From Oscillospiraceae bacterium (lineage in GTDB: Bacteria > Bacillota > Clostridia > Oscillospirales > Ruminococcaceae): a DNA stretch of 64,000 bases. Both the position numbers and the translations under genes were made by a program. This document shows, piece after piece, positions 1 through 64,000 of the stretch. The notes beneath the pieces are model-generated. The model was given only the letters and a program-made list of their open reading frames with translations. It was not told the DNA's origin and did not search any database. Numbering within the stretch: the stretch's first letter is position 1; each line of letters begins with the position of its first letter. The stretch spans positions 16,832 through 80,831 of the forward strand of contig JAFXZM010000004.1 in NCBI GenBank assembly GCA_017541275.1, given 5' to 3'.

Positions 1-524
1 GCGCCGAGCGCGTGCAGACGCGGCTGAAGTGCCCGGCTGACCCGTCCCGCACCGAGAATCAGGCAGGGCAGACCGTGCAGAACGACCGGCAGCTCCTGCA
101 TCGCAATCTGAATCGCTCCCTCGGCAGTCGGCACGGCATTGCGAATCGCAAAGGTTTCCGCAGCGGCATAGTCCGCAGCACGGAGCCCTGCCGATTCAAT
201 CTGTCTGCGCTCTGCGGGACTGATCCGCCCGCCGAATACGGTTCCGCCCGGCTTCACAAGCGGAAGCAGCGCAGAGAGCGAGACCGTGCTGCTTCCGAAC
301 GGCGTATGCAGAAACACGCCGTCCTGTGTCGCCGGCATCGGCAGCAGCAGCGCATCAAGCTGCTCCGGGAGCTGCACGCTGTCCGCAGCCGTAACTGTCT
401 CCGGCAGTGCACCGAAGCGGTCGAAGCCGATGACGGTCACACTGTAATCCTCCGAGAGCCGCTTTGCAGCGGTGAGCTGCCGCAGGTCACCGCCCGCAAC
501 AAGCAGACGTTTTGTATTTGTCAT
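1..524 (-). CDS. dpaA: dipicolinate synthase subunit A (DpaA/SpoVFA), N-terminal part; the 3' end runs off the window
   Basis: Absent from the ORF track because there is no stop in the window. Manual minus-strand translation from the ATG at 524-522 gives MTNTKRLLVAGGDLRQLTAAKRLSEDYSVTVIGFDRFGALPETV... AAAGGAG lies 9 nt upstream. The GGDxRQL N-terminus followed by VIGFD matches my memory of B. subtilis SpoVFA. Confidence 0.7.
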   Translation of the reverse strand, partial: MTNTKRLLVAGGDLRQLTAAKRLSEDYSVTVIGFDRFGALPETVTAADSVQLPEQLDALLLPMPATQDGVFLHTPFGSSTVSLSALLPLVKPGGTVFGGRISPAERRQIESAGLRAADYAAAETFAIRNAVPTAEGAIQIAMQELPVVLHGLPCLILGAGRVSRALQPRLHALG

Positions 525-611
525 GAGCAATCACTCCTTTGAATATGGATCTCCGGAATCCGGATTGCTCTATGATATGCGAATTTTGCCGAATCCGTGC
601 GGGAATCCGCC

Positions 612-1460
612 TCAGACAGCCGTACAGAGCCGCACGAACGGCAGTCCCGCCTGTTTCAGCGCATCCGCAAGCTGCTCCGCCTGTGCGCGGTCACGGCATC
701 CGCCGAATACCGCCGCGCCGCTGCCGGAAAGCACCGGATTCACGCCGTATGCCCGCATGATCTGCCGGATGCTCTGTACCTCCGGCAGATCGGTCACGGC
801 ATCAAAGGCATTCCCGCAGGCTGCAAACAGTGTCTCCGCATCGCCGGAAAGCGCGGCAAGCACATTGTCGGTCGCAGGTGCGGGCTGCTCCGTCAGCGCA
901 TCGAGCCGGCGATAGCCCTCCGGCGTCGAAACACCCTCCCTGCCCTTGGCAATGACCAGAATATGCTTCGGAATCGGCGCAAGCGGCGTCAGAAGCTCGC
1001 CGATGCCCTCGCAGAGCACCGTTCCGCCGGTCAGAAAAAACGGCACATCCGCGCCGAGTCCCGCCGCAGCCGCATGCAAGGCTGCGTCCGTGACCGGAAG
1101 CCCGCAGAGCTGCCGGATGCCCTTCAGTGCAGCGGCACAGTCCGAGCTGCCGCCGCCGAGCCCAGCCTGTGAGGGAATCTCCTTTTCCAGATGCATCGCA
1201 ATGCCGCGGGGATGCTCTCCGAGCAGCTTCACTGCCGCCTTCCATACCAGATTCCGCGCATCGCAGGGAACAGCCGGATCATTGCAGGTCAGCGTCAGCG
1301 GCCTGTCCGGCTCTGTTTTCGTAATTGTCAGCGTATCATAAATGCCGACCGTCTGAAAGACGCTCCGAAGCGTGTGGTAGCCGTCCGGGCGCTTTCCGGT
1401 CATATCCAGCGAAAGATTGATCTTCGCCGGCGCTTTCATCACAAGTGTTTCCGCCATCAT
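612..1460 (-). CDS. ispE: 4-diphosphocytidyl-2-C-methyl-D-erythritol kinase
   Basis: 282-aa ORF. N-terminus is APAKINLSLDMTGKRPDGYH. GHMP-kinase glycine motif PSQAGLGGGSSDCAA. AAAGGAAG RBS upstream. Confidence 0.9.
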   Translation of the reverse strand: MMAETLVMKAPAKINLSLDMTGKRPDGYHTLRSVFQTVGIYDTLTITKTEPDRPLTLTCNDPAVPCDARNLVWKAAVKLLGEHPRGIAMHLEKEIPSQAGLGGGSSDCAAALKGIRQLCGLPVTDAALHAAAAGLGADVPFFLTGGTVLCEGIGELLTPLAPIPKHILVIAKGREGVSTPEGYRRLDALTEQPAPATDNVLAALSGDAETLFAACGNAFDAVTDLPEVQSIRQIMRAYGVNPVLSGSGAAVFGGCRDRAQAEQLADALKQAGLPFVRLCTAV

Positions 1461-1513
1461 TCAGCTTCGCTTCCTTTCCGCGCAGCAATGCGCGTTTATT
1501 TCAGTTATCCGCA

Positions 1514-1552
1514 TATAAAAACAAGGGAGTACCCGCAAGGTGCGGATACTCC
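1514..1552 (-). terminator. rho-independent terminator downstream of rpmB
   Basis: Minus strand reads GGAGTATCCGCA-CCT-TGCGGGTACTCC (one mismatch), followed by CTTGTTTTTAT. Confidence 0.55.
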
Positions 1553-1599
1553 TGATTGTTTTCATTGAATTCGCCGTTTTCCGGTTTGCTGCTTTGTCA

Positions 1600-1791
1600 T
1601 CAGCCGTTTGCGCGCTGCACCTTACCGGAGCGCAGGCATCTGGAGCAAACATAGATGTGGCAGGGAGAACCCTTCACAATGGCTTTCACACGCTGGACAT
1701 TGGGCTTCCATGTACGGTTGGTACGACGGTGAGAGTGAGAAACCTTGATACCAAATGTAACGCCCTTGCCGCAGACTTCACATTTTGCCAT
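1600..1791 (-). CDS. rpmB: 50S ribosomal protein L28
   Basis: Internal start of the 85-aa track [38 protein letters not shown] is the canonical L28 sequence. 63 aa. Confidence 0.95.
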
Positions 1792-1996
1792 AGCTGGCAC
1801 CTCCTTTACAGACTTATCTACGGTACCTATTGTACCAGAAATCCGGAAAAAAAGCAAGTGTTTTTTGCAGATTTATAAAAATTTATCAGATTTCACAGAA
1901 AAACGCCCGCGCACATCCGCAAAATACGGTATTCCGGATACGCCCGCGCACGCTGTGCCGTATAATTCCGCAGCGCTGGGAAATCCTATCCTTATC

Positions 1997-2458
1997 ATGA
2001 AAACTGAGGTGATATCCGTGATTCTGCTTGGAATTCTGGCGGCCGTGCTTTCGGGAGCGCTGATGAGCATACAGGGTGTCTGCAATACCGGCGCGTCCAA
2101 GGCAGCCGGGCTCTGGACGACCGGCGCATTTGTCTCGCTGACTGCTGCGGCGGTCTGCCTCTGCGTCAGGCTGTTTGCCGGCCGCGGCGAGGGCGGCTTC
2201 TCTGCGCTTGCGGACATTCAGCCGCGGTATCTGCTGCTGGGCGGGCTGTTCGGCGCATTCATCACCGGCACGGTCGTGCTCAGCATCTCACGCCTCGGCA
2301 CCGCCCGCGCAGAGCTCATCATCGTTGTCGCACAGCTCATCGCCGCATACTGCATCTCCGTATTCGGCTGGCTGCATTCCGAGGCCGAGCCGTTTGCCTG
2401 GCGCAGGCTTCTCGCGCTCTGCGTCACGCTCGCCGGCGTGATCTGGTATGGCCTCTGA
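1997..2458 (+). CDS. DMT-superfamily small membrane protein (DUF606/YdcZ-like)
   Basis: Internal ATG (MKTEVISVILLGILAAV...) of the 237-aa track ORF. The upstream part of that ORF is antisense to rpmB. About 153 aa, five hydrophobic segments. Confidence 0.55.
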   Translation: MKTEVISVILLGILAAVLSGALMSIQGVCNTGASKAAGLWTTGAFVSLTAAAVCLCVRLFAGRGEGGFSALADIQPRYLLLGGLFGAFITGTVVLSISRLGTARAELIIVVAQLIAAYCISVFGWLHSEAEPFAWRRLLALCVTLAGVIWYGL

Positions 2459-2595
2459 ACATAATCTATACAAAATAAAAGCGGTTCCGCCTGCGATATT
2501 CTGCACGCCGAAGCGTTGACAACTGCTTTTTGTCTGTGCTATAATTATACTGTATAAATAGATCAGTCAGCACAAACAGAAAGGAAGTCATTATC

Positions 2596-3849
2596 ATGGC
2601 AAAACAGCTCGCTGCCAACTGTACCTGCGGTGCGGCTTATAATGAAAAAGGCATCTGCACAGCCTGCGGAAAGCGCCGTCCCAGATCGGGCGGATACCGT
2701 TTCCTGCACGGTCTGCTCTGTGTTCTCGGCACGCTCCTGCTCGTGTTCAGCCTCCACGGCACGCTGATCCGGCATGATCTGAAGCAGGACAACGCTGTCC
2801 CGGAGGGAATGCGTGCCTCACGCATTTCCGATATGCAGATTCCCTTCCGCGGAACCGTTGCCGGCGTCATCAAAAAAGATCAGACCAATGACCCCAATAT
2901 CCGGGAATCCGATATTGCCGAGGCGATTGACGCGATCGGCATTCCGCAGATTCTTGCGGACAAGACCGAACAGTATTACGCGATCCTGCGCGGCGACTCC
3001 GATGAGCCGCTGACGATCAGCGCCGACGAAATCGTGAAGCCGCTGGAGGATAACCGCGAGGCACTGCATCAGAAATGTCACCTCATCATCGAGGACTCCG
3101 ATCTTCAGAAGGTGCGCGATGCCTTCGGCAGTGACGGCACTGTTTCCGCCTACACCAACGGCTTTTCCAGATTCTGGGCGAGATTCTTCTCCGGCCTCTG
3201 GGGCGTTGCCTTTGAGCTGGTGCTGCTCGGTCTGCTGCTCTGGCGCTGGACGGTCATCAAGCGGAACGGCGGAAAGCCCCGCATTCAGGCACTCAAGGCA
3301 ATGGGCAAAACGATTCTGATTCCGATGCTTGTGCTGCTCGGCGTGTTCCTGGCTGCCGTCATCAGCCGCCTGTTCATCAAGGGCGATTACACCGGCTTAA
3401 AGCCGTTCCTGAAGGCTGTCCGTCCGGCCGTTTGGATCAACACCGGCATGCTCGCATCTGCTGGTCTGCTCATGCTGATGCTCGGCAAATATCTTCAGGT
3501 TCGTGCCGAGGTGAAGGGCAATGCATCTCCGGCGGCGGCCGCACAGGCTGCCCTGCCCGCCGCGCCTGCTGCCCCGGTGCCCGAACCTGCCCCTGCTCCT
3601 GCTCCGGAAAAAACACCGATGCCGGTTCCGGTTCCCGCACCCGCACCGATTCCGGCAGCGCCCGCCGCGCCTGCTCAGCCCGCACAGCCTGACGCCGCGC
3701 AGAGCGATGTCTGCATTGCCTGCGGACAGCCGCTGACCGGCAAAAAGAAATTCTGCATCTACTGCGGAACCAATCAGGTGACGGGAAAGAACGCGATCGA
3801 CGAAGCGCTGGAGCTGCCCGACCCGGTGAATCCGGACGGAAAGCAGTAA
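2596..3849 (+). CDS. membrane protein with N- and C-terminal zinc ribbons and a Pro/Ala-rich linker
   Basis: AAAGGAAG RBS. CTCG..x11..CTACG near the N-terminus. CIACG..x10..CIYCG near the C-terminus. Several TM segments. PAAPAAPVPEPAPAPAPEKTPMPVPVPAPAPIPAAPAAPAQPAQP tract. Confidence 0.6.
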   Translation: MAKQLAANCTCGAAYNEKGICTACGKRRPRSGGYRFLHGLLCVLGTLLLVFSLHGTLIRHDLKQDNAVPEGMRASRISDMQIPFRGTVAGVIKKDQTNDPNIRESDIAEAIDAIGIPQILADKTEQYYAILRGDSDEPLTISADEIVKPLEDNREALHQKCHLIIEDSDLQKVRDAFGSDGTVSAYTNGFSRFWARFFSGLWGVAFELVLLGLLLWRWTVIKRNGGKPRIQALKAMGKTILIPMLVLLGVFLAAVISRLFIKGDYTGLKPFLKAVRPAVWINTGMLASAGLLMLMLGKYLQVRAEVKGNASPAAAAQAALPAAPAAPVPEPAPAPAPEKTPMPVPVPAPAPIPAAPAAPAQPAQPDAAQSDVCIACGQPLTGKKKFCIYCGTNQVTGKNAIDEALELPDPVNPDGKQ

Positions 3850-3904
3850 AAACGCCGCATCCATAAGAAATAACAGGATACAACAGAAAAGAGGCACAAA
3901 ATAA

Positions 3905-5056
3905 ATGTCAGACCACGAAGCAGAACCGATCAAGCCCCCAAAAAAGCGCGGCGCATCCGTTTTCAATGCGCTCTATCCGCCGCTGCTTGCTGCGGTGCTC
4001 GGCGGTGCGATGTTTCTTGTCGGGAGCACGGTGCTTCCGCACATCACGCGGACGCCGCAGCGCGCCGTGAGCCTTGAGCCGGCTGCATCACAGCCCGCAC
4101 CTGCGGCAAGTGTACCGGATATCACCGCCGAAGCGGCGGCCGAAACCACTGTGACACAGACGGAAACAACAGCGCTTCCCGCAGCGGAATTCGATGAATC
4201 GCTCGTATATGCGAAAAATGCCCTGCTGCTGAAGCTGACCGACGCCGGGTTCGTCACGCTCTATGACCGCGGCGCCGATGAACAGATCTATCCTGCGTCC
4301 ATGACGAAAATCATGACGCTGATTACCTTTCTCGACCTCGTTCCGGGTGACAAGCTCAATGAAACCATTACCATGGACGGAAACGTCATCGCCTCACAGC
4401 AGGCTAAATATGCCTATGTTGCCGGCTTTCAGCCGGGAGAGCCCTGCGTCATCCGCGACCTCATCATGGCCATGATGATGCCCTCCGGCGCAGATGCGGC
4501 CGTCATGCTCGCAACCTATGCCGCAGGCGATGAGGCGTCCTTTGTCGCGAAGATGAACGAAAAGGCACAGGCCATGGGACTGACCAAAACGCATTTCGTC
4601 AACTGCACCGGGCTCCATGAGGACGCCCATACCAGCAGCGTCCGCGATATCGCGGTGATCCTGAACGAAGCACTCAAGGACCCGTTCTGCAAGGCGGCAA
4701 TGTCCACGCTGAAGCACACAACCGCTCCGACCGAGCAGCACCCAAACGGCATCGAGCTTGTCAGCACAACGCTCTCCCGGCAGACCGGTACGGAGCTCGA
4801 AAATCTGCCTGTTCCGCTGCATCTCGTCGGCGGAAAAACCGGCTTTACGAACCCCGCCGGACAGTGCCTCGCTACATGGGCACAGGATACCGCCGGCAAT
4901 ACCTATATCTGTATCGTTGCGGGCAGCACAACCAATGAGCCGCTCAATGCAATGGGCGATGTCCTGACGATCTATCAGCTTACATCCGCGCCGGCCGGTT
5001 CGGTGCAGCGCATTCAGCCCAATGCCGCAGACCTGCCCGATTACGTTCACCACTGA
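3905..5056 (+). CDS. D-alanyl-D-alanine carboxypeptidase (peptidase S11)
   Basis: N-terminal TM segment. SMTK (SxxK) and GKTGFT (KTG) active-site motifs. Layout typical of a low-molecular-weight PBP. Confidence 0.8.
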   Translation: MSDHEAEPIKPPKKRGASVFNALYPPLLAAVLGGAMFLVGSTVLPHITRTPQRAVSLEPAASQPAPAASVPDITAEAAAETTVTQTETTALPAAEFDESLVYAKNALLLKLTDAGFVTLYDRGADEQIYPASMTKIMTLITFLDLVPGDKLNETITMDGNVIASQQAKYAYVAGFQPGEPCVIRDLIMAMMMPSGADAAVMLATYAAGDEASFVAKMNEKAQAMGLTKTHFVNCTGLHEDAHTSSVRDIAVILNEALKDPFCKAAMSTLKHTTAPTEQHPNGIELVSTTLSRQTGTELENLPVPLHLVGGKTGFTNPAGQCLATWAQDTAGNTYICIVAGSTTNEPLNAMGDVLTIYQLTSAPAGSVQRIQPNAADLPDYVHH

Positions 5057-5095
5057 CCGTGCAGCCGCAGGAATATCATAAGGAGGACAGCCGCC

Positions 5096-7192
5096 ATGAA
5101 AGCTGTCATCACGACCGCAAAATCCGCAGGCTTCTGCTTCGGCGTAGACCGCGCCGTCAAGCTCGTCTATCAGGCGCTCAGCGAGGGAAAGCGCGTTGCA
5201 ACCCTCGGCCCGATTGTCCACAATGACGCTGTCGTCAGCGACCTGAACGCCAAAGGCGCCCGCATCATCAATGACCCCGCAGAGCTTCTGCCCGGCGAAA
5301 CACTCATCATCCGCGCACACGGCGTCCCGAAATCCGTCTATGCACAGTGTGCGGAAACCGGTAATCCCGTCATCGACGCGACCTGCCCCTTCGTTGCGCG
5401 CATCCATAAGATCGTCGGAGAGCAGTGCGCACAGGGCAGACATGTGTTCATCGCAGGCGACCCCAAACACCCGGAGGTGCAGGGTATTGTCGGGCACTGT
5501 AATGAAAATTGTACAGTTTTTCAGAATCAAAGCGAGCTGAAATGCTTAATTGATAGAAGATTGCCAAAAGGGGTTGCAATCGTCGCGCAAACAACGTATA
5601 ATAAAATATTATGGGGGGATTGTATGACGCTTTTGCCTCCCGATGATCCCGATTTACAGGTGTTCGATACCATTTGCAGCGCCACTGCCGCGCGGCAGTC
5701 GGACGCGGATGCGCTCTCACGCACATCCGATCTGATGATCGTCGCCGGCGGACGGCACAGCTCCAATACCGTCAAGCTCTATGATGTCTGCAAGCGACAC
5801 TGCCCCGTGTGGCTCATAGAAAATGCGGCCGAGCTCGCTGCATGCGCCGGAGAAATCCGTGAAGCTGCAAAAGCAGTCCTTGCGGAAAAAGGCGAGGATC
5901 ATATCCTGAATATCGGAATCACGGCAGGAGCCAGTACACCCGCCCACATCATTAAGGAGGTTCAAACCAATATGTCTGGAATTTTTGACACCGATACCAT
6001 TATCCCGGAAAGCGAGGAGTTCGCTGCGGCATTCGAGGAGGAGCTTGATAAGACCTTCACGAAAAAAATCAGAAAGGGTGACCGGGTGGTCGGCATCGTC
6101 GCTTCCATCAGCGGAAACAACGAAGTCATGGTTGATGTCGGTGCCAAGCAGACCGGCTATATTACCCTCTCCGAGCTGACCAGCGATACCTCGAAGAAGC
6201 CCTCTGACATTGTCAAGGTCGGCGATGAGCTCGAGCTCGTCGTCATCCAGGTCAACGACGCAGAAGGCACCGTGCAGCTCTCAAAGCGCAGAGTCGATGA
6301 GATGGTCGGCTTTGAGAATATCCTCAAGGCGCATGAGTCCAATGAGGTGCTTGAGGGTACTGTACTGAGCGTCGTCAAGGGCGGCCTCGTCGCAGACTGC
6401 AACGGCGTCCATGTCTTTATCCCCGCTTCGCAGTCGGGTCTCGGCAGAGGCGCAGACCTGAATGTTCTGCTGAAGCAGCCGGTTCGCTTCGTCATCATCG
6501 ACGTCAACGAGCAGCGCCGCAGAGCTGTCGGCTCCATCCGTCAGGTACAGAAGGCAGAGCGTGATGCCGCAAAGACCAAGTTCTGGGAAACTGCAAAGGT
6601 CGGCGATGTTTACACCGGCGAGGTCAAGTCCCTCACCAGCTATGGCGCATTTGTCGATCTGGGCGGCATTGACGGCATGGTGCATGTCTCCGAGCTGAGC
6701 TGGAGCCGCATCCATCAGCCGAGCGACGTTGTCGCTGTCGGCGATACGCTGGAGGTCTACATCAAGGCTCTGAATCCGGAAACCGGCAGAATTTCGCTGG
6801 GCCACAGAAGAGCAGAGGACAATCCGTGGGTGAAGTTCACGAACGAGTATGCAGTCGGCGATGTCGTTGACGCACAGGTCGTTTCCGTGACTGCATTCGG
6901 CGCTTTTGCACGCATCACCGACGGCATCGACGGTCTGATTCATATTTCGCAGCTCTCCGATGAGCGCGTCACCAACGTGAAGGACGTTGTCAACGTCGGC
7001 GATACCGTAACCGTCAAGATCACGGCAATCGATACCGAGAAGAAGCGCATCAGCCTGTCCATGCGTGCCGTCAATGACGAGGACGCAGCAGATGAGGCCG
7101 AGGAAACCGATGAGGTCGTGTACTCCGATGAGGCTCCTGCCGCTGAGGCTGAAGCCCCCGCTGAGGAAGCCGAGACCGCTGCTGAGGAATAA
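5096..7192 (+). CDS. ispH: bifunctional 4-hydroxy-3-methylbut-2-enyl diphosphate reductase / 30S ribosomal protein S1
   Basis: AAGGAGG RBS. The N-terminal ~280 aa are IspH/LytB-like (GFCFGVDRAV, DATCPFV, HSSNT). The C-terminal half has four S1 OB-fold repeats (GxV.....GafVdlgg.dGl.H.S). Confidence 0.9.
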   Translation: MKAVITTAKSAGFCFGVDRAVKLVYQALSEGKRVATLGPIVHNDAVVSDLNAKGARIINDPAELLPGETLIIRAHGVPKSVYAQCAETGNPVIDATCPFVARIHKIVGEQCAQGRHVFIAGDPKHPEVQGIVGHCNENCTVFQNQSELKCLIDRRLPKGVAIVAQTTYNKILWGDCMTLLPPDDPDLQVFDTICSATAARQSDADALSRTSDLMIVAGGRHSSNTVKLYDVCKRHCPVWLIENAAELAACAGEIREAAKAVLAEKGEDHILNIGITAGASTPAHIIKEVQTNMSGIFDTDTIIPESEEFAAAFEEELDKTFTKKIRKGDRVVGIVASISGNNEVMVDVGAKQTGYITLSELTSDTSKKPSDIVKVGDELELVVIQVNDAEGTVQLSKRRVDEMVGFENILKAHESNEVLEGTVLSVVKGGLVADCNGVHVFIPASQSGLGRGADLNVLLKQPVRFVIIDVNEQRRRAVGSIRQVQKAERDAAKTKFWETAKVGDVYTGEVKSLTSYGAFVDLGGIDGMVHVSELSWSRIHQPSDVVAVGDTLEVYIKALNPETGRISLGHRRAEDNPWVKFTNEYAVGDVVDAQVVSVTAFGAFARITDGIDGLIHISQLSDERVTNVKDVVNVGDTVTVKITAIDTEKKRISLSMRAVNDEDAADEAEETDEVVYSDEAPAAEAEAPAEEAETAAEE

Positions 7193-7232
7193 TCCGCAGA
7201 AATGAATGATCTGAGTCCGGCTCAGATTGGAA

Positions 7233-7270
7233 AAAGAGGACGGAGCAGATTCGTCCTCTTTTTTATTTTT
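7233..7270 (+). terminator. rho-independent terminator after ispH-S1
   Basis: GAGGACG-9 nt-CGTCCTC followed by TTTTTTATTTTT. Confidence 0.8.
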
Positions 7271-7373
7271 GGCCGAAATCCGGTTTTTTCCGCCGAAATC
7301 GGCGGTTGACAGCCGCGCCGGAATATGGTACAATAATCTTATCAAACCAATTCACAGAAAGGGGCGTCACAGC

Positions 7374-8048
7374 GTGAAGCAGTTTGCAAAATATATCATT
7401 GCCGTCGCCGCTGCCGGCACGGTCACACTCTCGATCGTCCTCTTTAATATGCTGAGTATGCTCCCGGCGTTCGTCCGTGTGCTGATTATCGCTGCCATAT
7501 GCGGCTCCGTAATGTTCGGCTCGTACTGCTTCCTGAAGGCGCAGGACGATTCCGCACAAAGCAACGATAAAAAAACCGAACGGATGATTGCCGCTTTTCA
7601 GGAGCGCCTGCGCATCAGCCGCAGAGACAGACTGCCCTTTGCGCCGGAGCTGGAGGCGGGCATCCGGCAGCTCAATACCCTCCGCCAAAAGCAGAATGCA
7701 CTTCAGGATCTGCTGAAGGATACCGAGGACAGCCCGTTCCAGTCTGTCGGAAATGACGTCAATACCTATATTCTGACGAACTGCAAGCATATTCTCAGCC
7801 GCGTCATCATCTACGGGCCGAGCAATCCTGCGGAGCTCGCAATCCATAAAAACAGCCTTCAGGAAATGATCGACGACAATACAAAGGTTCTGACTGATTT
7901 TGAGCATCTGCTAGTCGAGATTTCCCAGATCGGCGATGATATCACCGCTGAAACACCCTGCCTCAATGAGCTGACACAGGCTTTGCGGAGCGTCCGCGGA
8001 AATGCCGCCGATGATGACTGGCAGCAGCCGATGCAGATGCAGATGTAA
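7374..8048 (+). CDS. hypothetical membrane protein (two N-terminal TM helices plus helical tail; possibly XpaC-like)
   Basis: GTG start chosen downstream of the terminator that sits inside the 273-aa track ORF. GAAAGGGG lies upstream. The product name is a weak guess. Confidence 0.45.
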   Translation: MKQFAKYIIAVAAAGTVTLSIVLFNMLSMLPAFVRVLIIAAICGSVMFGSYCFLKAQDDSAQSNDKKTERMIAAFQERLRISRRDRLPFAPELEAGIRQLNTLRQKQNALQDLLKDTEDSPFQSVGNDVNTYILTNCKHILSRVIIYGPSNPAELAIHKNSLQEMIDDNTKVLTDFEHLLVEISQIGDDITAETPCLNELTQALRSVRGNAADDDWQQPMQMQM

Positions 8049-8101
8049 CCCGTGCAGCCCTCATTCCAATATCCACACAACCGATACGAAAGGAGCGTCA
8101 A

Positions 8102-9811
8102 ATGGCCAACAAGAAAAATGCAGGCTTTCTCGCAGTCGTCGCCGTCCTCATGGTCGGCGGCATCGCCGGCGGCATTCTGCTCAGCAGAGGCAGCAGCGAA
8201 GAAAAGGATGACCCCAATGCACATTACTCCTATGAGGAGGCGGAAAAACAGCTCGACAAAAAGCTGAAGAACATCAAGGTCACTACGGTCTCTCCGCGCA
8301 AGGCGACCATCGAAATCGCCGGCAATAACCTCGCGGAGGAGCTGCCCGATATCAGCAAATATCCGCTGAGCGTCACGGGCAGAGGCTCAATTAACCTCGA
8401 AATCTTCTCCTCGACCGAAAAATCCTCCTCCGGCACCGACGGCTGGCTCAATGAAATCGCCGAGGACTTCAACCGCTCCGGCTATACCGTGGACGGCAAA
8501 TCGGCCTCCGTTTCCGTCCGGCCGATCGCATCCGGTGCTGCAATCGACTATATCATCTCCGGCAAGTACATTCCGGAGCTGTATACGCCCTCCAATGAGC
8601 TCTGGGGCGAAATGGTCGCCTCGCAGGGCGTCAAAACAACTATGCTCAAAGACCGCATCGCGGGCAATACCGCCGGCATCCTCGTCAGCAGAGATACCTA
8701 CAAGAAGCTGGAGGACAAATACGGCAAGGTCGATATCAGCACAATCGTCACGGCTACCGTCGAGAGCGAAATCGCAATGGGCTACACAAACCCCTATGCC
8801 TCCTCAACCGGCCTCAACTTCCTCGTCAGCGCACTGGAGGAATTCGATTCTAACGATATCCTCAGCAAGAGCGCAACGCAGCAGTTCCAGAGCTTCCAGA
8901 AGAATGTTCCGTTTGTCGCATATACCACGCTTCAGATGCGCGATGCAGCCAAGAACGGCGTGCTCGATGCGTTCATCATGGAGTATCAGGGCTATTACAA
9001 TGCCACGGAGCTGCGCGATTATGAGTTTATCCCGTTCGGCGTGCGGCATGACAGCCCGATGTATGCACTGGGCAGCCTCAGCAGCGAGGAGACCGAGGTC
9101 GCAAAGGCCTTCACAGACTTCTGCCTTACCGCAGAAAGCCAGAAAAAGGCAAAGCAGTACGGCTTCAATTATCTCGATGACTACAAGAGCGAAAGCTGGA
9201 ATCTGACGGGCAATCAGCTCGAAAGCGCACAGAAGCTCTGGAAGACCGAAAAGGACTCCGGCAGCCCGGTCATGGCCGTGTTCGTCGCGGATGTCTCCGG
9301 CAGTATGGGCGGCGCACCGCTCCAGAACCTGCAAAACTCCCTCATCAATGCTTCGCAGTATATCAACGCAACAAATTACATCGGCCTTGTGAGCTACAGC
9401 AGCGATGTTTCCATCAATCTGCCCATCGGCAAGTTTGACATCAACCAGCGCAGCTACTTCACCGGCGCCGTGCAGGATCTCTCCGCAAGCGGCAATACCT
9501 GCACCTATGACGCGGTGCTTGTCGGCCTCGATATGCTGCGCGAGGAGCAGAAAAAGGTCGAGGAGGAAACCGGCCAGAAGGTCAAGCCGCTGCTCTTTGT
9601 GCTCAGCGACGGCCAGACAAATGAGGGCAACAGCCTGAACAACATTAAGCCGATCGTCGAAGGCATGCAGATTCCCTGCTATTCAATCTGCTATAATGAG
9701 ACACTCGGCGAGCTGGAAACCCTTTCGGGCATCAATGAGGCGGCCTGCATCAAGGCAGACACCGATACCGTTGTCTACAACCTCAAGAGCCTGTTCAATG
9801 CCCAGATGTAA
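8102..9811 (+). CDS. membrane-anchored protein with a solute-binding-like domain and a C-terminal von Willebrand factor A domain
   Basis: AAAGGAG RBS. N-terminal TM segment. vWA MIDAS motif VFVADVSGSMGG and later FVLSDGQTNEG. Confidence 0.75.
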   Translation: MANKKNAGFLAVVAVLMVGGIAGGILLSRGSSEEKDDPNAHYSYEEAEKQLDKKLKNIKVTTVSPRKATIEIAGNNLAEELPDISKYPLSVTGRGSINLEIFSSTEKSSSGTDGWLNEIAEDFNRSGYTVDGKSASVSVRPIASGAAIDYIISGKYIPELYTPSNELWGEMVASQGVKTTMLKDRIAGNTAGILVSRDTYKKLEDKYGKVDISTIVTATVESEIAMGYTNPYASSTGLNFLVSALEEFDSNDILSKSATQQFQSFQKNVPFVAYTTLQMRDAAKNGVLDAFIMEYQGYYNATELRDYEFIPFGVRHDSPMYALGSLSSEETEVAKAFTDFCLTAESQKKAKQYGFNYLDDYKSESWNLTGNQLESAQKLWKTEKDSGSPVMAVFVADVSGSMGGAPLQNLQNSLINASQYINATNYIGLVSYSSDVSINLPIGKFDINQRSYFTGAVQDLSASGNTCTYDAVLVGLDMLREEQKKVEEETGQKVKPLLFVLSDGQTNEGNSLNNIKPIVEGMQIPCYSICYNETLGELETLSGINEAACIKADTDTVVYNLKSLFNAQM

Positions 9812-9860
9812 ACGCGGAGCCCACGCAGGCAATTCCGCTTTCCGTATCCCGAATACACAT

Positions 9861-9889
9861 GACAAGAGGTGCGTGCTGCGCCTCTTGTC
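9861..9889 (+). terminator. possible terminator hairpin after the vWA gene
   Basis: GACAAGAGG-11 nt-CCTCTTGTC. The downstream T tract is weak. Confidence 0.35.
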
Positions 9890-9952
9890 TGCTTGTCAAC
9901 AAAGTCTCTTTTCTTATATACAATCTGATAAAAGAGACATGAGATAAAAAAT

Positions 9953-10198
9953 GGGGGAGAGAAAACTCTTGTTTTCTCTCCCCCTCAGTCTGTCGAAAAA
10001 GTGTCTCCGACAGATTGATAATGGGGACTCCGTCCCCAAACCCCTGCTTAAGGGCTACTGGCCCTTAAGAATTCCATATTATAAAAAGCATGTACTTCCT
10101 TTCATTTTGATGAATATGGGATTTCAAAGGGACAGTGTCCCTTTGGTGGGTTTGCGAAGCGAGCGAGAGCCCATTATCAATCATCGCTGCGCGATGAT
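9953..10198. repeat. array of six short perfect hairpins (intergenic palindromic repeat cluster, locus 1)
   Basis: Stems at 9953-9984 (14 bp), 9989-10014 (7 bp), 10023-10037 (6 bp), 10047-10069 (9 bp), 10125-10145 (CAAAGGGAC-AGT-GTCCCTTTG) and 10180-10198 (8 bp). Two of them recur elsewhere in the window. Confidence 0.8.
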
Positions 10199-10260
10199 CC
10201 GGAATGGAAACAGTTATATCTTCAATCACCAAAAAGTTACATTCCCGAATGCTTTTGCGT

Positions 10261-11856
10261 TCAATCAGCGTTCTCATTCAGGATTCGTTCGGCACATCGA
10301 ATGCCGTCCACAGCAGCGGAAACGATGCCGCCGGCATAGCCCGCACCCTCTCCGCAGGGGTACAGACCGCACATGCCGCAGGATTCGAGCGTCTGCGGGT
10401 CACGCAGAATGCGGACAGGAGAGGAGCTGCGTGTTTCCGGCGCTGTCAGCACGGCATCGGGCTGCAAAAAGCCGCGCAGCTTCTGAGCCAGCAGCGGAAT
10501 ACCCTCCCGCAGCGCATGACAGACCTGCTCCGGCAGACAACATTCCGGCGCGGCAAAGACCGTCCCCAGCGGGTAGCTCGGCATCACGCGCCCGAACGCC
10601 GCTGACTGCTGCCCCTTCAGGAAATCGCAGAGCAGCGTGACAGGCGCTTTTCCGGTCATGCCGCCGGCAAGATATGCCGCATGCTCAATGCGCCGCTGCA
10701 GGGCAATGCCGGCCAGCACATCCTCCGAGCCGAAATCGGCGGGCGTGATGCCGACCAGCAGCGCACTGTTCGCATTGGGCATTTCCCGTGCAAAGCGGCT
10801 CATGCCGTTTGTCACGACCGATTCCGGCTCTGAGGCCGCAGCCTGCACCAACCCCCCCGGACACATACAGAATGAATAAACGCCGCGCCCGCCGCCGGTA
10901 TGCGCCGCGAGCTTATAGGAGGCTGCGCCGAGTGCCGGATGCCCCGCCGCCGTGCCGTAGCAGAAGCGGTCAATATCGCTTTGCAGATGCTCGATGCGCA
11001 CGCCGAGCGAAAAAGCCTTTTGTTCCATCGGCAGGCCCGCATCCCTGAGCCACGCGAACACATCGCGTGCGCTGTGGCCGACTGCAAGCACCGCATGATC
11101 GGTGCGCAGAGAATTTTCCGTGCCATTTTGCGTGTATTCCACGGAAACAAGCCTGCCGTGATCGGCAGTCAGGCCGGTGCATTTCGCATGAAACAGCACC
11201 TTGCCGCCGGCAGCCTCGATTTTTGCGCGGAGCGCGGGAATGCAGACGGCAAGCCGGTCTGTCCCGATATGAGGCTTGGCCTGCCAGAGAATCTCCTCCG
11301 GCGCACCGCAATCCGCAAAGGTCTGAAGCACCTGCCGGATGCGGACATCCTTTGTGCCGGTATTGAGCTTGCCGTCGGAAAACGTACCGGCGCCGCCCTC
11401 GCCGAACTGCACATTACATTCGGGGTCAAGCACACCGGTCTCATAATAGCGCTGCACGGCGCTCAGACGCTCAGCAGCAGGCGCACCGCGCTCCAGCAGA
11501 ACCGGACACAGTCCCGCCTGCGCCAGCACCCATGCCGCAAACAGTCCGCCCGGTCCCGCACCGATCACGACCGGCGGATGCGGCAGCTTTTTTTTGCCGT
11601 ATTCCGGCATGACAAACGGCGTGATGCGCTGCACCTTTGCCGAAGCCGGCAGTCCGGACAGAACTGCATCCTCATCGCGGACGGTCACATCCGCAGATGC
11701 AGTAAAATGCACCTGCTTCCGCGCATCGACCGCCCGCCGTGCGAGCCGGACGCTTTGCAGCGCATCGGCATGACAGCGCAGCACGGCAGCGGCACGCTTC
11801 CGCAGGGTCTGCTCCGTATACGAAAGCGGCAGTGAAATATCATTGATCCGCAGCAT
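10261..11856 (-). CDS. NAD(P)/FAD-dependent oxidoreductase (COG2509-type uncharacterised FAD-dependent dehydrogenase)
   Basis: GGGAGGAA RBS. Dinucleotide-binding motif VVIGAGPGGLFAAWVLAQAG. 531 aa. Confidence 0.75.
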   Translation of the reverse strand: MLRINDISLPLSYTEQTLRKRAAAVLRCHADALQSVRLARRAVDARKQVHFTASADVTVRDEDAVLSGLPASAKVQRITPFVMPEYGKKKLPHPPVVIGAGPGGLFAAWVLAQAGLCPVLLERGAPAAERLSAVQRYYETGVLDPECNVQFGEGGAGTFSDGKLNTGTKDVRIRQVLQTFADCGAPEEILWQAKPHIGTDRLAVCIPALRAKIEAAGGKVLFHAKCTGLTADHGRLVSVEYTQNGTENSLRTDHAVLAVGHSARDVFAWLRDAGLPMEQKAFSLGVRIEHLQSDIDRFCYGTAAGHPALGAASYKLAAHTGGGRGVYSFCMCPGGLVQAAASEPESVVTNGMSRFAREMPNANSALLVGITPADFGSEDVLAGIALQRRIEHAAYLAGGMTGKAPVTLLCDFLKGQQSAAFGRVMPSYPLGTVFAAPECCLPEQVCHALREGIPLLAQKLRGFLQPDAVLTAPETRSSSPVRILRDPQTLESCGMCGLYPCGEGAGYAGGIVSAAVDGIRCAERILNENAD

Positions 11857-11867
11857 GGTTTCCTCCC

Positions 11868-11903
11868 GAAAAAGCAGCAGACTGCCCGTTTCCGGCAGTC
11901 TGC
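11868..11903 (-). terminator. rho-independent terminator after ilvN
   Basis: Minus strand: GCAGACTGCC-7 nt-GGCAGTCTGC followed by TGCTTTTTC. Confidence 0.6.
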
Positions 11904-11912
11904 AAAACCGGT

Positions 11913-12422
11913 TTACCGCTCATGCAGCGTGCGGAGACAGTTTTCGCCGCGCTCGATCGCAACGATCCCTGTCCGGCACATTTCCATGATGCCGTAATTC
12001 TTCATCAGTTCAATAAATGCGTCGATTTTGGTGCTCTCACCGGTCAGCTCGCAGATCAGTGCCGCAGCGGAATAATCCACGATCTTCGAGCGGAAGATTT
12101 CGACCGCCGTCATGATATCCTGCCGCGTTTCGGCGGTATTCCGCACCTTCAGCAGCAGCAGCTCCCGGATCACGGTTTCGTGCTGATCGAGCACCTCGAC
12201 CTCCTTGACATCGTGGAGCTTTTCAAGCTGTGTGACGATGCGCTCCCGGATATCCTCATTGCCGCGGAACGCAACGGTAATGCGCGAAAAGCCGGACGAT
12301 TCCGTTTCGCCGACCGTCAGGCAGTCGATATTGAAGCCGCGCCGCGTGAACATGCCCGAAACCCGCGACAGCACGCCGGAAATGTTTGCGACCAGCACGC
12401 CGATCACATATTGTTGTTCCAT
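11913..12422 (-). CDS. ilvN: acetolactate synthase small (regulatory) subunit
   Basis: Internal ATG (MEQQYVIGVLVANISGVLSRVSGMFTRRGFNI...) with an ACT domain. 169 aa, immediately downstream of ilvB. Confidence 0.9.
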   Translation of the reverse strand: MEQQYVIGVLVANISGVLSRVSGMFTRRGFNIDCLTVGETESSGFSRITVAFRGNEDIRERIVTQLEKLHDVKEVEVLDQHETVIRELLLLKVRNTAETRQDIMTAVEIFRSKIVDYSAAALICELTGESTKIDAFIELMKNYGIMEMCRTGIVAIERGENCLRTLHER

Positions 12423-12432
12423 GGTATCATCC

Positions 12433-14121
12433 TCACTTAATCTGCGTGATAATATCGTCGATCGAGCCGCCGGGCGGGAGCATCGGGAGCACCGGCTCAT
12501 CGGGGCTGACCGCGCAGTCGATCACGAACGGGCCGTCCTGCGAAAAGGCTGCATGCACGGCTCTTTCAAGCGATTCCGCATCATCGGCGCGCATGCCCTT
12601 TGCACCGAACGCCTCCGCGACTTTTACGAAATCGGTTTTGCGGTTCAGCGTTGTCGCGGCATAGCGCTGCCCGAAAAAGAGCCGCTGCCACTGCCGCACC
12701 ATGCCCAGCACGCCGTTATTCAGGATGACAATGACCAGCTTTGCGTGCTCGCTGACGGCTGTTGCCAGCTCATTCAGGTTCATGCCGAAGCTGCCGTCGC
12801 CCGTGAACAGCACCGTGCGCTTTCCGGCCGCAAGAAATGCGCCGATTGCCGCGCCCATGCCGAAGCCCATTGCGCCGAGCCCGCCGCTCGTGAGAAAGGT
12901 GCGCGGATACCGCAGCGGATATCTCTGCGCCGTCCACATCTGATGCTGTCCGACATCCGTAACGATCAGGGCATCCTCCTCCGCCGCACGGCTCACCGCG
13001 TCGATGATCTCAAAATGCGTGAGCATCCCCGCCTCAGACATGATGCTGTGCGAGGCTGCCGTCCGGCGCTGCTCCTCTGTCCGCAGCGCGGCAATGCGCG
13101 AATTCCAGCCCGTGTGAAGCTGCTGCGGAACGATTGCCGTCAGCCGCCGCAGGGCATCCTTCAGGTCACCGCGGATGGTTAGCTGCGCCGCGATATTTTT
13201 ATTCAGCTCTGCACCGTCAATATCAATGTGAATCACCGCAAAATGCCTTGCAAACCGGTCGGCCGCGCCGGTCGCACGGTCGCTGAACCGCACGCCGAGT
13301 GCGATCACAAGATCCGCCTCATCCTCCGCGACGGTCGATGCATAATGCCCGTGCATGCCCTGCATGCCGAGAAAGCGCGGGTGATCGGACGGAACCGCCG
13401 AAAGCCCCATGAGCGAACAGCCCATCGGTGCATCCAGACGCTCCGCGAAGGCCAGCAGCTCCGCCGAGGCATGTCCGGCGATCACGCCGCCGCCGAAATA
13501 AATATACGGCCGCTTTGCCTGCATAATGCGGTCGGCCGCCCATTGCAGCCGGTGATTTGAGGAGCAGCGCAGCGGCTCTGCCGCAACCGGTTCTGCTGCG
13601 GGCGTAAACTCGCATTTCGCCTCCTGCACATCCTTCGGGACATCGACCAGAACCGGGCCGGGGCGGCCTGATTTGGCAATGCGGAATGCCTCCCGGACGG
13701 TATCGGCGAGCTCGCAGATATCCTTGACAATGAAATTATGCTTCGTGACAGGCATACTGACGCCGACGATATCGACCTCCTGAAAGCTGTCTCTGCCGAT
13801 CTGACTGCACGGCACATTGCCCGTGACCGCCACGACCGGCACCGAATCCAGATATGCCGCCGCAATGCCTGTTATCAGATTTGTCGCGCCGGGGCCGGAG
13901 GTCGCGATGACCACACCGACCGTTCCCGATGCACGGGCATAGCCGTCTGCGGCATGTGCAGCGCCCTGCTCATGCGCCGTGAGCACATTGCGGATGCGGT
14001 CACTTCGCTGATACAGCGCGTCAAACAGGTCTGTGACCTGCCCGCCGGGATAACCGAATACCGTGCTGCATCCCTGTTCGATCAGTGTTTCTGCAATGAT
14101 CTCCGCACCTGTCAGAATCAT
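12433..14121 (-). CDS. ilvB: acetolactate synthase large (catalytic) subunit
   Basis: The ATG giving MILTGAEIIAETL is preceded by GGAGGTGA. ThDP-enzyme motifs (GYPGG, GDGSF..NxxEL). The start overlaps the upstream stop (ATGA). Confidence 0.9.
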   Translation of the reverse strand: MILTGAEIIAETLIEQGCSTVFGYPGGQVTDLFDALYQRSDRIRNVLTAHEQGAAHAADGYARASGTVGVVIATSGPGATNLITGIAAAYLDSVPVVAVTGNVPCSQIGRDSFQEVDIVGVSMPVTKHNFIVKDICELADTVREAFRIAKSGRPGPVLVDVPKDVQEAKCEFTPAAEPVAAEPLRCSSNHRLQWAADRIMQAKRPYIYFGGGVIAGHASAELLAFAERLDAPMGCSLMGLSAVPSDHPRFLGMQGMHGHYASTVAEDEADLVIALGVRFSDRATGAADRFARHFAVIHIDIDGAELNKNIAAQLTIRGDLKDALRRLTAIVPQQLHTGWNSRIAALRTEEQRRTAASHSIMSEAGMLTHFEIIDAVSRAAEEDALIVTDVGQHQMWTAQRYPLRYPRTFLTSGGLGAMGFGMGAAIGAFLAAGKRTVLFTGDGSFGMNLNELATAVSEHAKLVIVILNNGVLGMVRQWQRLFFGQRYAATTLNRKTDFVKVAEAFGAKGMRADDAESLERAVHAAFSQDGPFVIDCAVSPDEPVLPMLPPGGSIDDIITQIK

Positions 14122-15341
14122 ACCGTCACCTCCGGACAAGGCTCGGACTGGGCTGCGATCAGCCGCTCGACAAGCTGCTTGGCGGCTCTCGGCGACCGGC
14201 CGCCGATGCCCTGTGCAAACCGCTCCGCCTCCGCAGCAAGCGCTTCATCGTCCGTTTCAAGGCCTCTCTGTGCGGCAATCGCGGAAACCAGCGCAAGATA
14301 ATCCGGCAGATCCGGCTCGGAGAAGTACACCCGCAGCCCGAACCGTGCCGCGACCGAGCCGATCTCCTGAAGCGTATCATGCCGGTGCAGATCGTCGCCG
14401 GCGCGGTCGGAGCTGCGCTCCCGGACAATCTGCCGGCGGTTGCTTGTCGCATAGATCACGGCATTTTTCGCACGCGCCGCGACACTCCCCTCCAGCGCGG
14501 CCTTGAGCGTGCCGAAGCTGTTGTCATCCGCCGAAAAGCTCAGATCGTCAATGAAGAAAATGAACCGCAGCGGATTGTCGTAAATCTGCTCTGTGAGCTC
14601 CGGCAGCAGTCTGAGCTGCTCCTTTGTGAGCTGAATGAGCCGGAGTCCCTCGCTGAAATATTCGTTCACCAGCGCCTTGACCGTTGCGGATTTCCCTGTT
14701 CCTGCATCGCCGCAGAGCAGCACATTCTGTGCGGGTCTGCCGTTCAGCAGCGCGAGCGTATTTTCCCGCACGGCATCGCGCTCCTGCTGATATCCGATCA
14801 GATCGCTCATCCGGATCGGGTCCGGATGCAGCACCGGCCTGCAAATGCCCTCCCGGACAACAAACATTGCATGGCGTGCAAATTTTCCGTAGCCGTATTT
14901 GCTGATATTCTGCACACGCTCCATGTATGCCTCATAGAAGTTGATATCCGAGATTTTCCACTCCGGCAGCACGCCGTAATAGGACACCTCCCGCTGCAAT
15001 TCCTGCGGATGCAGACGGGCAAGCCGCTGTAAAATCGCGAGCTCGTTCTCGACACAGGATTCCAGCAGCGGATCGACCACCTCGCCGCGCGCCTTTGCCG
15101 TGATATAGAAGTTTTCATCCTCGCAGATGAGCCGGAAGATATAATCTGTCAGGTTCGTGCTCTGCGAATAAAGCCGCGAAATGAACTCCGTATACAGCCG
15201 GAGCTGGATGACCGGATCCATGGTCTCGGTATCGAGCAGGCCTCTGAGCGGCAGGATGACCTCCTGTGTCATCAGCTTACGGAACACCACAAGCGAATTC
15301 AGCGAGAGGTCGATCTCCTGCAATTTTTTGTTTTTAATCAT
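14118..15341 (-). CDS. AAA+ ATPase, DUF815 family
   Basis: Walker A LLCGDAGTGKSATVKAL and Walker B FIFFIDDLSF. ATGA overlaps at both ends. Confidence 0.75.
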   Translation of the reverse strand: MIKNKKLQEIDLSLNSLVVFRKLMTQEVILPLRGLLDTETMDPVIQLRLYTEFISRLYSQSTNLTDYIFRLICEDENFYITAKARGEVVDPLLESCVENELAILQRLARLHPQELQREVSYYGVLPEWKISDINFYEAYMERVQNISKYGYGKFARHAMFVVREGICRPVLHPDPIRMSDLIGYQQERDAVRENTLALLNGRPAQNVLLCGDAGTGKSATVKALVNEYFSEGLRLIQLTKEQLRLLPELTEQIYDNPLRFIFFIDDLSFSADDNSFGTLKAALEGSVAARAKNAVIYATSNRRQIVRERSSDRAGDDLHRHDTLQEIGSVAARFGLRVYFSEPDLPDYLALVSAIAAQRGLETDDEALAAEAERFAQGIGGRSPRAAKQLVERLIAAQSEPCPEVTV

Positions 15342-17782
15342 ACTTCACCATTCTCTGCTGTCTGTTTTTTCCGGGCTGTGCGCTTCGCTTTGCGCTGCCG
15401 CTTCAAAGCAGGCCGGTAGGCATCGTATGCCGCACAGTAGATGCGGTAAACGCGCCCGGCCGCCTCCGGAGTACAGCGATCCGCATAGACCGATGCCTCA
15501 AAATCGGCAAGCAGTCCGCTGAGATCGACGTTCAGGAAGCTGCTCTGCTCCTCACAGAGCACTCTTGCTGTTTTGGAAGGATCAGCCTTCCACTGCTTCC
15601 GCAGCCGTGCAAAGGCAGCCTGCACCGATGCGGCATCATGCGTTTTGCGCAGCTTTCTGCGGAAGAGCTTTTCCCGGAGCATCGGAATCAGCCAGACCAT
15701 CAGCAGGATTACAAGCACACCGGCTGCAAACAGGAGCAGCCCGGCATATTGCAGCGTGACAAGCACCTTGCTGCCGCCGCCGCTTTCAAGCGAGGCAGCG
15801 GTCGCATCCATCATCATCCAGCCGTAGCCTGCTATATACACATCGCAGAACGCATGGGCGTGATTGGTCGAGATCACATAATTATAGGTTGACCCGTCTG
15901 GCTCTGCGTATCTCCTGCCGGTATACGGCTGAGACATCATATAGCCCTCAACATAGCGGGCGGAAAGCCCCGCCGCACGGCAGAGCTGTGTCATGGCCGT
16001 TGCGAACTGATAGCAGACACCGGCCTTGTCCTTGAACAGAAACGCCGTGACATTCGCCGGACGCGGCGCATCGAGCGAATAGGTATAATCGCCCTGACAG
16101 AGATAATCGCGGATTGCGGCCGCCTTGTCATAATCGGAGGTCATGCCCTCCGTGATCTCCGCGGCCAGTGCTCTGATTTCGTCCGGAATATCGTCCATAT
16201 TGGCCGTATACCAGATCGACGATGCTTCATAATTGTCCATTGCGCGCGAGGCAAGCGCCTTCCGCTCGTCCTCCTCAGGGAATACGTCATACAGATCGTG
16301 CAGGAAGCTGCGCCAGTTTTCCCGCGAGCTGACGCGCATAAGCGCCTGTGCTTCGTCAGTTTCGGCATAGGAATCGCTGAAATACTCCGATTCCATGAAC
16401 ATCAGCACATATTCCTCATTCTCGCTGCAATACACGATGCCCGTGCGGTTCTGATACAGCATATTTATCATGGCTGCCCAGCTATAATCCGTATGCAGCG
16501 GCGTCGGGGACACAATAATATTGCTTGCAGAGGCAGCCGCAACTTTGAGCGTTCTCCGATAATCGCCGGCATCAACATCTTCCGTTCCGAGCAGATCGGA
16601 AAGCTGCCATTTTTCAGCGAAAGCCGGATCGAGCGCCGCAGCAGCGCGCACGAGATCGACCAGCTCGCCGGGCGACTGATCGGGCGATGCGGATTTCATG
16701 TTCGGGGCTGTATCGCGGAAAGCAAAGCTGTCATTCCGCGGCTTGCCGTCTGAGGCGGAAGCATTCCATGCATCCCGGAAATAGTCATAGGTCGTGAAGG
16801 TGCGGACGCGCAGGTTCAGCGGCTCCTCCGCCTGCCCGTAATACAGTGCGCGGTCATAGGTTCTGACGGAATAATTGCCCCCGTCGGAGGTATCCGCAAA
16901 GCCGCTGATCGCGTTCTCCAGATAATCGGAGAGGCGTGTCAGATCGACCATGCTGTCGAGCGCGGTACGGTCTGCGCGGACATTCGGCTTGGGGAGCGCA
17001 AGGATAAAAATACTTGCTGCGGCGAGAAAAATGCCGGCAGCCTGCAAAAAGCGTCCGTCAAGCACCTCCGGCCTGACCTTCACATACGGGGAGCGCTTTG
17101 AAGGGGCGGAGAGCTTGCTGACCGTATCGGGCTGATAGGCCTGCACGACCTCCTCGTCCTCAGCATGCGCCTGCCGGCAGTAGATCATAACCGCAAAATA
17201 ACAGAACAGCAGTATGATGATTGACAGCACCGGCATGGTCTCATTTTCCTTTGCGTAAATCGCGAACGGAAAAATCATAACGACAAACGACATCAGCACG
17301 CGGTACCGCACCAGCGTAAAATAATACGCGATGGACGCGATAAAGAACGTGAACAGCAGAAACAGCGCGATGGTATAGCCGGGATAATCTGCGGTCAGAA
17401 TGGACTGCGGCGAGAAGAACCAGACCCAGAACTGAATCTGATCGGCCGCACGCGCCGGCGCAAACAGGGCACTGTCATAGCCTGCCCGCATCATCAGCAC
17501 CGAAAGCGACAAAAAGCCCGCACCGGCCGCCAGATATGCTGCGGTGCCGATGATCGGGTGCTTTTTCATGTAATCAAACAGCCGGAACAGTCCGGCCTGA
17601 AGCAAAAACGAGAGCAGAACCCAGACAGGTGTCCACTTCGGGGCATAGTGATAGAAAATGCCCGCAATGATTGTCACGGAGAACAGCAGCGGAATCCGTC
17701 TTGGCTGAAGCATTCTGCGCAGCAGACGGCCGGGCAGCGTATCCTCACGCAGCACTTTCAGGTCTGGCATCGGCATCATCAC
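15338..17782 (-). CDS. transglutaminase-domain membrane protein (TgpA-like)
   Basis: Polytopic N-terminus. Transglutaminase core GVCYQFATAM...HAHAFCDVY...GWMMMD. The start could be the ATG 3 nt downstream. Confidence 0.8.
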   Translation of the reverse strand: MMMPMPDLKVLREDTLPGRLLRRMLQPRRIPLLFSVTIIAGIFYHYAPKWTPVWVLLSFLLQAGLFRLFDYMKKHPIIGTAAYLAAGAGFLSLSVLMMRAGYDSALFAPARAADQIQFWVWFFSPQSILTADYPGYTIALFLLFTFFIASIAYYFTLVRYRVLMSFVVMIFPFAIYAKENETMPVLSIIILLFCYFAVMIYCRQAHAEDEEVVQAYQPDTVSKLSAPSKRSPYVKVRPEVLDGRFLQAAGIFLAAASIFILALPKPNVRADRTALDSMVDLTRLSDYLENAISGFADTSDGGNYSVRTYDRALYYGQAEEPLNLRVRTFTTYDYFRDAWNASASDGKPRNDSFAFRDTAPNMKSASPDQSPGELVDLVRAAAALDPAFAEKWQLSDLLGTEDVDAGDYRRTLKVAAASASNIIVSPTPLHTDYSWAAMINMLYQNRTGIVYCSENEEYVLMFMESEYFSDSYAETDEAQALMRVSSRENWRSFLHDLYDVFPEEDERKALASRAMDNYEASSIWYTANMDDIPDEIRALAAEITEGMTSDYDKAAAIRDYLCQGDYTYSLDAPRPANVTAFLFKDKAGVCYQFATAMTQLCRAAGLSARYVEGYMMSQPYTGRRYAEPDGSTYNYVISTNHAHAFCDVYIAGYGWMMMDATAASLESGGGSKVLVTLQYAGLLLFAAGVLVILLMVWLIPMLREKLFRRKLRKTHDAASVQAAFARLRKQWKADPSKTARVLCEEQSSFLNVDLSGLLADFEASVYADRCTPEAAGRVYRIYCAAYDAYRPALKRQRKAKRTARKKQTAENGEV

Positions 17783-17824
17783 CGCCTTTCGTGTGAATAT
17801 GGAACAGGCACCGGCGGAACAGGC

Positions 17825-19114
17825 TCAGACCTCTCCGCCGGCCTGAATCAGCTTGTGCTCAGAGGTCACGAGCCAAAGCGAGCCGTTCTTCGGAACGGAA
17901 AAGGAATCCGCATCCTGCTCCGGTACCAGCAGGTACAGCAGGGACGGGAACCTTGCGAGTGCGGCTGCGGTATCCGCGCCGGTATGGGTTGTGAAAAACA
18001 TCAGCAGCGAGCTGCTCTCCTGCATCAGCTCCGGCGGGAGCATCGGCAGACTGCCCAGCTCCTCCTCACTGCGGCAGCCGCCGCGCAGGAGCGTCACGGC
18101 CTCGACCGCGAGCTGATCGGGACTGTCGATCGAAATGCTGCTCCACTGTCCGTTCGCATCTGCATAGGACAGCTTGCAGGGATAGCTGTATTTGGCACAG
18201 AGCATCAGAAAGCCGAGCGCAGTTTCGATGAGCTGCTCCTCAGCCATCAGCCGCCGTTCCTCCGGCAGCGCACGGCTGTCGCGGCGGAAATCCAGCACGA
18301 CCGAGAGCCGTGCCAGCGCGACCGGCTCATCCTGCCGCACCATCAGATGCCGGCGCTTGGCCGAGAGCTTCCAGTTAATGCGCTTCAGCGAATCGCCCGG
18401 AATATAGTCGCGGTGCTCATAGCCGGGCATTGCCGAGGCGGAATGCTGCGGAGTCGATTCACTTTCCTCATCGGCTGCTGCAACGGCAGTAGAAACCGAA
18501 CGGAACAGCTCTGCATTTGCCTTGAGCTCCGGAATATCCGGCGTAACCAGCAGGGTTTCCCGGCAGCTCAGCGAAATTCTGAAGCTGAACATGCCGAAAT
18601 AATCCGACAGCCGGAGATTTTCCAGATAAACCGTTCCCGCGCCGCAGTAGCGCGTTGTCAGCGGAATGCGGTATTCGGCGGACCTTGCCGACCCCAGCGA
18701 AAGGCAGAGCGGCAGAATATCGGGTGTAAGCTGCGTTTTCCGGCGCTTCCGCCATTTGGCATAGGCACGGCGGCCGCTCAGCGAATCCGTATTATCCGGA
18801 CGCGGCGGCAGTGCATCTGCATTCGGAGAGACCGGGGCAAAATGCGCGTCTGCACGGAGCGTCAGCCGCAGAAAGGGAAGCGGCAGCACCGTGTCCTTTT
18901 CGAGCAGAATCACGGCAGACCTTGTGCGCTGCTTTGCCGCGGAATCGGGCAGCTTCAGCGTAATGCTGATTTTTTTGCGCAGGGGCAGCGTTGCGGCCAG
19001 CGACAGAACCGGCATCAGAATCAGAAACGCGAGCATCATCACGCCGATCGCGCCGTCCATATACAGCATGAAAATGACCGCAATGCCGATCGCGCACACA
19101 TAGCTCACAATCAT
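17825..19114 (-). CDS. DUF58 domain protein
   Basis: HRDYIPGDSLKRINWKLSAKRRHLMVRQDE is the DUF58 signature. ATGA overlap with the moxR stop. Confidence 0.8.
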   Translation of the reverse strand: MIVSYVCAIGIAVIFMLYMDGAIGVMMLAFLILMPVLSLAATLPLRKKISITLKLPDSAAKQRTRSAVILLEKDTVLPLPFLRLTLRADAHFAPVSPNADALPPRPDNTDSLSGRRAYAKWRKRRKTQLTPDILPLCLSLGSARSAEYRIPLTTRYCGAGTVYLENLRLSDYFGMFSFRISLSCRETLLVTPDIPELKANAELFRSVSTAVAAADEESESTPQHSASAMPGYEHRDYIPGDSLKRINWKLSAKRRHLMVRQDEPVALARLSVVLDFRRDSRALPEERRLMAEEQLIETALGFLMLCAKYSYPCKLSYADANGQWSSISIDSPDQLAVEAVTLLRGGCRSEEELGSLPMLPPELMQESSSLLMFFTTHTGADTAAALARFPSLLYLLVPEQDADSFSVPKNGSLWLVTSEHKLIQAGGEV

Positions 19115-20052
19115 CTTGCAGTTTCCATCGGAACCGGCACGCTGTTCAGGACATCCCGCACAGCGTCCCGCGCATCGCCGAGCTGCGATTTGCCCTTCGG
19201 CGACAGAATCAGTCTGTGCGCCAGAACGCTCTCAGCCATTGCCTTGACGTCATCCGGCAGTGCAAAATCGCGGCCTGCCAGGAAGGCATTGGCCTTGGCT
19301 GCCTTGTAAAGCGCAATCGAGCCGCGCGGCGAGGCACCGAGCGTCAGGGCTTCGTGCTCGCGTGTGGCGGCCACGATCCGAAGAATATACCGCTTTACGG
19401 CATCGCTGACAAACACCTTTTCGACCGCCTGCTGAAGCCGGAGAATATCCTCCGGATGCAGCGCGGGCGCAGTGATATTTTCGAGCGGATTGTGATGTTC
19501 GGTACGGGAGAGTATCTGAAGCTCCTCCGCCTCTGTGGGGTAGCCCATGCTGATGCGCATAAAGAAGCGGTCCATCTGCGCCTCCGGCAGATGATATGTA
19601 CCGTATGTTTCGACTGGATTCTGTGTTGCAAGCACCATGAACGGCTGCGGAAGCTTATGCGTCACGCCGTCAATCGAGATCTGATGCTCCTCCATGACCT
19701 CCAGCAGGGCAGACTGCACCTTCGGGGAGGCACGGTTGATCTCGTCAGCCAGCAGAAAATTGCACATGGCCGCGCCGGGACGGTATTCGAGCGCAAAGGT
19801 TGTCTGATTGACCATCGAAAAGCCGGTGATATCCGACGGCATAATATCCGGCGTAAGCTGGATACGGTTGAAGCTGCCGCCGATCGAGCGGGACAGCGCC
19901 GCAGCGAGCTGGGTCTTGCCGACACCCGGCACATCCTCAATGAGAATATGGCCGCTGCAAAGCAGTCCGGCAACGACACAGCGGATGACCTGCTCCTTGC
20001 CGACGATGACCGAACCGATGCTGTCTGTGAGCTTCTGGATATCTGTGTGCAT
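19111..20052 (-). CDS. MoxR-family AAA+ ATPase
   Basis: HILIEDVPGVGKT Walker A, LLADEINRA Walker B, typical MoxR length of 313 aa. GAGAGG RBS. Confidence 0.9.
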   Translation of the reverse strand: MHTDIQKLTDSIGSVIVGKEQVIRCVVAGLLCSGHILIEDVPGVGKTQLAAALSRSIGGSFNRIQLTPDIMPSDITGFSMVNQTTFALEYRPGAAMCNFLLADEINRASPKVQSALLEVMEEHQISIDGVTHKLPQPFMVLATQNPVETYGTYHLPEAQMDRFFMRISMGYPTEAEELQILSRTEHHNPLENITAPALHPEDILRLQQAVEKVFVSDAVKRYILRIVAATREHEALTLGASPRGSIALYKAAKANAFLAGRDFALPDDVKAMAESVLAHRLILSPKGKSQLGDARDAVRDVLNSVPVPMETAR

Positions 20053-20181
20053 AGCAGTAACCTCTCAAAGCGTATATTATTACAATTATATTATATCACG
20101 TTTCCCGCCTGATTGCAAGTTTTTCACAAGAATTTCAGCAGTAAGCGGAGCATCTGCGCCGCCTGCCTGACAGCAATAAGC

Positions 20182-20215
20182 GAGCGCCCGTTCACACACC
20201 GGTGAACGGGCGCTC
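20182..20215 (-). terminator. strong hairpin downstream of the aquaporin gene
   Basis: GAGCGCCCGTTCAC-6 nt-GTGAACGGGCGCTC. The U tract on the minus strand is poor. Confidence 0.45.
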
Positions 20216-20286
20216 TGCTTGCAGATAAAGCGGTATCTGCGATGCATTGATCGCAAAGCAATCCCTTTTTCGACAGACTGAGCAGA

Positions 20287-20997
20287 TTACTTGTTTTTCT
20301 CAGGTGCTTCGAGGTATTTGTAGGTGACAGCAGCGAGTGCGGCACCTGCAAACGGCCCGACGATAAAGACCCAGAGCTGCGAGAGCGGCACGGAGTTATC
20401 GCAGATTGCGGCGACAACAGCGGGGCCGAAGCTGCGTGCGGGGTTGACGGACGTACCGGTCAGGCCGATGCCGAGAATGTGAACAAGCACAAGCGTAAAG
20501 CCGATGACAATGCCGCCGAAGGAGCCGTGCTTCGCCTTCTTGGAGGTCACGCCGAGAATGGTCAGCACGAAAATGAACGTCAGCAGGCACTCAACCAGCA
20601 GGCCGGCAGCAGCGCTGTCATGGACGCCGCCGAGTCCGTTTGTACCGAGGCCCTTGCCGCCGCCGGTCATATCGGTGACATCACCGAGCGAGAAAATCGC
20701 CTTGAGCAGACCGGAGCCCGCCAGCGCGCCGAGGCACTGCGAAACCGCATAGCCGAGAAACTCGGAAAACGTCATGCCGCCGGACATCAGTACGCCGAGT
20801 GAAACGGCAGGGTTGATGTGGCAGCCGGAGATATTTCCGACGCAGTAAGCCATGCCGACGATCGTGAGACCGAAGGCGAGTGCCGTGAGCAGATAGCCGG
20901 AGCCGTTTGCCGCATCACAGCCGACCAGCATTGCGGTACCGCAGCCGATCAGAACGAGTGTCATGGTGCCGATAAATTCGGCGATGCATTTTTTCAT
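20287..20997 (-). CDS. MIP-family channel (aquaporin/glycerol facilitator)
   Basis: Internal ATG (MKKCIAEFIGT...). Two NPA boxes (HINPAVSLG, SVNPARSFG). Confidence 0.9.
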   Translation of the reverse strand: MKKCIAEFIGTMTLVLIGCGTAMLVGCDAANGSGYLLTALAFGLTIVGMAYCVGNISGCHINPAVSLGVLMSGGMTFSEFLGYAVSQCLGALAGSGLLKAIFSLGDVTDMTGGGKGLGTNGLGGVHDSAAAGLLVECLLTFIFVLTILGVTSKKAKHGSFGGIVIGFTLVLVHILGIGLTGTSVNPARSFGPAVVAAICDNSVPLSQLWVFIVGPFAGAALAAVTYKYLEAPEKNK

Positions 20998-21237
20998 AGT
21001 CTCATTTCCTTTCTTTGTTGCATACTGCCGGACAGCAGGTTTCTGCGGCCGGAACGCTGTCCGCATGTTTCGGGCGCAGATACGGATTTTTCCGTATATA
21101 TACAGCTACATTATAGCATAACCGGACAAGGTGCGTCAAGCACATTGAATAAATATAAGTGTAAAGATTTTTCGTGCAAATTCGCATTGTTTTTGGCAAT
21201 TGTTTACATATCGGCTGCCGGCATTCTCCGTCTTTGC

Positions 21238-21274
21238 AAATACAAAACGCCAAAGGGACAGTGTCCCTTTGGCG
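21238..21274 (-). terminator. terminator of the SPFH gene, built on the dispersed palindrome (copy 2)
   Basis: CGCCAAAGGGAC-AGT-GTCCCTTTGGCG (12-bp stem), followed on the minus strand by TTTTGTATTT. Confidence 0.6.
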
Positions 21275-21310
21275 GATTTTGGGCAGCGCCCCGTTATGGA
21301 TGACCTCTGT

Positions 21311-22195
21311 TTACTGCACATCGGCAGTCTGCGTATCGGCCGAGCTGCCGAGGTCGAGAAGGAACGGAGTACCTTCGCCGCTGGTGACACGGGGCAGTGC
21401 GCCGTCCCATTCATCGAGCATTTTGTTTTGCAGCACGGTTTCCGTGAGCGAATTATTCAGCATTTCATTCGCATCGGCCTCCGCCTGTGCCTTTGCGCGG
21501 ATTGCCTCCGCTTCGGCATTTGCGGCGATTTTCTTTTTCTTGGCCTCAGCCTCAGCTATGACCAGCGCTTCCTTTTGTTCAGTCTCTGTTTTCAGCAAAT
21601 TCTGTTCCGCGACCTGCTTCTGCTCAATCGCGGCATTGAATTCCGGCGAAAAATCGAAATTCACAATATTGAAGCGCTCAATCTGGATGCCGTAGCCGGT
21701 GACCTTTGCGCTGAGCTGCTCCTTGATCTGCTCACTGACGGCGGAGCGTTCGGTAATGAGCTCCTCGGCGGTATACTTTGCCGTAACGGATTTCACGCTT
21801 TCCTGTACGTTCGGCGTCAGGATGACTGCCTCATAGTCGCCGCCGATCTCGCGGTAAATGTCTGCGGATTTGGCCGACTGCACGCGATAGTTGACCGCGA
21901 TTACGCTGCTGACGGTCTGCATATCGCGGGAAACCGCCGGCGCATCGACCTCATAGACCTGAATCTGGTTGCTGACGTTGACAACCTCCTGAATGAACGG
22001 GATTTTGAAGTGAAAGCCCTCAGAAAGCGTCCGCTCCTCGACCTTGCCGAGCGTGACAATCACGCCCGAATTACCTGCCGGAACCGAGGTCGTGGACGCG
22101 AAGAACAGAACGACCGCGCCGAGCGCCGCCGCAGAGATGCCGACGACCTTGCCGACATGTGATTTCTTTTTGACTGTGTAGACTTCATCTTTCAT
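21311..22195 (-). CDS. SPFH/band-7 (prohibitin-like) membrane protein
   Basis: Internal ATG (MKDEVYTVKKK...). TM anchor, then GVIVTLGKVEERTLSEGFHFKIPFIQEV and a C-terminal Ala/Glu coiled coil. Confidence 0.85.
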   Translation of the reverse strand: MKDEVYTVKKKSHVGKVVGISAAALGAVVLFFASTTSVPAGNSGVIVTLGKVEERTLSEGFHFKIPFIQEVVNVSNQIQVYEVDAPAVSRDMQTVSSVIAVNYRVQSAKSADIYREIGGDYEAVILTPNVQESVKSVTAKYTAEELITERSAVSEQIKEQLSAKVTGYGIQIERFNIVNFDFSPEFNAAIEQKQVAEQNLLKTETEQKEALVIAEAEAKKKKIAANAEAEAIRAKAQAEADANEMLNNSLTETVLQNKMLDEWDGALPRVTSGEGTPFLLDLGSSADTQTADVQ

Positions 22196-22651
22196 AGTAC
22201 ATTTCCTTTGCCATACAGACGGAACATTGATTCGGTCAGGCGTGCGGTTCCGAAACGCACATCCCCTGACAGATATTATCATATCACATTCCGGCGCATT
22301 TGGCAAAGCCGGAGAAAATGCCGTTAAAATCGGGAAATGGTTTTTCGCTGGATTTCCTTTCACATGCTCACGGTTTCTTTGATTTCCGCACTAAGTCAAA
22401 TTTCCGCGCAAATGCAGTCTGCATTATGAAAATCATCGTATCTGCATGCATTCCGATTGCAATATGCCCGTGATGCATCTCCGGTTCTTTTGTTCCGTAT
22501 ATGATATCCGGCACGGTGCATTCGGGTCTCTCCCGCCGGAGGAAGTGCCGGCTCTACTGAGCTTCCGCGCACTCTACCGTTAGTAGAATTGTCGTATTTA
22601 CGATGTTTTTGCGGTAGAATTCCGATTCGCCGGCGCATCACCCGTTTCTAC

Positions 22652-22680
22652 AGACTGTCGGTTGATAAACCGGCGAAAAA
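22652..22680 (+). promoter_or_regulatory. sigma-70-type promoter for the hemolysin III gene
   Basis: TTGATA-17 nt-TATAAT. AGGAGG RBS before the ATG at 22726. Confidence 0.6.
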
Positions 22681-22725
22681 GGGGTATAATGGAGGCAGGA
22701 AATCAGAAAAAAGGAGGCGGCAGCT

Positions 22726-23406
22726 ATGACATCGGCAAAGAGAATCCCGCTGGCGCAGCGCAGTCTGCCCGACTACACCCGCGGCGAGGAGATCATGAAC
22801 ATGGTGACGCATATTGTCGGCGGGGCGGGCGGTCTGCTCATCCTGATCGGGAGCGTACTGATCGGCGCGGCACATCATGACGCATGGGCAGTGGTCAGCG
22901 GATGCATATACGGCTTCATGACCTGCTGTCTGTTTGTCATTTCGAGCGTTTATCACGGCCTGCCTGACGGAATGGGCAAGCGCGTCATGCAGGTCATCGA
23001 CCACTGCACGATCTATTTTATGATTGCCGGAACCTACACGCCGGTATTGCTGACAGGCATCCGGCGCACATCGGTGCCGCTGGCCTGGGTAATCTTCGGG
23101 ATTGAATGGGCGAGCGCACTGACCGCCGCCGCGCTGACCGCGATCGACCTGAAAAAATACAAGACCATGAGCATGATCTGCTATCTTGCAATGGGCTGGG
23201 CAATCGTTGTAATCCTGCGCCCGACGCTCCGTGTCATGGGCACCTCGGGATTCCTGTGGCTGCTGAGCGGCGGCCTGTGCTATACCATCGGCGCCGTGCT
23301 GTACGGTCTGGGCAAGCGGCACCGCTACATGCACAGCATTTTCCACCTGTTTGTGAACGCCGGCAGCATTTTGCAGGCAATCGCAATCCTGCTCTATGTG
23401 CTCTGA
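22726..23406 (+). CDS. hemolysin III family (PAQR) membrane protein
   Basis: Seven TM segments. EEIMNMVTHIVG, SSVYH and IFHLFV motifs typical of HlyIII/YplQ. Confidence 0.9.
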   Translation: MTSAKRIPLAQRSLPDYTRGEEIMNMVTHIVGGAGGLLILIGSVLIGAAHHDAWAVVSGCIYGFMTCCLFVISSVYHGLPDGMGKRVMQVIDHCTIYFMIAGTYTPVLLTGIRRTSVPLAWVIFGIEWASALTAAALTAIDLKKYKTMSMICYLAMGWAIVVILRPTLRVMGTSGFLWLLSGGLCYTIGAVLYGLGKRHRYMHSIFHLFVNAGSILQAIAILLYVL

Positions 23407-23415
23407 GACAGCAGC

Positions 23416-23472
23416 ACACCGCGGGGCTCCATGGATACAGTCATTCCAATGGAACCCCGCGGTGTTTTTTTG
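23416..23472 (+). terminator. rho-independent terminator after hlyIII
   Basis: ACACCGCGGGGCTCCAT...ATGGAACCCCGCGGTGT followed by TTTTTTT. Confidence 0.8.
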
Positions 23473-23475
23473 CGT

Positions 23476-24441
23476 TCATGTTGATTTCTGCACATCCGAA
23501 AAACCGAAATCCGCGCAGAAATCCGGCACATAACGGAATTCGCGGCCGCGGAGAGCATCCAGCGGGCAAGGCTCAGCGGAAAAATCAAACCGAAGCCTGC
23601 ACGCCGCAAGGAGCTGATGCGGTGCGCCGAATCTTTTATTTGCTGCCGGGCTGCCGTATTTCGCATCGCCGAGCACCGGACAGCCCAGCGCCGCCGTTTG
23701 CGCACGAATCTGATGTGTGCGGCCGGTATAAAGCGTAACGAGCAGGAGTGCAAGCCCGTCATGCGCCGCAAGCACCTCATAGCCCGTGCGGATTTCCGAG
23801 AAGCCCTCTGCGGCCTGCCTTCTGATCTCCGCCTTTTGTCCGGGCAGCCTGCGGTGATACGCAATCACTGTATCTGCGTGCTTTTCCGGCACACCGGCGG
23901 TAATGCAGAGATACTGCTTTGTAATCTCGCCGCTGCGAATCTTCCCGTTCATGCAGCGCAGCGCGGCAGCGTTCTTCGCGCCGATGACAAAGCCCTCGGT
24001 ATTACGGTCGAGGCGGTTGCAGAGCGCGGGTGTGAAGCTCTGCTCCTTCGCCGGCAGATAGCAGCCGCTCTGTGTCAGATACGCAAGGAAGCGCCCGTGC
24101 AGAGTATCCGCGCTGCCCTTGTCATCGGCGTGGACAGGCAGATTGACGGGCTTTTTCAGCAGTACGATATTCTCATCCTCATAGGCGATCTCCGGCATCG
24201 GAAGCTGCTGCACCGCCGCAGGCTTCTGCTGCACACCGAAGCAGTCATCCGGCAGATACACCTGCAAAATATCGCCCTCACGGAGAAAGGTCTCCGCGGG
24301 AATGCGTTTGCCGCTGCATTTGATATCCCGCTTGCGGAAGGTCTTGTAGAGCAGCGACTTCGGCAGATTCGGGCAGGCCTTCAGCAAAAATTTATCCGCC
24401 CGCTGCCCCGCATCGTTGCGCCCGATCACAAATGTCCTCAT
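23476..24441 (-). CDS. RluA-family pseudouridine synthase with S4 domain
   Basis: ATG (MRTFVIGRND...) preceded by AGGAGG. Catalytic motif NRLDRNTEGFVI and later GRTHQIR. Confidence 0.85.
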   Translation of the reverse strand: MRTFVIGRNDAGQRADKFLLKACPNLPKSLLYKTFRKRDIKCSGKRIPAETFLREGDILQVYLPDDCFGVQQKPAAVQQLPMPEIAYEDENIVLLKKPVNLPVHADDKGSADTLHGRFLAYLTQSGCYLPAKEQSFTPALCNRLDRNTEGFVIGAKNAAALRCMNGKIRSGEITKQYLCITAGVPEKHADTVIAYHRRLPGQKAEIRRQAAEGFSEIRTGYEVLAAHDGLALLLVTLYTGRTHQIRAQTAALGCPVLGDAKYGSPAANKRFGAPHQLLAACRLRFDFSAEPCPLDALRGREFRYVPDFCADFGFSDVQKST

Positions 24442-24571
24442 AGGGTTCCTCCTGATATCATATCGCAATGACCGAAAACAGAGCTCCGCTCCAAACCGCG
24501 CCAAAGGGCCATGTTCCCGGCGGGGTTCGGGGCGGAGCCCATTCATAATAATCGTTCAGCGATTTCTGTTC

Positions 24572-25867
24572 TCAGATATCGTTCCGGCAAATATCCTCAT
24601 AGGACTCGCGGCGCACAACGGTACGGGCGGCGCCGTCCTTCACCATAACCATTTCCGCACGCGGATTGCGGTTATAGTTCGAGGCCATGGAGTAGTTATA
24701 CACACCGGTCGCGAGCACGGCAAGGATATCGCCGGGCTCAGCGGGCTGAAGCGGCATGTCCTCGCCGATGAGGTCGCCGCTCTCGCAGCACTTTCCGCCG
24801 ACCGTCACGCGCTCGCTGCGTTCATCGCCGGCCTTGTTCGCGAGCACTGCCTCATAGCGCGAATGATAGAGCGCATAGCGGGGGTTATCGCACATGCCGC
24901 CGTCAACCAGCACATAGGTGCGGATATCCGGAATAATTTTCTTCGCCATGACCGTGTAAAGCGTCAGACCTGCGCCGCCGACGATTGAGCGGCCCGGCTC
25001 AAACAGCACAAACGGCTGCGGGAAGTCCAGCTCGGAGCAGGCGGCCTTCAGCGCCGCGAGAATGGCGCGGACAATGCTGCCGAATGCAGGCGGGTCGTCA
25101 TCCTCGGTATACTTGATGCCGGGGCCGCCGCCGAGGTTCAGCTCCGGCAGCGTGAGGCCGAGCGCTGCACGGATCTGCGCCATGAAGCGCACCATAACCC
25201 TTGCCGCCTCTGCGAACGGCTCCGTATCGAAGATCTGCGAACCGATGTGGCAGTGGATGCCGACGAGCTTCAGATTCGGGTATGCAGAGGCCGCGCGGAC
25301 AGCATCGAGCGCCTCACCGGTTTCAAGCGCGAAGCCAAACTTGCTGTCGATGCAGCCGGTCTTGACGAAATCATGCGTATGTGCGTCGATTCCGGGCTTG
25401 ATGCGCAGCATGATCGCAGGTGTTTTTCCGAGTGCGCCGGCAATGCGGTTAAGGCGTTCGAGCTCCGGCAGATTATCGCAGACAATGCGGCCGACGCCGG
25501 TTTCGAGAGCCATTTTCAGCTCCTCATCGGACTTGCTGTTGCCGTGCATAACGATTTTTGCCGCGGGCATCCCTGCCTGCAAGGCCGTGTAAAGCTCGCC
25601 GCCGGAGATGACATCCGCGCCGAGCTGCTCGGAATCGACAATGCGGTACAGCTCCTTGCAGGAGAGCGCCTTGCTCGCAAAGCAGATCAGACCGTTTCCG
25701 CCGTATTCCTCGGCGATCACACGCTGATAGCCGCGGCAGTTTTCGCGGATCATAGTTTCATCCATAACATAGAGCGGAGTTCCGTGCGCCTTGGCCAGCG
25801 CAGCGGTATCCGCGCCGCCGATACAGAGGTGTCCCTCCGCATTGACGGTCAGATTCGGGGTCAGCAT
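24572..25867 (-). CDS. lysA: diaminopimelate decarboxylase
   Basis: Internal ATG (MLTPNLTVNAEGHL...). Orn/DAP/Arg decarboxylase motifs (FASKAL, EPGR, CESGD). Confidence 0.9.
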   Translation of the reverse strand: MLTPNLTVNAEGHLCIGGADTAALAKAHGTPLYVMDETMIRENCRGYQRVIAEEYGGNGLICFASKALSCKELYRIVDSEQLGADVISGGELYTALQAGMPAAKIVMHGNSKSDEELKMALETGVGRIVCDNLPELERLNRIAGALGKTPAIMLRIKPGIDAHTHDFVKTGCIDSKFGFALETGEALDAVRAASAYPNLKLVGIHCHIGSQIFDTEPFAEAARVMVRFMAQIRAALGLTLPELNLGGGPGIKYTEDDDPPAFGSIVRAILAALKAACSELDFPQPFVLFEPGRSIVGGAGLTLYTVMAKKIIPDIRTYVLVDGGMCDNPRYALYHSRYEAVLANKAGDERSERVTVGGKCCESGDLIGEDMPLQPAEPGDILAVLATGVYNYSMASNYNRNPRAEMVMVKDGAARTVVRRESYEDICRNDI

Positions 25868-25907
25868 ATGCAACCATCCTTTCTGCTGCGGGAATTCTCC
25901 CGTAAAA

Positions 25908-26261
25908 TCACCATTTTTCGTTATCACCCTTGATATGCTCCATGGAGAGATCGCCGGCGGCCATCGCCTTTTCACGGACGAATTTCAGCATCGCGTTCAG
26001 GTTGATGAGTCCCAGCTCCTGCATCATGCTGTCCAGAATCGAATCACCCTGCTCCATTTGCAGCTTCTTGATGAGCTCGACCTTGGTGAGCCAGAGGTGC
26101 AGTTTTTTCTGGTTGGAAATGATTTCGGGCGCGGTGTCTGCGTCCGAATAATAGGCGGTCAGAGCAAGCAGGTCATTCAGGATAAAGGTTCTGTCGAGAC
26201 CGAAATCGTTGAAGAAAATGTGTCTGAGCGCACAGCAGAGTGCGTATTTGTTTCGTGCCAT
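25908..26261 (-). CDS. hypothetical protein
   Basis: 117-aa ORF from the internal ATG (MARNKYALCC...). Same strand as, and directly upstream of, lysA. No motif recognised. Confidence 0.4.
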   Translation of the reverse strand: MARNKYALCCALRHIFFNDFGLDRTFILNDLLALTAYYSDADTAPEIISNQKKLHLWLTKVELIKKLQMEQGDSILDSMMQELGLINLNAMLKFVREKAMAAGDLSMEHIKGDNEKW

Positions 26262-26295
26262 GATTCCTGTTCCTTTCTGTGATAAGATGACGGGT

Positions 26296-27429
26296 TTACC
26301 GTTCGGCATTCTGCCAGTACTGATAAAGCTGACACTGCATCATGCCGTTATAGAGCTTGCGGCGTTTCCGAGCTTTTCTGCCGAAGCGCGCCTCAAATTC
26401 GCTGTCGGGCGAGATGATGCTGCACGGGCATTCCTTCGGAAATACCTTTCCCATAATCTGATAGAGCTCCCGCGCCTGCTCGACATCGAGCATCCGCTCG
26501 CCGTAGGGCGGGTTGCAGACGATATTCTGCCCGGGCTCCCAGCAGAACTGCCGGATATCCTGCTGCTTTACGGTAATGCGGTCGGCCACGCCTGCCTTTT
26601 TTGCATTGGCAAGGGTCAGCGCGACGGCCTCGGGGTCGCTGTCATAGCCCACGGCGCGGAATGCCGCATCGCGGTTAATCTTTTCGGATGCTGCGGCTCT
26701 TGCCTGCCGGAACACAGCGGAATCGACCTGCTCCCAGTGCTCACAGGCGAAGCTGCGGTGCAGTCCGGGTGCGATGCGCATGGCGCGCCTTGCACCCTCA
26801 ATGAGAAACGTGCCGCTGCCGCAGAACGGGTCACAGAGCACTGTGTCGCTGCGGACATGCGAGAGATCGAGGATGCCGGCAGCGAGTGTTTCGCGGATCG
26901 GTGCGGCATTTGCATGCTGCCGCCAGCCGCGCTTATAAAGCGGAATGCCGGTCGTATCGAGATAAACGGTGCAGTGATCGTTCCGGATCTGAAACTGTAT
27001 CACATGATTTGCGCCGGTTTCGGGGAGCGTCTGCGTATGATACGCATTCTGAAGCCGCTTTACAGCCGCTTTCTTGACGATTGCCTGACAGGCGGGGACG
27101 CTGTGCAGCGCAGAATTCAGCGAGCTGCCCTTGACCGGAAACGCATCGTCCCTTCCGATGAATTCTTCGAGCGGGAGCTGCATGACGCCGTCAAAGAGCG
27201 GGTCAAAGGCCGTTTTCCCGCGCTGCGCGGCAACGGAAAACTGTCCGAGCTCGATCAGGACGCGCTCGGCAGCCGTCAGCTCAATATTCGCAGCGGCAAC
27301 CGCATCCCAGCCGCCGCTGAAGGAAACTCTGCCGTCCGCCGCGGAGATCCCGGCAGCACTGAGCCGCACCAGCTCAAATTTCAAAACACTTTCGAGCCCG
27401 AAATGACACGGGCAGACGATCCGAAACAT
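26296..27429 (-). CDS. THUMP-domain class I SAM-dependent RNA methyltransferase (RlmL/YpsC-like)
   Basis: ATG (MFRIVCPCHFGLE...) preceded by GAGGAG. DPFCGSGT (motif I) and NPPYGERM (motif IV). Confidence 0.8.
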   Translation of the reverse strand: MFRIVCPCHFGLESVLKFELVRLSAAGISAADGRVSFSGGWDAVAAANIELTAAERVLIELGQFSVAAQRGKTAFDPLFDGVMQLPLEEFIGRDDAFPVKGSSLNSALHSVPACQAIVKKAAVKRLQNAYHTQTLPETGANHVIQFQIRNDHCTVYLDTTGIPLYKRGWRQHANAAPIRETLAAGILDLSHVRSDTVLCDPFCGSGTFLIEGARRAMRIAPGLHRSFACEHWEQVDSAVFRQARAAASEKINRDAAFRAVGYDSDPEAVALTLANAKKAGVADRITVKQQDIRQFCWEPGQNIVCNPPYGERMLDVEQARELYQIMGKVFPKECPCSIISPDSEFEARFGRKARKRRKLYNGMMQCQLYQYWQNAER

Positions 27430-27456
27430 AAAACACTCCTCTGTGTGAAACAAATT

Positions 27457-29067
27457 TCACCCGATCAGGCCCTTGATGCCTTCTTTTGCGAATTTATCGC
27501 GGTAATATTCCAGCTCGCGGGAGATCATCGCGTCGATCGTCTGCATACCGAGCAGCTCGACGGGCGCCCTGTCATCAGTCAGGATGCGGCTGCCGGCAGT
27601 ATACGGCACAAGCCGTCCCAGCACCTTTTCCAGCATTGCCGCAAGCTCAGGATTCTCCTCATTTGCAGTATTGCGCCGGAGGTTTTCCGCAATCTCCGGA
27701 TTATCCGAAGCAAAGAGCTCGCGGTTTGTCGCACCCTGCACATCGGCGGTATAAACATACCCGAACACAGAGGCGATCGTGTCCTGCAAATAGGCATTGA
27801 TGCCGTTTTCGTCCTGCGAAATCATGTTCATATTGACGATCATGACGCCGTTTTCCTTCAGATGCCTGCGCACCGTCGTAAAAAATTCCTTTGAGGACAT
27901 CTGAAAGGGAATGGTAATATCCTGATAGGCGTCTACCATAATGACATCATACTGTTTATCGGTGCCGCTGAGGAATGCGCGGCCGTCGTAGGTCGTGACG
28001 GGGATATCGTCAGGCAGCGCGAAATAATCCCGTGCAAGACCGGTGATTTTTTCGTCAATCTCGACGCCTTCAATATGCATATCGCTGAAATACCGTCTGC
28101 ACTGTGCCGCATAGGTTCCCGTTCCCATGCCGAGCACGAGCAGATCAAGCTGCTCCTGCTGCGCCAGCATCATCGGCGCCGCAAGCGCATAGTCGTAGTA
28201 CATGCCGGTCAGGGCATCGTCCTTGATATACACGGACTGCACGCCGAACAGCACATTTGTTGAGAGGATGACCCGAGAGTCATCCTCCTGAACCTGCAAA
28301 TAGTTGTAGACGGATTCATCCTCCAGCGTCAGGTGCTTCTCCCAGAAGGCGAAGCCGATGCTCATTGCAGAGACCGAGCAGACCGCAAACAGGATGACAG
28401 AAACGGTCACTTTTACGGCGCCGCGCCGCACCGAGATAAAATATACCGCGCTCAGCAGCAGCAGAATGCCGGAAAAGATCACGAAGGTCGCGGCCGTACC
28501 GACAGCCGGGATTGAAACAAAGGTCGGGATAAAGGTGCCGATGATGCTGCCGATCGTATTTGCGGCACCGAGCGTGCCGACGGTCTTGCCGCTGTCATCG
28601 AGGCTGCTGACGGAAAACTTCACCAGTGAGGGCGTGACCGTGCCGAGCAGGAACAGCGGATAGACAAAGACGATCATGCAGGAGAGAAACGCCGCCCAGA
28701 TCAGAAAATTCGTGTTGACGGTCATGACCAGCAGCGCGGAGATGCCGACGATTACCATTTTCCCGACAAACGGAATCGCCGCGATCCAGACAGCCGCGAC
28801 CAGCATTCTGCCGTAGAGCTTATCGGGATTGGGATTCCGGTCGGCGGAGCGTCCGCCCCAGACATTGCCCAGCGCCATCGCGATCATAATGGTGCCGATG
28901 ATAATGGTCCAGACGATCTGGGAGGAGCTGAAATAGGGAGCGAGGAGTCTGCTCGCACCGAGCTCGACTGCCATGACGGACATGCCGGCGAAGAACTCGG
29001 TGAGATACAGATACCATTTTTTTGTAAGGATGCGCTGCTGCGCCGCGGCCGCTTTACTCATCGTCAA
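27457..29067 (-). CDS. fused membrane domain/spermidine-synthase-like protein
   Basis: About 230 aa of TM helices, then a spermidine-synthase fold (LVLGMGTGT, VEIDEKI, DVIMVDAYQD). Overlaps the PBP1A stop by 14 nt. Confidence 0.75.
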   Translation of the reverse strand: MTMSKAAAAQQRILTKKWYLYLTEFFAGMSVMAVELGASRLLAPYFSSSQIVWTIIIGTIMIAMALGNVWGGRSADRNPNPDKLYGRMLVAAVWIAAIPFVGKMVIVGISALLVMTVNTNFLIWAAFLSCMIVFVYPLFLLGTVTPSLVKFSVSSLDDSGKTVGTLGAANTIGSIIGTFIPTFVSIPAVGTAATFVIFSGILLLLSAVYFISVRRGAVKVTVSVILFAVCSVSAMSIGFAFWEKHLTLEDESVYNYLQVQEDDSRVILSTNVLFGVQSVYIKDDALTGMYYDYALAAPMMLAQQEQLDLLVLGMGTGTYAAQCRRYFSDMHIEGVEIDEKITGLARDYFALPDDIPVTTYDGRAFLSGTDKQYDVIMVDAYQDITIPFQMSSKEFFTTVRRHLKENGVMIVNMNMISQDENGINAYLQDTIASVFGYVYTADVQGATNRELFASDNPEIAENLRRNTANEENPELAAMLEKVLGRLVPYTAGSRILTDDRAPVELLGMQTIDAMISRELEYYRDKFAKEGIKGLIG

Positions 29068-31480
29068 GCATAAAGCCGAGGTTCAGCTCGCGGTTATCGC
29101 AGGGCGGTGCATAGGAGCCCTTCCAGTAGCCCGGTGCGCCCTTGCCGCAGGAAGCATTCGCGATCTTGCCGGTAGCGGGGCAGACAAAGCCTGTGACGAT
29201 ATTTTCACAGTTCGGGAAATCCTGTCCGTCGTAGTGATTCAGAATCCACTCGCCGGTAATATTCTTCCAGACATAGGCAGATTTAATTGCGCCGTGGTTT
29301 TTGATCTTCTTGTTTTCCTTGTAGCCGACCCAGACCGCGCTGACGAAATCGGGCGTCAGACCGACAAACATGAGGTCGCACCAGTCGGATGTCGTACCGG
29401 TCTTGCCGGCGATCGGGACCTGCTTGCCGTTGAGGAACATCTTTGCGGGTTTACCGGTACCCTCATTGACGACATTCTGAAGCAGCTTGTTCATGACATA
29501 GGCGGTCTCGTCGCTGATAACAGCCTGATAGCCGTCGTCGCCGTTATAGACGAGCTCACCCTCCGAGGTTTCGACACGGCTGATGATATGGGCATCATCG
29601 AAATAGCCGCCGCTGCCGTAGACCATATAGGCATTTGCAAGGTCAGTGACCGTCACGCCGTAGCTCAGAGCGCCGACGGAAAGCGGAGCATAGTCCTTGT
29701 CGCCGGCCTCATAGAGGTCGAGGCCGAGCTTATCGGTCGCAAAGTTGAACACATTTTCGCAGCCGTAGGTCTTGCAGAGCAGTGCGGGAATGGTGTTCTT
29801 GGAGACCTGAAGTGCAAAATAGATGTTGATTTTCTGGTTTGTATAGACTGTGGTGTCATTGCTGTCCGCATAGTTCGTCGGCCAGAGCTTTTCCTTCTTG
29901 GTTTTTTCATCAATGACCGTGAGCGGCGGGTAGTCGAGCACATGCGTACCCCATGTGATATAGTTGTTTTCGAGTGCAAAGCCGTATGCCGTGACCGGCT
30001 TGATTGCGGAACCGGGCTGCTGCTTTTCCGTCGAAGCGTAGCTGATGCCGAGGGAGCCTTCCTTTTCGCCGATGCCGCCGACCGTGCAGAGGATTCTGCC
30101 GTGATAGTCGATCGCCGCGAAGCCGGACTGAAGCACAAGGTTTTCGTCATCGCCGTAAACGCCGTCGCCGTCAAGGTCACGGGACATTGTGGTTGCCTTG
30201 GTATTTGTCATACCCGCGAGCAGATTGTCGAGGCTGGAATATTTCTTCTCGGCATAGTCCTGCATCTCGCGGTCAACTGTCGTATAGATCTGATAGCCTT
30301 CCTTGTTGATCTTGGTCATAGCGCGGTCGAAGGAAATGCCCTGCTCGTCCATGAGGAAGTGTGCAAATTCGCGCAGCGCCTCATCGACGACCCAGTCCGT
30401 AGACTGAATCTCGTCCTCGCCGTCCTTCAGCGTGACGGTGCCGTCCTCCTCGACCTTCTGGAGCTCCGGATGCAGAAGCATATACTCCTCGGTATCGGTA
30501 AAGACAAGGTGCTCATTGAGCGCACTCTGATATTCGTCAAAGGTGATCGCGCCGTTCTTGTACATCCGGCCGAGAATATACTCCATACGTGCGCGGTTGA
30601 TCTCACGGCCGGTGTTGACGACCTTATCCGTGACATACTTTGTGTGGGTCACGGGATTTTCGGCCTTTTCGTTGTAGCCGGCGAAGGGGTTGTTGACCTC
30701 CGGGCTCTGCGGAATGGCTGCCAGACAGGCTGATTCTGCGATGGTCAGCTCCTCGACATGCTTGCCGAAATATTTTCTCGCTGCCATTTCGATGCCGTTC
30801 GCGGCGCCGCCGAAGCCGATATAGTTGAGGTAGGTCTCAAGGATCTCGTCCTTGGAGTAGTTCTTTTCGAGCTGCATTGCGCGGTGAATCTCACGGATCT
30901 TACGCTGCGGGCTCTTGTCGTTGTCGCGGGTAATATTCTTGACGAGCTGCTGCGTGATCGTCGAACCGCCCTGATCGGAATTCCAGAACTGAAGGATCAT
31001 ATTCGCAAAGGAGGCAATGGTACGCTTGTAGTCCACGCCCTCATGCGTCCAGTAACGCTCGTCCTCACCGTAAACAAACGCATCGCGGGTATGCTGCGGA
31101 ATCTGATCGAGCGTGACCGGAATCCGCATCACATCGTTCTGCACATGATAGACGATCTCATCCTCGCCGTCCGCATTCTTCTCAAAGACGTTTGTCTCAT
31201 AGCTCATAGTGAGCTCCTGAATACTGACGGAGGGGGTCTTTTCCATATAGTCGATGATATAGGTTGCGGCCGCGACGGCGCAGATAGCGCCGGTTACGCA
31301 GAACAGCAGAAAAAATGAGAGAAATGTCGTCAGCACGACCGAGAAGATGCTGCCGAGGATACGGAGGATCAGCGGACGTCTGCGTTTTTTCTTTGTCTTC
31401 TCCTTTACAGGCTTCACAGGCTTCGCGGACGGTTTTCTCGCGGCAGAGGCCGGCCTGCCGGAAGACTTTGCTTTGCTCAT
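29054..31480 (-). CDS. class A penicillin-binding protein (PBP1A family; glycosyltransferase plus transpeptidase)
   Basis: AAAGGAG RBS. GT51 motifs EDERYWTHEGVD and GGSTITQQ. Transpeptidase motifs SAIKP and KTGTT. Confidence 0.9.
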   Translation of the reverse strand: MSKAKSSGRPASAARKPSAKPVKPVKEKTKKKRRRPLILRILGSIFSVVLTTFLSFFLLFCVTGAICAVAAATYIIDYMEKTPSVSIQELTMSYETNVFEKNADGEDEIVYHVQNDVMRIPVTLDQIPQHTRDAFVYGEDERYWTHEGVDYKRTIASFANMILQFWNSDQGGSTITQQLVKNITRDNDKSPQRKIREIHRAMQLEKNYSKDEILETYLNYIGFGGAANGIEMAARKYFGKHVEELTIAESACLAAIPQSPEVNNPFAGYNEKAENPVTHTKYVTDKVVNTGREINRARMEYILGRMYKNGAITFDEYQSALNEHLVFTDTEEYMLLHPELQKVEEDGTVTLKDGEDEIQSTDWVVDEALREFAHFLMDEQGISFDRAMTKINKEGYQIYTTVDREMQDYAEKKYSSLDNLLAGMTNTKATTMSRDLDGDGVYGDDENLVLQSGFAAIDYHGRILCTVGGIGEKEGSLGISYASTEKQQPGSAIKPVTAYGFALENNYITWGTHVLDYPPLTVIDEKTKKEKLWPTNYADSNDTTVYTNQKINIYFALQVSKNTIPALLCKTYGCENVFNFATDKLGLDLYEAGDKDYAPLSVGALSYGVTVTDLANAYMVYGSGGYFDDAHIISRVETSEGELVYNGDDGYQAVISDETAYVMNKLLQNVVNEGTGKPAKMFLNGKQVPIAGKTGTTSDWCDLMFVGLTPDFVSAVWVGYKENKKIKNHGAIKSAYVWKNITGEWILNHYDGQDFPNCENIVTGFVCPATGKIANASCGKGAPGYWKGSYAPPCDNRELNLGFMLDDE

Positions 31481-31681
31481 GCCAAAAAGCTCCTTTCATA
31501 ATGCGCACAATCACAGTGAATTTGCCTTATGTATGCATAAAGATACACTGTCCATTATATCACAAAATTCGATTCTTGTTAACCCCTTTTCAAAAAAATT
31601 TCATGTTTTTTTCAATGTTGCTGAATATTCGCAGATTTTTTGCAGCATACTGACTGTAATCACGAAAGGAAGGTGCTGAGC

Positions 31682-32080
31682 ATGCTGAATATGACGGCAA
31701 CAACATGGTTCCGGCCGGTTCTGGTGACGGGCATCACACTGCTTGCGGCGGGCACGATGCTTCTGCCGCAGTCCGCACAGGGGAAGTACGAGCTGCCGGA
31801 GGTATCGTTCTCTGAGGAGATGCAGGCAGACAGCCCGGTGACGCTGCGTGCGGCGGAGCCTGCGCCGGCGGAGACCGTACCGGCGTCCGAGCGGGAATAC
31901 ACGGTCAAGCTGGAGAAGGGTGCGCTGTATGTCTATGAAGCGGGCAGACGCGAGCCGGTATGCGCATATGCGGTGCAGGAGGCCGGCATGCCGGATTATG
32001 ACCGCATTTTGCTGGAATACGGCATCCGCGTGACAGGCGAAGCGGCGCTGCGCGAGGTGCTGGAGGACTACGCCTCATGA
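31682..32080 (+). CDS. hypothetical secreted/anchored protein
   Basis: ATG (MLNMTATTWF...) after AAGGAAGG. One N-terminal hydrophobic segment. 132 aa. Confidence 0.5.
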   Translation: MLNMTATTWFRPVLVTGITLLAAGTMLLPQSAQGKYELPEVSFSEEMQADSPVTLRAAEPAPAETVPASEREYTVKLEKGALYVYEAGRREPVCAYAVQEAGMPDYDRILLEYGIRVTGEAALREVLEDYAS

Positions 32081-32871
32081 GGCGGCTCTGGCACGAAGCC
32101 TCGCAGCGCCTCCGGGGAAAACGGCGGTCAGCCGCGGTGCTGGGCGCGGCACGGCTGACCGTGTTTCTGTTCTGCCTGTTCTGCGGCAGCATTGTGCAGC
32201 GATTGCTTCTGTGCGCAGATACATTCACTGCCGGGCCGAACCGCTGGGATCTGTTTCTGCTCTGTGTACCGGCCGCATCGCTGCTGTTTGTGACGCCGCT
32301 GCGGATGCAGACCGCATGGCAGCTCGGACTGCTTTCGGGGCTGCTGGATGAAAACGACAACGGCTTTCTGTCCGGGAGCAGCGCACTGTGGCTCTGGGCG
32401 CGTGCGATCATCGTGCGGCTGCTCAGCGGCATCTGCCTGATTGTCTCTGCGGCGCCGGCGCTGGTGCTGCTGATGGCAGCAAAGGGCGTATGGCTGACCA
32501 TTCCGCCGGAGCAGGAGAGCCTGCTTCCGCTGCTGACGGTGCTGCATCTTGCAATGCTGACCGCCGCGGCGGTCTGGCTGCCGCTGCGGGTCTTTGCGGC
32601 CTGTACGGCACTCCCCTACTGTTTTCTGAAGATGCCGCATGTACCGGCGGTGCGGGTACTGGTGCTGAGCTTCCGGCTGACAGCCGGACAGACTTTTTCG
32701 GTCGTACTGATGCGGCTGCTGAGCCTGCCGGCGCTGATCTGCCCGTTTTCGGCGGTCTGGGTGCTGCCGACGCTTCTGACGGCAGAGCAGCTTCGTGCGA
32801 GCCGGAGCTGGCGTCACATGCAGCCCCGCCGGACAGGCCGCTTCTCCCGTCTGGAGCTTCATGCCGTATGA
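32077..32871 (+). CDS. hypothetical polytopic membrane protein
   Basis: ATGA overlap with the preceding gene. About six hydrophobic segments. Confidence 0.5.
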   Translation: MRRLWHEASQRLRGKRRSAAVLGAARLTVFLFCLFCGSIVQRLLLCADTFTAGPNRWDLFLLCVPAASLLFVTPLRMQTAWQLGLLSGLLDENDNGFLSGSSALWLWARAIIVRLLSGICLIVSAAPALVLLMAAKGVWLTIPPEQESLLPLLTVLHLAMLTAAAVWLPLRVFAACTALPYCFLKMPHVPAVRVLVLSFRLTAGQTFSVVLMRLLSLPALICPFSAVWVLPTLLTAEQLRASRSWRHMQPRRTGRFSRLELHAV

Positions 32872-32940
32872 CACCGCTGCGCCGGGGACAGGCGATAGAT
32901 TCAACGAAGATACCACTTATATACAAGTATACAAGCCGAA

Positions 32941-33233
32941 ACAGGCAGATACCTCACATGAGATATCTGCCTCAGCTTGTCGGGAAACCTCAAAATGGAA
33001 TTCCAAAGGGACAGTGTCCCTTTGGCGCAGGTCAAGGGGCGCGCAGCCCCTTGCCGCGCTCCGCAGAGCGCGGAACACCTTTTTGCATGCAAAAGCGCAA
33101 AAGGAGGGGGCTTGGGGGAGGGAAAACAAGAGTTTTCTCTCCCCCATTTTTCAATCTTTCATATCGCTTTGTCAGAAGCATATTTTAATCAAAAAGCTGA
33201 CAGGCAGATACCTCAAAATGAGATATCTGCCTG
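32941..33233. repeat. hairpin array bracketed by two ~32-nt direct repeats (intergenic palindromic repeat cluster, locus 3)
   Basis: Direct repeats ACAGGCAGATACCTCA(C/AA)ATGAGATATCTGCCT at 32941-32972 and 33200-33233. Internal hairpins at 33003-33025, 33033-33053, 33054-33073, ~33079-33095 and 33114-33145. Confidence 0.8.
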
Positions 33234-33258
33234 TTAATTTGCTGTAAAAGAAATTGGA

Positions 33259-33810
33259 TTATTCTGCCTCATCGTCAGAATCGGCGGCATCCTTCTGATC
33301 GGACTCGCTGTCATCGGCGGCAAAATCCGTTTCGATGTTGTCGTAATTGAACTCCAGCAGCTCGCCGCAGCTCGGACAGACGATGCTGCCCTCCTCAAGC
33401 TGACGTTCACTGAGGTTCACGGTCTCGTCACAGGACGGACAGTTGACAACATACTGCACCTCGTCGAATTCGTCATCGTCATCGTCGAAGGCCGTATCAT
33501 CGTAATCAGCGGGGAGCACCTTGCCGAGGGTATAATCGTCCTCGTCGTCATCCTCGTCATCATCATCCTCGTCGTAATCGTCATCGTCGTCACAGTAGAG
33601 ATCGGACTCGACCTCGCCGAGATCATGATCGAGCAGATCGCAGAGCTCAGTCAGCTCATCGACCTGAGACTGCAAATCATCAATATAGACTGCCATTTCC
33701 TCCATGACGTCCGCCATTTGCAGGATAGCCTTGCCCTCTTTGGTGTCGCCGCTCAGCTCCATGCCGTCGAGCAGGCCTTTCATATAAGCAATTTTCTCAG
33801 TCAGCTTCAT
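33259..33810 (-). CDS. highly acidic zinc-ribbon protein
   Basis: ATG (MKLTEKIAYMKG...) after AGGGAGG. Asp/Glu runs (CDDDDDYDEDDDDEDDDEDD). CPSC..x16..CPSC zinc ribbon. Confidence 0.6.
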   Translation of the reverse strand: MKLTEKIAYMKGLLDGMELSGDTKEGKAILQMADVMEEMAVYIDDLQSQVDELTELCDLLDHDLGEVESDLYCDDDDDYDEDDDDEDDDEDDYTLGKVLPADYDDTAFDDDDDEFDEVQYVVNCPSCDETVNLSERQLEEGSIVCPSCGELLEFNYDNIETDFAADDSESDQKDAADSDDEAE

Positions 33811-33870
33811 GATGATCCTCCCTTTCATACGCAGCCCGCGGGATGCGGAGCCGGTTTCCTAAGCAGAAAA

Positions 33871-34428
33871 TTAAGCGCGCTCCATGTACTCGCCGGTACG
33901 GGTGTCGATGCGGATGCGGTCGCCCTCATTGATAAAGAGCGGCACACGGATCTCCGCGCCGGTCTCGACGACAGCGGGCTTTGTAGCGTTGGTCGCGGTA
34001 TTGCCCTTGACGCCGGGCTCCGTCTGGGTGACCTCCAGCTCGACGAAGAACGGCGGCTCGATGCCGAAGACATTGCCCTTATAGGAGAGAACCTTGACCT
34101 CCATCTCCTCCTTGACAAAGTCAAGCGCGTGGCCGACAACGTCCTTGCTGATCGGAACCTGATCGTAGGTTTCCATATCCATGAAGTAATAGAGCTCGCC
34201 GTCGTTGTAGCTGTACTGCATGTCCTTGCGCTCGACATAAGCAGTCGGGAACTTTGCGGTCGGGTTGAACGACGTTTCGACCACAGCGCCGGTGATGACG
34301 TTCTTGTACTTGGTACGGACAAAAGCCGCGCCCTTACCCGGCTTTACGTGCTGGAATTCGACCACCTGAACGACCTGGCCGTCCATTTCAAAGGTCATGC
34401 CGTTGCGAAAATCGCCTGCTGAAATCAT
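33871..34428 (-). CDS. efp: elongation factor P
   Basis: [40 protein letters not shown] is canonical EF-P. 185 aa. Confidence 0.95.
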
Positions 34429-34480
34429 ATGTATAAACCTCCAAATGTTTTGAATGAAAATGCTCATTCCATATAGATTT

Positions 34481-34509
34481 ATTGTACACGATTTTCGAGC
34501 TTTTTGCAA
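34481..34509 (-). promoter_or_regulatory. sigma-70-type promoter for efp
   Basis: Minus strand: TTGCAA-17 nt-TACAAT, about 50 nt upstream of the efp ATG. Confidence 0.5.
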
Positions 34510-34643
34510 TAGCATTTTCAAAAAAATAAAGACATGCACAAAATAAAGTTCTGCTGCATCTGCGTATTCGTCACATTGACGGCTCATAGCGTTCGGTTTT
34601 GCGGCATAAGCTGTAACAAACAGCGGCAGGACGGAGGGATTGT

Positions 34644-35501
34644 GTGAAAAAGCGTCGAGGGTACATGCTGACTGCGGCTGTGCTTGCCTGCTGCATGAGC
34701 ATTGCGGGCTGCGCGGCGGATGCACCGGCGCCCGCAGCACCGCATGAATTCAGGCAGCCTGCATGCATCACGGTTCAGTCGCCGGCGGCGCTGACGGAGC
34801 TGACCGCCGGTGCATTATGCGGCGCGGAGCAATCGCTGACGGTGCAGGTTCCGTTCGGGGATGCCGAAACGATCGGAGCATGCATGGAGGCGGCAAGGTC
34901 GCGCAGCATCCTGACGCGCACCGGTCTGACCGCACTGGACTGGACATGGACAGACGGACTGCTGGAATGCCGCTTCACCTACGGCACGGAGGACTCTGCG
35001 CTGCTGCGGCGGGAGAAGGCCGAGCTTGCGCTCTATGCGGCGGAGTTTTCAGCATCGGCGGCAGATTTTACACCGCAGGCACGGACATTGCTGGCGCACG
35101 ACCGTCTGCTGCGCTGCTGCTGCTTTGAGGCAGGCGCACCGCAGGGCGATTCCGCGGCGGGGGCACTGCTGCTGCACGCGGCGGAATGCGGCGGCTATGC
35201 GGAGGGCTTTGCGCTGCTGGCGGAGTTCGGCGGTCTCCCGTGCATGATACTGACCGGCACTGCAAACGGCATGCCGCACGCATGGAATCTGGTGCAGCTT
35301 GACGGTGCGTGGTATCACATCGACTGCGCATGGGATGACGCAGACGGCGCAGATGCGCACGCTTATTTTCTGCGCGATGATGCCGCGATGCGGGAAACGC
35401 ATGCATGGGATGCAGCCGCATATCCCGCAGCACAGGGCGGCAAATACAGCTATGATACAGTGATAGCGGAAATGACGGCTGATGCAGCGGCGAATCGGTA
35501 A
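34644..35501 (+). CDS. lipoprotein with transglutaminase-like cysteine protease domain
   Basis: GTG start after GGAGGG. Lipobox SIAGC. Cys/His/Asp core CGGYAEGF...PHAWNLV...HIDCAWDD. Confidence 0.7.
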
Positions 35502-35576
35502 GGCGCGGAAATCGTGAAAAATCATTCCGGATTATCAGCAGGCACCCATATCAAAGTTTTTGAAGGAGGAATCAGC

Positions 35577-36743
35577 ATGAACCGGTTTGTCAGACTGTGC
35601 GCACTGGTGCTTGCGATGCTGTCTGCACTGGCAATCTGCACAGCCGCTTCATTTTCTGCACATGCTGCACCGGAAGGCCCGGCGATTTCGGCCAAAGCCT
35701 GCGTCCTCATGGACGCGCAGACCGGACAGGTGATCTATGCGCTGAACGCCGAGGAAAAGCGCCCGATGGCAAGCACGACAAAAATCATGACAACGCTGCT
35801 GACGCTTGAAAGCGGCGATCTTGATACGCCGTTCACGGTTGATCCGGAGGCGATACAGGTTGAGGGCTCGTCGATGGGGCTTCAGCCGGGCGACACGGTC
35901 ACAAAGCGGGCGCTCTGCGTCGGCATGCTGCTGCCCTCCGGCAATGATGCCGCGAATGCATCGGCAGTCGCAGTTGCGGGGAATATTCCGGATTTTCTGG
36001 ATATGATGAATGCGCGCGCAAAGAAGATCGGCATGACACGGAGCTGCTTTGCATCCCCCTCCGGGCTGGACGCCGAGGGACACGGTGCTTCTGCGCACGA
36101 CATGGCGCTGCTGGCGCGGGAGGCACTGAAGAATCCGGATTTTGCGGAGATCTGCCGGCAGCCGCGCATGACCGTATGCTTCGGGAACCCGCCGTATGCG
36201 CGGACGCTGAAGAATACTAACAAGCTGCTGACAATGGACAGCAGCATTCTCGGCGTCAAGACCGGCTTCACCGATGCAGCGGGGCGCTGTCTGGTGAGCG
36301 CCTGCGAGCGGGAGGGCCGCCGGCTGATCTGTGTGACGCTGTTTGACCGCGACGACTGGAACGATCACTTAAAGCTATACGATTACGGCTTTTCGCTCGC
36401 CTCGGATTATACGGTCAGCCCGCCGCGGACGCTCACGGTTCCGGCGGAGGGCGGCGAGCTGAAGGAAATCCCGGTCTATGTCCGCGAGCCGCTGACCGTA
36501 ACGGCTTGGCGCGGCATTCCGCCGGAGCCGGAGGTCACGGTTCTGCTTCCGCCGTTCCTGACCGCACCGGTCGAAAAGGGAACGCCCGTCGGGAAGCTGG
36601 TCTACCGCACCGACTGCGGGTGTATTGCAGAGCTGCCGCTGTATACAGCGCAGGCGCTTGTGTGTAAAACGCACGAAAAAACCGGCTCCGGACTGCTGAT
36701 TTGGCTCAAAAAATTGTTCTGCGGGGATAAAACGGCGGAATAG
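35577..36743 (+). CDS. D-alanyl-D-alanine carboxypeptidase (peptidase S11, DacB/DacF-like)
   Basis: ATG (MNRFVRLCAL...) after GAAGGAGG. Signal peptide. STTK, SGND and KTGFT motifs. Confidence 0.85.
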   Translation: MNRFVRLCALVLAMLSALAICTAASFSAHAAPEGPAISAKACVLMDAQTGQVIYALNAEEKRPMASTTKIMTTLLTLESGDLDTPFTVDPEAIQVEGSSMGLQPGDTVTKRALCVGMLLPSGNDAANASAVAVAGNIPDFLDMMNARAKKIGMTRSCFASPSGLDAEGHGASAHDMALLAREALKNPDFAEICRQPRMTVCFGNPPYARTLKNTNKLLTMDSSILGVKTGFTDAAGRCLVSACEREGRRLICVTLFDRDDWNDHLKLYDYGFSLASDYTVSPPRTLTVPAEGGELKEIPVYVREPLTVTAWRGIPPEPEVTVLLPPFLTAPVEKGTPVGKLVYRTDCGCIAELPLYTAQALVCKTHEKTGSGLLIWLKKLFCGDKTAE

Positions 36744-36839
36744 CGCTATACAGAATGTAATATGTTCGTGATGTTATACAATAGAATAAGCCGCCTTCTG
36801 TGAATAACGCTGATTTTTCATGAAAATGCCGAAAACCAC

Positions 36840-36868
36840 TTGACGGATTTGGCCTATTTTGCTATAAT
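36840..36868 (+). promoter_or_regulatory. consensus-like orphan sigma-70 promoter
   Basis: TTGACG-17 nt-TATAAT in the intergenic region between convergent genes. Confidence 0.55.
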
Positions 36869-36874
36869 AATGAT

Positions 36875-37033
36875 GGCGAGCAAACACAGTAAGATATGCA
36901 CCCGAGCATCCGTGTTTGATATTTCAGTGATTGTAATTCGCCCGCCTTTCATGGTAAATCACTGCCCTCTCGAATACCCGTAAAGCAAAACAGGCTTTCT
37001 CGTTTACCCGTGAGAAAGCCTGTTTTGTATTTT
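36875..37033 (+). ncRNA. candidate small RNA (family not recognised)
   Basis: About 160 nt between the promoter and the intrinsic terminator. Internal stems CAAACAC/GTGTTTG and CAGTGATT/AATCACTG. No RBS-preceded ORF and no downstream gene on this strand. The 5' end is estimated. Confidence 0.35.
36988..37033. terminator. bidirectional rho-independent terminator
   Basis: CAGGCTTTCTC-10 nt-GAGAAAGCCTG, flanked by AAAGCAAAA on the 5' side and TTTTGTATTTT on the 3' side. Confidence 0.75.
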
Positions 37034-37080
37034 GCAGTCTGAAATGCTTTCCGGCAGACTGAACCGTGAGATGCCCTTGT

Positions 37081-38214
37081 TCAATTCCGAAGCGCCCTCA
37101 GAAAAGCGTCGGTCTCCTGCTCTGTATTGAATACCGAGGGCGAAAACCGCACCGTTCCGACGGAGCCGGTGCCGAGGGTATGATGAGCAAGCGGCGCACA
37201 GTGCAGGCCGGCACGCACGCAAAAGCCCTGTGCAGCAAGCCGCGCCGCTGTCTCATCGGGCGCCTCCCGGCCGAGTGTGAATGACACAACCGGCGCATAC
37301 CGCGCATTTTCTGTCCGGTACACAACCGCATCCGGCATCCGGCGCAGGCCGTCGATCAGACGTTCGCAAAGCGCACTCTCATACGCAAAGGCCTCCGCCG
37401 TGCCGTGTCTGCGCACGTACTGCATGCCGGCATCCAAACCGGCAATTCCCGGCACATTGACCGTGCCGGATTCCAGTGCATCGGGCAGGAAATCCGGCTG
37501 CTCAAGCGAGGCGGAGCGCGAGCCGGTGCCGCCCTGCATCAGCGGCTTCAGACTGACTGTTCCGTCTGAAAGCAGCATTCCGGTTCCCATCGGGCCGAAT
37601 AAGCCCTTGTGCCCCGCGGTACAGAGCAGATGCATCCCGTCACGCAGTGTGACCGGAAGAATGCCGCAGCCCTGCGCACCGTCAGCAATCAGAATGATGC
37701 CGTGTGCCCGGCAGACCGCTGCGAGCTTCTGAACCGGTAAAATCTGCCCCGTGACATTGCTGACAAGCGTGCAGATCACGGCACGGGTGTTCGGACGCAT
37801 CAGCCGCCGGAATTCCGCGACTGTCCGGTCATCCTCCGGAAATACTCTGGCTGTTGAGAGACTGATGATTCCGGTATCCGCGAGGGCGGCGGCGGGGCGT
37901 GCGACAGAATTATGCTCCAGACTGCTGATGATAATATGGTCGCCGGGGCGCACCGTCCCGTGAATTGCAAGGTTGAGCGCGTGTGTGCAGTTCTGCGTAA
38001 AGACGGTATGCTCCGGCGCAGCAGCAAATAAAGCCGCTGCGGTTTCCCGCGCATGATAGACCGTTTCGCCGGCACGGACTGCGAGCGGATGCCCGCCGCG
38101 GCCGGGATTTCCGCCGGCAGTGCGCAGTGCCTCCTGCACCGCACGGGAAACGTCGGGCGGCTTTGGAAAGCTCGTTGCGGCATTATCAAAATAAACCGGC
38201 GAAGGATTCGGCAT
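37081..38214 (-). CDS. cysteine desulfurase-family aminotransferase class V enzyme
   Basis: VYFDNAATSFPKP N-terminus. PLP-lysine region TAGHKGLFGPMGTG. 377 aa. Confidence 0.85.
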   Translation of the reverse strand: MPNPSPVYFDNAATSFPKPPDVSRAVQEALRTAGGNPGRGGHPLAVRAGETVYHARETAAALFAAAPEHTVFTQNCTHALNLAIHGTVRPGDHIIISSLEHNSVARPAAALADTGIISLSTARVFPEDDRTVAEFRRLMRPNTRAVICTLVSNVTGQILPVQKLAAVCRAHGIILIADGAQGCGILPVTLRDGMHLLCTAGHKGLFGPMGTGMLLSDGTVSLKPLMQGGTGSRSASLEQPDFLPDALESGTVNVPGIAGLDAGMQYVRRHGTAEAFAYESALCERLIDGLRRMPDAVVYRTENARYAPVVSFTLGREAPDETAARLAAQGFCVRAGLHCAPLAHHTLGTGSVGTVRFSPSVFNTEQETDAFLRALRN

Positions 38215-38232
38215 GAATGATCCGCTCCCTTC

Positions 38233-38433
38233 TCAGCAGGTCTGATACGGCACCCGCTGCGCCGAAAGCAGGGCAAATACCGCAGCAGGCTCCGCAGCAA
38301 CCGTAAACTGATATGAGCAGCCCGCTGCTGCCGTCACCTTCCGCACCTGAAACCGGAACCGGTACCGCGAAAGCAGACGCTTCGTTTTTTCGGCATAGGT
38401 CTCAGACTGCACGACAAAATGTGTCTCCATCAA
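38233..38433 (-). CDS. small DUF3343-like protein (putative S/Se carrier partner of the desulfurase)
   Basis: 66-aa ORF directly upstream of the desulfurase gene. Size and context fit DUF3343; no strong motif. Confidence 0.45.
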   Translation of the reverse strand: MMETHFVVQSETYAEKTKRLLSRYRFRFQVRKVTAAAGCSYQFTVAAEPAAVFALLSAQRVPYQTC

Positions 38434-38602
38434 ATCAACTCCCGTCTGTGCAGGCAGCTCTGCCGCCTGCTGATTACCGGCAGAGCATTTGCTGCCCTGC
38501 TTACCGTATCATATGCAAATTCGACACGGTATGACACAGGCGTGAATTCTGCCTTGCACGGATCTCCGCCCGGCGATTTTCCGACTGCTTTACAGAACAA
38601 GC

Positions 38603-38639
38603 AAATCCCTCTGTTCATCGCGGAACAGAGGGATTTTTT
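38603..38639. terminator. terminator-like hairpin downstream of the PP2C sensor gene
   Basis: AAATCCCTCTGTTC-6 nt-GAACAGAGGGATTT. The T run lies on the plus strand. Confidence 0.5.
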
Positions 38640-38691
38640 CGCACAGGCAGTCAATTTTACAGTGGGGGCATCATGTGACTGAAAAACGGGC

Positions 38692-40812
38692 TCAGTTGTT
38701 ATCCGACGAGCCGAAATACGTAAAGCCGAGCATCGTCAGATCATCGAACTGCGGTGCCTTGCCGACAAATTCACTGACGGATGATTTGACGTTGGACAGC
38801 AGCGTCTGCGGATCGGCATTCGGATTCCTGTTCAGTGCCTCAAGCATCCTGTCAGTGCCGTACAAATTATCCTGCGAATCAGTCGCCTCCGGCACGCCGT
38901 CAGTATACATAAAAACAGTATCACCGGAGAAAAGCTGAAAATCATGCTCACGGAAGCTCAGCCCCTCCATGGTCGCAAGCGGCATGGAATGTCTGTACTG
39001 AACCAGCTCGAAGGCTCCGCCCCTGCGGCGCAGTGCGGGGTGCTCATGTCCTGCATTTGCAGCCTTTCCCTTTCCTGTCGATATCTCGATAATCGCAAGC
39101 CAGACCGTAACAAACAGCTCTGCTTCGTTGCCTGCGCACAGCTTATTGTTGACCTCTGACAGAATCTTCGCGGGCGAATAATCTCCGATATACGCCTGAT
39201 CCTTCAGAAGCGTTTTTGCGATCACCATAAACAGTGCCGCCGGAACGCCCTTGCCGGATACATCCGCAACGACCAGCGCGAGATGGTCATCGTCGATCAG
39301 GAAGAAATCATAGAAATCTCCGCCGACCTCCTTTGCAGGTGTCATCGAAGCAAAGATATCGAATTCATTGATCTTTTCCGGGAACGGCGGGAATATCCGC
39401 GGCAGCATATCCGACTGAATCTGTGCGGCGATATTCAGCTCTGCGGAAATACGCTCCTTTTCCGCCGTAACGCTGGTGTAGTTCTCGATATACTCGCGCA
39501 GGGAGACCGTCATCGCCTCAAAGCTCTTGGAAAGCTGCTCAATCTCGTCGTTGGTTCTGATCTCGCATTTATAGTCCAGATCGCCCGTTCCGATGCGCTC
39601 AACCGATTTGTTGAGCTGGATGATCGGAGAGGAGATCTTTCTTGATATCCGGATTGCACTGACGATTGCCAGCAGCAGAAGCAAGAGCAGGCTTCCGCCC
39701 CAGATAATCAGCGATGAATTGACCATGCTGTTCTCATCGCTGACAGCATCTGATATCGTTCTGCTGAGCAGTGAATTCAATTCCACCGAGGGCTCAAGAA
39801 TGGTATCCTTCGGTATCACAAATACAACATTCCAGTCGGAATAATCGACCGAATGAAAAGCGCAGTACAGCTCCTTATCATCCTCAAGGGATACTTTTTT
39901 GATGCCGCTTCTGCTTTCGGTTATTGTTTCGAGCAGAGCCTTTTCGCCCTCTGCGGAGCATTGCAGCACCTTGTCGGCTTCTTCGGCGGAGCCCTCTGAA
40001 ACGCAGATAACACCTGCCGACGAAACCATCATCGCATAGCTGTCCTCCGTAACGTCTATGCCCAGAATGACCTTGTCCAGATCCTTTATCAGAATATCCA
40101 TTCCGCAGACGCCGAAAAATCTGCCGTCAGGCGCAGTACACGGAACAGCAAGCGTCACCATTTTGCCTCTGCCGAAGGAGTCCTCGTATGTATCGGAGAG
40201 ATACGGCTGACCGCTGTCGCGGGTTACCGTATACCAGCCGGCATTTCGCCCCTCATAATGCGGCGGCTTGGTCTGCGGCGTATTGTCATAGCCGATATTC
40301 AGTCCGGATGCGCCGGTAAAATAGATAGAGAGGATATTCTCATTTTTTTCAAGCGTGCGCTGGAACAGTCCCTTGAGATTGCCGAGGCGATATGTTTCCT
40401 TCTCCATATCACCTTCCATCTCCATTCCTTCGGGGAGATCCCACTGAAGGCAGTATTCGCCCGGAGGGGAATCCAGCGGATGCGGATACGGACGCTCCTC
40501 ATAATCATCGGGATTGATATAGATATCCTCGATGCTGCCCGCCATGATATTCAGGGTATCATACATTTTGTCGATCTTGGCATTGACGGTCTGGGCGCAG
40601 TTTTTGGCATTCTCAGCCGCCTGAGAGGAGGTGAGCTCAATCAGCATTTCCGAGCTTCCGCTGATGGAAATATCCTCAGTCTTTTCAAAGATATCCTCAG
40701 TCAGCATTGCCATACGCTTCAGTGAGGCAAACGATACGACGAAGCTGATGAAAACTGCCGACAGCACGAGCATAAGCGTTCTGGCAAGCATCTTGCCGCG
40801 AATACTTTTCAT
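38692..40812 (-). CDS. membrane sensor PP2C/SpoIIE-family protein phosphatase with extracellular sensor and HAMP domains
   Basis: AGGAGGG RBS. Two TM segments flank a ~300-aa extracellular domain. HAMP (SSPIIQLNKSVERIGTGDLDY). PP2C motifs GGDFYDF and VVADVSGKGVPAA. Confidence 0.85.
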   Translation of the reverse strand: MKSIRGKMLARTLMLVLSAVFISFVVSFASLKRMAMLTEDIFEKTEDISISGSSEMLIELTSSQAAENAKNCAQTVNAKIDKMYDTLNIMAGSIEDIYINPDDYEERPYPHPLDSPPGEYCLQWDLPEGMEMEGDMEKETYRLGNLKGLFQRTLEKNENILSIYFTGASGLNIGYDNTPQTKPPHYEGRNAGWYTVTRDSGQPYLSDTYEDSFGRGKMVTLAVPCTAPDGRFFGVCGMDILIKDLDKVILGIDVTEDSYAMMVSSAGVICVSEGSAEEADKVLQCSAEGEKALLETITESRSGIKKVSLEDDKELYCAFHSVDYSDWNVVFVIPKDTILEPSVELNSLLSRTISDAVSDENSMVNSSLIIWGGSLLLLLLLAIVSAIRISRKISSPIIQLNKSVERIGTGDLDYKCEIRTNDEIEQLSKSFEAMTVSLREYIENYTSVTAEKERISAELNIAAQIQSDMLPRIFPPFPEKINEFDIFASMTPAKEVGGDFYDFFLIDDDHLALVVADVSGKGVPAALFMVIAKTLLKDQAYIGDYSPAKILSEVNNKLCAGNEAELFVTVWLAIIEISTGKGKAANAGHEHPALRRRGGAFELVQYRHSMPLATMEGLSFREHDFQLFSGDTVFMYTDGVPEATDSQDNLYGTDRMLEALNRNPNADPQTLLSNVKSSVSEFVGKAPQFDDLTMLGFTYFGSSDNN

Positions 40813-40815
40813 CTG

Positions 40816-41547
40816 TTATTCCCTCCTGACAGCGCGGAGCTCTCCGCATTCCGCAAAGAACGAGCTGCTCAATGCGGCGATTTTCCCGTAATCAAAGACA
40901 AAAACCTGCGGTTCTATGGTAACGGTCAGTCCGTCAAGGCAGATATTCCGCCGCGGAAGCGTGCCGTCAAACCGTGCGCCGATCGCCTCCATGGCCATGC
41001 GGCTCGGAATGTTGATCTGGTCGGTATGAAAAACGCCTTCTGCGGATTCATATTTCAGCACACGGTACAGATCGCCGATGCCAATCTGATAACCGGCCTT
41101 CAGAAACGCCTCGGCACAGGTCACATACATCGCCTGCGCGATGCTTTTTCCGCCGGATTCCGACGAAACAGCGATTTCACGCGGATAAATACAGTTTTCC
41201 GCATGCTCATACCGGGAGCCTTTATAAAACTCGTTTGTCATGCACGACCACAGGGAACCGACGATATTGCCGTTTTCATCCTTAATAACCGCCCAGAAGC
41301 TGTCCGGACTGACGATCTGTTCCGTGATCTCTTCTTCATTCATGACTATGAACATACCGCCCTTTTTCTCAAAGCGAAGGGGGCTGTCCTCTGAAAGTTT
41401 GGTTTTATAGTTGATCCTGTCAATTCTTGTCTGCTCATAGATCACCGAAATCTGTTTCGCATCGGATACGGCAGCTCTCGAAAACGTATATTTTCGTTCG
41501 CCGATGAGGAATGTGCCGCTGTATTCGATTTTACTACACTCAATCAT
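40816..41547 (-). CDS. hypothetical protein (possibly GNAT-like acyltransferase)
   Basis: Internal ATG (MIECSKIEYSG...). Overlaps the upstream gene by 8 nt. The function is a weak guess from size and pattern. Confidence 0.4.
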   Translation of the reverse strand: MIECSKIEYSGTFLIGERKYTFSRAAVSDAKQISVIYEQTRIDRINYKTKLSEDSPLRFEKKGGMFIVMNEEEITEQIVSPDSFWAVIKDENGNIVGSLWSCMTNEFYKGSRYEHAENCIYPREIAVSSESGGKSIAQAMYVTCAEAFLKAGYQIGIGDLYRVLKYESAEGVFHTDQINIPSRMAMEAIGARFDGTLPRRNICLDGLTVTIEPQVFVFDYGKIAALSSSFFAECGELRAVRRE

Positions 41548-42133
41548 GACGCTTTCCTTCCTTGTCCTCCTTCGCATGCTTCGGTATCAGCCCTATCACA
41601 TTATACACATTCTCCGCAGTAATCAGAAGCGGCAGACCGAGCAGGATTGAAAAGACAACATTATTGGTAATGATTGACACAGAAAGATCCTTCAGGCTGA
41701 CCTCCGGGAAGCTGATGCCGACTCCGAACGCAATAATTCCCGCAATCAGCGAGGCGACCAGAACGGTCAGCGCCGCATAAACGAAAACCTCGCGGATACA
41801 CCTAATATACGGCCGTTTTTTCACTGTTTTATACCAGATCACATATGCGAGATAGGTGCCGAGAAAATTGCCTGCAAAGCCTGCCCATGAGCTGATCGCT
41901 AACGTGCCTCCGAGACAATCCCCAATCAGATTGCCGATTGCACAGCCGAACGCACCGTAAATGCCAAACAGCAGACCGAACAGCATATTGAAGCAGTTGA
42001 CAGGCCGAATCTCCGTAAAGCCCGGAATCAGGCTCATTACCTTGAACGGAACCGCAACAAACACAAAGATCGTGCTCAGGGCAGCCACCAGCAGGATTCT
42101 TTGTTTTACATTCATTTTGGATACATCAAGCAT
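41540..42133 (-). CDS. small polytopic membrane protein (ECF S-component/QueT-like)
   Basis: ATG (MLDVSKMNVKQ...) after GGAAGGAAAGAG. About five TM segments. IRPVN...GAFGCAIGNLIGD pattern. Confidence 0.45.
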   Translation of the reverse strand: MLDVSKMNVKQRILLVAALSTIFVFVAVPFKVMSLIPGFTEIRPVNCFNMLFGLLFGIYGAFGCAIGNLIGDCLGGTLAISSWAGFAGNFLGTYLAYVIWYKTVKKRPYIRCIREVFVYAALTVLVASLIAGIIAFGVGISFPEVSLKDLSVSIITNNVVFSILLGLPLLITAENVYNVIGLIPKHAKEDKEGKRHD

Positions 42134-43028
42134 CTTTCTCTTTCCTTCCCAAGCTGAAAAGGTCAAGCTCTGAGCAGAGCGTCCCGCCGACGATCAGGAG
42201 ACAGCCGCCGGCCTTGGGCAGCGTGATCGGTACGGAGTCTCCGAGAATTCCGGGAATCACGGCGGCAAGGATCACACCGAAAATGATCTGAAAGGAATAA
42301 ATGACGCTGCATGTCGCAGGTGAAGCATATTTCTGCGCAATCAGATTCATAAATGCCGCATACCCGCAGATCAGATATCCGTCCATAAAGACGCTGGAGA
42401 GCATCTCCTTTGAGTATTCAACAGCAAAGAAGGTTCTGGGCTGCAATACAAACCATATCACAAACGAGATTACCGCGACCATGACATCAATCAGCACGGA
42501 CAGAACAGCGACATCGCTCTCCTTGGCAAAATCGTTCATTTTAATCAGATAGAATGCACGTATCACGCAGACCAGCAGCATGATCGCAGGGCCCTTGATA
42601 TCCATGCTGCTGATACTGCTGAAGCCCGCAAGGAGAATACCCATCAGAATGACTGCCATGCCGGCGAGATTGCTTTTCGTCACCTTTCTGCCCATTACAA
42701 GCAGCATCAGCGGAATGACTGCCAGCGTGAAGGAAATAATGACGGAGCCTGACGCAGAATCCATGAACCGCATGGCGAGTATGATTAAGGTATTATAGCC
42801 GATGCTCATAACGGATAAAAACGCTGCATCAATCAGCTCACGCTTGTGAATTCCCTTCCGCAGCCGTTTGAAGAATGCTGTTCCGAGAAGCAGCGCACCG
42901 ATTCCGTAGGTCATTGTCAGAACCGCAAACGGCGATACGGTGGAAGGTATATTTTTCATCAGGATCATTTCTGATGCCCATAGTGCCGAAACACTAAGGA
43001 GTAAAATATAATACTGAATTTTATTCAA
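42126..43028 (-). CDS. DMT-superfamily (EamA-type) transporter
   Basis: 300 aa, ten hydrophobic segments arranged as two EamA halves. Confidence 0.8.
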   Translation of the reverse strand: MNKIQYYILLLSVSALWASEMILMKNIPSTVSPFAVLTMTYGIGALLLGTAFFKRLRKGIHKRELIDAAFLSVMSIGYNTLIILAMRFMDSASGSVIISFTLAVIPLMLLVMGRKVTKSNLAGMAVILMGILLAGFSSISSMDIKGPAIMLLVCVIRAFYLIKMNDFAKESDVAVLSVLIDVMVAVISFVIWFVLQPRTFFAVEYSKEMLSSVFMDGYLICGYAAFMNLIAQKYASPATCSVIYSFQIIFGVILAAVIPGILGDSVPITLPKAGGCLLIVGGTLCSELDLFSLGRKEKDA

Positions 43029-43343
43029 GCTTTTTCTTCCCCTGTCATATGAAATAAAGCATCTCCTGCCGGAACGGCCCGCGGCTTTCAGACAGTTGTG
43101 CAGCAGTCGGATGCTGTCCGCTGTTCAGATAATCCAAACAGTATATTTATATATGCCGTTTCCATAACGTAAATATTGTACGGCATGATATCTAAACTAT
43201 CTGTTTATTATACCATATTGATGAAAAAAAAGCAATGGAAGCGTCAGAAAAAATCACGGCAACGTGAGAGCCTCATTATCAATGCATCGCAGATACCGCA
43301 TAAAAAGTAAATGCTGCCGCCGTGGTATTCGCAGCAGAAAGGC

Positions 43344-43372
43344 TTGCAAATTATAGGGAATTGTGGTATAAT
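43344..43372 (+). promoter_or_regulatory. strong sigma-70-type promoter with extended -10, upstream of the helicase operon
   Basis: TTGCAA-17 nt-TATAAT, with TGG immediately 5' of the -10 (TGnTATAAT). Lies in an AT-rich 400-bp spacer. Confidence 0.6.
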
Positions 43373-43437
43373 GTATAGTATATATTTCCGATCGAGAAAA
43401 AATATGTACACAGTTACGCCCCGCGGCCCGAAAGGAT

Positions 43438-46431
43438 GTGAAAAGCGCCATGGTGTTTTCCACCATTGTATCTGACAGTCAGAATCGTTACAGGATTGAA
43501 CGTGATTTTCATGCGGAAGCATTCTCCGATTCAGATCAGGAATCGGTATCCGAACTGTGCGGGCGTATCTGGAGAAGCACACCGCTGCTTGGTGAGTTCA
43601 TCCTGAGCAGCAGGGAACAGGACAGGGTCCTGTCGTCTGCCGCAGTCATACTGAAACAGATGATATGCATGCCGGCTGCACATCAGAGCCCTGCCAATGA
43701 GCGTATTCTGGCAATGGCAATGGTTTTGCTGACACAGGCACAGGACAACGACGAAAACGACAGCAAATTATGGGATTATCTGCTGACACAGCTTGGCTAT
43801 GATGATGCCGCTGCGAAAAAATGCTCAAAGCAGACCCTTCGGAATAAAGTGACTGAAATTCTCGACCATGTTTTTCAATATGAGGGAAAGTTTTATTCGG
43901 AGGACGGCCACCGATATTTCAATACGCTGCGGCTCCATGCGCTCGCACCGACACAGAGTGTTGAGCATCTGTACAACCTGCTGTATGATTTTTATAAAAC
44001 GAATTTGGAGTGCCAGTATACGGAAGGCGACAACAGCTACCGGATTTTTGTGCGGCAGATCTGCAAGCGCTGGCAAAACAAATCCGCGGACGATCAAACA
44101 GAATCGGATATGAAAACCCGTTCCGATTATCTGGCGGCCAGCTTTCGGGAGCTGTTTACGCAGCGGCCGGAATATACCGCAGCGCTTTGTGATGCGCTTG
44201 TTTACCGGATGGATGTGATGCTCCGCGGAAGCACAGATATCTTTGCAGAGGAAAACCGCTGGGATCAGCTCATGCTCGGCTGGTACCGCAGAAAAGCGGA
44301 GACAGAGCGGCAGCGCATGAAGCAATCCTCCGCACAGGCCAGAATCTCGCGCATTGTGACCGATTCCGCCAAAATCGCCCCGGCCTATCATTATAAGGAC
44401 GAGCAGCTATCACTGTTTCTGCCGCGCATACGTCTGCCGGAAATCACAGAGCGTCCGACGGCAGTTCTGCTGCAGGGCGGGCGTGTGATTGACAGCATGC
44501 AGCTATCGGTGTTCGGCAATGACCTTTGCCTCACGACCCGCGAAATACAGATTATTCTTTCCGGCCGGGCGCACATCGACTGGGACAGCCCGATGGACTT
44601 CCGGATTCTGCTTCAGTGCGGCGGCAGGCTGCTCTATGATTCCGGGCAGCAGCTATACCGTTCTTATCTTTTGTTCCGGGTCGACGGTGAAGAAACCAGA
44701 CGCATTCCGCAGGTTTCCGCAGCCATGTATCTGGTGTACGGCTGGAATTCCGAAATGATGTATGATGAAACGGAGGACGTCAATTATACATACGGCTCCG
44801 ATTTTCAGGTGTTTGAATTTATCCCGTCATCACTGCGGCTGCTTTCCGTAAACGGAAAGAATCTGCTGCAGAAAAAGGGACAGGGAATGCAGTGCATGAT
44901 ATACGGCGACAGAGTTCCGGATGCCAGTGTGACCGGCTTCGGAGAAACCGCACTGCTTTTCAGAAGCAGCCCGTATTTGTATGTTTCTGCGGATTCCGCG
45001 GAGCAGATGAAGCAGTATGTATGCGACATCAACGGCACAGCGCTGCCGCTGTATCAGGCGGCAAACGCAAAGACCGATGCAAGGATTCCGCTGCCGGCGG
45101 CACAGAATCAGATTGGCAGGGTCGCTGTCCGCAGCTTTTATGACGGCAGAATCATTTTCGAGCAGTTATATTCTGTTCTTCCGGATTTCACACACCGGTT
45201 TGAACCGGCGTATTATTATTCCGGACAGCTTTTCGGAAAAGTGCATATTTCAGCCATGAACCGGCAGAATACGATCTCGTTTGAGCTGAGCCGCGATCAG
45301 CATTCGGTTACGGTTCCGCTGACACCCGATATCGGGCTGACGCTTTCTGCACCGTGGATTCAGGCAGAGCTGAACGGAGAGGATGCCTTTTCCTTGCCAG
45401 CATATATCTGGAAGGATTTTTTTCAGCAGCATCCGTTTTTGCAGATTACAGCACCGAAATGGCTGGAGATTCACCTGATGCTGGGCGGTACGGAGCTGCC
45501 CCGTCAGCAGAACGGCTACGACATCCGGAGCGCCGTCCGTGCCCTATGCAGCAATGCCGCAGGCACACCGAAGACCTGTCCGCTGGGAATCCTGCTCAAA
45601 AAAAGCGGCGCTGCGAAGCCGGATCAGATTCTGTTGTCCAACCTTGCCCTGCACCCGTTTTTAACTGAATCGCCGGTCATTTGCCGCGACAGAACAATCT
45701 ACTGGGAGCCAAGCGGAAAGTATATCGGCCCCGCCTGTGATACCATCCGGGTGCTTCTGGAAAATGATGAAGGAACAGAACCGTGGGTTTATGTATGCGA
45801 TCCGAAAAAGTCGTTCATCATTGAAAAGGCTTTTCCCTGCAAAGAGGGCAGCTACCGCTATGAAATCAGAGCCGAACAGGCAAATGCATTACAGGCGCAA
45901 GCCGAGCAGACATTGCTTCAGGGGGAAATCATCATCCGCGATCCGGAGGAGCTGCGCTATGAAGGCGCCGTGATTTACCTGACAGCCGCGAAATTTGAAA
46001 CAAATAGCTGGCTTTCGAGCTGGGAGGCAAAGATTCCATTTGGCTGTGCGAGACTGGTCGATATTCAGTATGAAACGATCTCGGTTCCGCTGGAAGGCAA
46101 ACTGAAGGATTATCAGGATCCGGTTCCCTGCTTCAGCGCATTTTTGCAATTCCGCATCGCAAGGGTGCAAAAATGGAACGATTTTAATTCCGACCCGGAT
46201 AACACGGAATATACGCTGATTAACCCTGTTCTGTTCTGGCAGGTCACATCGGAAAGCGGTTTGGATTATCTGATTTTGCAGGGCAGGGACGGCCGGCGAA
46301 TCATGATGGAGGAATTCCGAAGCGGCTGCGTCAGCGTTGTGAACCGCAGCAGCGCACAGATACCCGGCCGCCGGCGAAAACGGGCAGACCGTTTTGAATT
46401 TCAGGTCGAGGCGGATGCAGATGTTGAATAA
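43438..46431 (+). CDS. large uncharacterised protein, first gene of the candidate defence operon (DruH-like by size and context)
   Basis: 997-aa ORF (alternative ATG at 43450). I found no P-loop, nuclease, methylase or TM motif. The stop is 11 nt before the helicase gene. Confidence 0.6.
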   Translation: MKSAMVFSTIVSDSQNRYRIERDFHAEAFSDSDQESVSELCGRIWRSTPLLGEFILSSREQDRVLSSAAVILKQMICMPAAHQSPANERILAMAMVLLTQAQDNDENDSKLWDYLLTQLGYDDAAAKKCSKQTLRNKVTEILDHVFQYEGKFYSEDGHRYFNTLRLHALAPTQSVEHLYNLLYDFYKTNLECQYTEGDNSYRIFVRQICKRWQNKSADDQTESDMKTRSDYLAASFRELFTQRPEYTAALCDALVYRMDVMLRGSTDIFAEENRWDQLMLGWYRRKAETERQRMKQSSAQARISRIVTDSAKIAPAYHYKDEQLSLFLPRIRLPEITERPTAVLLQGGRVIDSMQLSVFGNDLCLTTREIQIILSGRAHIDWDSPMDFRILLQCGGRLLYDSGQQLYRSYLLFRVDGEETRRIPQVSAAMYLVYGWNSEMMYDETEDVNYTYGSDFQVFEFIPSSLRLLSVNGKNLLQKKGQGMQCMIYGDRVPDASVTGFGETALLFRSSPYLYVSADSAEQMKQYVCDINGTALPLYQAANAKTDARIPLPAAQNQIGRVAVRSFYDGRIIFEQLYSVLPDFTHRFEPAYYYSGQLFGKVHISAMNRQNTISFELSRDQHSVTVPLTPDIGLTLSAPWIQAELNGEDAFSLPAYIWKDFFQQHPFLQITAPKWLEIHLMLGGTELPRQQNGYDIRSAVRALCSNAAGTPKTCPLGILLKKSGAAKPDQILLSNLALHPFLTESPVICRDRTIYWEPSGKYIGPACDTIRVLLENDEGTEPWVYVCDPKKSFIIEKAFPCKEGSYRYEIRAEQANALQAQAEQTLLQGEIIIRDPEELRYEGAVIYLTAAKFETNSWLSSWEAKIPFGCARLVDIQYETISVPLEGKLKDYQDPVPCFSAFLQFRIARVQKWNDFNSDPDNTEYTLINPVLFWQVTSESGLDYLILQGRDGRRIMMEEFRSGCVSVVNRSSAQIPGRRRKRADRFEFQVEADADVE

Positions 46432-46442
46432 AGGAGGAATGT

Positions 46443-49400
46443 ATGGAACGGTTTGATCCCATTCAGGCATCAGAACAAATCAAGGAATGCTTTATAGATT
46501 ATATCACGACCTCCTTCCGTATGGCAGACGATACCTATGCAGAACTGCTGCGGGAGGAGCTGCGCAGGGAGGGCAGCATTGCCCGCGGCCCGTATCTGGA
46601 TGTCTCCGGCTCCTATAAAACCGGGGCGAGCCTGACGGAATTGATGAAAAGCGGAGAGGTCAGCCCGCTGTTTCAGGCACTTGAGCCGATCCCGGAGCAT
46701 GACCGGGAGCTGAAACTGCTGCGGCCGCTGTATCTGCATCAGGAGGCAGCATTAAAAAAGGCAAATGCGGGAAAGAATCTGGTCGTAACAACCGGAACCG
46801 GCTCCGGAAAAACAGAATGCTTTTTGATTCCGGTGCTGAATGCGCTGCTCCGGGAACGGGAACAGGGGCCGCTGACCGATGCGGTCCGGGCGATTATCAT
46901 TTATCCGATGAACGCGCTTGCCAATGACCAGATGAAACGGATGCGGAAGCTGCTGCAAAAGTATCCGGAAATCACATTCGGCATTTATAACGGAAATACC
47001 CGCCATACGGAGGCAGATGCCAGACGCGATTACAAAACGGCCAACGGAAAGGATGCCGAGCCGTACACCAACGAGCTGATCTCCCGCGAACGGATGCAGA
47101 AAACACCGCCGCATATTCTGATTACGAATTACTCGATGCTCGAATACATGATGCTCCGCCCGAAGGATGACAACGTGTTTTCCGGTGCAAAGCTGCGGTA
47201 TATTATTCTGGACGAGGCACATATTTACAAGGGGACGACCGGAATTGAAACCGCCATGCTGATGCGGCGTCTGCGTGCCCGGATCAGTACGCGGGATACG
47301 GTGCAGTTCATTCTGACCAGTGCAACCCTCGGCGGCCGGGACGCTGACATGGAGATCGTCCGCTTTGCAAAGACACTGTGTGAGGTTGATTTTGCGCCTT
47401 CTGACATTGTCCGTTCGGAGAGTGCATTGCCGCCGATGACCGGCATGGAGACTTACCCGCCGGAGCTGTTTGTGCAAATCGCGCACAGGGAGAAACCGGT
47501 CGCAGAGGTGCTGGCTGATTTTTCTGTTCCGGATTATGCACCGGACGGAGATGATGCCGAAAAATGCTATGCGCTTCTACTGCATTCCGCACAGTTTCAT
47601 GCGCTGATTCTGAATACGGCCGAGCCGGTCAGCATGAACAGGCTGTGTGCCGATATGCACGGAATGACGCCCTCACAGCTCAGGGATTTTATTTCCGTAT
47701 GCACATATGCGGAAAAAGATCATGTCAGTCTGATTAAGGCGCGGTATCATTTCTTTGTCCGCGCACTGGAGGGCGCGTATGTCACGCTGAATCATCCGCA
47801 AAAGCTGTTTTTGCAGCGCAGATCACTGCTCACAAATCCGGACGGCTCACAGCAGACCGCATTTGAAATCGCCGTCTGCCGCGACTGCGGACGCATGGCG
47901 CTGGTCGGCCGTGAGAGCGACGGCTTTCTGCATCAGGTTTCCAGAAAAAGCGAACGCGATCCGAATGCCTGCGAATATTATCTGATCGCAGATGATTCGT
48001 TTCAAACGATTGATGACGGCGCATCCGATCTCAGTGAAGATGAGGAAGCAGCCGGTGAAGATTTTTCCGTCTGTGCATGCTGCGGAAAGCTCGGCACAAA
48101 GGCGGATATCCGGTTCGGTGCATTCTGCGGCTGTGAAAAGCCGGAGTATGTCACGCTGAAAAGAGTCCTGAGAACGGAAAGCGGAGCTGCCAAATGTCCT
48201 GCCTGCGGGTTCGGTGCATTGAGAGCGTTTTATCTCGGCAGCGATGCGGCCACGGCTGTTCTGGGCACAGAGCTGTTTGAACAGCTCCCTGATACAGAGC
48301 TGCTTCCGCAGGAGAAAAAAGCCAAAGCGCCGGAGGGCGCGGGATTCGGCCTGTTCAAGCCCAAGGCGCTGCTCCCGAAAAAAATTACGAAGCCGCTGAC
48401 AAGACAGTTTTTGTGCTTTTCCGACAGCCGCAGCGAGGCAGCCTATTTTGCAAACTATATGGAGAAATCCTATCAGGAATTTCTGCGCCGCCGTGCGATT
48501 TTGCAGGTAGCAGATGCGCTGCGGGCGCAGGGACAGAGCGAGATCTCCGTGACCGCGTTTGTCAGCCGGCTGATACGGTTCTTTGATGAAAAGAAAACCT
48601 TTGAAATCTGGAGGCCGGACGGACATCAGGATTCGGATGCACTGCATATAGAAAGTGAACGGAATGCGTGGATCGCAGTCCTGAATGAAATGTTTAATGC
48701 AAGGCGCGGAACCAGTCTGACGGCACTGGGAAGACTGTCCTTTGAGTATCAGCCGAATCAGGAGTATATCTCAGGCGTTGCCGAAAAATACGGTCTTACG
48801 GAGCAGGAAAGCAAGGACCTTCTGAATCAGATTGCGATGTACGCTGTTTATACAGGCGCCGTCAATGCAGGCAGGCAGCTTGCGCTGAATGCAGCAGAGC
48901 GGGAATACATTTTCTTCTCTGAATATGAGAAAAAGCTCGTGCTTCAGAAAATGTCCGGCATGCCGAGCACCATCACCGGCTGGGCCGGGCGAAAGCGCAG
49001 CTCCGGCACCTATTATCCGAATTCCCGGATGCAGCGGCTCAGCAATACGCTGGGCATGACACCGGAGGAAGCGGATACCTTTCTGGAGCAGTACTGGAAC
49101 GGCGTCTTTCAGCCGGAGGGCGCGGAGTACATTTTATCCGCAGAGGATTTTCACATCCGTTTTCTCGGCAATCCGGAATTTCACTTTTTCCGGTGCAGAA
49201 AATGCGGGGGCGTTACGCCGTATAATGCCAGAAACCGCTGTGCCTCTGTTCGCTGCGACGGCACGCTCGAACCGATTGATCCGGATGCATATTTCCGAAA
49301 CAATCACTATCTGCGGCTGTATCAGAATCCGCAGATGAGCTCGCTTCAGATCAAGGAGCATACGGCGCAGCTTTCCAAGAATCACCAGACACGGTATCAG

Positions 49401-51641
49401 CAGGCATTTGTGGATAAGGATATCAATGCGCTGAGCTGCTCAACAACATTTGAAATGGGCGTGGACGTCGGCAGCCTCGAAACCGTGTATATGCGCAATA
49501 TTCCGCCAAGCCCGGCCAATTATGTGCAGAGAGCAGGACGCGCGGGCCGTTCCAGACAGTCTGCGGCGTATGTTCTGACCTATGCAAAGCTCTCGTCGCA
49601 TGATATGACCTTCTACGGGGCGCCGGAAACGATCATATCCGGCAGCATTCAGGCTCCGGTCTTTTCGATTCAGAATGAAAAGGTGGTCAACCGCCATATT
49701 TTCGCAGTCGCACTCAGCAAATTCTTTGCGTTGCATGAGGAAATCTATGACAGCGACAATCAGTCGGCGCTGCTGAATCATGGCGGATATGAGGTGCTGA
49801 AGGAATACCTTGCGGCAAAGCCGGAGGATCTCCGGCAGCTTTTGATGCTTTCGGTTCCGGAGGAGCTGCACAGTCTGCTCGGCATACCGGATTTTGGCTG
49901 GACGGAAAAGCTGGTCGGAAAAGACGGTGTTCTGGAGATTGCCGTGCAGGAATTCCGCGAGCAGATTGCAGTGCTGGAAAATGAGATCAAGCGGTGCGAT
50001 AAGCTGAAGGACAGAGAGGGCGCCGCAGCCGCAGAACGGTATCTGAAGGCGTTTCGCTGTGCAGAGGAAGACGGACGCCATAAAAAGCGGCTGATTGATT
50101 TTCTGGTGCGCAATAATGTGCTTCCCAAATACGGCTTCCCTGTTGATACCGTAGAATTGCAGCCCGCAAATGCATTCCGGCTGGAAAGCCGCGACACCCT
50201 GCAGCTTGCCCGCGATTTACAGCTTGCAATCGCAGAATATGCGCCCGGAGCCGAGGTAATTGCCGACGGAAAGATGTACACAAGCCGGTATATCCGGAAA
50301 ATGCCGGGAAAGGACAACTCGGCCGCATGGGAAAAAGGGTATTACTGTGAGTGTCCGTCGTGTCAGGAACCGAATTTCTCAAAGCGGTACGATACCAAGC
50401 TGAGCGGGGCAAAGTGCATCTCCTGTCTCAAGCTGATCGCACCGAAATCATGGAAGCCGACACTGGAACCGCGGCGCGGATTCTGGACAGACGGCAGCGA
50501 AAAGGATGTTCCGCTGCGAAAGCCGGAACGGGAGTATAAAACCGCGGATTATTATATCGGTGATATGGAGCGGCGGCGCCTGATGCGGACACGCTTCCTC
50601 GTAAATGATCTGGAAATTGAAATGGAATCCACCGCGAATGATTCGCTTGCCGTGGTCGGCCTGACGGATTACTATGTCTGCGAAAGCTGCGGATATGCTT
50701 CCGATACAGATTTTTCATCCGATCATAAGACGATGCGCGGATTCAAGTGCTCCAGCAAAAAGGAAACCCACAACCGCTACCGGTTATCCCATACCTTTAA
50801 GACCTTTGTGGCGAAAATTAAATTCTGCATTCCGGCCGCACAGGACGAGCAGACGATGCTTTCCGTCATGTACGCACTGCTGGAAGGGCTTTCCAGAGAG
50901 CTGTCCATCGAGCGAACCGATCTGAAGGGCTGTCTGCACAGAGAACCGCTTGAGGGCTGTCAGCGTCCTGTGTTTGCGGTCATTCTGTACGATGCAGTTG
51001 CAGGCGGCGCGGGTCATGTCCGCCGCATGGTCACAGAGGATGCCGCAGTATTCCGGCGGGTTCTGAAGCGTGCAATCGCCGTAGCGGAAGGATGCAGCTG
51101 CGATCCGTCCTGCTATCAATGCCTGCGGAATTACTACAATTCGCAGATACACGATCTGCTTGACCGGCGGCTTGCAGCGGATTTTCTGAAGCAGTGGGTC
51201 GGAGAATACGTACCGAAAGCAGCCGCGTCTGTGCAGACGGCAGATGCAGATGAAATACAGGCTGCATCGGGAGCGGAAGCCGTTTCGCCCTGCAAAATCC
51301 GGTTTAAGAATAACGGCCGGAATTTGCGCAATGTCCCGGCTCAGCAGGTCTGGGATACCGTACTGGGCGACTGCGCCGAAGAAGACATCGGCATCGTGCA
51401 GCAGCTCCGCGAAATGCATCACGGAGCCGGCGGGAACCCGTATTATCAGGCGTATTTCGTTTTCCCGGAAGTATCAGACCGGAAATGCAATGCCGCACTG
51501 ATCTGGGAGAAGCAAAAGGTAATTTTCTTTGTGAGTGACCAGTTCGAGGATTATGAATATGCGCTGAAAAGCGGCTGGCACTGCTTCTGCACCGCAGATA
51601 ATCCCGATCTGCATCAGATGATTCAAATAATAGGAGGATAA
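46443..51641 (+). CDS. DEAH-box SF2 helicase with multiple zinc ribbons and a DUF1998-type C-terminal domain (DruE-like)
   Basis: AAGGAGG RBS. Motif I TGTGSGKT (aa 117-124), Ia YPMNALANDQ, II DEAH (aa 257-260), III TSAT, VI QRAGRAGR. CxxC clusters at aa ~477-586 and later. DUF1998-like EGCSCDPSCYQCLRNYYN. Confidence 0.75.
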   Translation: MERFDPIQASEQIKECFIDYITTSFRMADDTYAELLREELRREGSIARGPYLDVSGSYKTGASLTELMKSGEVSPLFQALEPIPEHDRELKLLRPLYLHQEAALKKANAGKNLVVTTGTGSGKTECFLIPVLNALLREREQGPLTDAVRAIIIYPMNALANDQMKRMRKLLQKYPEITFGIYNGNTRHTEADARRDYKTANGKDAEPYTNELISRERMQKTPPHILITNYSMLEYMMLRPKDDNVFSGAKLRYIILDEAHIYKGTTGIETAMLMRRLRARISTRDTVQFILTSATLGGRDADMEIVRFAKTLCEVDFAPSDIVRSESALPPMTGMETYPPELFVQIAHREKPVAEVLADFSVPDYAPDGDDAEKCYALLLHSAQFHALILNTAEPVSMNRLCADMHGMTPSQLRDFISVCTYAEKDHVSLIKARYHFFVRALEGAYVTLNHPQKLFLQRRSLLTNPDGSQQTAFEIAVCRDCGRMALVGRESDGFLHQVSRKSERDPNACEYYLIADDSFQTIDDGASDLSEDEEAAGEDFSVCACCGKLGTKADIRFGAFCGCEKPEYVTLKRVLRTESGAAKCPACGFGALRAFYLGSDAATAVLGTELFEQLPDTELLPQEKKAKAPEGAGFGLFKPKALLPKKITKPLTRQFLCFSDSRSEAAYFANYMEKSYQEFLRRRAILQVADALRAQGQSEISVTAFVSRLIRFFDEKKTFEIWRPDGHQDSDALHIESERNAWIAVLNEMFNARRGTSLTALGRLSFEYQPNQEYISGVAEKYGLTEQESKDLLNQIAMYAVYTGAVNAGRQLALNAAEREYIFFSEYEKKLVLQKMSGMPSTITGWAGRKRSSGTYYPNSRMQRLSNTLGMTPEEADTFLEQYWNGVFQPEGAEYILSAEDFHIRFLGNPEFHFFRCRKCGGVTPYNARNRCASVRCDGTLEPIDPDAYFRNNHYLRLYQNPQMSSLQIKEHTAQLSKNHQTRYQQAFVDKDINALSCSTTFEMGVDVGSLETVYMRNIPPSPANYVQRAGRAGRSRQSAAYVLTYAKLSSHDMTFYGAPETIISGSIQAPVFSIQNEKVVNRHIFAVALSKFFALHEEIYDSDNQSALLNHGGYEVLKEYLAAKPEDLRQLLMLSVPEELHSLLGIPDFGWTEKLVGKDGVLEIAVQEFREQIAVLENEIKRCDKLKDREGAAAAERYLKAFRCAEEDGRHKKRLIDFLVRNNVLPKYGFPVDTVELQPANAFRLESRDTLQLARDLQLAIAEYAPGAEVIADGKMYTSRYIRKMPGKDNSAAWEKGYYCECPSCQEPNFSKRYDTKLSGAKCISCLKLIAPKSWKPTLEPRRGFWTDGSEKDVPLRKPEREYKTADYYIGDMERRRLMRTRFLVNDLEIEMESTANDSLAVVGLTDYYVCESCGYASDTDFSSDHKTMRGFKCSSKKETHNRYRLSHTFKTFVAKIKFCIPAAQDEQTMLSVMYALLEGLSRELSIERTDLKGCLHREPLEGCQRPVFAVILYDAVAGGAGHVRRMVTEDAAVFRRVLKRAIAVAEGCSCDPSCYQCLRNYYNSQIHDLLDRRLAADFLKQWVGEYVPKAAASVQTADADEIQAASGAEAVSPCKIRFKNNGRNLRNVPAQQVWDTVLGDCAEEDIGIVQQLREMHHGAGGNPYYQAYFVFPEVSDRKCNAALIWEKQKVIFFVSDQFEDYEYALKSGWHCFCTADNPDLHQMIQIIGG

Positions 51642-51645
51642 AAAT

Positions 51646-53379
51646 ATGGCAGTGATGTGTCCGGAAACTCCGCGGGAGTTTCACCCTGCAAGTCTGGAGG
51701 GAATGATGTTTCAGGCGCTTTCTGCGCTGCCGGACAGCTATTATGTATTTCATTCGTTCACAGTTATTCATACAGATGATGAAGGTCTCTCCGAGTGTGA
51801 GGTCGATTTCGTGATCTTTCATCCGGAAAAGGGCGTGCTGTGTATTGAGGCAAAGGCCGGCAATGTGCAGTATCAGAACGGAGAGTGGCTTTACGGAGAC
51901 GGAACCCCGATGCGGCACGGAGGGCCGTTCCGGCAGGCCAGCACCAACATGCATAATCTCATGGATTATATTGACGATTGCGGCTATGATTACATCCGGA
52001 AAAAATGCAAGTTCATGTTTGCCGTCTGGTTCCCCTCCGTGACGGAGGAGCAGTTCCGGAATGTCGTGCTGCCTGCGGATGCAGACCGCAGTCTGATTCT
52101 GTTCCGTGATTCCATCGAACAGATCAGCGACGAGATTGCGCGGATCTTTTCGATTCCGCTCCGGCAGCATAACGTACAGACAATGCTCGGCGCACGCGAT
52201 AAAACGCTGTTGCTGGAACGCATCTTTGCACCGCGGTTCGAGATCATTTCGATCACGACCATGGAACACACGCATAAAAAGCTGGTGTTCAAAACACTTC
52301 TGAAGGAACAGACTGCATTGCTCAACTATCTGGAGGAGCAGAACTGTGCCGTGATTAACGGTATGGCAGGAACCGGAAAAACACTGATTGCACTGGAAAA
52401 AGCAAGGCGGCATGCTGCAAAAGGTGAATCTGTGCTGTTCCTTTGCTATAACAAAAAGCTGAAGGAGCATCTTCGCACCTGCTATCCCCACGACTTCATC
52501 GAATACCATACGATCGACGGACTGGCCTGCAAGCTGTGCAATACGCCGTCTGCGGATTATCAGCTCTTTCAGGAAAAACTGGAGGACTACTATCTCGACG
52601 GCGGCTTCCCGTATCAGCATGTGATAATAGATGAAGGACAGGATTTCGGTCAGGAAAAGCTGGATGAGATTACGATTGTGGAATTGCTGCAAAGCATCAT
52701 CACGGAGCATGAGGAAGCAAACGGCACATTTTATGTGTTTTATGACAAAAACCAGCTTGTACAGGGCTCCCGGATTCCCGCCTGCATCGCAAATGCGGAG
52801 TGCCGTCTGACCCTCTACAGAAATTGCCGGAATACGGAAAATATCGCGATTGCTTCTATGCGGCTGCTCGGCTCAGAACGTCAGCCAAAGCTGTTCGCGG
52901 ATGCTGTGATCGGAGATACGCCCCTGTTGTTTATGGAGGAAGCGGCAAAGAAACAGGCAGCAGCGGTTCAGCAGTGTATCCGGCAGTTCGAGCAGTCCGG
53001 CTGCGAAAGCATTGTAATTCTGACGGTAAAAACCGAGGAAACCGGTTTGCTGCATGCGGACGCCGCACAGGGCATGTATTTATATCAGGGCAGGAAATAT
53101 CTGTATACAACCTGCCGGAAATTCAAAGGACTGGAAGCTGACGCAGTCATCCTGACCGATATTGAAGGAAATATGGACGCGGATGAGATCCGGAAGCTGA
53201 TTTATGTCGGTGCATCCAGAGCGAGGTTCCATCTGGCTCTGATTACCGGCCTGCGCGAAGCAGATTGCTGCGGTTTGCTTGACCGCATGGAGCTGAAGCA
53301 TACGAGACAGCCGAAAAAAGCGCTGGCGACAGCATTCAATGCAAAGCTCGCAGCGATTCAGGATGCTGTAACAGTGTGA
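51646..53379 (+). CDS. NERD-domain nuclease fused to an SF1 (UvrD-like) helicase
   Basis: AGGAGG RBS, 4 nt after the upstream stop. NERD core ECEVDFVIFHPEKGVLCIEAK. Walker A GMAGTGKT. IIDEGQDF. C-terminal KGLEADAVIL and YVGASRAR. Confidence 0.75.
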   Translation: MAVMCPETPREFHPASLEGMMFQALSALPDSYYVFHSFTVIHTDDEGLSECEVDFVIFHPEKGVLCIEAKAGNVQYQNGEWLYGDGTPMRHGGPFRQASTNMHNLMDYIDDCGYDYIRKKCKFMFAVWFPSVTEEQFRNVVLPADADRSLILFRDSIEQISDEIARIFSIPLRQHNVQTMLGARDKTLLLERIFAPRFEIISITTMEHTHKKLVFKTLLKEQTALLNYLEEQNCAVINGMAGTGKTLIALEKARRHAAKGESVLFLCYNKKLKEHLRTCYPHDFIEYHTIDGLACKLCNTPSADYQLFQEKLEDYYLDGGFPYQHVIIDEGQDFGQEKLDEITIVELLQSIITEHEEANGTFYVFYDKNQLVQGSRIPACIANAECRLTLYRNCRNTENIAIASMRLLGSERQPKLFADAVIGDTPLLFMEEAAKKQAAAVQQCIRQFEQSGCESIVILTVKTEETGLLHADAAQGMYLYQGRKYLYTTCRKFKGLEADAVILTDIEGNMDADEIRKLIYVGASRARFHLALITGLREADCCGLLDRMELKHTRQPKKALATAFNAKLAAIQDAVTV

Positions 53380-53407
53380 TTTTCGTTTTTCATATGCAAA
53401 AAACATT

Positions 53408-53438
53408 TGCGGGCCGGAGATATCATCTCCGGCCCGCA
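53408..53438. terminator. perfect 13-bp hairpin between convergent operons
   Basis: TGCGGGCCGGAGA-TATCA-TCTCCGGCCCGCA. The T run (AAATGTTTTTTGC) is on the minus-strand side. Confidence 0.7.
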
Positions 53439-53524
53439 TTGATAATGAGGCACTGCCAAAGGAACGGCGGCTATGGGATTCCGGTTTTGAAACAAGGCAC
53501 GCCGGAAACCGGCTCGGCGGGCTG

Positions 53525-56500
53525 CTAAGGCTTCTCCAGCAGCTTCAGAATCCGGCTCACATCCAGAACAGTCAGCATATCGTCCTGATCCATGTCAGCG
53601 GCTTTCAGGCCGGTATCGGAAATCGCAGCATCCTCGTCCTCCGCAATGTATTTGCAAAGCAGCTCGGCGTCCTCGGCAGAGACCGCTCCGTCCTGATTGA
53701 CGTCGCCGTACAAAATGCTGTCACCGGCTTTCTCAAAGATAAACCAATCCACATTCATGACATATTCCCCGTCGCCCTTGAACAGCAGACAGAGATCGTG
53801 TACGCCTTCTGTCGGTGTAATCTCGGTTTCAAACTGCTGATAATTCATCCAGTCGCCGGTCGGCGGACAGGTGATGCTGCCGATCAGCGTTCCATCATAC
53901 GGATCGTCCAGACGCAGCTCGACCGTGCCCTCATCCATGCCGGACGCCGCCATCCGGAATTTCGCCGCACCGCCGCCGAAATCGACGTTAAAATAGATTG
54001 CAAAATCGTACTGATTGATGTACCCGAGACAGGTAATCTCATCGGACTGCTGCACGGGCTCCATAATGTCCATCAGATCGGCGCTTTCCGCCTGAATGGT
54101 TTTGAATGCATTGCGGTTCTTCAGCGGATCAGGCACGGTTGTGGTCGTTTCGGTTGTTGTCTCAGTCGTGACGCTTGTTGTGATTTTCGGAATTTCGGAA
54201 ATCGCGACAAACGGGATACCGTTTTTCTTGGCATATTCCTGCGCATAGGAGCCTGCAATGCCCTTGATCGTCAGCTTTGCGTCATTTTCAAACGCATTAT
54301 CGGAAATGTAAGTGACGCTCTCAGGGATAATGACCTCACGCAGGTATTCACAGTTTGCGAATGCCCGATTGCTGATGTATTCCACGCCCTCTTCCAGCGT
54401 GACATAACAAAGACTGGTGCATTGATTGAAAGCCTGAACCGCAATAGCTTTTACGCTGCCCGGAATCGTGACTGCGGGAAATCCGCATCCCTGAAACGCG
54501 CAATCGTCAATGAATGTCAAGCTGTCCGGAAAATGCGGCTCATTGATACGGGAGCGCTCAAACGCATCTTTCCCGATATATGTTAAAGTATTCGGCATGA
54601 CTACATTATAGGGTCCCCAGTTTTGCGAATCATATGAGAACGCAGCATTGCCGATTTCCGTGACCCCCTCCGGAATCACAACTGTACCCTCGCAGCGTCT
54701 TCCGTCAATCACCACATTGTTTTCAATCACGAGCAGGATTTCGGGATTCTGCGCCTTATCCCACGCTGTTCCGGCGAATGCATTTTCTCCGATTTCCGTC
54801 AAACTGTCCGGGAGATTGATAACCGCAAGTTTTTCACATCCGTAAAACGCCTCCGCACCGATGCTGATTACACTGTCCGGAATGGTAATCTCGGTTATGC
54901 TTAAGTCACCGGAAAATGCATTATCGCCGATGATTTTTACGCCGTCCGGAATGGTGATTTCAGGCGTCCATTCCAGTCCGTTCGCCGCAGATCCGGCGAT
55001 ATTGACAACACCGTCCGGAATGACAAGCGGTTCCGTGGAGAATCTGCCGTTCGGTGTCTCGAATAAAACATGATTTTCAATCACATACGGATTTTCCGAA
55101 CTTTTTGCATCCTCCCATGGTGTTATTCCAAATGGACCGCTGCCGAATTTTGTCATGCTGTTCTCGATCGTGACAGAAGTGAGACTTGGGCACTGGCCAA
55201 ATGCAAAATCGCCGACGAACTCTACGGTTTTCGGAATCGTGATCGCGGTCAGCGCTCTGCAATAGGAAAATGCACCGGCGCCGATGATTTTCACATTTTT
55301 CGGAATGGTCACGCCTTCCAGCTTCAGGCATTCTGAAAAGGCATGGTCGCCGATTTCCGTCAGGCTGTCCGGAAGCGGAGCAGAGGTCAGACCGTTGCAT
55401 TTATAAAACGCCTCCTCGCCGATATACTCCACGCCCTCCTCAATGGCGGCGGTTTTCATGGCGTAGCATCCGCTGAACGCCTTTTTCCCGATGCTTTTCA
55501 CGGTGCCGGGAATTGTGAGCTTTTCCATGTGACAATCGCTGAACAGACCCTCCGGAATGCTTGTCATGCTTTTCGGAATCGTCACGCCGTCCCAGAGCAT
55601 ACAGTCTGCAAACGCATATTCGCCGATTTCAACCGCGCTTTCCGGGATTGTAACTCGGTTCAGGTTTTGGCAGTGATTGAATGCATTTGCGCCAATCTTC
55701 GTTACACTGTCCGGAATTGAAACGCTGTTCAGCTTTGTGCACCACAGGAATGCATTTTTACCGATCTCTGTCACGCCGTCCGGAATGGTAACGGAGGTCA
55801 GCTTGTCCTGCCGTGCAAACGCATTGATGCCGATTACGGTCACGCCGTCCGGAATGACAACATCGCCTTCACATTTGCCGGCGTCGATCAGAACATGGTT
55901 CACAATCACCATGCCCCCGTCCGTCTGCTGTGCAGCAAGCCACGGCGTTTCCCTGAACGCATCCTTATCAATGCCGGCTGCACTCCCCAGAATCGTGACA
56001 TCGGTCAGGTTCTCGCAGTACACAAAAGCTCTCTCGCTGATACTTGTCACGCTTTTCGGAATTGTAACGGAAGTGAGGCTTGTACAGCGTTGAAATGCCT
56101 CCCAGCCGATGCTTGTCACGCTCTCCGGAATTGTCACGGAGGTGAGGCTGCTGCAGGATGCAAACATACATTGTCCAATGCTTGTCACACTGTTCGGAAT
56201 CGTTACAGAAGCAAGATTATCGCAGTCACTAAATGCATAATCACCGATGTTTGTCACATTGTCCGGAATCGTCACGGACGCAAGGCTTTTGCATTGTCTG
56301 AACGCATACTCCCCGAAACTTGTCACACTGCTTGGAATTGTAACAGAGGCAAGGTTTTCACATCCAAAGAACGTGTAGTCTGCGATGCTTGTCACGCCCT
56401 CCGGAATTTTGATTTCGGTCAGGCTTTTGCAACCGAAAAAAGCCGCCGCCCCAATGCTCGTTACACTGTCCGGAATATTGATTTCGGCCAGATTTGTACA

Positions 56501-56884
56501 GTTGTAAAACGCATACGCGCCGATGCTTGTCACGGTATCCGGGAGCGTGACGGAGATAATATTGCTTTGGATTTCTCCGCCGTCGTTCTTGAAGAGATTA
56601 TCGGCAATGGAGGTTACACCCTCCGAAACAACGACCCTTTTGATGTTTTCATTCCACGAAAACGGGCTGGAATAATGAATATCAAAATTTCTCATCGGTC
56701 CTGTGCCGGTGATTGTCAGCGTGCCCTCATCGTCCAGCGTCCAGCGGTGATCCGGCCCCAGAAGCCCCTGCTCCGCCGCATTGGCGGTCAGCACGGCCTC
56801 CGGCAGCAGTTCCGGCGCCAGCGGCACGCTCACGAGGCACATGCCCGCGGCCGTCAGCAGGGAGAGCAGCTTTTTCAGTTTCAT
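53525..56884 (-). CDS. secreted BspA-type leucine-rich-repeat protein with CBM6-like module and C-terminal dockerin
   Basis: AGGAGG RBS. Signal peptide. More than 25 repeats of (V/I)TIPxSVTSIGxxAFxxCxxL. CBM6-like block (TIQAES...TGDWMNYQ...NVDWFIF). Dockerin loops GDVNQDGAVSAED and DMDQDDMLTVLD. Confidence 0.85.
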   Translation of the reverse strand: MKLKKLLSLLTAAGMCLVSVPLAPELLPEAVLTANAAEQGLLGPDHRWTLDDEGTLTITGTGPMRNFDIHYSSPFSWNENIKRVVVSEGVTSIADNLFKNDGGEIQSNIISVTLPDTVTSIGAYAFYNCTNLAEINIPDSVTSIGAAAFFGCKSLTEIKIPEGVTSIADYTFFGCENLASVTIPSSVTSFGEYAFRQCKSLASVTIPDNVTNIGDYAFSDCDNLASVTIPNSVTSIGQCMFASCSSLTSVTIPESVTSIGWEAFQRCTSLTSVTIPKSVTSISERAFVYCENLTDVTILGSAAGIDKDAFRETPWLAAQQTDGGMVIVNHVLIDAGKCEGDVVIPDGVTVIGINAFARQDKLTSVTIPDGVTEIGKNAFLWCTKLNSVSIPDSVTKIGANAFNHCQNLNRVTIPESAVEIGEYAFADCMLWDGVTIPKSMTSIPEGLFSDCHMEKLTIPGTVKSIGKKAFSGCYAMKTAAIEEGVEYIGEEAFYKCNGLTSAPLPDSLTEIGDHAFSECLKLEGVTIPKNVKIIGAGAFSYCRALTAITIPKTVEFVGDFAFGQCPSLTSVTIENSMTKFGSGPFGITPWEDAKSSENPYVIENHVLFETPNGRFSTEPLVIPDGVVNIAGSAANGLEWTPEITIPDGVKIIGDNAFSGDLSITEITIPDSVISIGAEAFYGCEKLAVINLPDSLTEIGENAFAGTAWDKAQNPEILLVIENNVVIDGRRCEGTVVIPEGVTEIGNAAFSYDSQNWGPYNVVMPNTLTYIGKDAFERSRINEPHFPDSLTFIDDCAFQGCGFPAVTIPGSVKAIAVQAFNQCTSLCYVTLEEGVEYISNRAFANCEYLREVIIPESVTYISDNAFENDAKLTIKGIAGSYAQEYAKKNGIPFVAISEIPKITTSVTTETTTETTTTVPDPLKNRNAFKTIQAESADLMDIMEPVQQSDEITCLGYINQYDFAIYFNVDFGGGAAKFRMAASGMDEGTVELRLDDPYDGTLIGSITCPPTGDWMNYQQFETEITPTEGVHDLCLLFKGDGEYVMNVDWFIFEKAGDSILYGDVNQDGAVSAEDAELLCKYIAEDEDAAISDTGLKAADMDQDDMLTVLDVSRILKLLEKP

Positions 56885-57013
56885 AAATCATACCTCCTGT
56901 CTGAGTATTCGTATCGGTTTATATAACGGTATTGTATATAGTATACCACAAAGCAGCGGAGAGTGCAATAGTTTTTCACAAACCGGCGAAAAAGTGCCTG
57001 TTTCATAAATTGG

Positions 57014-57051
57014 CAAAAAAGCACCGCCTGATGCAGCAGTCAGGCGGTGCT
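57014..57051 (-). terminator. rho-independent terminator after the CotH gene
   Basis: Minus strand: AGCACCGCCTGA-8 nt-TCAGGCGGTGCT followed by TTTTTT. Confidence 0.75.
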
Positions 57052-57058
57052 TGTTGTA

Positions 57059-59476
57059 TTATTCGGTTTGAACGACCGGAAGCGGATAGGATTTGCCGGC
57101 AAGCTCGGCGGTATAGCAGAGCATGATATGCAGCGCGTCGGCGGCATTGAGGAGGCCGTTTTTATCGACATCGCCGTTCCGGAACTGTGTGCTGTTCACC
57201 TGAGCGGGAAGCCCCGCGAGCTGTCTGACATGGAACTGAAGCAAAAGCTGTGCATCTCTTGCATCGACATGCATGCTCTCATCGAAATCGCCGGAAAACT
57301 CCGTCCGCGGGACGCCGTTGAGGCTTTCGACGGCAGCATCATAGGCCTCCTGCGCGGCATCGGGCGAGCCTGCCGCCAGAATAGCGGCCTGTCCGTCCTC
57401 AACCAGCGCATCGAGAGCGCGGCGGCCTTCGGGGTCATAGCGGGCCGGATCGACATATTTCAGCTCCTCCGGAAGCTCCCGTGCGAGCTTTTCGGTCAAG
57501 GCGCTGAGCCATTCCTTCCGCAGAAAATCCCGCCGGAGCGCAGCGCGGTTCCGGAAAAATTCAACGATCTCGGCATAGGTCTCGCCGTTATAGGGACCCA
57601 TGACCTTATAGGGCTTCGGGCCGTACATATGCCAGCGGGCATTGTTCATTTCCGCCGAAGCGGCAAGGTATTCACCGAGCTGCGTGATGCCCGCACCGCC
57701 CTCCTGCGACTGATCGGTGAGTGCGCGGAGCTGCTCATCGAAGCGCTCGTAGTAAAGCTCAGAAACGCGCTTGACAAACGCATCGTCATGCGTATAGAGC
57801 TGCTGAATCCAGCCGATGCCGGAAGCAGTTTTGTCGCTATCGGTCTCCTTATTGAAGCCGCTCATGGGGAAATACGCGGCAAACATTTCATTGGCGCGGC
57901 CGCTGTATACGGTTTTCTGCTGATTCGGGTCACCGGAAACGCCGGAGGTGATGCCGATGCTGAAATTATAGAAGGAGAGGTCAAAATCCCACGCAGGGCC
58001 GTAATGCAGCTTGCCGTCGCCCTTGCTGTCGGAGTCTTTATACAGGAAAAAGCTGGTGTAGGTCGCATCGACATTCTGTGAAATTTCCTGAAGCAGATAG
58101 CCGAGGATCAGCGAATCCACATCAATATAGTCGCTGTAATGCTTGCCTTTGGAGTTGCGGCCGTTTGGGGAATAGATTGCGTCCTCCATATCCTGCACAA
58201 AGCTGCGGATATATTCGACCTGCGCCTTGGAGGCATATTCCGGGCTGTCGATCTGTATGGCCTGACCGCGGGAGGTAACGAAACCGCTTTCGGCCTTGCC
58301 GGCATAGCGGTTATAGAGCTGAAACTGAAGCAGATAGCCGCCGGTGATATCGGAGGGATTGTTCGGGATATTCCAGTATTTATAGGTATTGCGCTGAAAT
58401 TCCTTTGTACCGTCCTGTCCGTAGCTGTCAAGCGATTTGGCATTGAGTCCCTCGGTCAGCTCCTCAAGGTCGGTAATATTGACGCGCTGCTTCTGCACCT
58501 GCGCCTTTTCGCTGAGCTGATAGGTGCCGCGGTACTGGCCGTCGGCGTACAGATCGGCGAAGGTGCAGTCCATGGTATATTCGATGCCGGCTTTCCGGCC
58601 CATTTCCGTTGTAACAACATTGCGCAGCATGGACTGATCGAGATAATTGCTCAGCAGCACCCATTTTTTCGCCTTGCCCAGCCCGAAAAGATCGGCCTTT
58701 GCGGGCAGCTTGAAATTATAGGATTTCTTTTTGCTGTAATCCCATGAAGAATTGCCGTGCCGCCACAGCTTTTCGATCTCGCCGCTGTAGCTGACCGCAC
58801 CGGTTTGAGTCAGCATCAGGGATTGGGCGGTTTCGGTGCCGCCCCAGTGCTGCTTATCAAGGAAATCCGTGCCGCCGTGGCCGGTTGCCAGATAGATGAC
58901 CTTCAGATCGGATTGCAGCACATGCAGCGTGCCGCAGTCGGTATCGCCGACCGTTACGGCAAATTCGTCTGCCGCGGCGAACAGATCGGTCGCCTTGCCG
59001 GAGCTCACCGGCGCATCATTGAGCATCAGCGTTTCGCCGGAGCTTGTTTTGCAGGAAACGGTCAGATTATTCCGGTCGGCCGTAGCGGGCAGAAACAGAT
59101 ACCGCGAATCGTCATACGGGCTGTACCAGACATCCACATAATCCAGATCGGTCTTGACCTGCGGGCTGATATTGCTGACGCGGAACTGCGTGACGGGGAT
59201 ATTCTCATATTTCCGGTTTGCCGGCTTGATGGTACCGTCCGTGCCGTAAAAGGCCTTCGGGTCATCGTCATTGTATTCGCTTGTGACGCTTTTCGCGCCG
59301 TCCTCTTTGCGGATATCGCTTTCGCTGCTTTGCCCGACGGAGGCGGCGCTGCCGGTCACGGAAAGCGGCAGTGCATCCAGTATGCCGGTATACGCACCGA
59401 GCAGCAGCGAGCAGGCGAACAGCGCCGCAAAGGCTCTGCGTCTTCTGCCGGAGCGAATGCTTTTCCTATTGTTCAT
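57059..59476 (-). CDS. CotH-family protein with C-terminal dockerin
   Basis: ATG (MNNRKSIRSG...) after GAGGGTG. Signal peptide. CotH-like core (KKSYNFKL, KWVLLSNYLDQSMLRN, YADGQYRGTYQLSEK). Dockerin loops GDFDESMHVDARD and GDVDKNGLLNAAD. Confidence 0.8.
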   Translation of the reverse strand: MNNRKSIRSGRRRRAFAALFACSLLLGAYTGILDALPLSVTGSAASVGQSSESDIRKEDGAKSVTSEYNDDDPKAFYGTDGTIKPANRKYENIPVTQFRVSNISPQVKTDLDYVDVWYSPYDDSRYLFLPATADRNNLTVSCKTSSGETLMLNDAPVSSGKATDLFAAADEFAVTVGDTDCGTLHVLQSDLKVIYLATGHGGTDFLDKQHWGGTETAQSLMLTQTGAVSYSGEIEKLWRHGNSSWDYSKKKSYNFKLPAKADLFGLGKAKKWVLLSNYLDQSMLRNVVTTEMGRKAGIEYTMDCTFADLYADGQYRGTYQLSEKAQVQKQRVNITDLEELTEGLNAKSLDSYGQDGTKEFQRNTYKYWNIPNNPSDITGGYLLQFQLYNRYAGKAESGFVTSRGQAIQIDSPEYASKAQVEYIRSFVQDMEDAIYSPNGRNSKGKHYSDYIDVDSLILGYLLQEISQNVDATYTSFFLYKDSDSKGDGKLHYGPAWDFDLSFYNFSIGITSGVSGDPNQQKTVYSGRANEMFAAYFPMSGFNKETDSDKTASGIGWIQQLYTHDDAFVKRVSELYYERFDEQLRALTDQSQEGGAGITQLGEYLAASAEMNNARWHMYGPKPYKVMGPYNGETYAEIVEFFRNRAALRRDFLRKEWLSALTEKLARELPEELKYVDPARYDPEGRRALDALVEDGQAAILAAGSPDAAQEAYDAAVESLNGVPRTEFSGDFDESMHVDARDAQLLLQFHVRQLAGLPAQVNSTQFRNGDVDKNGLLNAADALHIMLCYTAELAGKSYPLPVVQTE

Positions 59477-59531
59477 AGTTATCACCCTCAAGAATAACAT
59501 CCGGAGCGGTTCTCCGTGCGCGGGGGGAGGC

Positions 59532-61022
59532 TCAGCTTCCGGCAGCGGTTGATGCCGGAACGGCCTTTTTGGCGATGCCCTCGCTGCGCAGTGCATCGAG
59601 CAGCACCTTTGCAAGCTGGGCATTGCTGATATCATTGCCCGTCCGCTCCTCAATCATAACACAGAACGCAACGGGGCAGTCATCATCCAGACAGAAGCCG
59701 GTCAGCAGGGAATTCTCATATTCCTTTCCCTCCTGCCTGATCTGAGCGGTACCGCTTTTGACGCCGCAGGTATATTCGCCGAGCGAGACATAATAATGCT
59801 TTGCAGCATTATCCGTTTCGACGGCCTTTACGCCCTGCGCGGCCGCCTGTGTAAAGAACGGCTTGGTGCGGGCGGTTGTGCCGAGCTGCGTGACGCGGTT
59901 TTCGATGTCGGTATGCGAAGCGAGGATATACGGCTGCACGGCGGAGCCGCTGCCGTCGGCGATTGCGCCCTGCCAGAGCATGAGCTGAAACGGGCTGACG
60001 AGCGTTTTGCCCTGTCCCAGACAGCCCCACTGTGTCTCAAACTGGGTATCGTCGGTCAGCGTGGCAGAGGCGGCGGGAATCGTCAGGCCGTTCATGAGCA
60101 GCGGCTCGGCCTTCTGCCCGTTGACGGAATAGCCCATATTCGTATAGGTCTCGATGACGGCCGAGAGCGGGAGCATCCGCGACTGCACAAGCTGCGCAAA
60201 ATAGGGGTTGCAGCTATTGGCAAAGGCCTCATTGAGTTTCTGTGTGCCGTGGCCGTAGGGGTTGTGGCAGTTGATTTTTCCGCCGGAGGCATTGACCCAC
60301 GAGCCCTCGCAGGTAAACTCCAGCGCATTGACGGCATCGACGCCGCTGTGCTCATAGGCCGCAATCAGCGTCGAGACCTTCTGTGTCGAGCCGGGAACAG
60401 TCGGCGCAAAGGCCTTGCAGAGCAGGCTGCCCGACGGCATATTCTCAATGTTGTCGTAACCGAGCGCCGGATCGACGCAGGGCTTGCTCATGCAGACGAG
60501 CATCTCGCCGGTTTTCCAGTTATAGGCGGCAACCGTACCGTTCTTGCTGCCGAGTGCATTGTAGCAGGCGCGTGTCGCCTTGTGGGAAATGGTTGTTTGC
60601 AGCGTGACCGTGCCGGAATTTTTGCCGTACAGGAAGCTGTAATTTGCGAGAAGCTCGATATTTTTGGAGACAACGGTATTGCTCATCTGGCCGCTGGTAT
60701 CGCCGATCAGGTTGCCGACATCGGCGAAATGACCGGCCTCATAGTCGCTCATCGGCTTTGTGCCGTCAAACAGCACATCACCATTGCGGTCGGTGACCCT
60801 GCCGTAGCCGGTCTGTCCGGATTTTGCCATATAGAAAGCGGAGCGCGTCACCAGCACATAGACCAGATACACAAGTGCGAGCAGAAATGCCGCGATCAGC
60901 AGTGCCGTACCTCTGCCGGCTCTGCGCATGCTGCGGGGCGGAGAGACATCGAGCGGCGGAACCTGAATAATCCGCGGCTGCTGCGCGGGCTGACCGGAAT
61001 AGGGTGAAGGGACTTTGGGCAT
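59532..61022 (-). CDS. class B penicillin-binding protein (PBP2/FtsI-type transpeptidase)
   Basis: The ATG (MPKVPSPYSG...) overlaps the upstream TAA by 1 nt. TM anchor. STQK, SCN and KSGTA motifs. Confidence 0.8.
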   Translation of the reverse strand: MPKVPSPYSGQPAQQPRIIQVPPLDVSPPRSMRRAGRGTALLIAAFLLALVYLVYVLVTRSAFYMAKSGQTGYGRVTDRNGDVLFDGTKPMSDYEAGHFADVGNLIGDTSGQMSNTVVSKNIELLANYSFLYGKNSGTVTLQTTISHKATRACYNALGSKNGTVAAYNWKTGEMLVCMSKPCVDPALGYDNIENMPSGSLLCKAFAPTVPGSTQKVSTLIAAYEHSGVDAVNALEFTCEGSWVNASGGKINCHNPYGHGTQKLNEAFANSCNPYFAQLVQSRMLPLSAVIETYTNMGYSVNGQKAEPLLMNGLTIPAASATLTDDTQFETQWGCLGQGKTLVSPFQLMLWQGAIADGSGSAVQPYILASHTDIENRVTQLGTTARTKPFFTQAAAQGVKAVETDNAAKHYYVSLGEYTCGVKSGTAQIRQEGKEYENSLLTGFCLDDDCPVAFCVMIEERTGNDISNAQLAKVLLDALRSEGIAKKAVPASTAAGS

Positions 61023-62302
61023 TATGCTCTGCCTCCTTTCCTGAGCTGCGCCGCGCTGCGTCCGGTCAGAACGGGCGCCTGCGCTGCCTTGAGAAAGCCT
61101 GCCATGATGCCGCTGGACAGCATTGAGCTGCCGCCCTGCGAGATAAACGGGATTGTCACGCCCGTGAACGGGATGAGATTGCAGGAGCCGAAGATATTGA
61201 GCGTCATCTGCACCATGAACATCGCCGCAACACCGAGCGCCAGCCCGGAGTGATAATAGCTGCGCGGGGGAACTGTGAGAATCGCTGCGGGGAGAAAGAG
61301 CACGAGCACGACAGTCATAATCGCGGTAAACAGGCCCCATTCCTCGCAGATCGTCGAGAAAACGATATCAGTGCGGGAGGCGGCAACATTGACGAGCGTA
61401 CCGTTTCCGGCGCCCTTGCCGAACCAGCCGCCCTCTGCGATTGCGGTCAGCGCCTTGACCTGCTGATAGCCGCTGCCGGACATATCAGACCAGATATCGG
61501 TATGCAGTCTGTCCTGCACGTAGGCCGGTGCAAGGTGCCATGCCATAACAGCGACGAATATCACGCCGACAATCAGCACAATCATCAGGCGGACGGAAAT
61601 TTTCTCACGCAGATAACGGAAGCGAAGCAGCAGCGCACAGCCTGCGGCAGCCGCAAAGGTCGGCAGAGAGCCGAGGTCGCGGCAGTACCACTGCAGGCCG
61701 GCAATGACCGCCGTACAGAACAGCAGCATCAGGTTATCCGGTACAAAATGCCAGCCGTGCAGCTCTGATTTGCGGAGCTGTGTGCGGATCGAGCTGGCGC
61801 AGATCAGCACGAACACCGGCTTGACAAATTCCGAGGGCTGGATAGTGATGAAGCCGAGGTCGATCCAGATGCCTCTGCTGCCGGTGAGAAAGAAGATCGT
61901 AGCGATGAGTGCAAAGAAGCAGCCGTACCAGAGAGGCTTCAGCTTTTCGGCGCGGTAAGGATTCCGCACCAGCACATAGGAGAGCTGACACATGAGAAAG
62001 GCGATCAGCCCGAAAATATAATGCTTCAGGGCAAATTCCAGCCCGCCGAAGCAGGATTGATAGATCGTACTCATGCCCAGCACCAGCAGCAGCACGGTAT
62101 CGACCGTGCAGGCCTCCTGCGCAACGAATTGCAGCACAATCGCGCCGATAAAATCGGAAATCAGCACGATGCACGCGAGCTTCAGCACCTCGACGGTCAG
62201 GCCGAAGGAAAGCATCACGAGCAGCAGCATGGCGGTATGTGCAAAAAGCACCAGCAGCAGCAGGAAGGGATGCGAAACGGGATTGGTATTGGTTCTGCTC
62301 AT
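61022..62302 (-). CDS. FtsW/RodA/SpoVE-family peptidoglycan glycosyltransferase
   Basis: The ATG (MSRTNTNPVS...) makes an ATGA overlap with the FHA gene stop. About ten TM segments. C-terminal PFISQGGSS motif. Confidence 0.85.
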   Translation of the reverse strand: MSRTNTNPVSHPFLLLLVLFAHTAMLLLVMLSFGLTVEVLKLACIVLISDFIGAIVLQFVAQEACTVDTVLLLVLGMSTIYQSCFGGLEFALKHYIFGLIAFLMCQLSYVLVRNPYRAEKLKPLWYGCFFALIATIFFLTGSRGIWIDLGFITIQPSEFVKPVFVLICASSIRTQLRKSELHGWHFVPDNLMLLFCTAVIAGLQWYCRDLGSLPTFAAAAGCALLLRFRYLREKISVRLMIVLIVGVIFVAVMAWHLAPAYVQDRLHTDIWSDMSGSGYQQVKALTAIAEGGWFGKGAGNGTLVNVAASRTDIVFSTICEEWGLFTAIMTVVLVLFLPAAILTVPPRSYYHSGLALGVAAMFMVQMTLNIFGSCNLIPFTGVTIPFISQGGSSMLSSGIMAGFLKAAQAPVLTGRSAAQLRKGGRA

Positions 62303-62751
62303 GCCGTCACATCCTTTCCGGAGCCGCGAACGACAGTCAGCCGGCGCTTGCCGATCTGAATCTGGTCGTTCTGCCGCAGAATGCGCGGCTGGGTGATGCG
62401 TCTGCCGTTGACAAGGATGCCGTTCTGTGCGCCGATATCCTCGATTGTCCACTGGCCGTTCGAGAGCGTCAGAAGCGCATGAAAGCGGGATATTTCAGTA
62501 TCATCAAAGCGGATATCCGCTGCCGGATGCCGGCCGATCAATATTTCTGCGGCGCCTAAGGGAAAAAAGGTCGTGCCCATCGCGAGCATATAGCCTCTGC
62601 CCTCTCGCGCCCAGAGCCGGTCGCCGCGTCTGCGCTCTCTGCCGGCCGCAATGAGAATAATCAGTGCGCAGAAATCGACAAAGATCACCGCAAAGGCGGT
62701 AAGCGCCTCCCGCAGATACGGATACCGCTCAAACAGTGCAGTCAAATCCAT
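62299..62751 (-). CDS. membrane-anchored FHA-domain protein
   Basis: AAAGGAG RBS. One TM segment, then an FHA core (IGRHPAADIRFDDTEISRFHALL...NGILVNG). Confidence 0.8.
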   Translation of the reverse strand: MDLTALFERYPYLREALTAFAVIFVDFCALIILIAAGRERRRGDRLWAREGRGYMLAMGTTFFPLGAAEILIGRHPAADIRFDDTEISRFHALLTLSNGQWTIEDIGAQNGILVNGRRITQPRILRQNDQIQIGKRRLTVVRGSGKDVTA

Positions 62752-62952
62752 AAACGGAGATGCTCCTTTCTGTCTGTGTTTCTATCTTATTAGTATACCA
62801 TACAAAAGCGGAAATTGTCAAGACGCGATCTGAGCGGGAACACGGCAACAGTATCAACTTCCCCGATTGCGCAAATGCTTGCAAAAAAAATGAAAATATG
62901 TTATACTGATAAAGTATGGCCAATTTCAGAGAAAACAGAAAGGATCATTCCA

Positions 62953-64000
62953 ATGGCAAAGAAACAGCAGGAATACGGCAACGAAAGCATTACGATGCTC
63001 AAAGGCCCCGATAAGGTGCGGAAACGCCCCGCCGTGATCTTCGGCTCCGACGGCCCCGACGGCTGTGCGCATTCGGTCTTTGAGGTCATCACCAACTCAA
63101 TCGACGAGGCCCGCGCCGGCTACGGCTCGAAGATCGTCATTACCCGCTTTCTCGATCAGTCCATTGAGGTCGAGGACTTCGGCCGCGGCTGCCCCGTTGA
63201 CTGGAACCCCGCCGAGGAGCGCTTTAACTGGGAGCTCGTTTACTGCGAGCTCTATGCAGGCGGCAAATATGATGCCAACGACGACACCTATGCGTATTCG
63301 CTCGGCCTGAACGGTCTCGGCCTCTGTGCAACGCAGTTCGCCTCCGAATATATGGACGTCACCGTCATTCGCGACGGGCAGCAGTATACGCTCCATTTTG
63401 AAAAGGGCGAGAACATCGGCGGCCTGAAAAAAGAGCCCGCCTCCCGCAGACAGACCGGTACGAAAACCCGCTGGAAGCCCGACCTCGAAGTGTTTACCGA
63501 TATCAATGTGCCGGATGCGTGGTTCAAAGATGTGCTGAAGCGGCAGGCGGTCGTCAATCAGAATTTGCTGTTCGTTTACCGCAATGAGGTCACGCCCGGC
63601 AAATTTGAGGCAACGGAATTCCGCTATGAAAACGGTATCGTGGACTATGTCACGGAGATCATCGGCGAAAAATCGCTGACGCCGGTGCAGTTCTGGCAGG
63701 CCGACCGCAAGGGCCGCGACCGCGCCGACCGCGATGAATATAAGGTCAAGCTCTCGGTCGCGTTTGCGTTTTCCAATACCGTGCAGCGGCTGGAATACTA
63801 TCACAATTCAAGCTGGCTGGAGCACGGCGGCTCTCCCGACAAGGCCGTGCAGCGCGCCTTTACGACGCAGATCGACGCTTTCCTCAAAAATAATAACCGC
63901 TATCAGAAGAATGAGGGCAAGATCGGCTTTCAGGACGTGCAGGACTGTCTCGTGCTTGTTTCCAACTCCTTCTCGACCGTCGCCTCCTATGAGAATCAGA
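62953..64000 (+). CDS. type IIA DNA topoisomerase subunit B (GyrB/ParE family), N-terminal part; continues beyond the window
   Basis: Absent from the ORF track (no stop). ATG after AAAGGA. KVRKRPAVIFGS, the GHKL N-box EVITNSIDEA and GLNGLG motifs. Confidence 0.8.
   Translation, partial: MAKKQQEYGNESITMLKGPDKVRKRPAVIFGSDGPDGCAHSVFEVITNSIDEARAGYGSKIVITRFLDQSIEVEDFGRGCPVDWNPAEERFNWELVYCELYAGGKYDANDDTYAYSLGLNGLGLCATQFASEYMDVTVIRDGQQYTLHFEKGENIGGLKKEPASRRQTGTKTRWKPDLEVFTDINVPDAWFKDVLKRQAVVNQNLLFVYRNEVTPGKFEATEFRYENGIVDYVTEIIGEKSLTPVQFWQADRKGRDRADRDEYKVKLSVAFAFSNTVQRLEYYHNSSWLEHGGSPDKAVQRAFTTQIDAFLKNNNRYQKNEGKIGFQDVQDCLVLVSNSFSTVASYENQ

Follow-up and report, generated by a model that had tools for sequence, protein, structure and literature searches.

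How does a DruE helicase predicted to lack any nuclease domain act? The question is raised by a three-gene operon of an Oscillospiraceae bacterium, located in a 64,000-nucleotide stretch of contig JAFXZM010000004.1 (hereafter "the window"). Not until 2025-2026 were the mechanisms of Druantia and DISARM resolved, and then solely for the proteobacterial forms with PLD nucleases.

The three genes are tightly packed on the forward strand, with intergenic gaps of 11 and 4 nt, and ORF calls confirm the 997, 1732, and 577 residues given in an earlier note made from the sequence. Gene 1 (43450-46431) codes for a DruH-like partner of 993 residues when started at the ATG at 43450, its frame being open from a GTG at 43438 (997 residues). 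Homologues start at the equivalent of this ATG, and the 993-residue product is therefore the likelier one. The publicly annotated version of the protein (P0001, 920 residues) has its start placed too late. Gene 2 (46443-51641) and gene 3 (51646-53379) are each preceded by an AGGAGG motif, bearing out the strong ribosome-binding sites claimed for both. The 410-nt spacer 5' of gene 1 is AT-rich (GC 0.446 over 43001-44000 vs about 0.53-0.60 elsewhere) and harbors, at 43344-43372 on the forward strand, a sigma-70-type promoter-like site (TTGCAA-17-TGnTATAAT, 10/12 consensus matches plus the TG). The near-consensus extended -10 promoter announced there is present and scores best in the region, although such matches are common (16 sites vs 10.5 ± 2.9 in shuffles). 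The hairpin said to close the unit with 13 bp is also real (53408-53438), but it has 14 pairs, 10 of them G-C, and a terminator scan scores it on the minus strand, the one that carries its T-run. Since it lies between gene 3 and a convergent LRR/dockerin gene, it probably serves both as a bidirectional terminator. This LRR/dockerin protein gene forms the downstream flank of the operon, and the upstream flank consists of opposite-strand genes for transporters and a SpoIIE phosphatase. Apart from the operon, the window shows neither defence genes nor marks of mobile elements, Rfam returns zero matches across its whole length, and megablast of the 10.6-kb locus finds no match in E. coli genomes or PLSDB plasmids.

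The product of gene 2 is assigned, from its sequence, as a compact DruE, i.e., a YprA-family SF2 DEAH helicase with an MZB (MrfA Zn-binding, DUF1998) zinc module and no nuclease domain. It displays the signature of Druantia, an SF2 DEAH helicase of very large size that has DUF1998/MZB and matches DruE profiles: PADLOC returns DruE1 (3.4e-177) and DruE3 (1e-164), and Pfam recognises DEAD, Helicase_C, and MZB, the last at residues 1476-1561 (50868-51125, forward strand; PF09369, 4.5e-11). Motifs I, II, III, and VI are found as GSGKT (120-124, with K123), DEAH (257), SAT (293), and QRAGRAGR (1029), and the MZB Cys cluster at 1551/1553/1557/1560. The DruE-like identity proposed earlier, with a complete DEAH core and a DUF1998 Cys cluster, is thus upheld by PADLOC, Pfam, and motifs alike. 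In the PDB, the protein matches 9tu7_Y, a Druantia III-A DruE (4e-80), and YprA (6znp, 5e-21). Matches to DrmA are weak (1e-16), and the ORF is single and unsplit. Beyond the MZB module, the chain is closed by a tail domain (about residues 1598-1732; 51234-51638, forward strand).

Gene 3 encodes a protein combining a NERD PD-(D/E)xK nuclease with an SF1 helicase of the Schlafen/DUF2075, SF1B-like type. The nuclease motif reads D54...E68-A-K70, and the helicase motifs GTGKT (242-246, with K245), DEGQD (329-333), and VGASR (521-525) are those expected of an SF1 helicase (Walker A, DExx, and arginine finger / motif VI in two RecA-like domains). Residues E52, D54, E68, and K70 (NERD residues checked in sets of 23 and 38 family members), together with Walker A, DEGQD, and VGASR, are invariant in the family alignment. 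PADLOC returns RTasNERD-Hel (2e-55) and NERD+UvrD (2e-14), and AbiO and Nhi, both single-gene defences, show weak similarity; Pfam returns UvrD_C_2 (4.7e-10), and PF08378 NERD is recorded on orthologues. A PDB sequence search gives nothing useful. The AF2 model (pLDDT 80) is closest in Foldseek to SLFN11/14 (4e-15), followed by RecD2, Dna2, and Upf1, RecD being also among the matches. The description of gene 3 as a NERD nuclease fused to an SF1 helicase therefore holds by PADLOC, Pfam, motifs, and fold, and all the catalytic and Cys motifs cited for genes 2 and 3 were located. The polarity of this helicase is probably 5'->3', SF1B-like, as read solely from the ranking of fold matches. UvrD likewise matches the fold.

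Gene 1 possesses no recognisable motif, as first remarked, and its product matches no family in Pfam, NCBIfam, or PADLOC. It resembles DruH in position and size, as had been pointed out, and also in its fast divergence and apparently in the layout of a helical N-domain followed by an Ig-like array. DruH is described as an N-terminal helical domain, six Ig-like domains, and a helical domain at the C-terminus (10.64898/2026.05.13.724313; 10.64898/2026.05.12.722862). In the AF2 model of gene 1 (pLDDT 84), a helical N-domain (about 1-300) precedes an all-beta Ig-like array (about 310-990); missing is the C-terminal helical domain, to which one group mapped the ssDNA/ATP site of DruH. The proposed fit to DruH in domain content was not sustained at the profile level. 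None of at least 11 PADLOC DruH3 models detects gene 1 at E<0.01, the E. coli DruH control reaching 2544 bits. Among DruH relatives, 43/44 carry PF27205 and 42 also PF27201; gene-1 relatives carry no Pfam family. Alignment of the gene-1 superfamily to the DruH family by hhalign yields a non-significant probability of 3%, and the domain-wise comparisons (N-domain/N-domain and beta/beta, P about 0.01 vs 0.13-0.53 for cross controls) are sub-threshold. Gene 1 was accordingly rejected as a profile-recognisable DruH (YjiT / STY4851 family) by PADLOC, Pfam, and profile-profile comparison, so that the PADLOC check suggested for this pair returns DruE and no DruH. Foldseek of the model against a PDB set predating DruH 9tud retrieves generic multi-Ig arrays only, and against BFVD generic Ig/FN3 tail proteins only; a PDB sequence search gives nothing useful. 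An exhaustive HMM search gathers 582 representative clusters of the gene-1 family, which is patchy (10/185,579 species genomes). Gene 1 is the quickest-diverging of the three, with identities of 79/52/36% along a series of relatives vs 90/76/69% for DruE and 89/70/66% for gene 3; fast divergence is published for DruH too (PMC13192584). In natural fusions, gene-1-like proteins are joined to UvrD helicases.

Other genomes keep the trio together as well, genes 1 and 3 co-occurring with gene 2, a point that the earlier note had proposed to check. It is kept from 79% to about 30% gene-1 identity in varied neighbourhoods: beside a Mob relaxase, beside a Wadjet remnant and an integrase, beside ATP synthase and LRR genes, and on IMG/VR contigs, with R-M genes also near relatives. 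These neighbourhoods bear on the reading of the operon as an MrfA/YprA-type module for housekeeping DNA repair. The YprA family does include the repair helicases MrfA/MrfB, gene 2 matches YprA in the PDB, and the window flanks are ordinary chromosomal genes. This reading is nevertheless very improbable, given that gene 2 scores much higher on DruE models (590 bits) than on repair-type YprA, that its partner is patchily distributed and fast-evolving, and that relatives lie beside relaxases, integrases, R-M, and Wadjet genes or on IMG/VR contigs.

The link between genes 2 and 3 extends beyond this trio. In 75/76 assessable metagenome loci, the gene immediately before the relative of gene 3 (37-51% identity) encodes an MZB helicase, a count that does not equal independent events, because many loci are closely related. 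Of the 80 loci gathered, a DruE/DrmB-like ORF terminates where gene 3 starts in 71; in 4 more the same operon falls short of the BLAST cut-off, 4 are without upstream DNA, and 1 is without an MZB-helicase ORF. The MZB partner is of one of three kinds, III-like DruE, type I DruE, or DISARM DrmB; PADLOC identifies the host systems by a type I DruE (1873 bits) and by DISARM DrmMII-DrmE-DrmA (2e-214)-DrmB (1e-83). In type I DruE and DrmB hosts, the MZB protein exceeds the model by about 130-150 residues, and a Pfam flank scan of two DISARM-type loci places the NERD-helicase in the DrmC slot with no adjacent PLD gene.

Every MZB partner checked that precedes gene 3 ends in a homologous tail of about 120 residues, the tails being homologous across III-like DruE, type I DruE, and DISARM DrmB. 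Between 140 and 180 residues follow the MZB CxxC motif in NERD-positive rows (n=50), vs 25-39 in the NERD-negative, III-like two-gene rows (n=9), all of which are without tail. The window DruE has 166 residues past this motif and that of E. coli 407. The co-presence of tail and gene 3 has zero exceptions across interleaved DruE subclades, in which the DruEs of a three-gene (L027) and a two-gene (L011) locus are 64% identical. The tail also co-varies with gene 3 (partial r(tail, gene 3 | core) = 0.69 vs r(tail, core | gene 3) = 0.29), and in the window and in relatives genes 2 and 3 are coupled by a 4-nt gap or an overlap and a strong RBS. From these sequence relationships, the tail is proposed to be a docking adaptor for gene 3. 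The co-variation is explicable without protein contact, because the tail and gene 3 lie side by side in the DNA and are co-transferable by recombination. No credible Pfam match to the tail is found at E<=10, and its assignment as a Vsr/DUF559-like domain was dropped as unsupported.

Gene 3 might instead be an autonomous single-gene defence, Nhi- or Schlafen-like, appended for co-regulation or co-mobilisation and without mechanistic coupling to DruE. It sits behind three host systems that are complete without it, two-gene versions (no tail, no gene 3) exist and are presumably functional, its tree is incongruent with that of DruE, and it has a weak PADLOC likeness to AbiO and Nhi; moreover, independent defences embedded in DISARM/BREX are documented (10.1101/2024.01.29.577857). 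Such autonomy is unlikely in view of the near-constant adjacency to an MZB-helicase gene, with no stand-alone copy among the sampled loci, of a host that always has the matching tail and never a tail without gene 3, of their co-variation, and of a spacing of 4 nt or less than nothing where the genes overlap. As to whether the locus is a three-component Druantia variant or a distinct system, the choice left by the earlier note, it is a variant built around DruE; because tail and NERD-helicase are also found on type I DruE and DrmB, they form an accessory module that is portable, and the locus is no isolated case of a Druantia with three genes. Human-gut Firmicutes carry the module in abundance, with Erysipelothrix larvae and Muriventricola aceti as cultured carriers, and no paper describing it was found in the literature searched.

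The third gene was said to fall outside the definitions of Druantia, and it appears in no published definition searched. Druantia III-B is a two-gene system of a compact nuclease-less DruE and DruH (PMC12458937; 10.64898/2026.05.13.724758), set here beside the window DruE through its published description rather than its reference sequence GIH50614.1. Both have a large domainless protein upstream, translationally coupled to a compact PLD-less DruE with DEAH core and MZB, and in both the upstream partner outpaces DruE in divergence. The window has the compact nuclease-less DruE of III-B, but departs from the two-gene composition by a coupled, co-conserved third gene and a DruE tail, and from DruH by a gene 1 that DruH profiles do not match and that has no C-terminal helical domain. 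No Clostridia Druantia loci are listed in the accessible part of the supplements of PMC12458937. Druantia III-A (E. coli / P. aeruginosa; PDB 9tu7, 9tud) shares the DruE core, the gene order, and the proposed sensor and helicase logic. Its DruE, however, is about 2100 residues long with two PLD-like domains; the window DruE has a different stretch of 166 rather than 407 post-MZB residues, with a tail without Pfam match and the nuclease on a separate helicase protein, which sets III-A aside. Types I and II are likewise set aside, there being no DruA-D or DruM/F/G neighbours and no methylase.

DISARM class 2 (DrmE-DrmA-DrmB-DrmC-DrmMII) also has an MZB/DUF1998 helicase whose MZB-bearing gene is immediately followed by one for a nuclease, and gut DISARM operons carry gene-3 homologues about 48-50% identical in the nuclease slot, behind a DrmB with the same tail. 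The window differs by its unsplit DruE, its NERD and helicase rather than PLD, and the absence of DrmE and a methyltransferase; lacking split DrmA and DrmB, PLD DrmC, and methyltransferase, it is not a DISARM, and no PLD or methyltransferase genes occur in 40-57 kb. ARMADA type II (ArmC YprA-like and ArmD RelE-UvrD/GajB-like; PMC12458937) resembles it in pairing a YprA-family helicase with an SF1 helicase-effector fusion, but the effector here is NERD, not RelE, the helicase is Schlafen-like, not GajB-like, and the BrxHII/SNF2 helicase and PglX-like methyltransferase are absent from operon and flanks. TALON (PMC12458937) combines a YprA-like helicase with a NERD nuclease; its defining TPR-CSD and TBP genes are absent. 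The HEC-02 NERD protein of the "embedded defences" paper is unrelated, its partner being an ABC ATPase.

We favour, as the probable reading, an anti-phage-type operon on the chromosome, belonging to the Druantia/YprA helicase class, whose three proteins are linked in function and whose DruE tail recruits a NERD-SF1 effector in trans. The anti-phage role is predicted from context: validated systems are homologous, the distribution is patchy, and the neighbourhoods are mobile. Gene 1 would act upstream, most likely as a sensor or processor of infection or of DNA ends. Gene 2 would be a 3'->5' SF2 motor, a polarity published for DruE along with the III-A mechanism (10.64898/2026.05.13.724758, 10.64898/2026.05.13.724313, PMC13192584), and would load at the ssDNA/duplex junctions of phage DNA during invasion or replication. 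Its tail may then dock gene 3, giving a RecBCD/AddAB- or Dna2-like pair in which two motors would run on opposite strands and the NERD site degrade the unwound DNA. RecB moves 3'->5' and RecD 5'->3', on opposite strands. RecBCD/AddAB and Dna2 are functional analogues, with a PD-(D/E)xK nuclease and SF1 motor and a second motor of opposite polarity; neither they nor SLFN11/14 include the window proteins at the sequence level, and the partner motor in this putative complex is an SF2 MZB helicase. Gene 3 would thereby fill in trans the effector role of the PLD domains (III-A) or of DrmC (DISARM). However, PLD domains are reported dispensable in one III-A study, so that a trans nuclease may not be "missing", and gene 3 may be an accessory rather than the main effector, since two-gene relatives are presumably functional, and Druantia I and DISARM complete, without it. 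Inhibitory tethering would fit the co-occurrence and co-variation as well as recruitment does: the NERD-helicase could be held inactive on the DruE tail, to be freed or activated once DruE/DrmAB comes under attack by a phage inhibitor, as a second-line, possibly abortive layer. Modular use on unrelated MZB hosts suits such a generic "guard of MZB helicases", but no signs of toxicity control and no antitoxin-like gene accompany it, and this purely inferential option appears improbable.

Under the favoured reading of recruitment, the locus offers a testable answer for the action of nuclease-less DruE (III-B and relatives) and of DrmC-less DISARM. The class is escaping notice, because an orphan DruE is all that present-day annotation tools would report at this locus; direct experiments are feasible, since cultured carriers exist. 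A bolder and more tentative proposal is that tail and NERD-SF1B form a portable effector cassette that plugs onto any MZB helicase (type I DruE, III-like DruE, DrmB) at its C-terminus, making a RecBCD-like bipolar helicase-nuclease. If true, this cassette would be a general, previously unrecognised route to phage DNA destruction by nuclease-less Druantia and DISARM variants, and Druantia and DISARM would swap effector modules, with one module common to systems that are now classified separately.

The trio lies on one strand as three consecutive ORFs: gene 1 at 43438-46431 (+, 997 aa from a GTG), gene 2 at 46443-51641 (+, 1732 aa), and gene 3 at 51646-53379 (+, 577 aa), with gaps of 11 and 4 nt, as an earlier note described. 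An AGGAGG precedes each of genes 2 and 3, in line with the strong ribosome-binding sites proposed for them. The gene 1 product is likely 993 residues long, since homologues begin at the equivalent of the ATG at 43450. The public gene 1 call (P0001, 920 aa) begins ~77 codons downstream of the homologue-supported start (window 43438-43680). This start is too far downstream, and the N-terminus of the gene 1 family is therefore prone to mis-annotation. The spacer ahead of gene 1 is indeed AT-rich (410 nt, GC 0.446) and contains a promoter-like site, TTGCAA-17-TATAAT with a TG, at 43344-43372 (+). The promoter claimed there stands as the top-scoring site of the region, but such sites are not rare (16 found vs 10.5 ± 2.9 in shuffles). 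The hairpin at 53408-53438, said to close the unit, exists with 14 pairs; it is located between convergent genes, and its terminator score is on the minus strand.

Gene 2 is a DruE helicase, as had been proposed. It matches the PADLOC models DruE1 (3.4e-177) and DruE3 (1e-164) and the Pfam families DEAD, Helicase_C, and MZB, and all the motifs named earlier are present (GSGKT with K123, DEAH at 257, SAT at 293, QRAGRAGR at 1029, and the MZB Cys cluster). Among PDB sequences, it comes closest to the DruE structures of 2026, 9tu7 (4e-80) and 9wae (4e-46). Since the type I and III models score about equally, and type IV lower, gene 2 belongs to a clade without a PADLOC model. The protein is compact, with no match to PLD (the nuclease domain of type III-A DruE), Vsr, or any nuclease, a feature shared with published type III-B or III-like DruEs, likewise compact and nuclease-less (PMC12458937; 10.64898/2026.05.13.724758).

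Gene 1 has no match in Pfam, NCBIfam, or PADLOC. Its family comprises 25 clusters in a word-based search and 582 representative clusters in an exhaustive HMM search. In the AF2 model (pLDDT 84), residues 1-300 form a helical domain and residues 310-990 an all-β region, and the model's Foldseek matches are multi-Ig/FN3 arrays (SbsC, contactins, complement C3, phage tail proteins). DruH consists of an N-terminal helical domain, six Ig-like domains, and, at the C-terminus, another helical domain (10.64898/2026.05.13.724313; 10.64898/2026.05.12.722862); the modelled gene 1 would share the helical N-domain and Ig-like array, but appears to lack the C-terminal helical domain. The proposal that gene 1 is a DruH nevertheless fails on profiles: PADLOC DruH3 gives no score for gene 1 or its relatives vs 2544 bits for E. 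coli DruH, the DruH families PF27205 (43 of 44 DruH relatives) and PF27201 (42 of 44) occur in no gene 1 relative, and in hhalign the alignment of the gene-1 superfamily (39 members) scores a probability of 3% against that of DruH (26 members). Compared by domain, P is ~0.01 for each of the collinear pairings (N vs N, beta vs beta) and 0.13-0.53 for cross-domain controls, a suggestive signal below threshold. Gene 1 is best regarded as an analogue of DruH and possibly a remote homologue, rather than a member of the DruH family. It diverges much faster than its partners, judging from its lower identities to three related loci, L001, L002, and L003 (79/52/36%, against 90/76/69% for DruE and 89/70/66% for gene 3). 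Fast divergence has also been reported for DruH, and was there taken to point to a sensor role (PMC13192584). Proteins encoded upstream in more distant loci are tied to gene 1 only transitively, via a C. butyricum protein; together with gene 1 they form one fast-evolving superfamily. Fusions also occur: a UvrD-type helicase is joined to some gene-1-like proteins (P0263, P0280), and RNAP alpha-CTD DNA-binding modules to others. Three proteins of 1500-1800 aa retrieved by the gene 1 profile in the exhaustive search (P0159, P0286, P0269) carry such alpha-CTD-type (HhH) modules at their N-terminus, and one of them also matches sigma-70 region 4.

Gene 3 combines a NERD domain with an SF1 helicase, as first supposed and now borne out by PADLOC and Pfam, and the motifs listed for it are all found (GTGKT with K245, DEGQ at 329, NERD D54...E68-x-K70). 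Its family exceeds 3,200 clusters at E<1e-10, hundreds of them at ~50% identity; among the members aligned there is no variation in NERD residues E52, D54, E68, and K70, in Walker A, or in DEGQD. The AF2 model (pLDDT 80) matches over its full length the human SLFN11/SLFN14 nuclease-helicases (E 4e-15 to 7e-13). The next fold matches are mostly SF1B/Upf1-like 5'→3' motors (IGHMBP2, nsp13, RecD2, Upf1, Dna2, Sen1, RecD), with UvrD lower in the ranking, and a PDB-sequence profile search weakly agrees; a 5'→3' polarity would be expected for gene 3.

The trio is conserved as a unit in other genomes, as anticipated: each sampled gene 3 homologue lies directly 3' of a ~1700-aa DruE-like gene and a ~900-1070-aa domainless protein, including in the complete Erysipelothrix larvae genome and three IMG/VR contigs. 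The Erysipelothrix larvae copy lies within 1,476,398-1,498,122 of CP013213.1, and Muriventricola aceti H5_61 is a further source of the trio. In a metagenome scan that retrieved 80 loci (37-51% identity to gene 3; non-independent samples), a DruE/DrmB-like ORF ends at the gene-3 start in 71; in four others this operon is present but falls under the BLAST cut-off, four have no upstream DNA, and one is without the operon. Gene 3 relatives recur with three kinds of host: the III-like pair seen in the window, class 2 DISARM, and type I Druantia. The latter two were checked by PADLOC profiles on one representative each (DrmE, DrmA 2e-214, DrmB 1e-83, and the C5 methyltransferase DrmMII 1.9e-40, whose best matches are generic type II MTase models; DruE1 1873 bits for type I). 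The DISARM hosts form a large human-gut clade with the NERD-helicase directly after drmB. Two of its loci with long flanks, neighboured by a recombinase, a relaxase, and a Y-family polymerase, show no PLD/DrmC gene after the NERD-helicase. L056, L058, and ~35 similar loci among L045-L100 have the order DrmMII-DrmE-DrmA-DrmB-NERD-helicase, no downstream PLD/DrmC, and flanks with a serine recombinase, a relaxase, and a Y-family polymerase; this clade resembles a DISARM variant that lacks DrmC and is carried by mobile elements. A further operon variant, L030:1-15956 (Logan SRR8397886 contig), lies beside an HpaII R-M and Vsr cassette and encodes a gene-1-like-UvrD helicase fusion (1617 aa), a 1063-aa P-loop protein, a 622-aa MZB protein, and a 575-aa NERD-helicase sharing 25% identity with gene 3. 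Its MZB helicase is split, and BLAST shows no resemblance between the window DruE and either the 1063- or the 622-aa protein. The DruE-like frame is interrupted at L036:4901-9996. The NERD-helicase is abutted by a C-terminal ORF of only 1076 aa, and the gene-1-like ORF is followed by a gap of 1.9 kb; a pseudogene or an assembly frameshift is possible. Three two-gene relatives (L021:8590-12490, L017:4702-6042, L016:8556-9713) show 1.2-3.9 kb between the gene-1-like and DruE matches, which could be an inserted element or an extra gene.

The DrmB and DruE1 proteins of gene 3 hosts overrun their PADLOC models by ~130-150 aa. Aligned with the C-terminus of the window DruE (residues ~1598-1732), these overhangs form one homologous ~120-aa domain, the tail, with the consensus G.D...IW..L..D...E.P...A.LIW...KV...GW and no credible Pfam match. 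The domain is absent from two-gene relatives: 140-180 residues follow the MZB CxxC motif in the 50 rows with a NERD-helicase, vs 25-39 in the nine III-like rows without one and 407 in E. coli III-A DruE (one row), which carries PLD domains. Tail and gene 3 therefore co-occur without exception in these 50 and nine rows. Three-gene and two-gene forms are interleaved in the DruE tree. DruE of L027 (three-gene) is 64% identical to that of L011 (two-gene). The window DruE shares 55% identity with that of two-gene L006 and 51-55% with those of three-gene L010/L013; in the latter two loci, gene 3 reaches only 32-33% identity to the window copy. That gene 3 is an independent defence appended to the pair is an unlikely reading. 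Across 34 complete III-like loci, tail and gene-3 identities co-vary (partial r = 0.69 given the core), vs 0.29 between the tail and its own DruE core given gene 3; DNA adjacency alone could produce this co-variation. A tethered gene 3 acting as guard or back-up nuclease is improbable. From these comparisons, the best-supported reading is that the tail would recruit gene 3.

The locus has the Druantia signature (DruE). By profile it lacks the DruH of type III, its DruE has no PLD as in type III-A, and the third gene departs from the two-gene composition of type III-B; the defining genes of Druantia types I/II, DISARM, ARMADA, and TALON are missing from it. ARMADA, in which ArmD is a second helicase-effector paired with a YprA helicase, and TALON, which pairs a YprA helicase with a NERD nuclease (PMC12458937), are precedents for such combinations. 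Neither a NERD-helicase tied to DruE or DrmB nor a description of the tail was found in the literature searched, which covers journals incompletely, in agreement with the placing of gene 3 outside published Druantia.

In the window, the genes around the trio are chromosomal ones of the ordinary kind for a Clostridia-type Firmicute. They encode EamA and QueT-like transporters, a Cache-HAMP-SpoIIE phosphatase, an aminotransferase, an LRR_5/CBM6/dockerin protein, a CotH-dockerin protein, PBPs, FtsW/RodA, and EF-P. The window contains no tRNA or Rfam match, and its scanned ORFs no integrase or further defence gene. The closest relatives are in Oscillospiraceae MAGs, megablast of the locus against E. 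coli genomes and plasmids gives no match, and gene 1 relatives occur in only 10 of 185,579 species genomes, all ten Clostridia. A housekeeping repair module is a highly improbable identity for the operon. At L003:1750-6588 and in L004 (Oscillospiraceae MAG), a fragmented Wadjet (JetA, JetB, split JetC, JetD) and a phage-type integrase fragment lie just upstream of the trio, a defence-island-like setting. BspA-type LRR_5 proteins adjoin the trio in four otherwise unlike loci, Erysipelothrix larvae among them (window 53525-56884 (-), L002:956-4897, L003:19525-19962, L114:12387-18164), with a dockerin in the window and L002; this may reflect chance in genomes rich in LRR genes, or a neighbourhood where insertion recurs. 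At 57059-59653 (-), the true gene encodes an 863-aa CotH-kinase/dockerin protein, and the plus-strand ORFs 57047-58081, 58139-58747, and 58757-59497, without Pfam matches, are probably spurious.

DruE unwinds 3'→5' from ssDNA/duplex junctions. In type III-A, a PLD domain joined to the DruE chain provides the nuclease output, and DruH acts upstream as sensor and/or exonuclease (10.64898/2026.05.13.724758; 10.64898/2026.05.13.724313; PMC13192584; 10.64898/2026.05.12.722862). In contrast, the window DruE has no nuclease, and bears instead a tail found only alongside a NERD-SF1 nuclease-helicase. Gene 1 may sense or process target DNA, the tail would dock gene 3, and DruE and gene 3 would together form a RecBCD/AddAB- or Dna2-like two-motor helicase-nuclease that degrades the DNA arising from the gene 1 step, presumably in defence. 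Tail and gene 3 may, tentatively, constitute a portable effector cassette common to Druantia and DISARM.

Follow-up and report, generated by a model that had tools for sequence, protein, structure and literature searches.

The window, by which we mean the whole 64,000-nucleotide stretch of an Oscillospiraceae bacterium contig (JAFXZM010000004.1) that was analysed, carries an operon of three tightly coupled genes: gene 1, a gene for a DruE-type helicase, and gene 3 (Table 1). The helicase gene follows gene 1 at the distance given by the sequence-only reading, the spacer bearing AGGAGG, and a gap of 4 nt separates it from gene 3. To judge from these 11-nt and 4-nt spacers with their ribosome-binding sites, the three genes are translationally coupled. 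Upstream of gene 1 lies a promoter-like element with 10 of 12 consensus matches plus the TG which, since such sites are no commoner in the region than in shuffles, is a candidate only. At the other end, a GC-rich hairpin likely serves as a bidirectional terminator. Across the locus the GC content dips to 0.47-0.53, versus about 0.58 in the flanks. The gene of a dockerin/LRR surface protein also lies near the operon.

Table 1. Features of the three-gene locus; positions are those of the window.
Feature	Position	Strand	Basis or remark
Promoter-like element (TTGCAA, 17-nt spacer, TATAAT, extended -10 TG)	43344..43372	+	upstream of gene 1; consensus scan
Gene 1, DruE-associated accessory protein	43438..46431	+	997 codons from GTG; probable 993 aa from ATG 43450
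N-terminal all-alpha domain of gene 1	43438..44352	+	residues ~1-305; AF2 model
All-beta region of gene 1	44383..46428	+	residues 316-997; DSSP of AF2 model
Spacer between gene 1 and helicase gene, 11 nt	46432..46442	+	AGGAGG ribosome-binding site for helicase gene
DruE-type YprA/MrfA-family SF2 helicase, 1732 aa	46443..51641	+	Pfam DEAD, Helicase_C, MZB
Gene 3, NERD nuclease fused to UvrD-like SF1 helicase, 577 aa	51646..53379	+	PADLOC RTasNERD-Hel 2.2e-55; Pfam UvrD_C_2
14-bp GC-rich hairpin	53408..53438		between convergent gene 3 and LRR-protein gene; terminator scan

Among the PADLOC models, the helicase matches DruE1 (E 3.4e-177, 590 bits) and DruE3 (E 1e-164, 549 bits), and is thus about equally far from both; a genuine type III DruE, for comparison, reaches 2245 bits. 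Its GSGKT and DEAH motifs and its 4-Cys MZB domain are intact, and its matches among PDB sequences include 9tu7_Y (E 3.7e-80) and YprA (6znp, E 5e-21). No PLD or other recognisable nuclease domain was found in it with Pfam, nor an HxK(x)4D motif, and its C-terminal 140 aa match no PDB sequence. Gene 3 retains both the NERD (PD-(D/E)xK) residues, D54 and E68-A-K70, and the helicase motifs GMAGTGKT (Walker A) and DEGQ, while a search against PDB sequences gave no match for its product. Homologues of gene 3 occur in 6 of the approximately 12 loci of the gene 1 family that could be evaluated (L001, L013, L014, L023, L024 and L027).

The reading frame of gene 1 is uninterrupted, as the sequence-only reading held. 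It opens with a GTG, but ATG 43450 is the more likely start codon. It is with this ATG that the start of P0002, the full-length homologue closest to gene 1 (79% identity), aligns exactly, and a Shine-Dalgarno-like AAAGGA at 43431-43436 is placed 13 nt from it versus only 1 nt from the GTG. Counted from the ATG, the product has a mass of 113.8 kDa and a pI of 5.4; the publicly annotated version, P0001 (920 aa), lacks part of the N-terminus. Because homologues of 976-1033 aa align collinearly with it, across 89-99% of the length, gene 1 is not a pseudogene fusion. Neither frameshifted homologues nor a match to a housekeeping family came to light. A motif scan of the protein returned no Walker A, HKD or CxxC motif, and it has no signal peptide and no TM-like segment (maximum Kyte-Doolittle 19-residue mean of 1.3).

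Searches of Pfam, PADLOC, NCBIfam and PHROGs, both with the single sequence and with profiles, gave no match for gene 1, although the Pfam copy used is without the DruH-specific models PF27205 and PF27201, and a genuine DruH protein also matches nothing there. Against PDB sequences the best E-value was 0.13. At the sequence level, the earlier statement that the protein has no recognisable domain therefore stands. Its description as an orphan does not: the sensitive profile search that had been suggested, run exhaustively, yielded 582 cluster representatives of relatives at E<=1e-3. Furthermore, the gene 1 family has a sister family, with proteins of about 1070 aa, whose genes likewise precede those of compact DruE helicases; the two families are clearly homologous (hhalign 99.8%, E 7e-28), and some clusters of the sister family hold 850-950 member sequences each. 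By these comparisons the gene 1 protein is a member of a large unannotated superfamily, and no DruH model detects the gene 1 family. Some relatives are fused at their C-terminus to a UvrD SF1 helicase, others at their N-terminus to two or three RNA polymerase alpha-CTD/HhH DNA-binding modules, and by Rosetta-stone reasoning these fusions tie the gene 1 protein to DNA and to a gene-3-like SF1 helicase. The C. butyricum-type family carries an N-terminal extension that matches phrog_3989.

All 15 loci of the gene 1 family that were fetched, from 13 distinct places, keep the order of partner followed by DruE, as do three loci of the sister family; in a few loci one to three genes are inserted between partner and helicase. 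Where the partner carries the UvrD fusion, in L023 and L027, two proteins stand in place of the single downstream helicase: one of about 1065 aa has DEAD-like motifs, and the other, of about 615 aa, is an MZB protein. There are also two-gene versions of the system, in which neither protein has a recognisable nuclease. Neighbouring genes place the family loci in defence islands or mobile elements, with Wadjet accompanied by an integrase, HpaII restriction-modification with Vsr, a MobA relaxase, and VapE. Between loci the partners share 23-36% identity, compared with 46-69% for their cognate DruE proteins, meaning that the partner diverges about twice as fast. Plasmid-borne DruE loci (cyanobacterial, Meiothermus and haloarchaeal), considered as a bridge to gene 1, were set aside as not being two-gene partner-plus-DruE loci; DruA is annotated in two of them, and upstream of the cyanobacterial helicase genes lie two or three different genes. 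None of them provided such a bridge.

Structure prediction and Foldseek, as the sequence-only reading had proposed, revealed what was hidden from a reading of the sequence: a helical N-terminal domain followed by Ig/Fn3-like domains. The AF2 model of the full protein has a pLDDT of 84.7, with an uncertain inter-domain arrangement (pTM 0.53). Modelled alone, the N-domain (helices at residues 12-304) reaches a pLDDT of 86.5 and a pTM of 0.86. Conservation within the protein is highest in this domain, which includes the motif YFNTLRLHALAP at residues 160-171, in which H167 is 97% conserved. Conserved polar residues across the wide family are nonetheless few (E21, H167, D198, R211, D259 and K286), so that a catalytic site in this domain is putative and not established. 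With the N-domain alone, Foldseek found no significant fold match in the PDB (best E 0.08, terpene synthases, TM 0.19) or in BFVD (best E 0.14), and these best matches were taken as noise. From residue 316 onward the model is beta, its helices there being only 4-10 residues long, and forms about six or seven Ig/Fn3-like sandwich domains, which extend over residues 316-991. This beta array is the more variable part of the protein and concentrates its variability, with a windowed conservation of 0.15-0.26 across most of its length. Searched with the full model, the PDB library (entries released up to 2026-04-08, none of them a DruH structure) returned only multi-Ig/Fn3 chains such as IL-23R, titin and contactin, with probabilities of up to 0.99; these matches are generic and have very low TM-scores. 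The earlier remark that the function cannot be read from the sequence is supported, with the refinement that a predicted structure makes part of the protein's nature readable, namely the helical N-domain followed by an Ig-like array, as in DruH.

That gene 1 encodes the sensing or effector partner in a helicase-based defence system, as the sequence-only reading suggested, gains support from the identity of the helicase as DruE, the conserved pairing, and the defence and mobile neighbourhoods. With moderate confidence, we propose that the gene 1 protein serves a compact, nuclease-less DruE as its dedicated accessory subunit, the two forming a system against phages in gut Clostridia that is akin to Druantia type III, where it would do the job of DruH while coming from a different superfamily, or from one diverged beyond detection. 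Most likely, its function is that of a sensor or loader subunit. [quoted passage not shown] The latter touches the DruE stalk and makes half of an ssDNA/ATP pocket (Y670, N672, Y733, R1031, H1062, R1064 and K1067), contributing its last four residues. DruH diverges much faster than DruE, which has been read as the signature of a sensor (PMC13192584). Its published roles are in conflict, and include an ATP-inhibited ssDNA binder, a 3'-5' exonuclease (mapped in one preprint to the N-terminal helical domain), a dimer-dependent nickase, and a scaffold.

Could gene 1 then simply be a true DruH, too diverged for sequence searches to detect and with its C-terminal helical domain lost or replaced, making the system a Druantia type III-B? 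We regard this as possible but doubtful. Both proteins are single, large, similar in size, acidic and monomer-sized, have no annotated domains, are encoded directly upstream of druE, and diverge faster than their cognate DruE; both have a helical N-domain followed by an Ig-like array, according to the AF2 model for gene 1 and to the published description for DruH. Moreover, type III-B as described by Bell et al. 2025 (PMC12458937) pairs a DruH with a compact DruE that has no PLD domains. However, none of the 11 PADLOC DruH3 models matched the window protein at E<=10, nor any of 31 family members (22 in our alignment at E<=1 and nine distant ones at E<=0.01), whereas genuine DruH proteins match all 11 (E 4e-10 down to 0). 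This is tempered by the fact that the PADLOC models are themselves very divergent, several matching canonical DruH only in the N-terminal 250 aa. NCBIfam, including STY4851/ECs_5259, likewise gave nothing at E<=1 for the window protein, the sole member scanned. Profile-profile comparison by hhalign with an alignment of 23 DruH sequences gave a probability of 0.2% at full length (P 0.28), P 0.061 between the N-domains, again a probability of 0.2% by way of the sister family (P 0.29), and nothing significant against single DruH sequences; the best of 49 domain-by-domain pairs, at P 0.0011, is not significant after correction. These non-significant alignments are nevertheless long and collinear, with the same N-terminal offset (residues 48-603 against 47-581, and 24-305 against 7-284 for the N-domain), but none is a significant alignment on which the pocket and N-domain residues of DruH could be mapped. 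[quoted passage not shown] Gene 1 is also about 120 aa shorter than DruH (about 1100 aa) and comes from Clostridia rather than Proteobacteria.

It seems unlikely to us that gene 1 is mainly an effector, its N-terminal helical domain being a new nuclease that degrades DruE-unwound phage DNA and its Ig array a scaffold instead of a sensor. The two-gene versions with no recognisable nuclease would fit this, as would the strong conservation of the N-domain with H167, D198, D259, K286 and E21, and the preprints that report exonuclease activity of the DruH N-domain and, separately, a dimer-dependent nickase. Yet the domain matches no nuclease fold or motif, the family conserves few acidic residues, the window itself co-encodes a proper NERD nuclease, and a divergence twice that of DruE fits a sensor better than an enzyme. 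Very improbable is a DNA-repair or replication-restart machine related to MrfAB, in which gene 1 would be a lesion- or structure-recognition factor without a role in immunity. The YprA/MrfA family, to which DruE belongs, does have a founding member that repairs mitomycin C damage, and the helicase matches YprA in the PDB, but it scores only 134 bits on the MrfA-like TIGR03817 (cut-off 874) against 590 on the DruE models. Furthermore, no MrfB-type partner was found, Pfam and PADLOC showing no exonuclease-family neighbour; the distribution is patchy, in islands with restriction-modification, Wadjet, integrases and relaxases, the GC content lies below that of the flanks, and the partner evolves fast. 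The resemblance of the Ig/Fn3 array to S-layer proteins, adhesins and receptors in Foldseek, together with a surface protein encoded nearby, could suggest that gene 1 encodes an Ig-domain adhesin, secreted or on the cell surface, and merely adjoins the helicase gene. We reject this reading, which is effectively refuted, because the protein has no signal peptide or TM segment and its relatives are fused to the cytoplasmic UvrD helicase and RNA polymerase alpha-CTD domains; its predicted translational coupling to DruE and the invariant synteny with it point the same way.

So how could a dedicated accessory subunit of DruE act? We infer each biochemical step of the following mechanism. The variable Ig/Fn3-like array of this acidic, cytoplasmic 114-kDa protein would recognise an infection cue, in the form of either a protein or a DNA intermediate of the phage, and would also dock on DruE, while the conserved N-terminal helical domain would engage DNA and possibly process it. 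This would license the loading of DruE on ssDNA-dsDNA junctions of phage replication intermediates, which DruE would then unwind 3'-to-5'. As the window DruE is without a PLD nuclease, destruction of the DNA is assigned to the co-transcribed gene 3, whose NERD-nuclease/SF1-helicase product would supply it; in the two-gene versions it would come from the partner's own N-domain. A further and distinctly more tentative proposal is that DruE recruited Ig-array partners at least twice independently. The Clostridia superfamily (gene 1 and the C. butyricum-type families, hundreds of clusters) would then be unrelated to DruH, with a new alpha-helical fold in its N-domain, and would make up a distinct Druantia type, with its nuclease outsourced to the NERD/SF1 helicase and with swappable input modules (none, two or three alpha-CTD copies, or other N-terminal extensions). 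The alpha-CTD copies might be built-in decoys for those phage factors whose target is RNA polymerase.

The mechanism of Druantia type III is only now being worked out, and the 2025-2026 papers and preprints partly conflict on the roles of DruH. [quoted passage not shown] A comparison with canonical DruH would show which of its features DruE coupling requires, and at what place in the system the nuclease activity is needed. Since PADLOC, NCBIfam and Pfam would call these Clostridia loci a lone DruE or nothing, Druantia-like immunity in gut Firmicutes is probably under-counted.

We judge the three-gene locus to be a new variant of Druantia type III, type III-B having been compared by description only. 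As in type III, one large co-directional accessory gene lies directly upstream of druE, which encodes a large YprA/MrfA-family SF2 helicase with an MZB/DUF1998 zinc module. No match to DruA-D (type I), DruM/F/G (type II) or DruF/DruL (type IV, as defined in PMC8565338) was found by PADLOC in gene 1, gene 3 or five neighbours. The DruE of type III-A has about 2100 aa and two C-terminal PLD-like nuclease domains, both of which are absent from the shorter window DruE. With type III-B, as published, the window shares a two-gene core with a compact DruE lacking a nuclease domain, and differs from it by the added NERD/SF1-helicase gene and by a partner that the PADLOC DruH3 models do not match. Outside Druantia, the split YprA-like helicase and DUF1998/MZB protein of DISARM (DrmA/DrmB) are resembled by the split helicases of L023 and L027, whereas the window has a single DruE-type polypeptide, no DrmC and no methyltransferase, and only weak matches to the DrmA models (1e-16). 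The YprA-family defence systems ARMADA and TALON (Bell et al. 2025) are, unlike the window, without an Ig-array partner; conversely, the window is without a BrxHII-like helicase, PglX methyltransferase, TPR-CSD protein or TBP gene, and its helicase scores as DruE, not ARMADA. The same source describes ARMADA type II as having, like the window, a YprA-like helicase followed by an SF1 (GajB/UvrD-like) helicase with an N-terminal toxin/nuclease domain (ArmD), and TALON as having a YprA-like helicase accompanied by a NERD endonuclease. By joining a NERD domain to a UvrD-like helicase, gene 3 unites the ideas of both systems as they are described there.

Read from sequence alone, the protein encoded by gene 1 had appeared as a large orphan without a recognisable domain. 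At the level of sequence, the latter claim stands: Pfam, PADLOC, NCBIfam and PHROGs gave zero matches, the best E-value against PDB sequences was 0.13, and scans for Walker A, HKD and CxxC motifs and for a TM-like segment found none. Structure prediction followed by Foldseek, as the sequence-only reading had proposed, points to a helical N-domain followed by an Ig/Fn3-like array. The AlphaFold2 model, for which a 22-sequence alignment served as input (mean pLDDT 84.7, pTM 0.53), has an all-helical N-domain at residues ~12-304 and beta structure at 316-991, the latter forming, by its strand pattern, about six or seven sandwich domains. In the PDB the full model matched multi-Ig/Fn3 chains only, among them IL-23R, IL-3R, titin, contactin, complement MG domains and an S-layer protein. 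Predicted alone, the N-domain reached a pLDDT of 86.5 and a pTM of 0.86, and its fold search gave no significant match (best E 0.08 in the PDB, 0.14 in BFVD). Conservation peaks at residues 151-200, with the motif YFNTLRLHALAP...FY..NL..QY and an H167 that is 97% conserved; parts of the beta array are the least conserved.

The orphan label, on the other hand, does not hold. While a word-indexed search returned only 25 relatives, the sensitive profile search that had likewise been proposed (exhaustive, by HMM, from a profile of 22 sequences) gave 582 cluster representatives at E<=1e-3, 319 of them at E<=1e-30. All ten family loci in GTDB species representatives are from Clostridia, with hosts in Muriventricola, Acetatifactor, Flintibacter, Oscillospiraceae and Lachnospiraceae. 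Moreover, on the Clostridium butyricum megaplasmid that carries the closest plasmid-borne DruE, the gene upstream of this helicase encodes a 1069-aa protein annotated as hypothetical, which seeds a sister family of more than 374 clusters. Aligned with hhalign (probability 99.8%, E 6.8e-28, 815 columns), the two families are, as profiles, clearly homologous and form one large, wholly unannotated superfamily. An N-terminal extension in the sister family (residues 4-163 of the C. butyricum partner) matches phrog_3989, of unknown function, at E 7e-16, and the sister-family consensus, read by eye, seems to contain two similar segments of ~85 aa.

Gene 1 is indeed the long, uninterrupted ORF it had been taken for, and the helicase gene does follow 11 nt after its stop, the junction reading TAA-AGGAGG-AATGT-ATG. 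The start is probably the in-frame ATG at 43450, giving a protein of 993 aa (113.8 kDa, pI 5.4), since an alignment with 21 homologues shows the N-terminus to be kept from about residue 5, the first residue of the closest full-length homologue (P0002, 79% identity) aligns with this ATG, and AAAGGA at 43431-43436 lies 13 nt from it and merely 1 nt from the GTG. The public gene call (P0001, 920 aa) is N-terminally truncated; as it begins 77 codons past the real N-terminus, the conserved first helices are absent from the database entry. Gene 3 begins 4 nt past the helicase gene with its own GGAGGA site, and GC content is 0.47-0.53 across the locus versus ~0.58 in the flanks.

Features of the window and of related loci (L-numbers) compared with it
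Feature	Sequence	Position	Strand	Remark
Promoter-like element	window	43344-43372		TTGCAA-17-TATAAT, extended -10 TG
Gene 1 ORF	window	43438-46431	+	997 codons from GTG, uninterrupted
Segment missing from P0001	window	43438-43668
DruE C-terminal tail	window	51162-51641		residues ~1574-1732
Hairpin ending operon	window	53408-53438		14 bp, GC-rich
LRR_5/CBM6/dockerin protein	window	53525-56884	-	1119 aa, opposite strand to operon
LRR_5 genes near module	L001; L024	19525-19962; 13867-14691
LRR_5 genes between partner and DruE	L017; L021	4902-6023; 8791-9651
rplM-rpsI site	L001; L027	580-1428; 2313-3152
Wadjet	L001	2746-6588		looks decayed
RCC1-repeat and BRCT protein	L016	2062-5226		1054 aa
Tandem alpha-CTD fusion	L024	2315-6691
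Four-gene UvrD-fusion variant	L023; L027	4180-15811; 7669-19419
Sister-family N-terminal extension	L006	2795-3290

By its sequence, the 1732-aa gene 2 product is a DruE-type YprA/MrfA helicase, with the Pfam domains DEAD, Helicase_C and MZB, PADLOC matches to DruE1 (3.4e-177) and DruE3 (1e-164), and retained GSGKT, DEAH and four-cysteine MZB cluster; a PLD or other nuclease domain was sought in it and not found. Its best PDB sequence match (3.7e-80) is 9tu7_Y, a 2108-aa chain deposited under the generic name DEAD/DEAH box helicase; judging by its length, this chain is probably type III DruE from E. coli. Because it scores about equally on the type I and type III DruE models (590 versus 549 bits), far below the 2245 bits of a genuine type III DruE on its own model, the window helicase represents, on these profile scores, a separate DruE branch. 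In the window, L001 and L024, DruE (1732-1740 aa) carries a tail of ~130-150 aa past MZB that has no match in Pfam or the PDB and is absent from the two-gene versions (1587-1618 aa); gene 3 may use this tail as a docking domain. For L013 and L014, both with gene 3, the DruE alignments stop at window residues 1588-1591, which is an alignment extent and not a product length. In the 577-aa gene 3 product, a NERD PD-(D/E)xK domain that retains D54 and E68-A-K70 is joined to a UvrD-like SF1 helicase carrying GMAGTGKT and DEGQ motifs.

A DruE homologue lies downstream of the partner on the same strand in all 15 gene 1-family loci fetched (13 distinct places), and the same order recurs in the three sister-family loci examined, although one of these (L026) has a truncated helicase (1192 aa, without MZB). 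One to three additional genes stand between partner and DruE in L016, L017 and L021. Identity to the window is 23-36% for the partner and 46-69% for the cognate DruE, so that the partner diverges about twice as fast. As the NERD/SF1 gene is present in ~6 of 12 evaluable loci, the core of the system is best described as two genes, to which gene 3 is often added. The window's own flanking genes are ordinary (EamA transporter, ECF S-component, SpoIIE phosphatase and the LRR_5/CBM6/dockerin protein). The neighbourhoods of related loci are defence islands or mobile elements, with a decayed Wadjet and integrase, HpaII restriction-modification with Vsr, a MobA relaxase, a VapE-like primase, and an island with AAA_13 and DUF2726 helicase genes. 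In the Wadjet of L001, JetC consists of 140-aa and 133-aa fragments, and JetA, JetB and JetD look intact. Two different versions of the system (L001, L027) sit just downstream of rplM-rpsI, in L001 with the integrase and Wadjet genes in between, which suggests a common island insertion hotspot in Oscillospiraceae. BspA-type LRR_5 proteins are repeatedly found near the module (window, L001, L024) or among the genes inserted within it (L017, L021); this could be chance, LRR_5 being abundant in gut Clostridia, or a real association. In the Oscillospiraceae locus L016, the gene immediately before that of the partner encodes the RCC1-repeat and BRCT protein.

Fusions were counted by eye, from HMM match coordinates, among the best 150 of the 582 representatives. 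About 37 of these 150 carry N-terminal extensions of 220-800 aa, and five of eight extended relatives scanned with Pfam (P0039, P0102, P0110, P0149 and P0166 show the tandem arrangement) have two or three RNA polymerase alpha-CTD (helix-hairpin-helix) modules, one of them also sigma-70 region 4. These modules may be plain DNA-binding add-ons, or possibly decoys for phage factors targeting RNA polymerase; in L024, which has such a fusion, the three-gene operon of the window recurs. Seven of the 150 are fused C-terminally to a UvrD-type SF1 helicase. In L023 and L027 the helicase downstream of the fusion is split into a ~1065-aa protein with DEAD-like motifs, which BLAST does not link to DruE, and a ~615-aa MZB protein, followed by a NERD-UvrD gene; a Vsr/Dcm/HpaII restriction-modification module always stands before this variant. 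Through both kinds of fusion the gene 1 family is linked to DNA and to partnership with an SF1 helicase.

On the model of type III Druantia, the gene 1 product would use its variable Ig array to sense infection and its conserved N-domain to engage DNA, and DruE would thereby be recruited or licensed at phage replication-intermediate junctions and unwind DNA 3'-to-5'. Since the window DruE lacks a nuclease, degradation would be supplied by the NERD/SF1 helicase; in two-gene versions it could, speculatively, come from the partner's own N-domain, nuclease activities having been reported for DruH (preprints including PMC13192584).

Neither a DruH-like partner in Firmicutes nor a DruE and NERD/SF1 operon was found described in the searchable literature; Bell et al. 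(PMC12458937) do mention a III-B branch with compact DruE, which may take in the Clostridia loci or their partner. Is gene 1, then, a DruH? Three 2026 cryo-EM preprints portray DruH similarly: one divides it into a globular N-domain, Ig1-6 and a C-terminal domain and locates a pocket for ssDNA/ATP between the C-terminal domain and Ig5, and another counts ten domains, several Fn3- or Ig-like. For DruH, faster divergence than for DruE and positive selection within the Ig-like domains are reported as well (PMC13192584). Very deep homology between gene 1 and DruH is conceivable, if rather unlikely: their alignments, though non-significant, are long and collinear and leave room for it. Genuine DruH proteins (the 'STY4851/ECs_5259 family'; P. 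luteola and Azotobacter plasmids) match 11 of 11 PADLOC DruH3 models, and the window protein and 30 relatives match none of the 11. Furthermore, hhalign of the 69-sequence gene 1 family alignment against a 23-sequence DruH alignment gave a probability of 0.2% (P 0.28), none of 49 domain-wise comparisons was significant (best P 0.0011; N-domain against N-domain P 0.061), and the sister family did not match DruH either (P 0.29). Unlike DruH, gene 1 thus falls outside that sequence family, and its model has no C-terminal alpha-helical domain; for these two reasons we do not file it as a DruH family member. What it does share with DruH is gene position, a helical N-domain followed by an Ig array, acidity and fast divergence, and by this analogy we judge gene 1 to work in the DruH role. 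The locus is no new principle, but a useful and timely comparison for a field that actively disputes what DruH does.

Follow-up and report, generated by a model that had tools for sequence, protein, structure and literature searches.

A NERD-type nuclease-helicase behind DruE and its matching helicase tail: a candidate add-on arm of Druantia-like and DISARM defence systems

Within the 64,000-nucleotide stretch of an Oscillospiraceae bacterium contig analysed here (the window), a gene predicted to encode a nuclease fused to a helicase follows directly behind a Druantia-like helicase. How phage DNA is destroyed is left open in several 2026 preprints on Druantia III, and the system has been described as one that 'lacks an apparent nuclease module' and may recruit other nucleases (10.64898/2026.05.12.722862). 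In DISARM, nuclease genes lie immediately downstream of that for the DUF1998 protein (PMC12458937), with DrmC filling the equivalent position. The third gene of the locus (gene 3) offers a concrete candidate for such a step.

The gene 3 protein and its operon

Gene 3 is a real gene. Its reading frame, on the plus strand, encodes 577 aa, and the start 4 nt past the upstream stop given in the initial annotation was confirmed: the ATG at 51646 follows the DruE TAA (51639-51641) after the spacer AAAT. A Shine-Dalgarno sequence, AGGAGGA, is formed within the last two Gly codons of DruE, 7 nt before the ATG. This arrangement supports the tight coupling to the DUF1998/MZB helicase that had been claimed, and we propose that gene 3 is translated in step with DruE. 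A long antisense open reading frame (51304-52710) was rejected as a gene, since related loci do not conserve it. A consensus scan of the region returned 14 promoter-like sites, not clearly above the 8.7 +/- 3.0 found in shuffles; the best of them, TTGCAA-17-TATAAT with a TG, lies upstream of gene 1, and the one within the DruE end (51575-51602, 9/12 consensus) is weak and at chance level. The stem-loop between gene 3 and a convergent LRR gene (14 pairs from 53408 in the scan) has a T-run on its minus-strand side only. Contigs from bovine metatranscriptomes, 151-265 nt long, match the DruE end and gene 3 at 98.7-100% identity, with 0-2 differences each; none of the matching contigs spans the 51641/51646 junction, and they may derive from carried-over DNA.

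All of the motifs quoted in the initial annotation are present in the translation: ECEVDFVIF...GVLCIEAK at residues 51-70, GMAGTGKT at 239-246, IIDEGQDF at 327-334, KGLEADAVIL at 494-503 and YVGASRAR at 520-527. In an alignment of 24 family members E52, D54, E68, K70 and Q97 are invariant, as are G242-T246, D329-F334, R395 and Y520/V521/G522/S524/R525/A526, and because this invariance holds at 48-89% identity the motifs are far beyond chance. An AF2 model (pLDDT 83-93) has strands at residues 33-44, 47-59 and 63-69 followed by a helix at 94-111, placing D54, E68 and K70 on the second and third strands ahead of the helix, the alpha-beta-beta-beta-alpha arrangement of a PD-(D/E)xK core. NERD domains have this DNA-nuclease fold. 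Pfam NERD (PF08378) does not match residues 1-215 of gene 3 itself, even at E=10, and the label therefore comes through the family: the profile matches 8 of the 24 homologues in the alignment, at best with E 1.8e-9, the NERD-named PADLOC profiles RTasNERD-Hel (E 2e-55) and C3a187 'NERD+UvrD' (E 2e-14) match gene 3, and the D...ExK residues sit on the expected strands. With the NERD label held only through homologues, the proposed fusion of a PD-(D/E)xK nuclease to an SF1 helicase is supported. The invariance of D54, E68, K70 and Q97 argues for a working nuclease site, and the domain looks active.

The helicase core contains Walker A (G242-T246, within GTGKT), Walker B/motif II (D329-E330-G-Q332, within DEGQD), R395, motif V (T488..K494-G-L-E497, TTCRKFKGLE) and motif VI (Y520-V-G-x-S-R525-A). 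It matches Pfam UvrD_C_2 (PF13538) at 39.6 bits (cutoff 27.4), completing the features of a UvrD/RecD-like SF1 helicase, and further Pfam matches are to SLFN-g3_helicase and AAA_30. This half is conserved as strongly as the nuclease half in the 24-member alignment. A helix near the C-terminus of gene 3, bearing K558 and N565, is conserved too. The top matches in a Foldseek search of the PDB were SLFN11/14, RecD2, RecD, Dda and Upf1-like helicases (E 2e-14 to 1e-7); the query was the whole gene 3 model, and the result says nothing on the nuclease domain alone. The top folds are SF1B-type or Upf1-like, with UvrD at rank 21; sequence profiles also match HelD/UvrD C-terminal regions, and a family-profile HMM search of solved structures found just two small HelD-like C-terminal fragments.

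The PADLOC matches of gene 2 (DruE1, E 3e-177; DruE3, E 1e-164) identify it as DruE, the helicase of Druantia type III, which upholds the Druantia-like assignment first given to the operon. Neither this DruE nor gene 1 has a PLD or other recognised nuclease domain in Pfam or PADLOC. Gene 1 matched nothing in Pfam, PADLOC or NCBIfam, the DruH profile included, and agrees with DruH in position and size only; its homologues, located by tblastn, lie upstream of DruE both with and without gene 3.

Table 1. Features of the locus, in window coordinates
Feature	Position	Strand	Basis
Best promoter-like site of the region, upstream of gene 1	43344..43372	+	consensus scan only
Gene 1, 997-aa partner in DruH position, no profile match	43438..46431	+	Pfam, PADLOC, NCBIfam, tblastn
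Gene 2, compact DruE-like YprA-family helicase, 1732 aa; DEAD, Helicase_C, MZB/DUF1998	46443..51641	+	Pfam, PADLOC
Ala/Glu-rich linker between MZB module and tail, DruE aa 1590-1617	51210..51293	+	pLDDT 53-58, low confidence
C-terminal tail domain of DruE, aa 1618-1732, ~115 residues; proposed docking domain	51294..51638	+	homology, co-occurrence, AF2 pLDDT 87
Shine-Dalgarno sequence of gene 3	51632..51638	+	sequence reading
Gene 3 (P0001), NERD-type nuclease fused to compact SF1 helicase, 577 aa	51646..53379	+	ORF and translation, Pfam, PADLOC
N-terminal PD-(D/E)xK (NERD-type) domain, aa 1-195	51646..52230	+	invariant residues, AF2 model, homologues' Pfam NERD matches
Predicted catalytic residues D54, E68, K70, plus Q97	51805-51807, 51847-51849, 51853-51855	+	invariant in family alignment
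SF1 helicase core, aa about 220-535	52303..53250	+	invariant columns, Pfam, Foldseek
Stem-loop, 13-bp G+C-rich stem, between gene 3 and convergent LRR gene	53409..53438	.	stem-loop scan

Genomic partners of gene 3 and the DruE tail

For gene 3, more than 3247 homologues were counted, with a length of about 570 aa. A search across the class found a weaker relative in just 2 of 299 other genomes and was therefore unfit for context statistics; context was sampled in 80 homologous loci seeded with gene 3, 76 of them with upstream sequence. Gene 3 near-obligately adjoins YprA-family helicases. A defence helicase of this family lies directly upstream in 75 of the 80 loci (75/76 with upstream sequence), separated by -13 to +13 nt in 74 and by 187 nt in the other (L032). 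The partner is a Druantia III-like DruE in 46 loci, a DISARM DrmB in 26, and DruE1, DruE4 and a DpdF-like helicase in one each. The remaining five comprise four at contig ends, two of which still show the tail described below, and one solo gene (L041). The possibility, raised with the initial annotation, that homologues never stand beside DUF1998 helicases elsewhere clearly does not hold. Nor is the composition of the operon as unusual as was thought: the same trio recurs in many genomes, and two or three helicases with a nuclease-type domain have already been described for ARMADA II (PMC12458937).

PADLOC and Pfam matches in individual loci gave the order DrmMII-DrmE-DrmA-DrmB and then gene 3 in two DISARM loci checked (L026 and L060), where gene 3 takes the place of DrmC and the ORFs after it have no PADLOC or Pfam match. 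The same checks gave DruD+DruE1 (L028), DruL4+DruE4 (L063) and C3a193/DpdF-like (L056). Two things had been missed at first: the occurrence of gene 3 behind DrmB and further types of DruE, and the matching C-terminal tail of the helicase upstream.

The tails are homologous across the Druantia III-like DruE, DrmB, DruE1, DruE4 and DpdF-like partners; the linker in front of them is unalignable between loci. The reverse test used a metagenome sample seeded with DruE, in which 50 DruE relatives had enough downstream sequence. Following the zinc domain the tail measured 131-160 aa in all 21 DruE proteins with gene 3 and 7-52 aa in 28 of the 29 without it. Tail and gene 3 thus occurred together in 21 cases, the tail alone in one, gene 3 alone in none and neither in 28. 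The sole exception (L107) has a 140-aa tail and no gene 3; the protein of 590 aa encoded downstream shows no relation to gene 3 (hhalign probability 0.1). This locus and the solo gene L041 are the counterexamples to obligate pairing. A tail HMM matches every gene 3 locus having upstream sequence and has no tail-position match in DruE proteins lacking gene 3, with weak off-position matches in L107 and L126. Among 1.84 billion representatives searched it matched 252 proteins, and in all 150 of these that were listed the tail is at the extreme C-terminus.

Tail and gene 3 also co-diverge. Pairwise identities of the tail follow those of gene 3 (Spearman rho 0.85, from raw pairs with relatedness ignored, as for the following values), compared with about 0.16-0.20 for the tail and its own helicase core and 0.16 for gene 3 and the DruE core. 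Neither tail nor gene 3 accompanies the DruE cores closest to that of the window (55-56% identity).

The tail belongs to no Pfam family and has no significant match among PDB folds, the best being weak endonuclease-like folds at E >= 0.6. Its order of elements, alpha-beta-beta-beta-alpha-beta, and weak matches to PvuRts1I, Can2, RecE and AbaSI suggest an endonuclease-like fold. Because the one invariant residue is W99, and the window has Ala in place of an Asp that is commonly conserved, we did not call it a nuclease. As the best matches are weak endonuclease-like folds and none is significant, it is possible that the tail has a function of its own.

A proposed docked effector arm and its alternatives

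We consider it probable that gene 3 plugs into a defence system built on a YprA-family helicase, as its dependent effector arm docked through the DruE tail. Docking is proposed because the tail co-occurs and co-diverges with gene 3; joint transfer of neighbouring DNA, and not contact, might also account for the co-divergence. The host system here would be a compact Druantia III-like pair, a DruH-position protein and a DruE lacking a nuclease domain. The tail, on its flexible linker of ~30 residues, would hold the gene 3 protein on DruE. DNA unwinding by E. coli DruE has been reported in preprints, from which we infer that the DruE of the window may engage and unwind invading DNA; the tethered nuclease-helicase would then cut and digest the unwound DNA. 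Gene 3 would in this way play a DrmC-like role that is apparently missing from canonical Druantia III. We read the tail and gene 3 as a mobile docking-domain/effector cassette, which would have moved among helicases of Druantia III-like, I and IV type, the DrmB of DISARM and a DpdF-like helicase. The locus is one case of a recurrent natural variant, in which a nuclease-helicase comes with a matching tail on YprA-family helicases of five or more kinds, and it would illustrate the exchange of defence modules at a point within a gene and not between genes. The two parts form a small separable domain pair whose binding is directly testable.

Two readings give the helicase half of gene 3 a larger part, and we regard each as rather unlikely. 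One extends the docked arm: the tail and NERD-SF1 protein would be a portable pair, graftable onto any YprA-family immune helicase, that makes a RecBCD-like two-motor helicase-nuclease in which an SF2 motor (3'-5') and a second one, SF1B-like and opposite in polarity, feed a single PD-(D/E)xK nuclease, the missing DNA-destroying step of Druantia. Such a machine is possible because SF1B motors run opposite to E. coli DruE, for which 3'-5' polarity is reported (10.64898/2026.05.13.724758). The same polarity difference, the equal conservation of the two halves and the structural matches to the SF1B-type motors RecD2, RecD and Dda would also fit the other reading, in which gene 3 is a motor or regulator that loads, resets or opposes DruE at DNA ends or forks, the NERD domain serving mainly in DNA-end recognition, or senses infection and so licenses DruE. 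E. coli DruE reportedly does not need its PLD domains, so that Druantia may not require a nuclease. However, the four invariant active-site residues argue for a working nuclease, and the DrmC position that gene 3 occupies in the two DISARM loci also speaks against this reading.

The DNA-nuclease fold of NERD domains speaks against gene 3 being the toxin arm of an abortive infection response, released or activated by the helicase and degrading nucleic acid (possibly RNA) of host and phage without distinction until the cell stops. We think this distinctly less likely again: direct action with no cell death is reported for E. coli Druantia III-A and for ARMADA. It would nonetheless fit with the Schlafen group-3 helicase among the top structural and Pfam matches, with the related NERD-helicases that accompany UG34 reverse transcriptases (PMC9226505) and with the RNase-type RelE domain of the equivalent protein of ARMADA II (PMC12458937).

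The initial annotation had compared gene 3 with stand-alone proteins such as Nhi of Staphylococcus epidermidis (SERP2475), which likewise joins an N-terminal PD-(D/E)xK nuclease and an SF1 helicase in one chain, needs both activities for defence and acts alone (10.1101/776245). A merely co-located, independent defence gene sharing an island with the Druantia pair would agree with this architecture, with the promoter-like site in the DruE end and with the solo homologue. We nevertheless hold it to be highly improbable, and the comparison did not stand. Unlike Nhi, the gene 3 family is practically never alone, the partner tail co-occurs and co-diverges with it, and the promoter-like sites do not clearly outnumber those in shuffles. 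The profile comparison suggested with the initial annotation gave no full-length match: the PADLOC Nhi profile (PDLC02372, E 1e-6) covers only residues 226-373, the P-loop region, and membership was rejected.

Comparison with known systems

The dependent arm that we favour can be set against several described systems. The window resembles the compact III-B or III-like form of Druantia type III, DruH and a DruE lacking PLD domains (PMC12458937; 10.64898/2026.05.13.724758), in that its PLD-free DruE-type helicase comes after a large protein, about 1000 aa long, with no known domains. Unlike the published III-A and III-B systems, which have two genes, it adds a third coupled gene and a DruE tail, as is the case behind Druantia III-like DruE in 46 of the 80 loci, and its gene 1 matches no DruH profile.

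In DISARM class 2 (DrmMII, DrmE, DrmA, DrmB, DrmC) a nuclease gene also comes directly after the DUF1998/MZB protein, and DrmB is the partner of 26 of the 80 gene 3 homologues. DrmC, however, is a PLD nuclease lacking a helicase, whereas gene 3 joins a PD-(D/E)xK domain to an SF1 helicase; the DrmB proteins linked to gene 3 have the extra tail, unlike usual DISARM, and the window's own system is Druantia-like. ArmD of ARMADA type II is likewise an SF1 helicase with an N-terminal domain of a nucleic-acid-cleaving type, encoded right after the YprA helicase ArmC (PMC12458937). Its N-terminus is RelE-like, joined to a GajB-like UvrD helicase, and that of gene 3 is NERD. The GajB profiles of PADLOC give gene 3 only weak matches (E 3e-5 or worse), the operon has no RelE, methyltransferase or BrxH match in Pfam or PADLOC, in contrast to the genes of ARMADA that resemble BrxHII and PglX, and we did not assign gene 3 to ArmD.

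The best profile match of gene 3 is the UG34 reverse transcriptase-associated NERD-helicase (cluster 485, Mestre et al. 2022, PMC9226505; PADLOC PDLC03813, RTasNERD-Hel), which has the same NERD-then-helicase order. The match is partial, residues 1-400 against positions 1-365 of 519, and Pfam and PADLOC found no RT domain in gene 1, gene 2 or the neighbours examined. Existing annotation names the pieces separately, with PADLOC profiles calling DruE or DrmA/DrmB and giving gene 3 an RT-associated (DRT) name, and a search of the accessible literature found no description of the arrangement of tail and gene 3 as an add-on. RecBCD and AddAB share with the locus a PD-(D/E)xK nuclease and motors of possibly opposite polarity, and RecD and RecD2 are among the best structural matches of gene 3. 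There is no sequence-level membership of these complexes, and the partner motor is here an SF2 YprA helicase. Placed among these systems, gene 3 with its matching tail looks like an undescribed add-on DNA-cutting arm of Druantia/DISARM helicases.

Gene 3 and its product

Gene 3, a fusion of a NERD-type PD-(D/E)xK nuclease and an SF1 helicase, is an open frame in which we found all of the motifs quoted in the initial annotation, and its start was confirmed at four bases past the TAA of DruE (gene 2). The promoter-like site near the end of DruE is at chance level, as the region contains 14 such sites against 8.7 ± 3.0 in shuffles. The stem-loop past gene 3 has its T-run on the minus-strand side only. 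The antisense frame is most likely a chance frame, because the median length of its counterparts is 113 codons across 70 related loci. The G+C content of the operon is 0.53, slightly under that of the flanks (0.56-0.58).

Features of the operon and of homologous loci (L numbers) in other genomes and metagenomes
Feature	Position	Strand	Description
Strongest promoter-like site of the region	43344-43372		ahead of gene 1
Gene 1	43438-46431	+	DruH position
Gene 2 (DruE)	46443-51641	+	1732 codons, ending GGA GGA TAA
Tail	51294-51638	+	last ~115 residues of DruE, aa 1618-1732
Antisense open frame	51304-52710	-	468 codons; covers DruE end and first half of gene 3
Promoter-like site (9/12)	51575-51602
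AGGAGGA	51632-51638	+	within DruE's final codons, 7 nt ahead of gene 3 ATG
Gene 3	51646-53379	+	577 codons
C-terminal segment of gene 3 with conserved motif	53287-53379	+	aa 548-577
Stem-loop	53409-53438		13-bp G+C-rich stem, between gene 3 and convergent neighbour
Convergent neighbour	53525-56884	-	1119-aa protein with BspA-type LRRs, CBM6 and type I dockerin
DISARM class 2 operons with NERD-SF1 gene	L026:47-11707; L060:1381-11701
Solo gene 3 homologue	L041:10001-11761		586 codons, intact
DpdF-like helicase and NERD-SF1 gene	L056:5340-11626		Aminicella lysinilytica
DruE with other genes downstream	L107:3101-10728		142-aa and 590-aa proteins, both unrelated to gene 3

Bovine metatranscriptome assemblies contained pieces of the DruE end and gene 3 (151-265 nt, 0-2 differences each, 98.7-100% identity), none of which spans the DruE/gene 3 junction, and DNA carry-over is possible. 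Such near-identical pieces suggest that the source is a rumen organism. The LRR/CBM6/dockerin neighbour points to a host among cellulosome- or amylosome-bearing rumen or gut Clostridia.

Only UvrD_C_2 exceeded the Pfam threshold on the gene 3 protein, with weak matches to SLFN-g3_helicase, AAA_30 and ResIII. Pfam NERD did not match this protein and matches 8 of 24 aligned relatives. Among PADLOC profiles, RTasNERD-Hel aligned to aa 1-400 (E 2e-55), C3a187 'NERD+UvrD' scored 2e-14, and AbiO and Nhi (1e-6 to 1e-7) matched the P-loop region alone. Relatives of ~570 aa number more than 3247 in a search of 5.8 billion proteins, with gut and rumen Bacillota predominating. Across the 24 relatives (48-89% identity) E52, D54, E68, K70 and Q97 are invariant in the nuclease part, as are the Walker A and B motifs, R395, the motif V region (T488/R491/K492/K494-E497) and Y520/V521/G522/S524/R525/A526 in the remainder. 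In the AlphaFold model (pLDDT 78), D54 and E68/K70 sit in a beta-beta-beta-alpha nuclease core, which a poorly predicted linker (aa 197-216) joins to a compact helicase of two lobes. The top PDB neighbours of the model are SLFN11/14, RecD2, RecD, Dda and Upf1-like helicases, with UvrD 21st, and the predicted core is therefore SF1, perhaps SF1B-like. Past the helicase core, a short predicted helix carries a conserved motif, consensus KALATAxNAK, in which K558 and N565 are invariant; this C-terminal segment is a candidate site for contact with the partner helicase's tail. The extreme N-terminus, M-A-x-M-x-P-x-x-P, is also conserved to an unusual degree.

Partners of gene 3 homologues

Using the family alignment as seed and one genome per species we obtained 349 gene 3 relatives, and examined the context of the best 80 for up to 10 kb on each side. 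In 75 of these 80 loci a same-strand partner gene ends -13 to +13 nt ahead of gene 3, a count that includes L032 with its gap of 187 nt. The data thus contradict in the strongest way the possibility that DUF1998 helicases never neighbour gene 3 homologues: in these 75 loci a YprA-family partner lies directly upstream. Four loci end at a contig edge, leaving L041 as the only truly solo case among the best 80; its 800 nt of upstream sequence hold neither a gene on the same strand nor anything resembling the tail.

Partners were typed by BLAST to references typed with PADLOC and Pfam. Forty-six are DruE III-like, and wherever the contig is long enough a protein of 890-1076 aa is encoded ahead of them; 26 are DrmB, with DrmA ahead in the loci that have enough upstream sequence. 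The others occur once each: DruD+DruE1 (L028), DruL4+DruE4 (L063) and a C3a193/DpdF-like helicase (L056). A tree of 100 gene 3 homologues groups the DISARM-linked genes in a single clade (support 95) that lies within the Druantia-linked ones; it needs 7 partner changes in all, where label shuffling gives an expected 29.7. The distribution of the family is sporadic, with weaker relatives in 2 of 299 further genomes of the class.

Two DISARM loci, L026 and L060, were examined in full. Both have the order DrmMII-DrmE-DrmA-DrmB-gene 3, with a C5 methyltransferase noted in L026. The ORFs past gene 3 have no PADLOC or Pfam match, so there is no DrmC, and the NERD-SF1 gene replaces this PLD nuclease. 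Their DrmB proteins (~785 aa) run ~150 aa beyond the PADLOC DrmB profile because the same C-terminal tail is present. In L056 the 1218-aa SF2 helicase has no match to MZB, the zinc module, and carries the tail followed by gene 3, which suggests that the pairing extends past DUF1998-bearing partners. The protein encoded ahead of this helicase has 294 aa and shows a faint HNH signal.

Gene 2 itself is a DruE (PADLOC DruE1 E 3e-177, DruE3 E 1e-164; Pfam DEAD, Helicase_C and MZB), in which Pfam and PADLOC detected no PLD or other nuclease domain. Gene 1 (997 aa) had no match in Pfam, PADLOC or NCBIfam. Its homologues, 20-30% identical across most of their length, lie upstream of DruE in L082-L161 both with and without gene 3, which assigns gene 1 to the core pair with DruE, independent of the tail and gene 3.

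The C-terminal tail

A metagenome scan with the DruE alignment as seed gave 80 loci, 50 of them informative (at least 1800 nt past the DruE stop). In the 21 with gene 3 downstream DruE reaches 131-160 residues past the end of the MZB module, compared with 7-52 residues in 28 loci without gene 3, and a short tail together with gene 3 was found in none of the 50. In the single exception, L107, the extension is 140 residues long and the downstream gene is unrelated; this locus may represent a different tail/partner pair. The Fisher p of 3e-13 for co-occurrence is an overstatement since related loci are not independent; in the gene 3 tree, the loci that have gene 3 are spread over six or more distinct clades. 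The DruE proteins nearest to that of the window (55-56% identity) lack gene 3 yet have gene 1 homologues upstream. The dependency is one-sided: gene 3 almost never occurs without a YprA-family helicase, whereas gene 1 and DruE occur without gene 3.

The window tail aligns with the C-terminal ends of the DrmB, DruE1, DruE4 and DpdF-like partners, with the common pattern G..y..IW..l..d..e...l..l...ekP.y...dL.W...kv.lFl..n..Y..Ak..w.cfc. A tail HMM matched all gene 3 loci having upstream sequence and gave no tail-position match in DruE proteins without gene 3; weak off-position matches occurred in L107 (E 6e-4) and L126 (E 0.007). Among 1.84 billion representative proteins it matched 252, many of them fragments; each of the 150 listed has the match at its very C-terminus. 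Full-length proteins were of DrmB (750-834 aa), DpdF-like (~1225 aa) and DruE (1706-2065 aa) sizes. The tail is modelled with confidence (pLDDT 87, pTM 0.76) and has an alpha-beta-beta-beta-alpha-beta order after a low-confidence linker. The tail has no Pfam family and no significant PDB neighbour, its weak top matches being endonuclease-like folds (E 0.6 or worse). We do not regard it as catalytic, judging from its sequence, because W99 is the sole invariant position of the 143-residue segment.

Across 56 Druantia III-like loci, pairwise identities of gene 3 and tail correlate strongly (Spearman 0.85), compared with 0.16 for gene 3 and the DruE core and 0.20 for tail and core. Loci with the cores nearest to the window's (54-56% identity) have the lowest similarity in tail (13-17%) and gene 3 (32-39%), whereas core identity is lowest (32-37%) where gene 3 (48-50%) and tail (28-33%) come closest to those of the window. 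These patterns argue that the tail travels or co-evolves with gene 3 and not with its own helicase.

A proposed two-part cassette and known systems

The simplest reading is that tail and gene 3 form a two-part cassette, in which the tail, added to the C-terminal end of an immune helicase of the YprA family, would serve as docking domain and recruit the gene 3 product, a nuclease-helicase. Less probably, gene 3 would act as a motor or regulator, as an abortive toxin, or as an independent gene; we infer the cassette as a whole from sequence comparison. In compact Druantia III-like systems the cassette would supply the only recognisable nuclease. Published work on Druantia III-A of E. coli has shown that DruE binds to exposed ssDNA, that it unwinds in the 3'-5' direction, and that it can dispense with its PLD-like domains (10.64898/2026.05.13.724758). 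With a NERD-SF1 enzyme tethered to DruE, Druantia would have a nuclease built in, and the cassette provides an answer, open to direct test, to the question of where Druantia-type immunity gets its nuclease.

A survey of YprA-family systems mentions NERD solely for rare TALON systems, its supplementary files mention neither NERD nor UvrD, and the 2026 Druantia literature searched does not mention NERD. We found no description of the NERD-SF1 and tail variant in the openly accessible literature searched. The locus is not a two-gene Druantia III, nor is gene 3 an ArmD of ARMADA. The observation in the initial annotation stands, and its interpretation is borne out in part. In general logic gene 3 would work like DrmC, ArmD or Nhi, but it is not an Nhi, whose profile matches it in the P-loop region alone. 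The best profile, a partial match, is that of the UG34 RT-associated NERD-helicase (PMC9226505), which pairs with an RT, unlike the window operon. In DISARM the nuclease gene, DrmC, comes after the DUF1998 protein (PMC12458937), and it is this slot that the cassette would fill.
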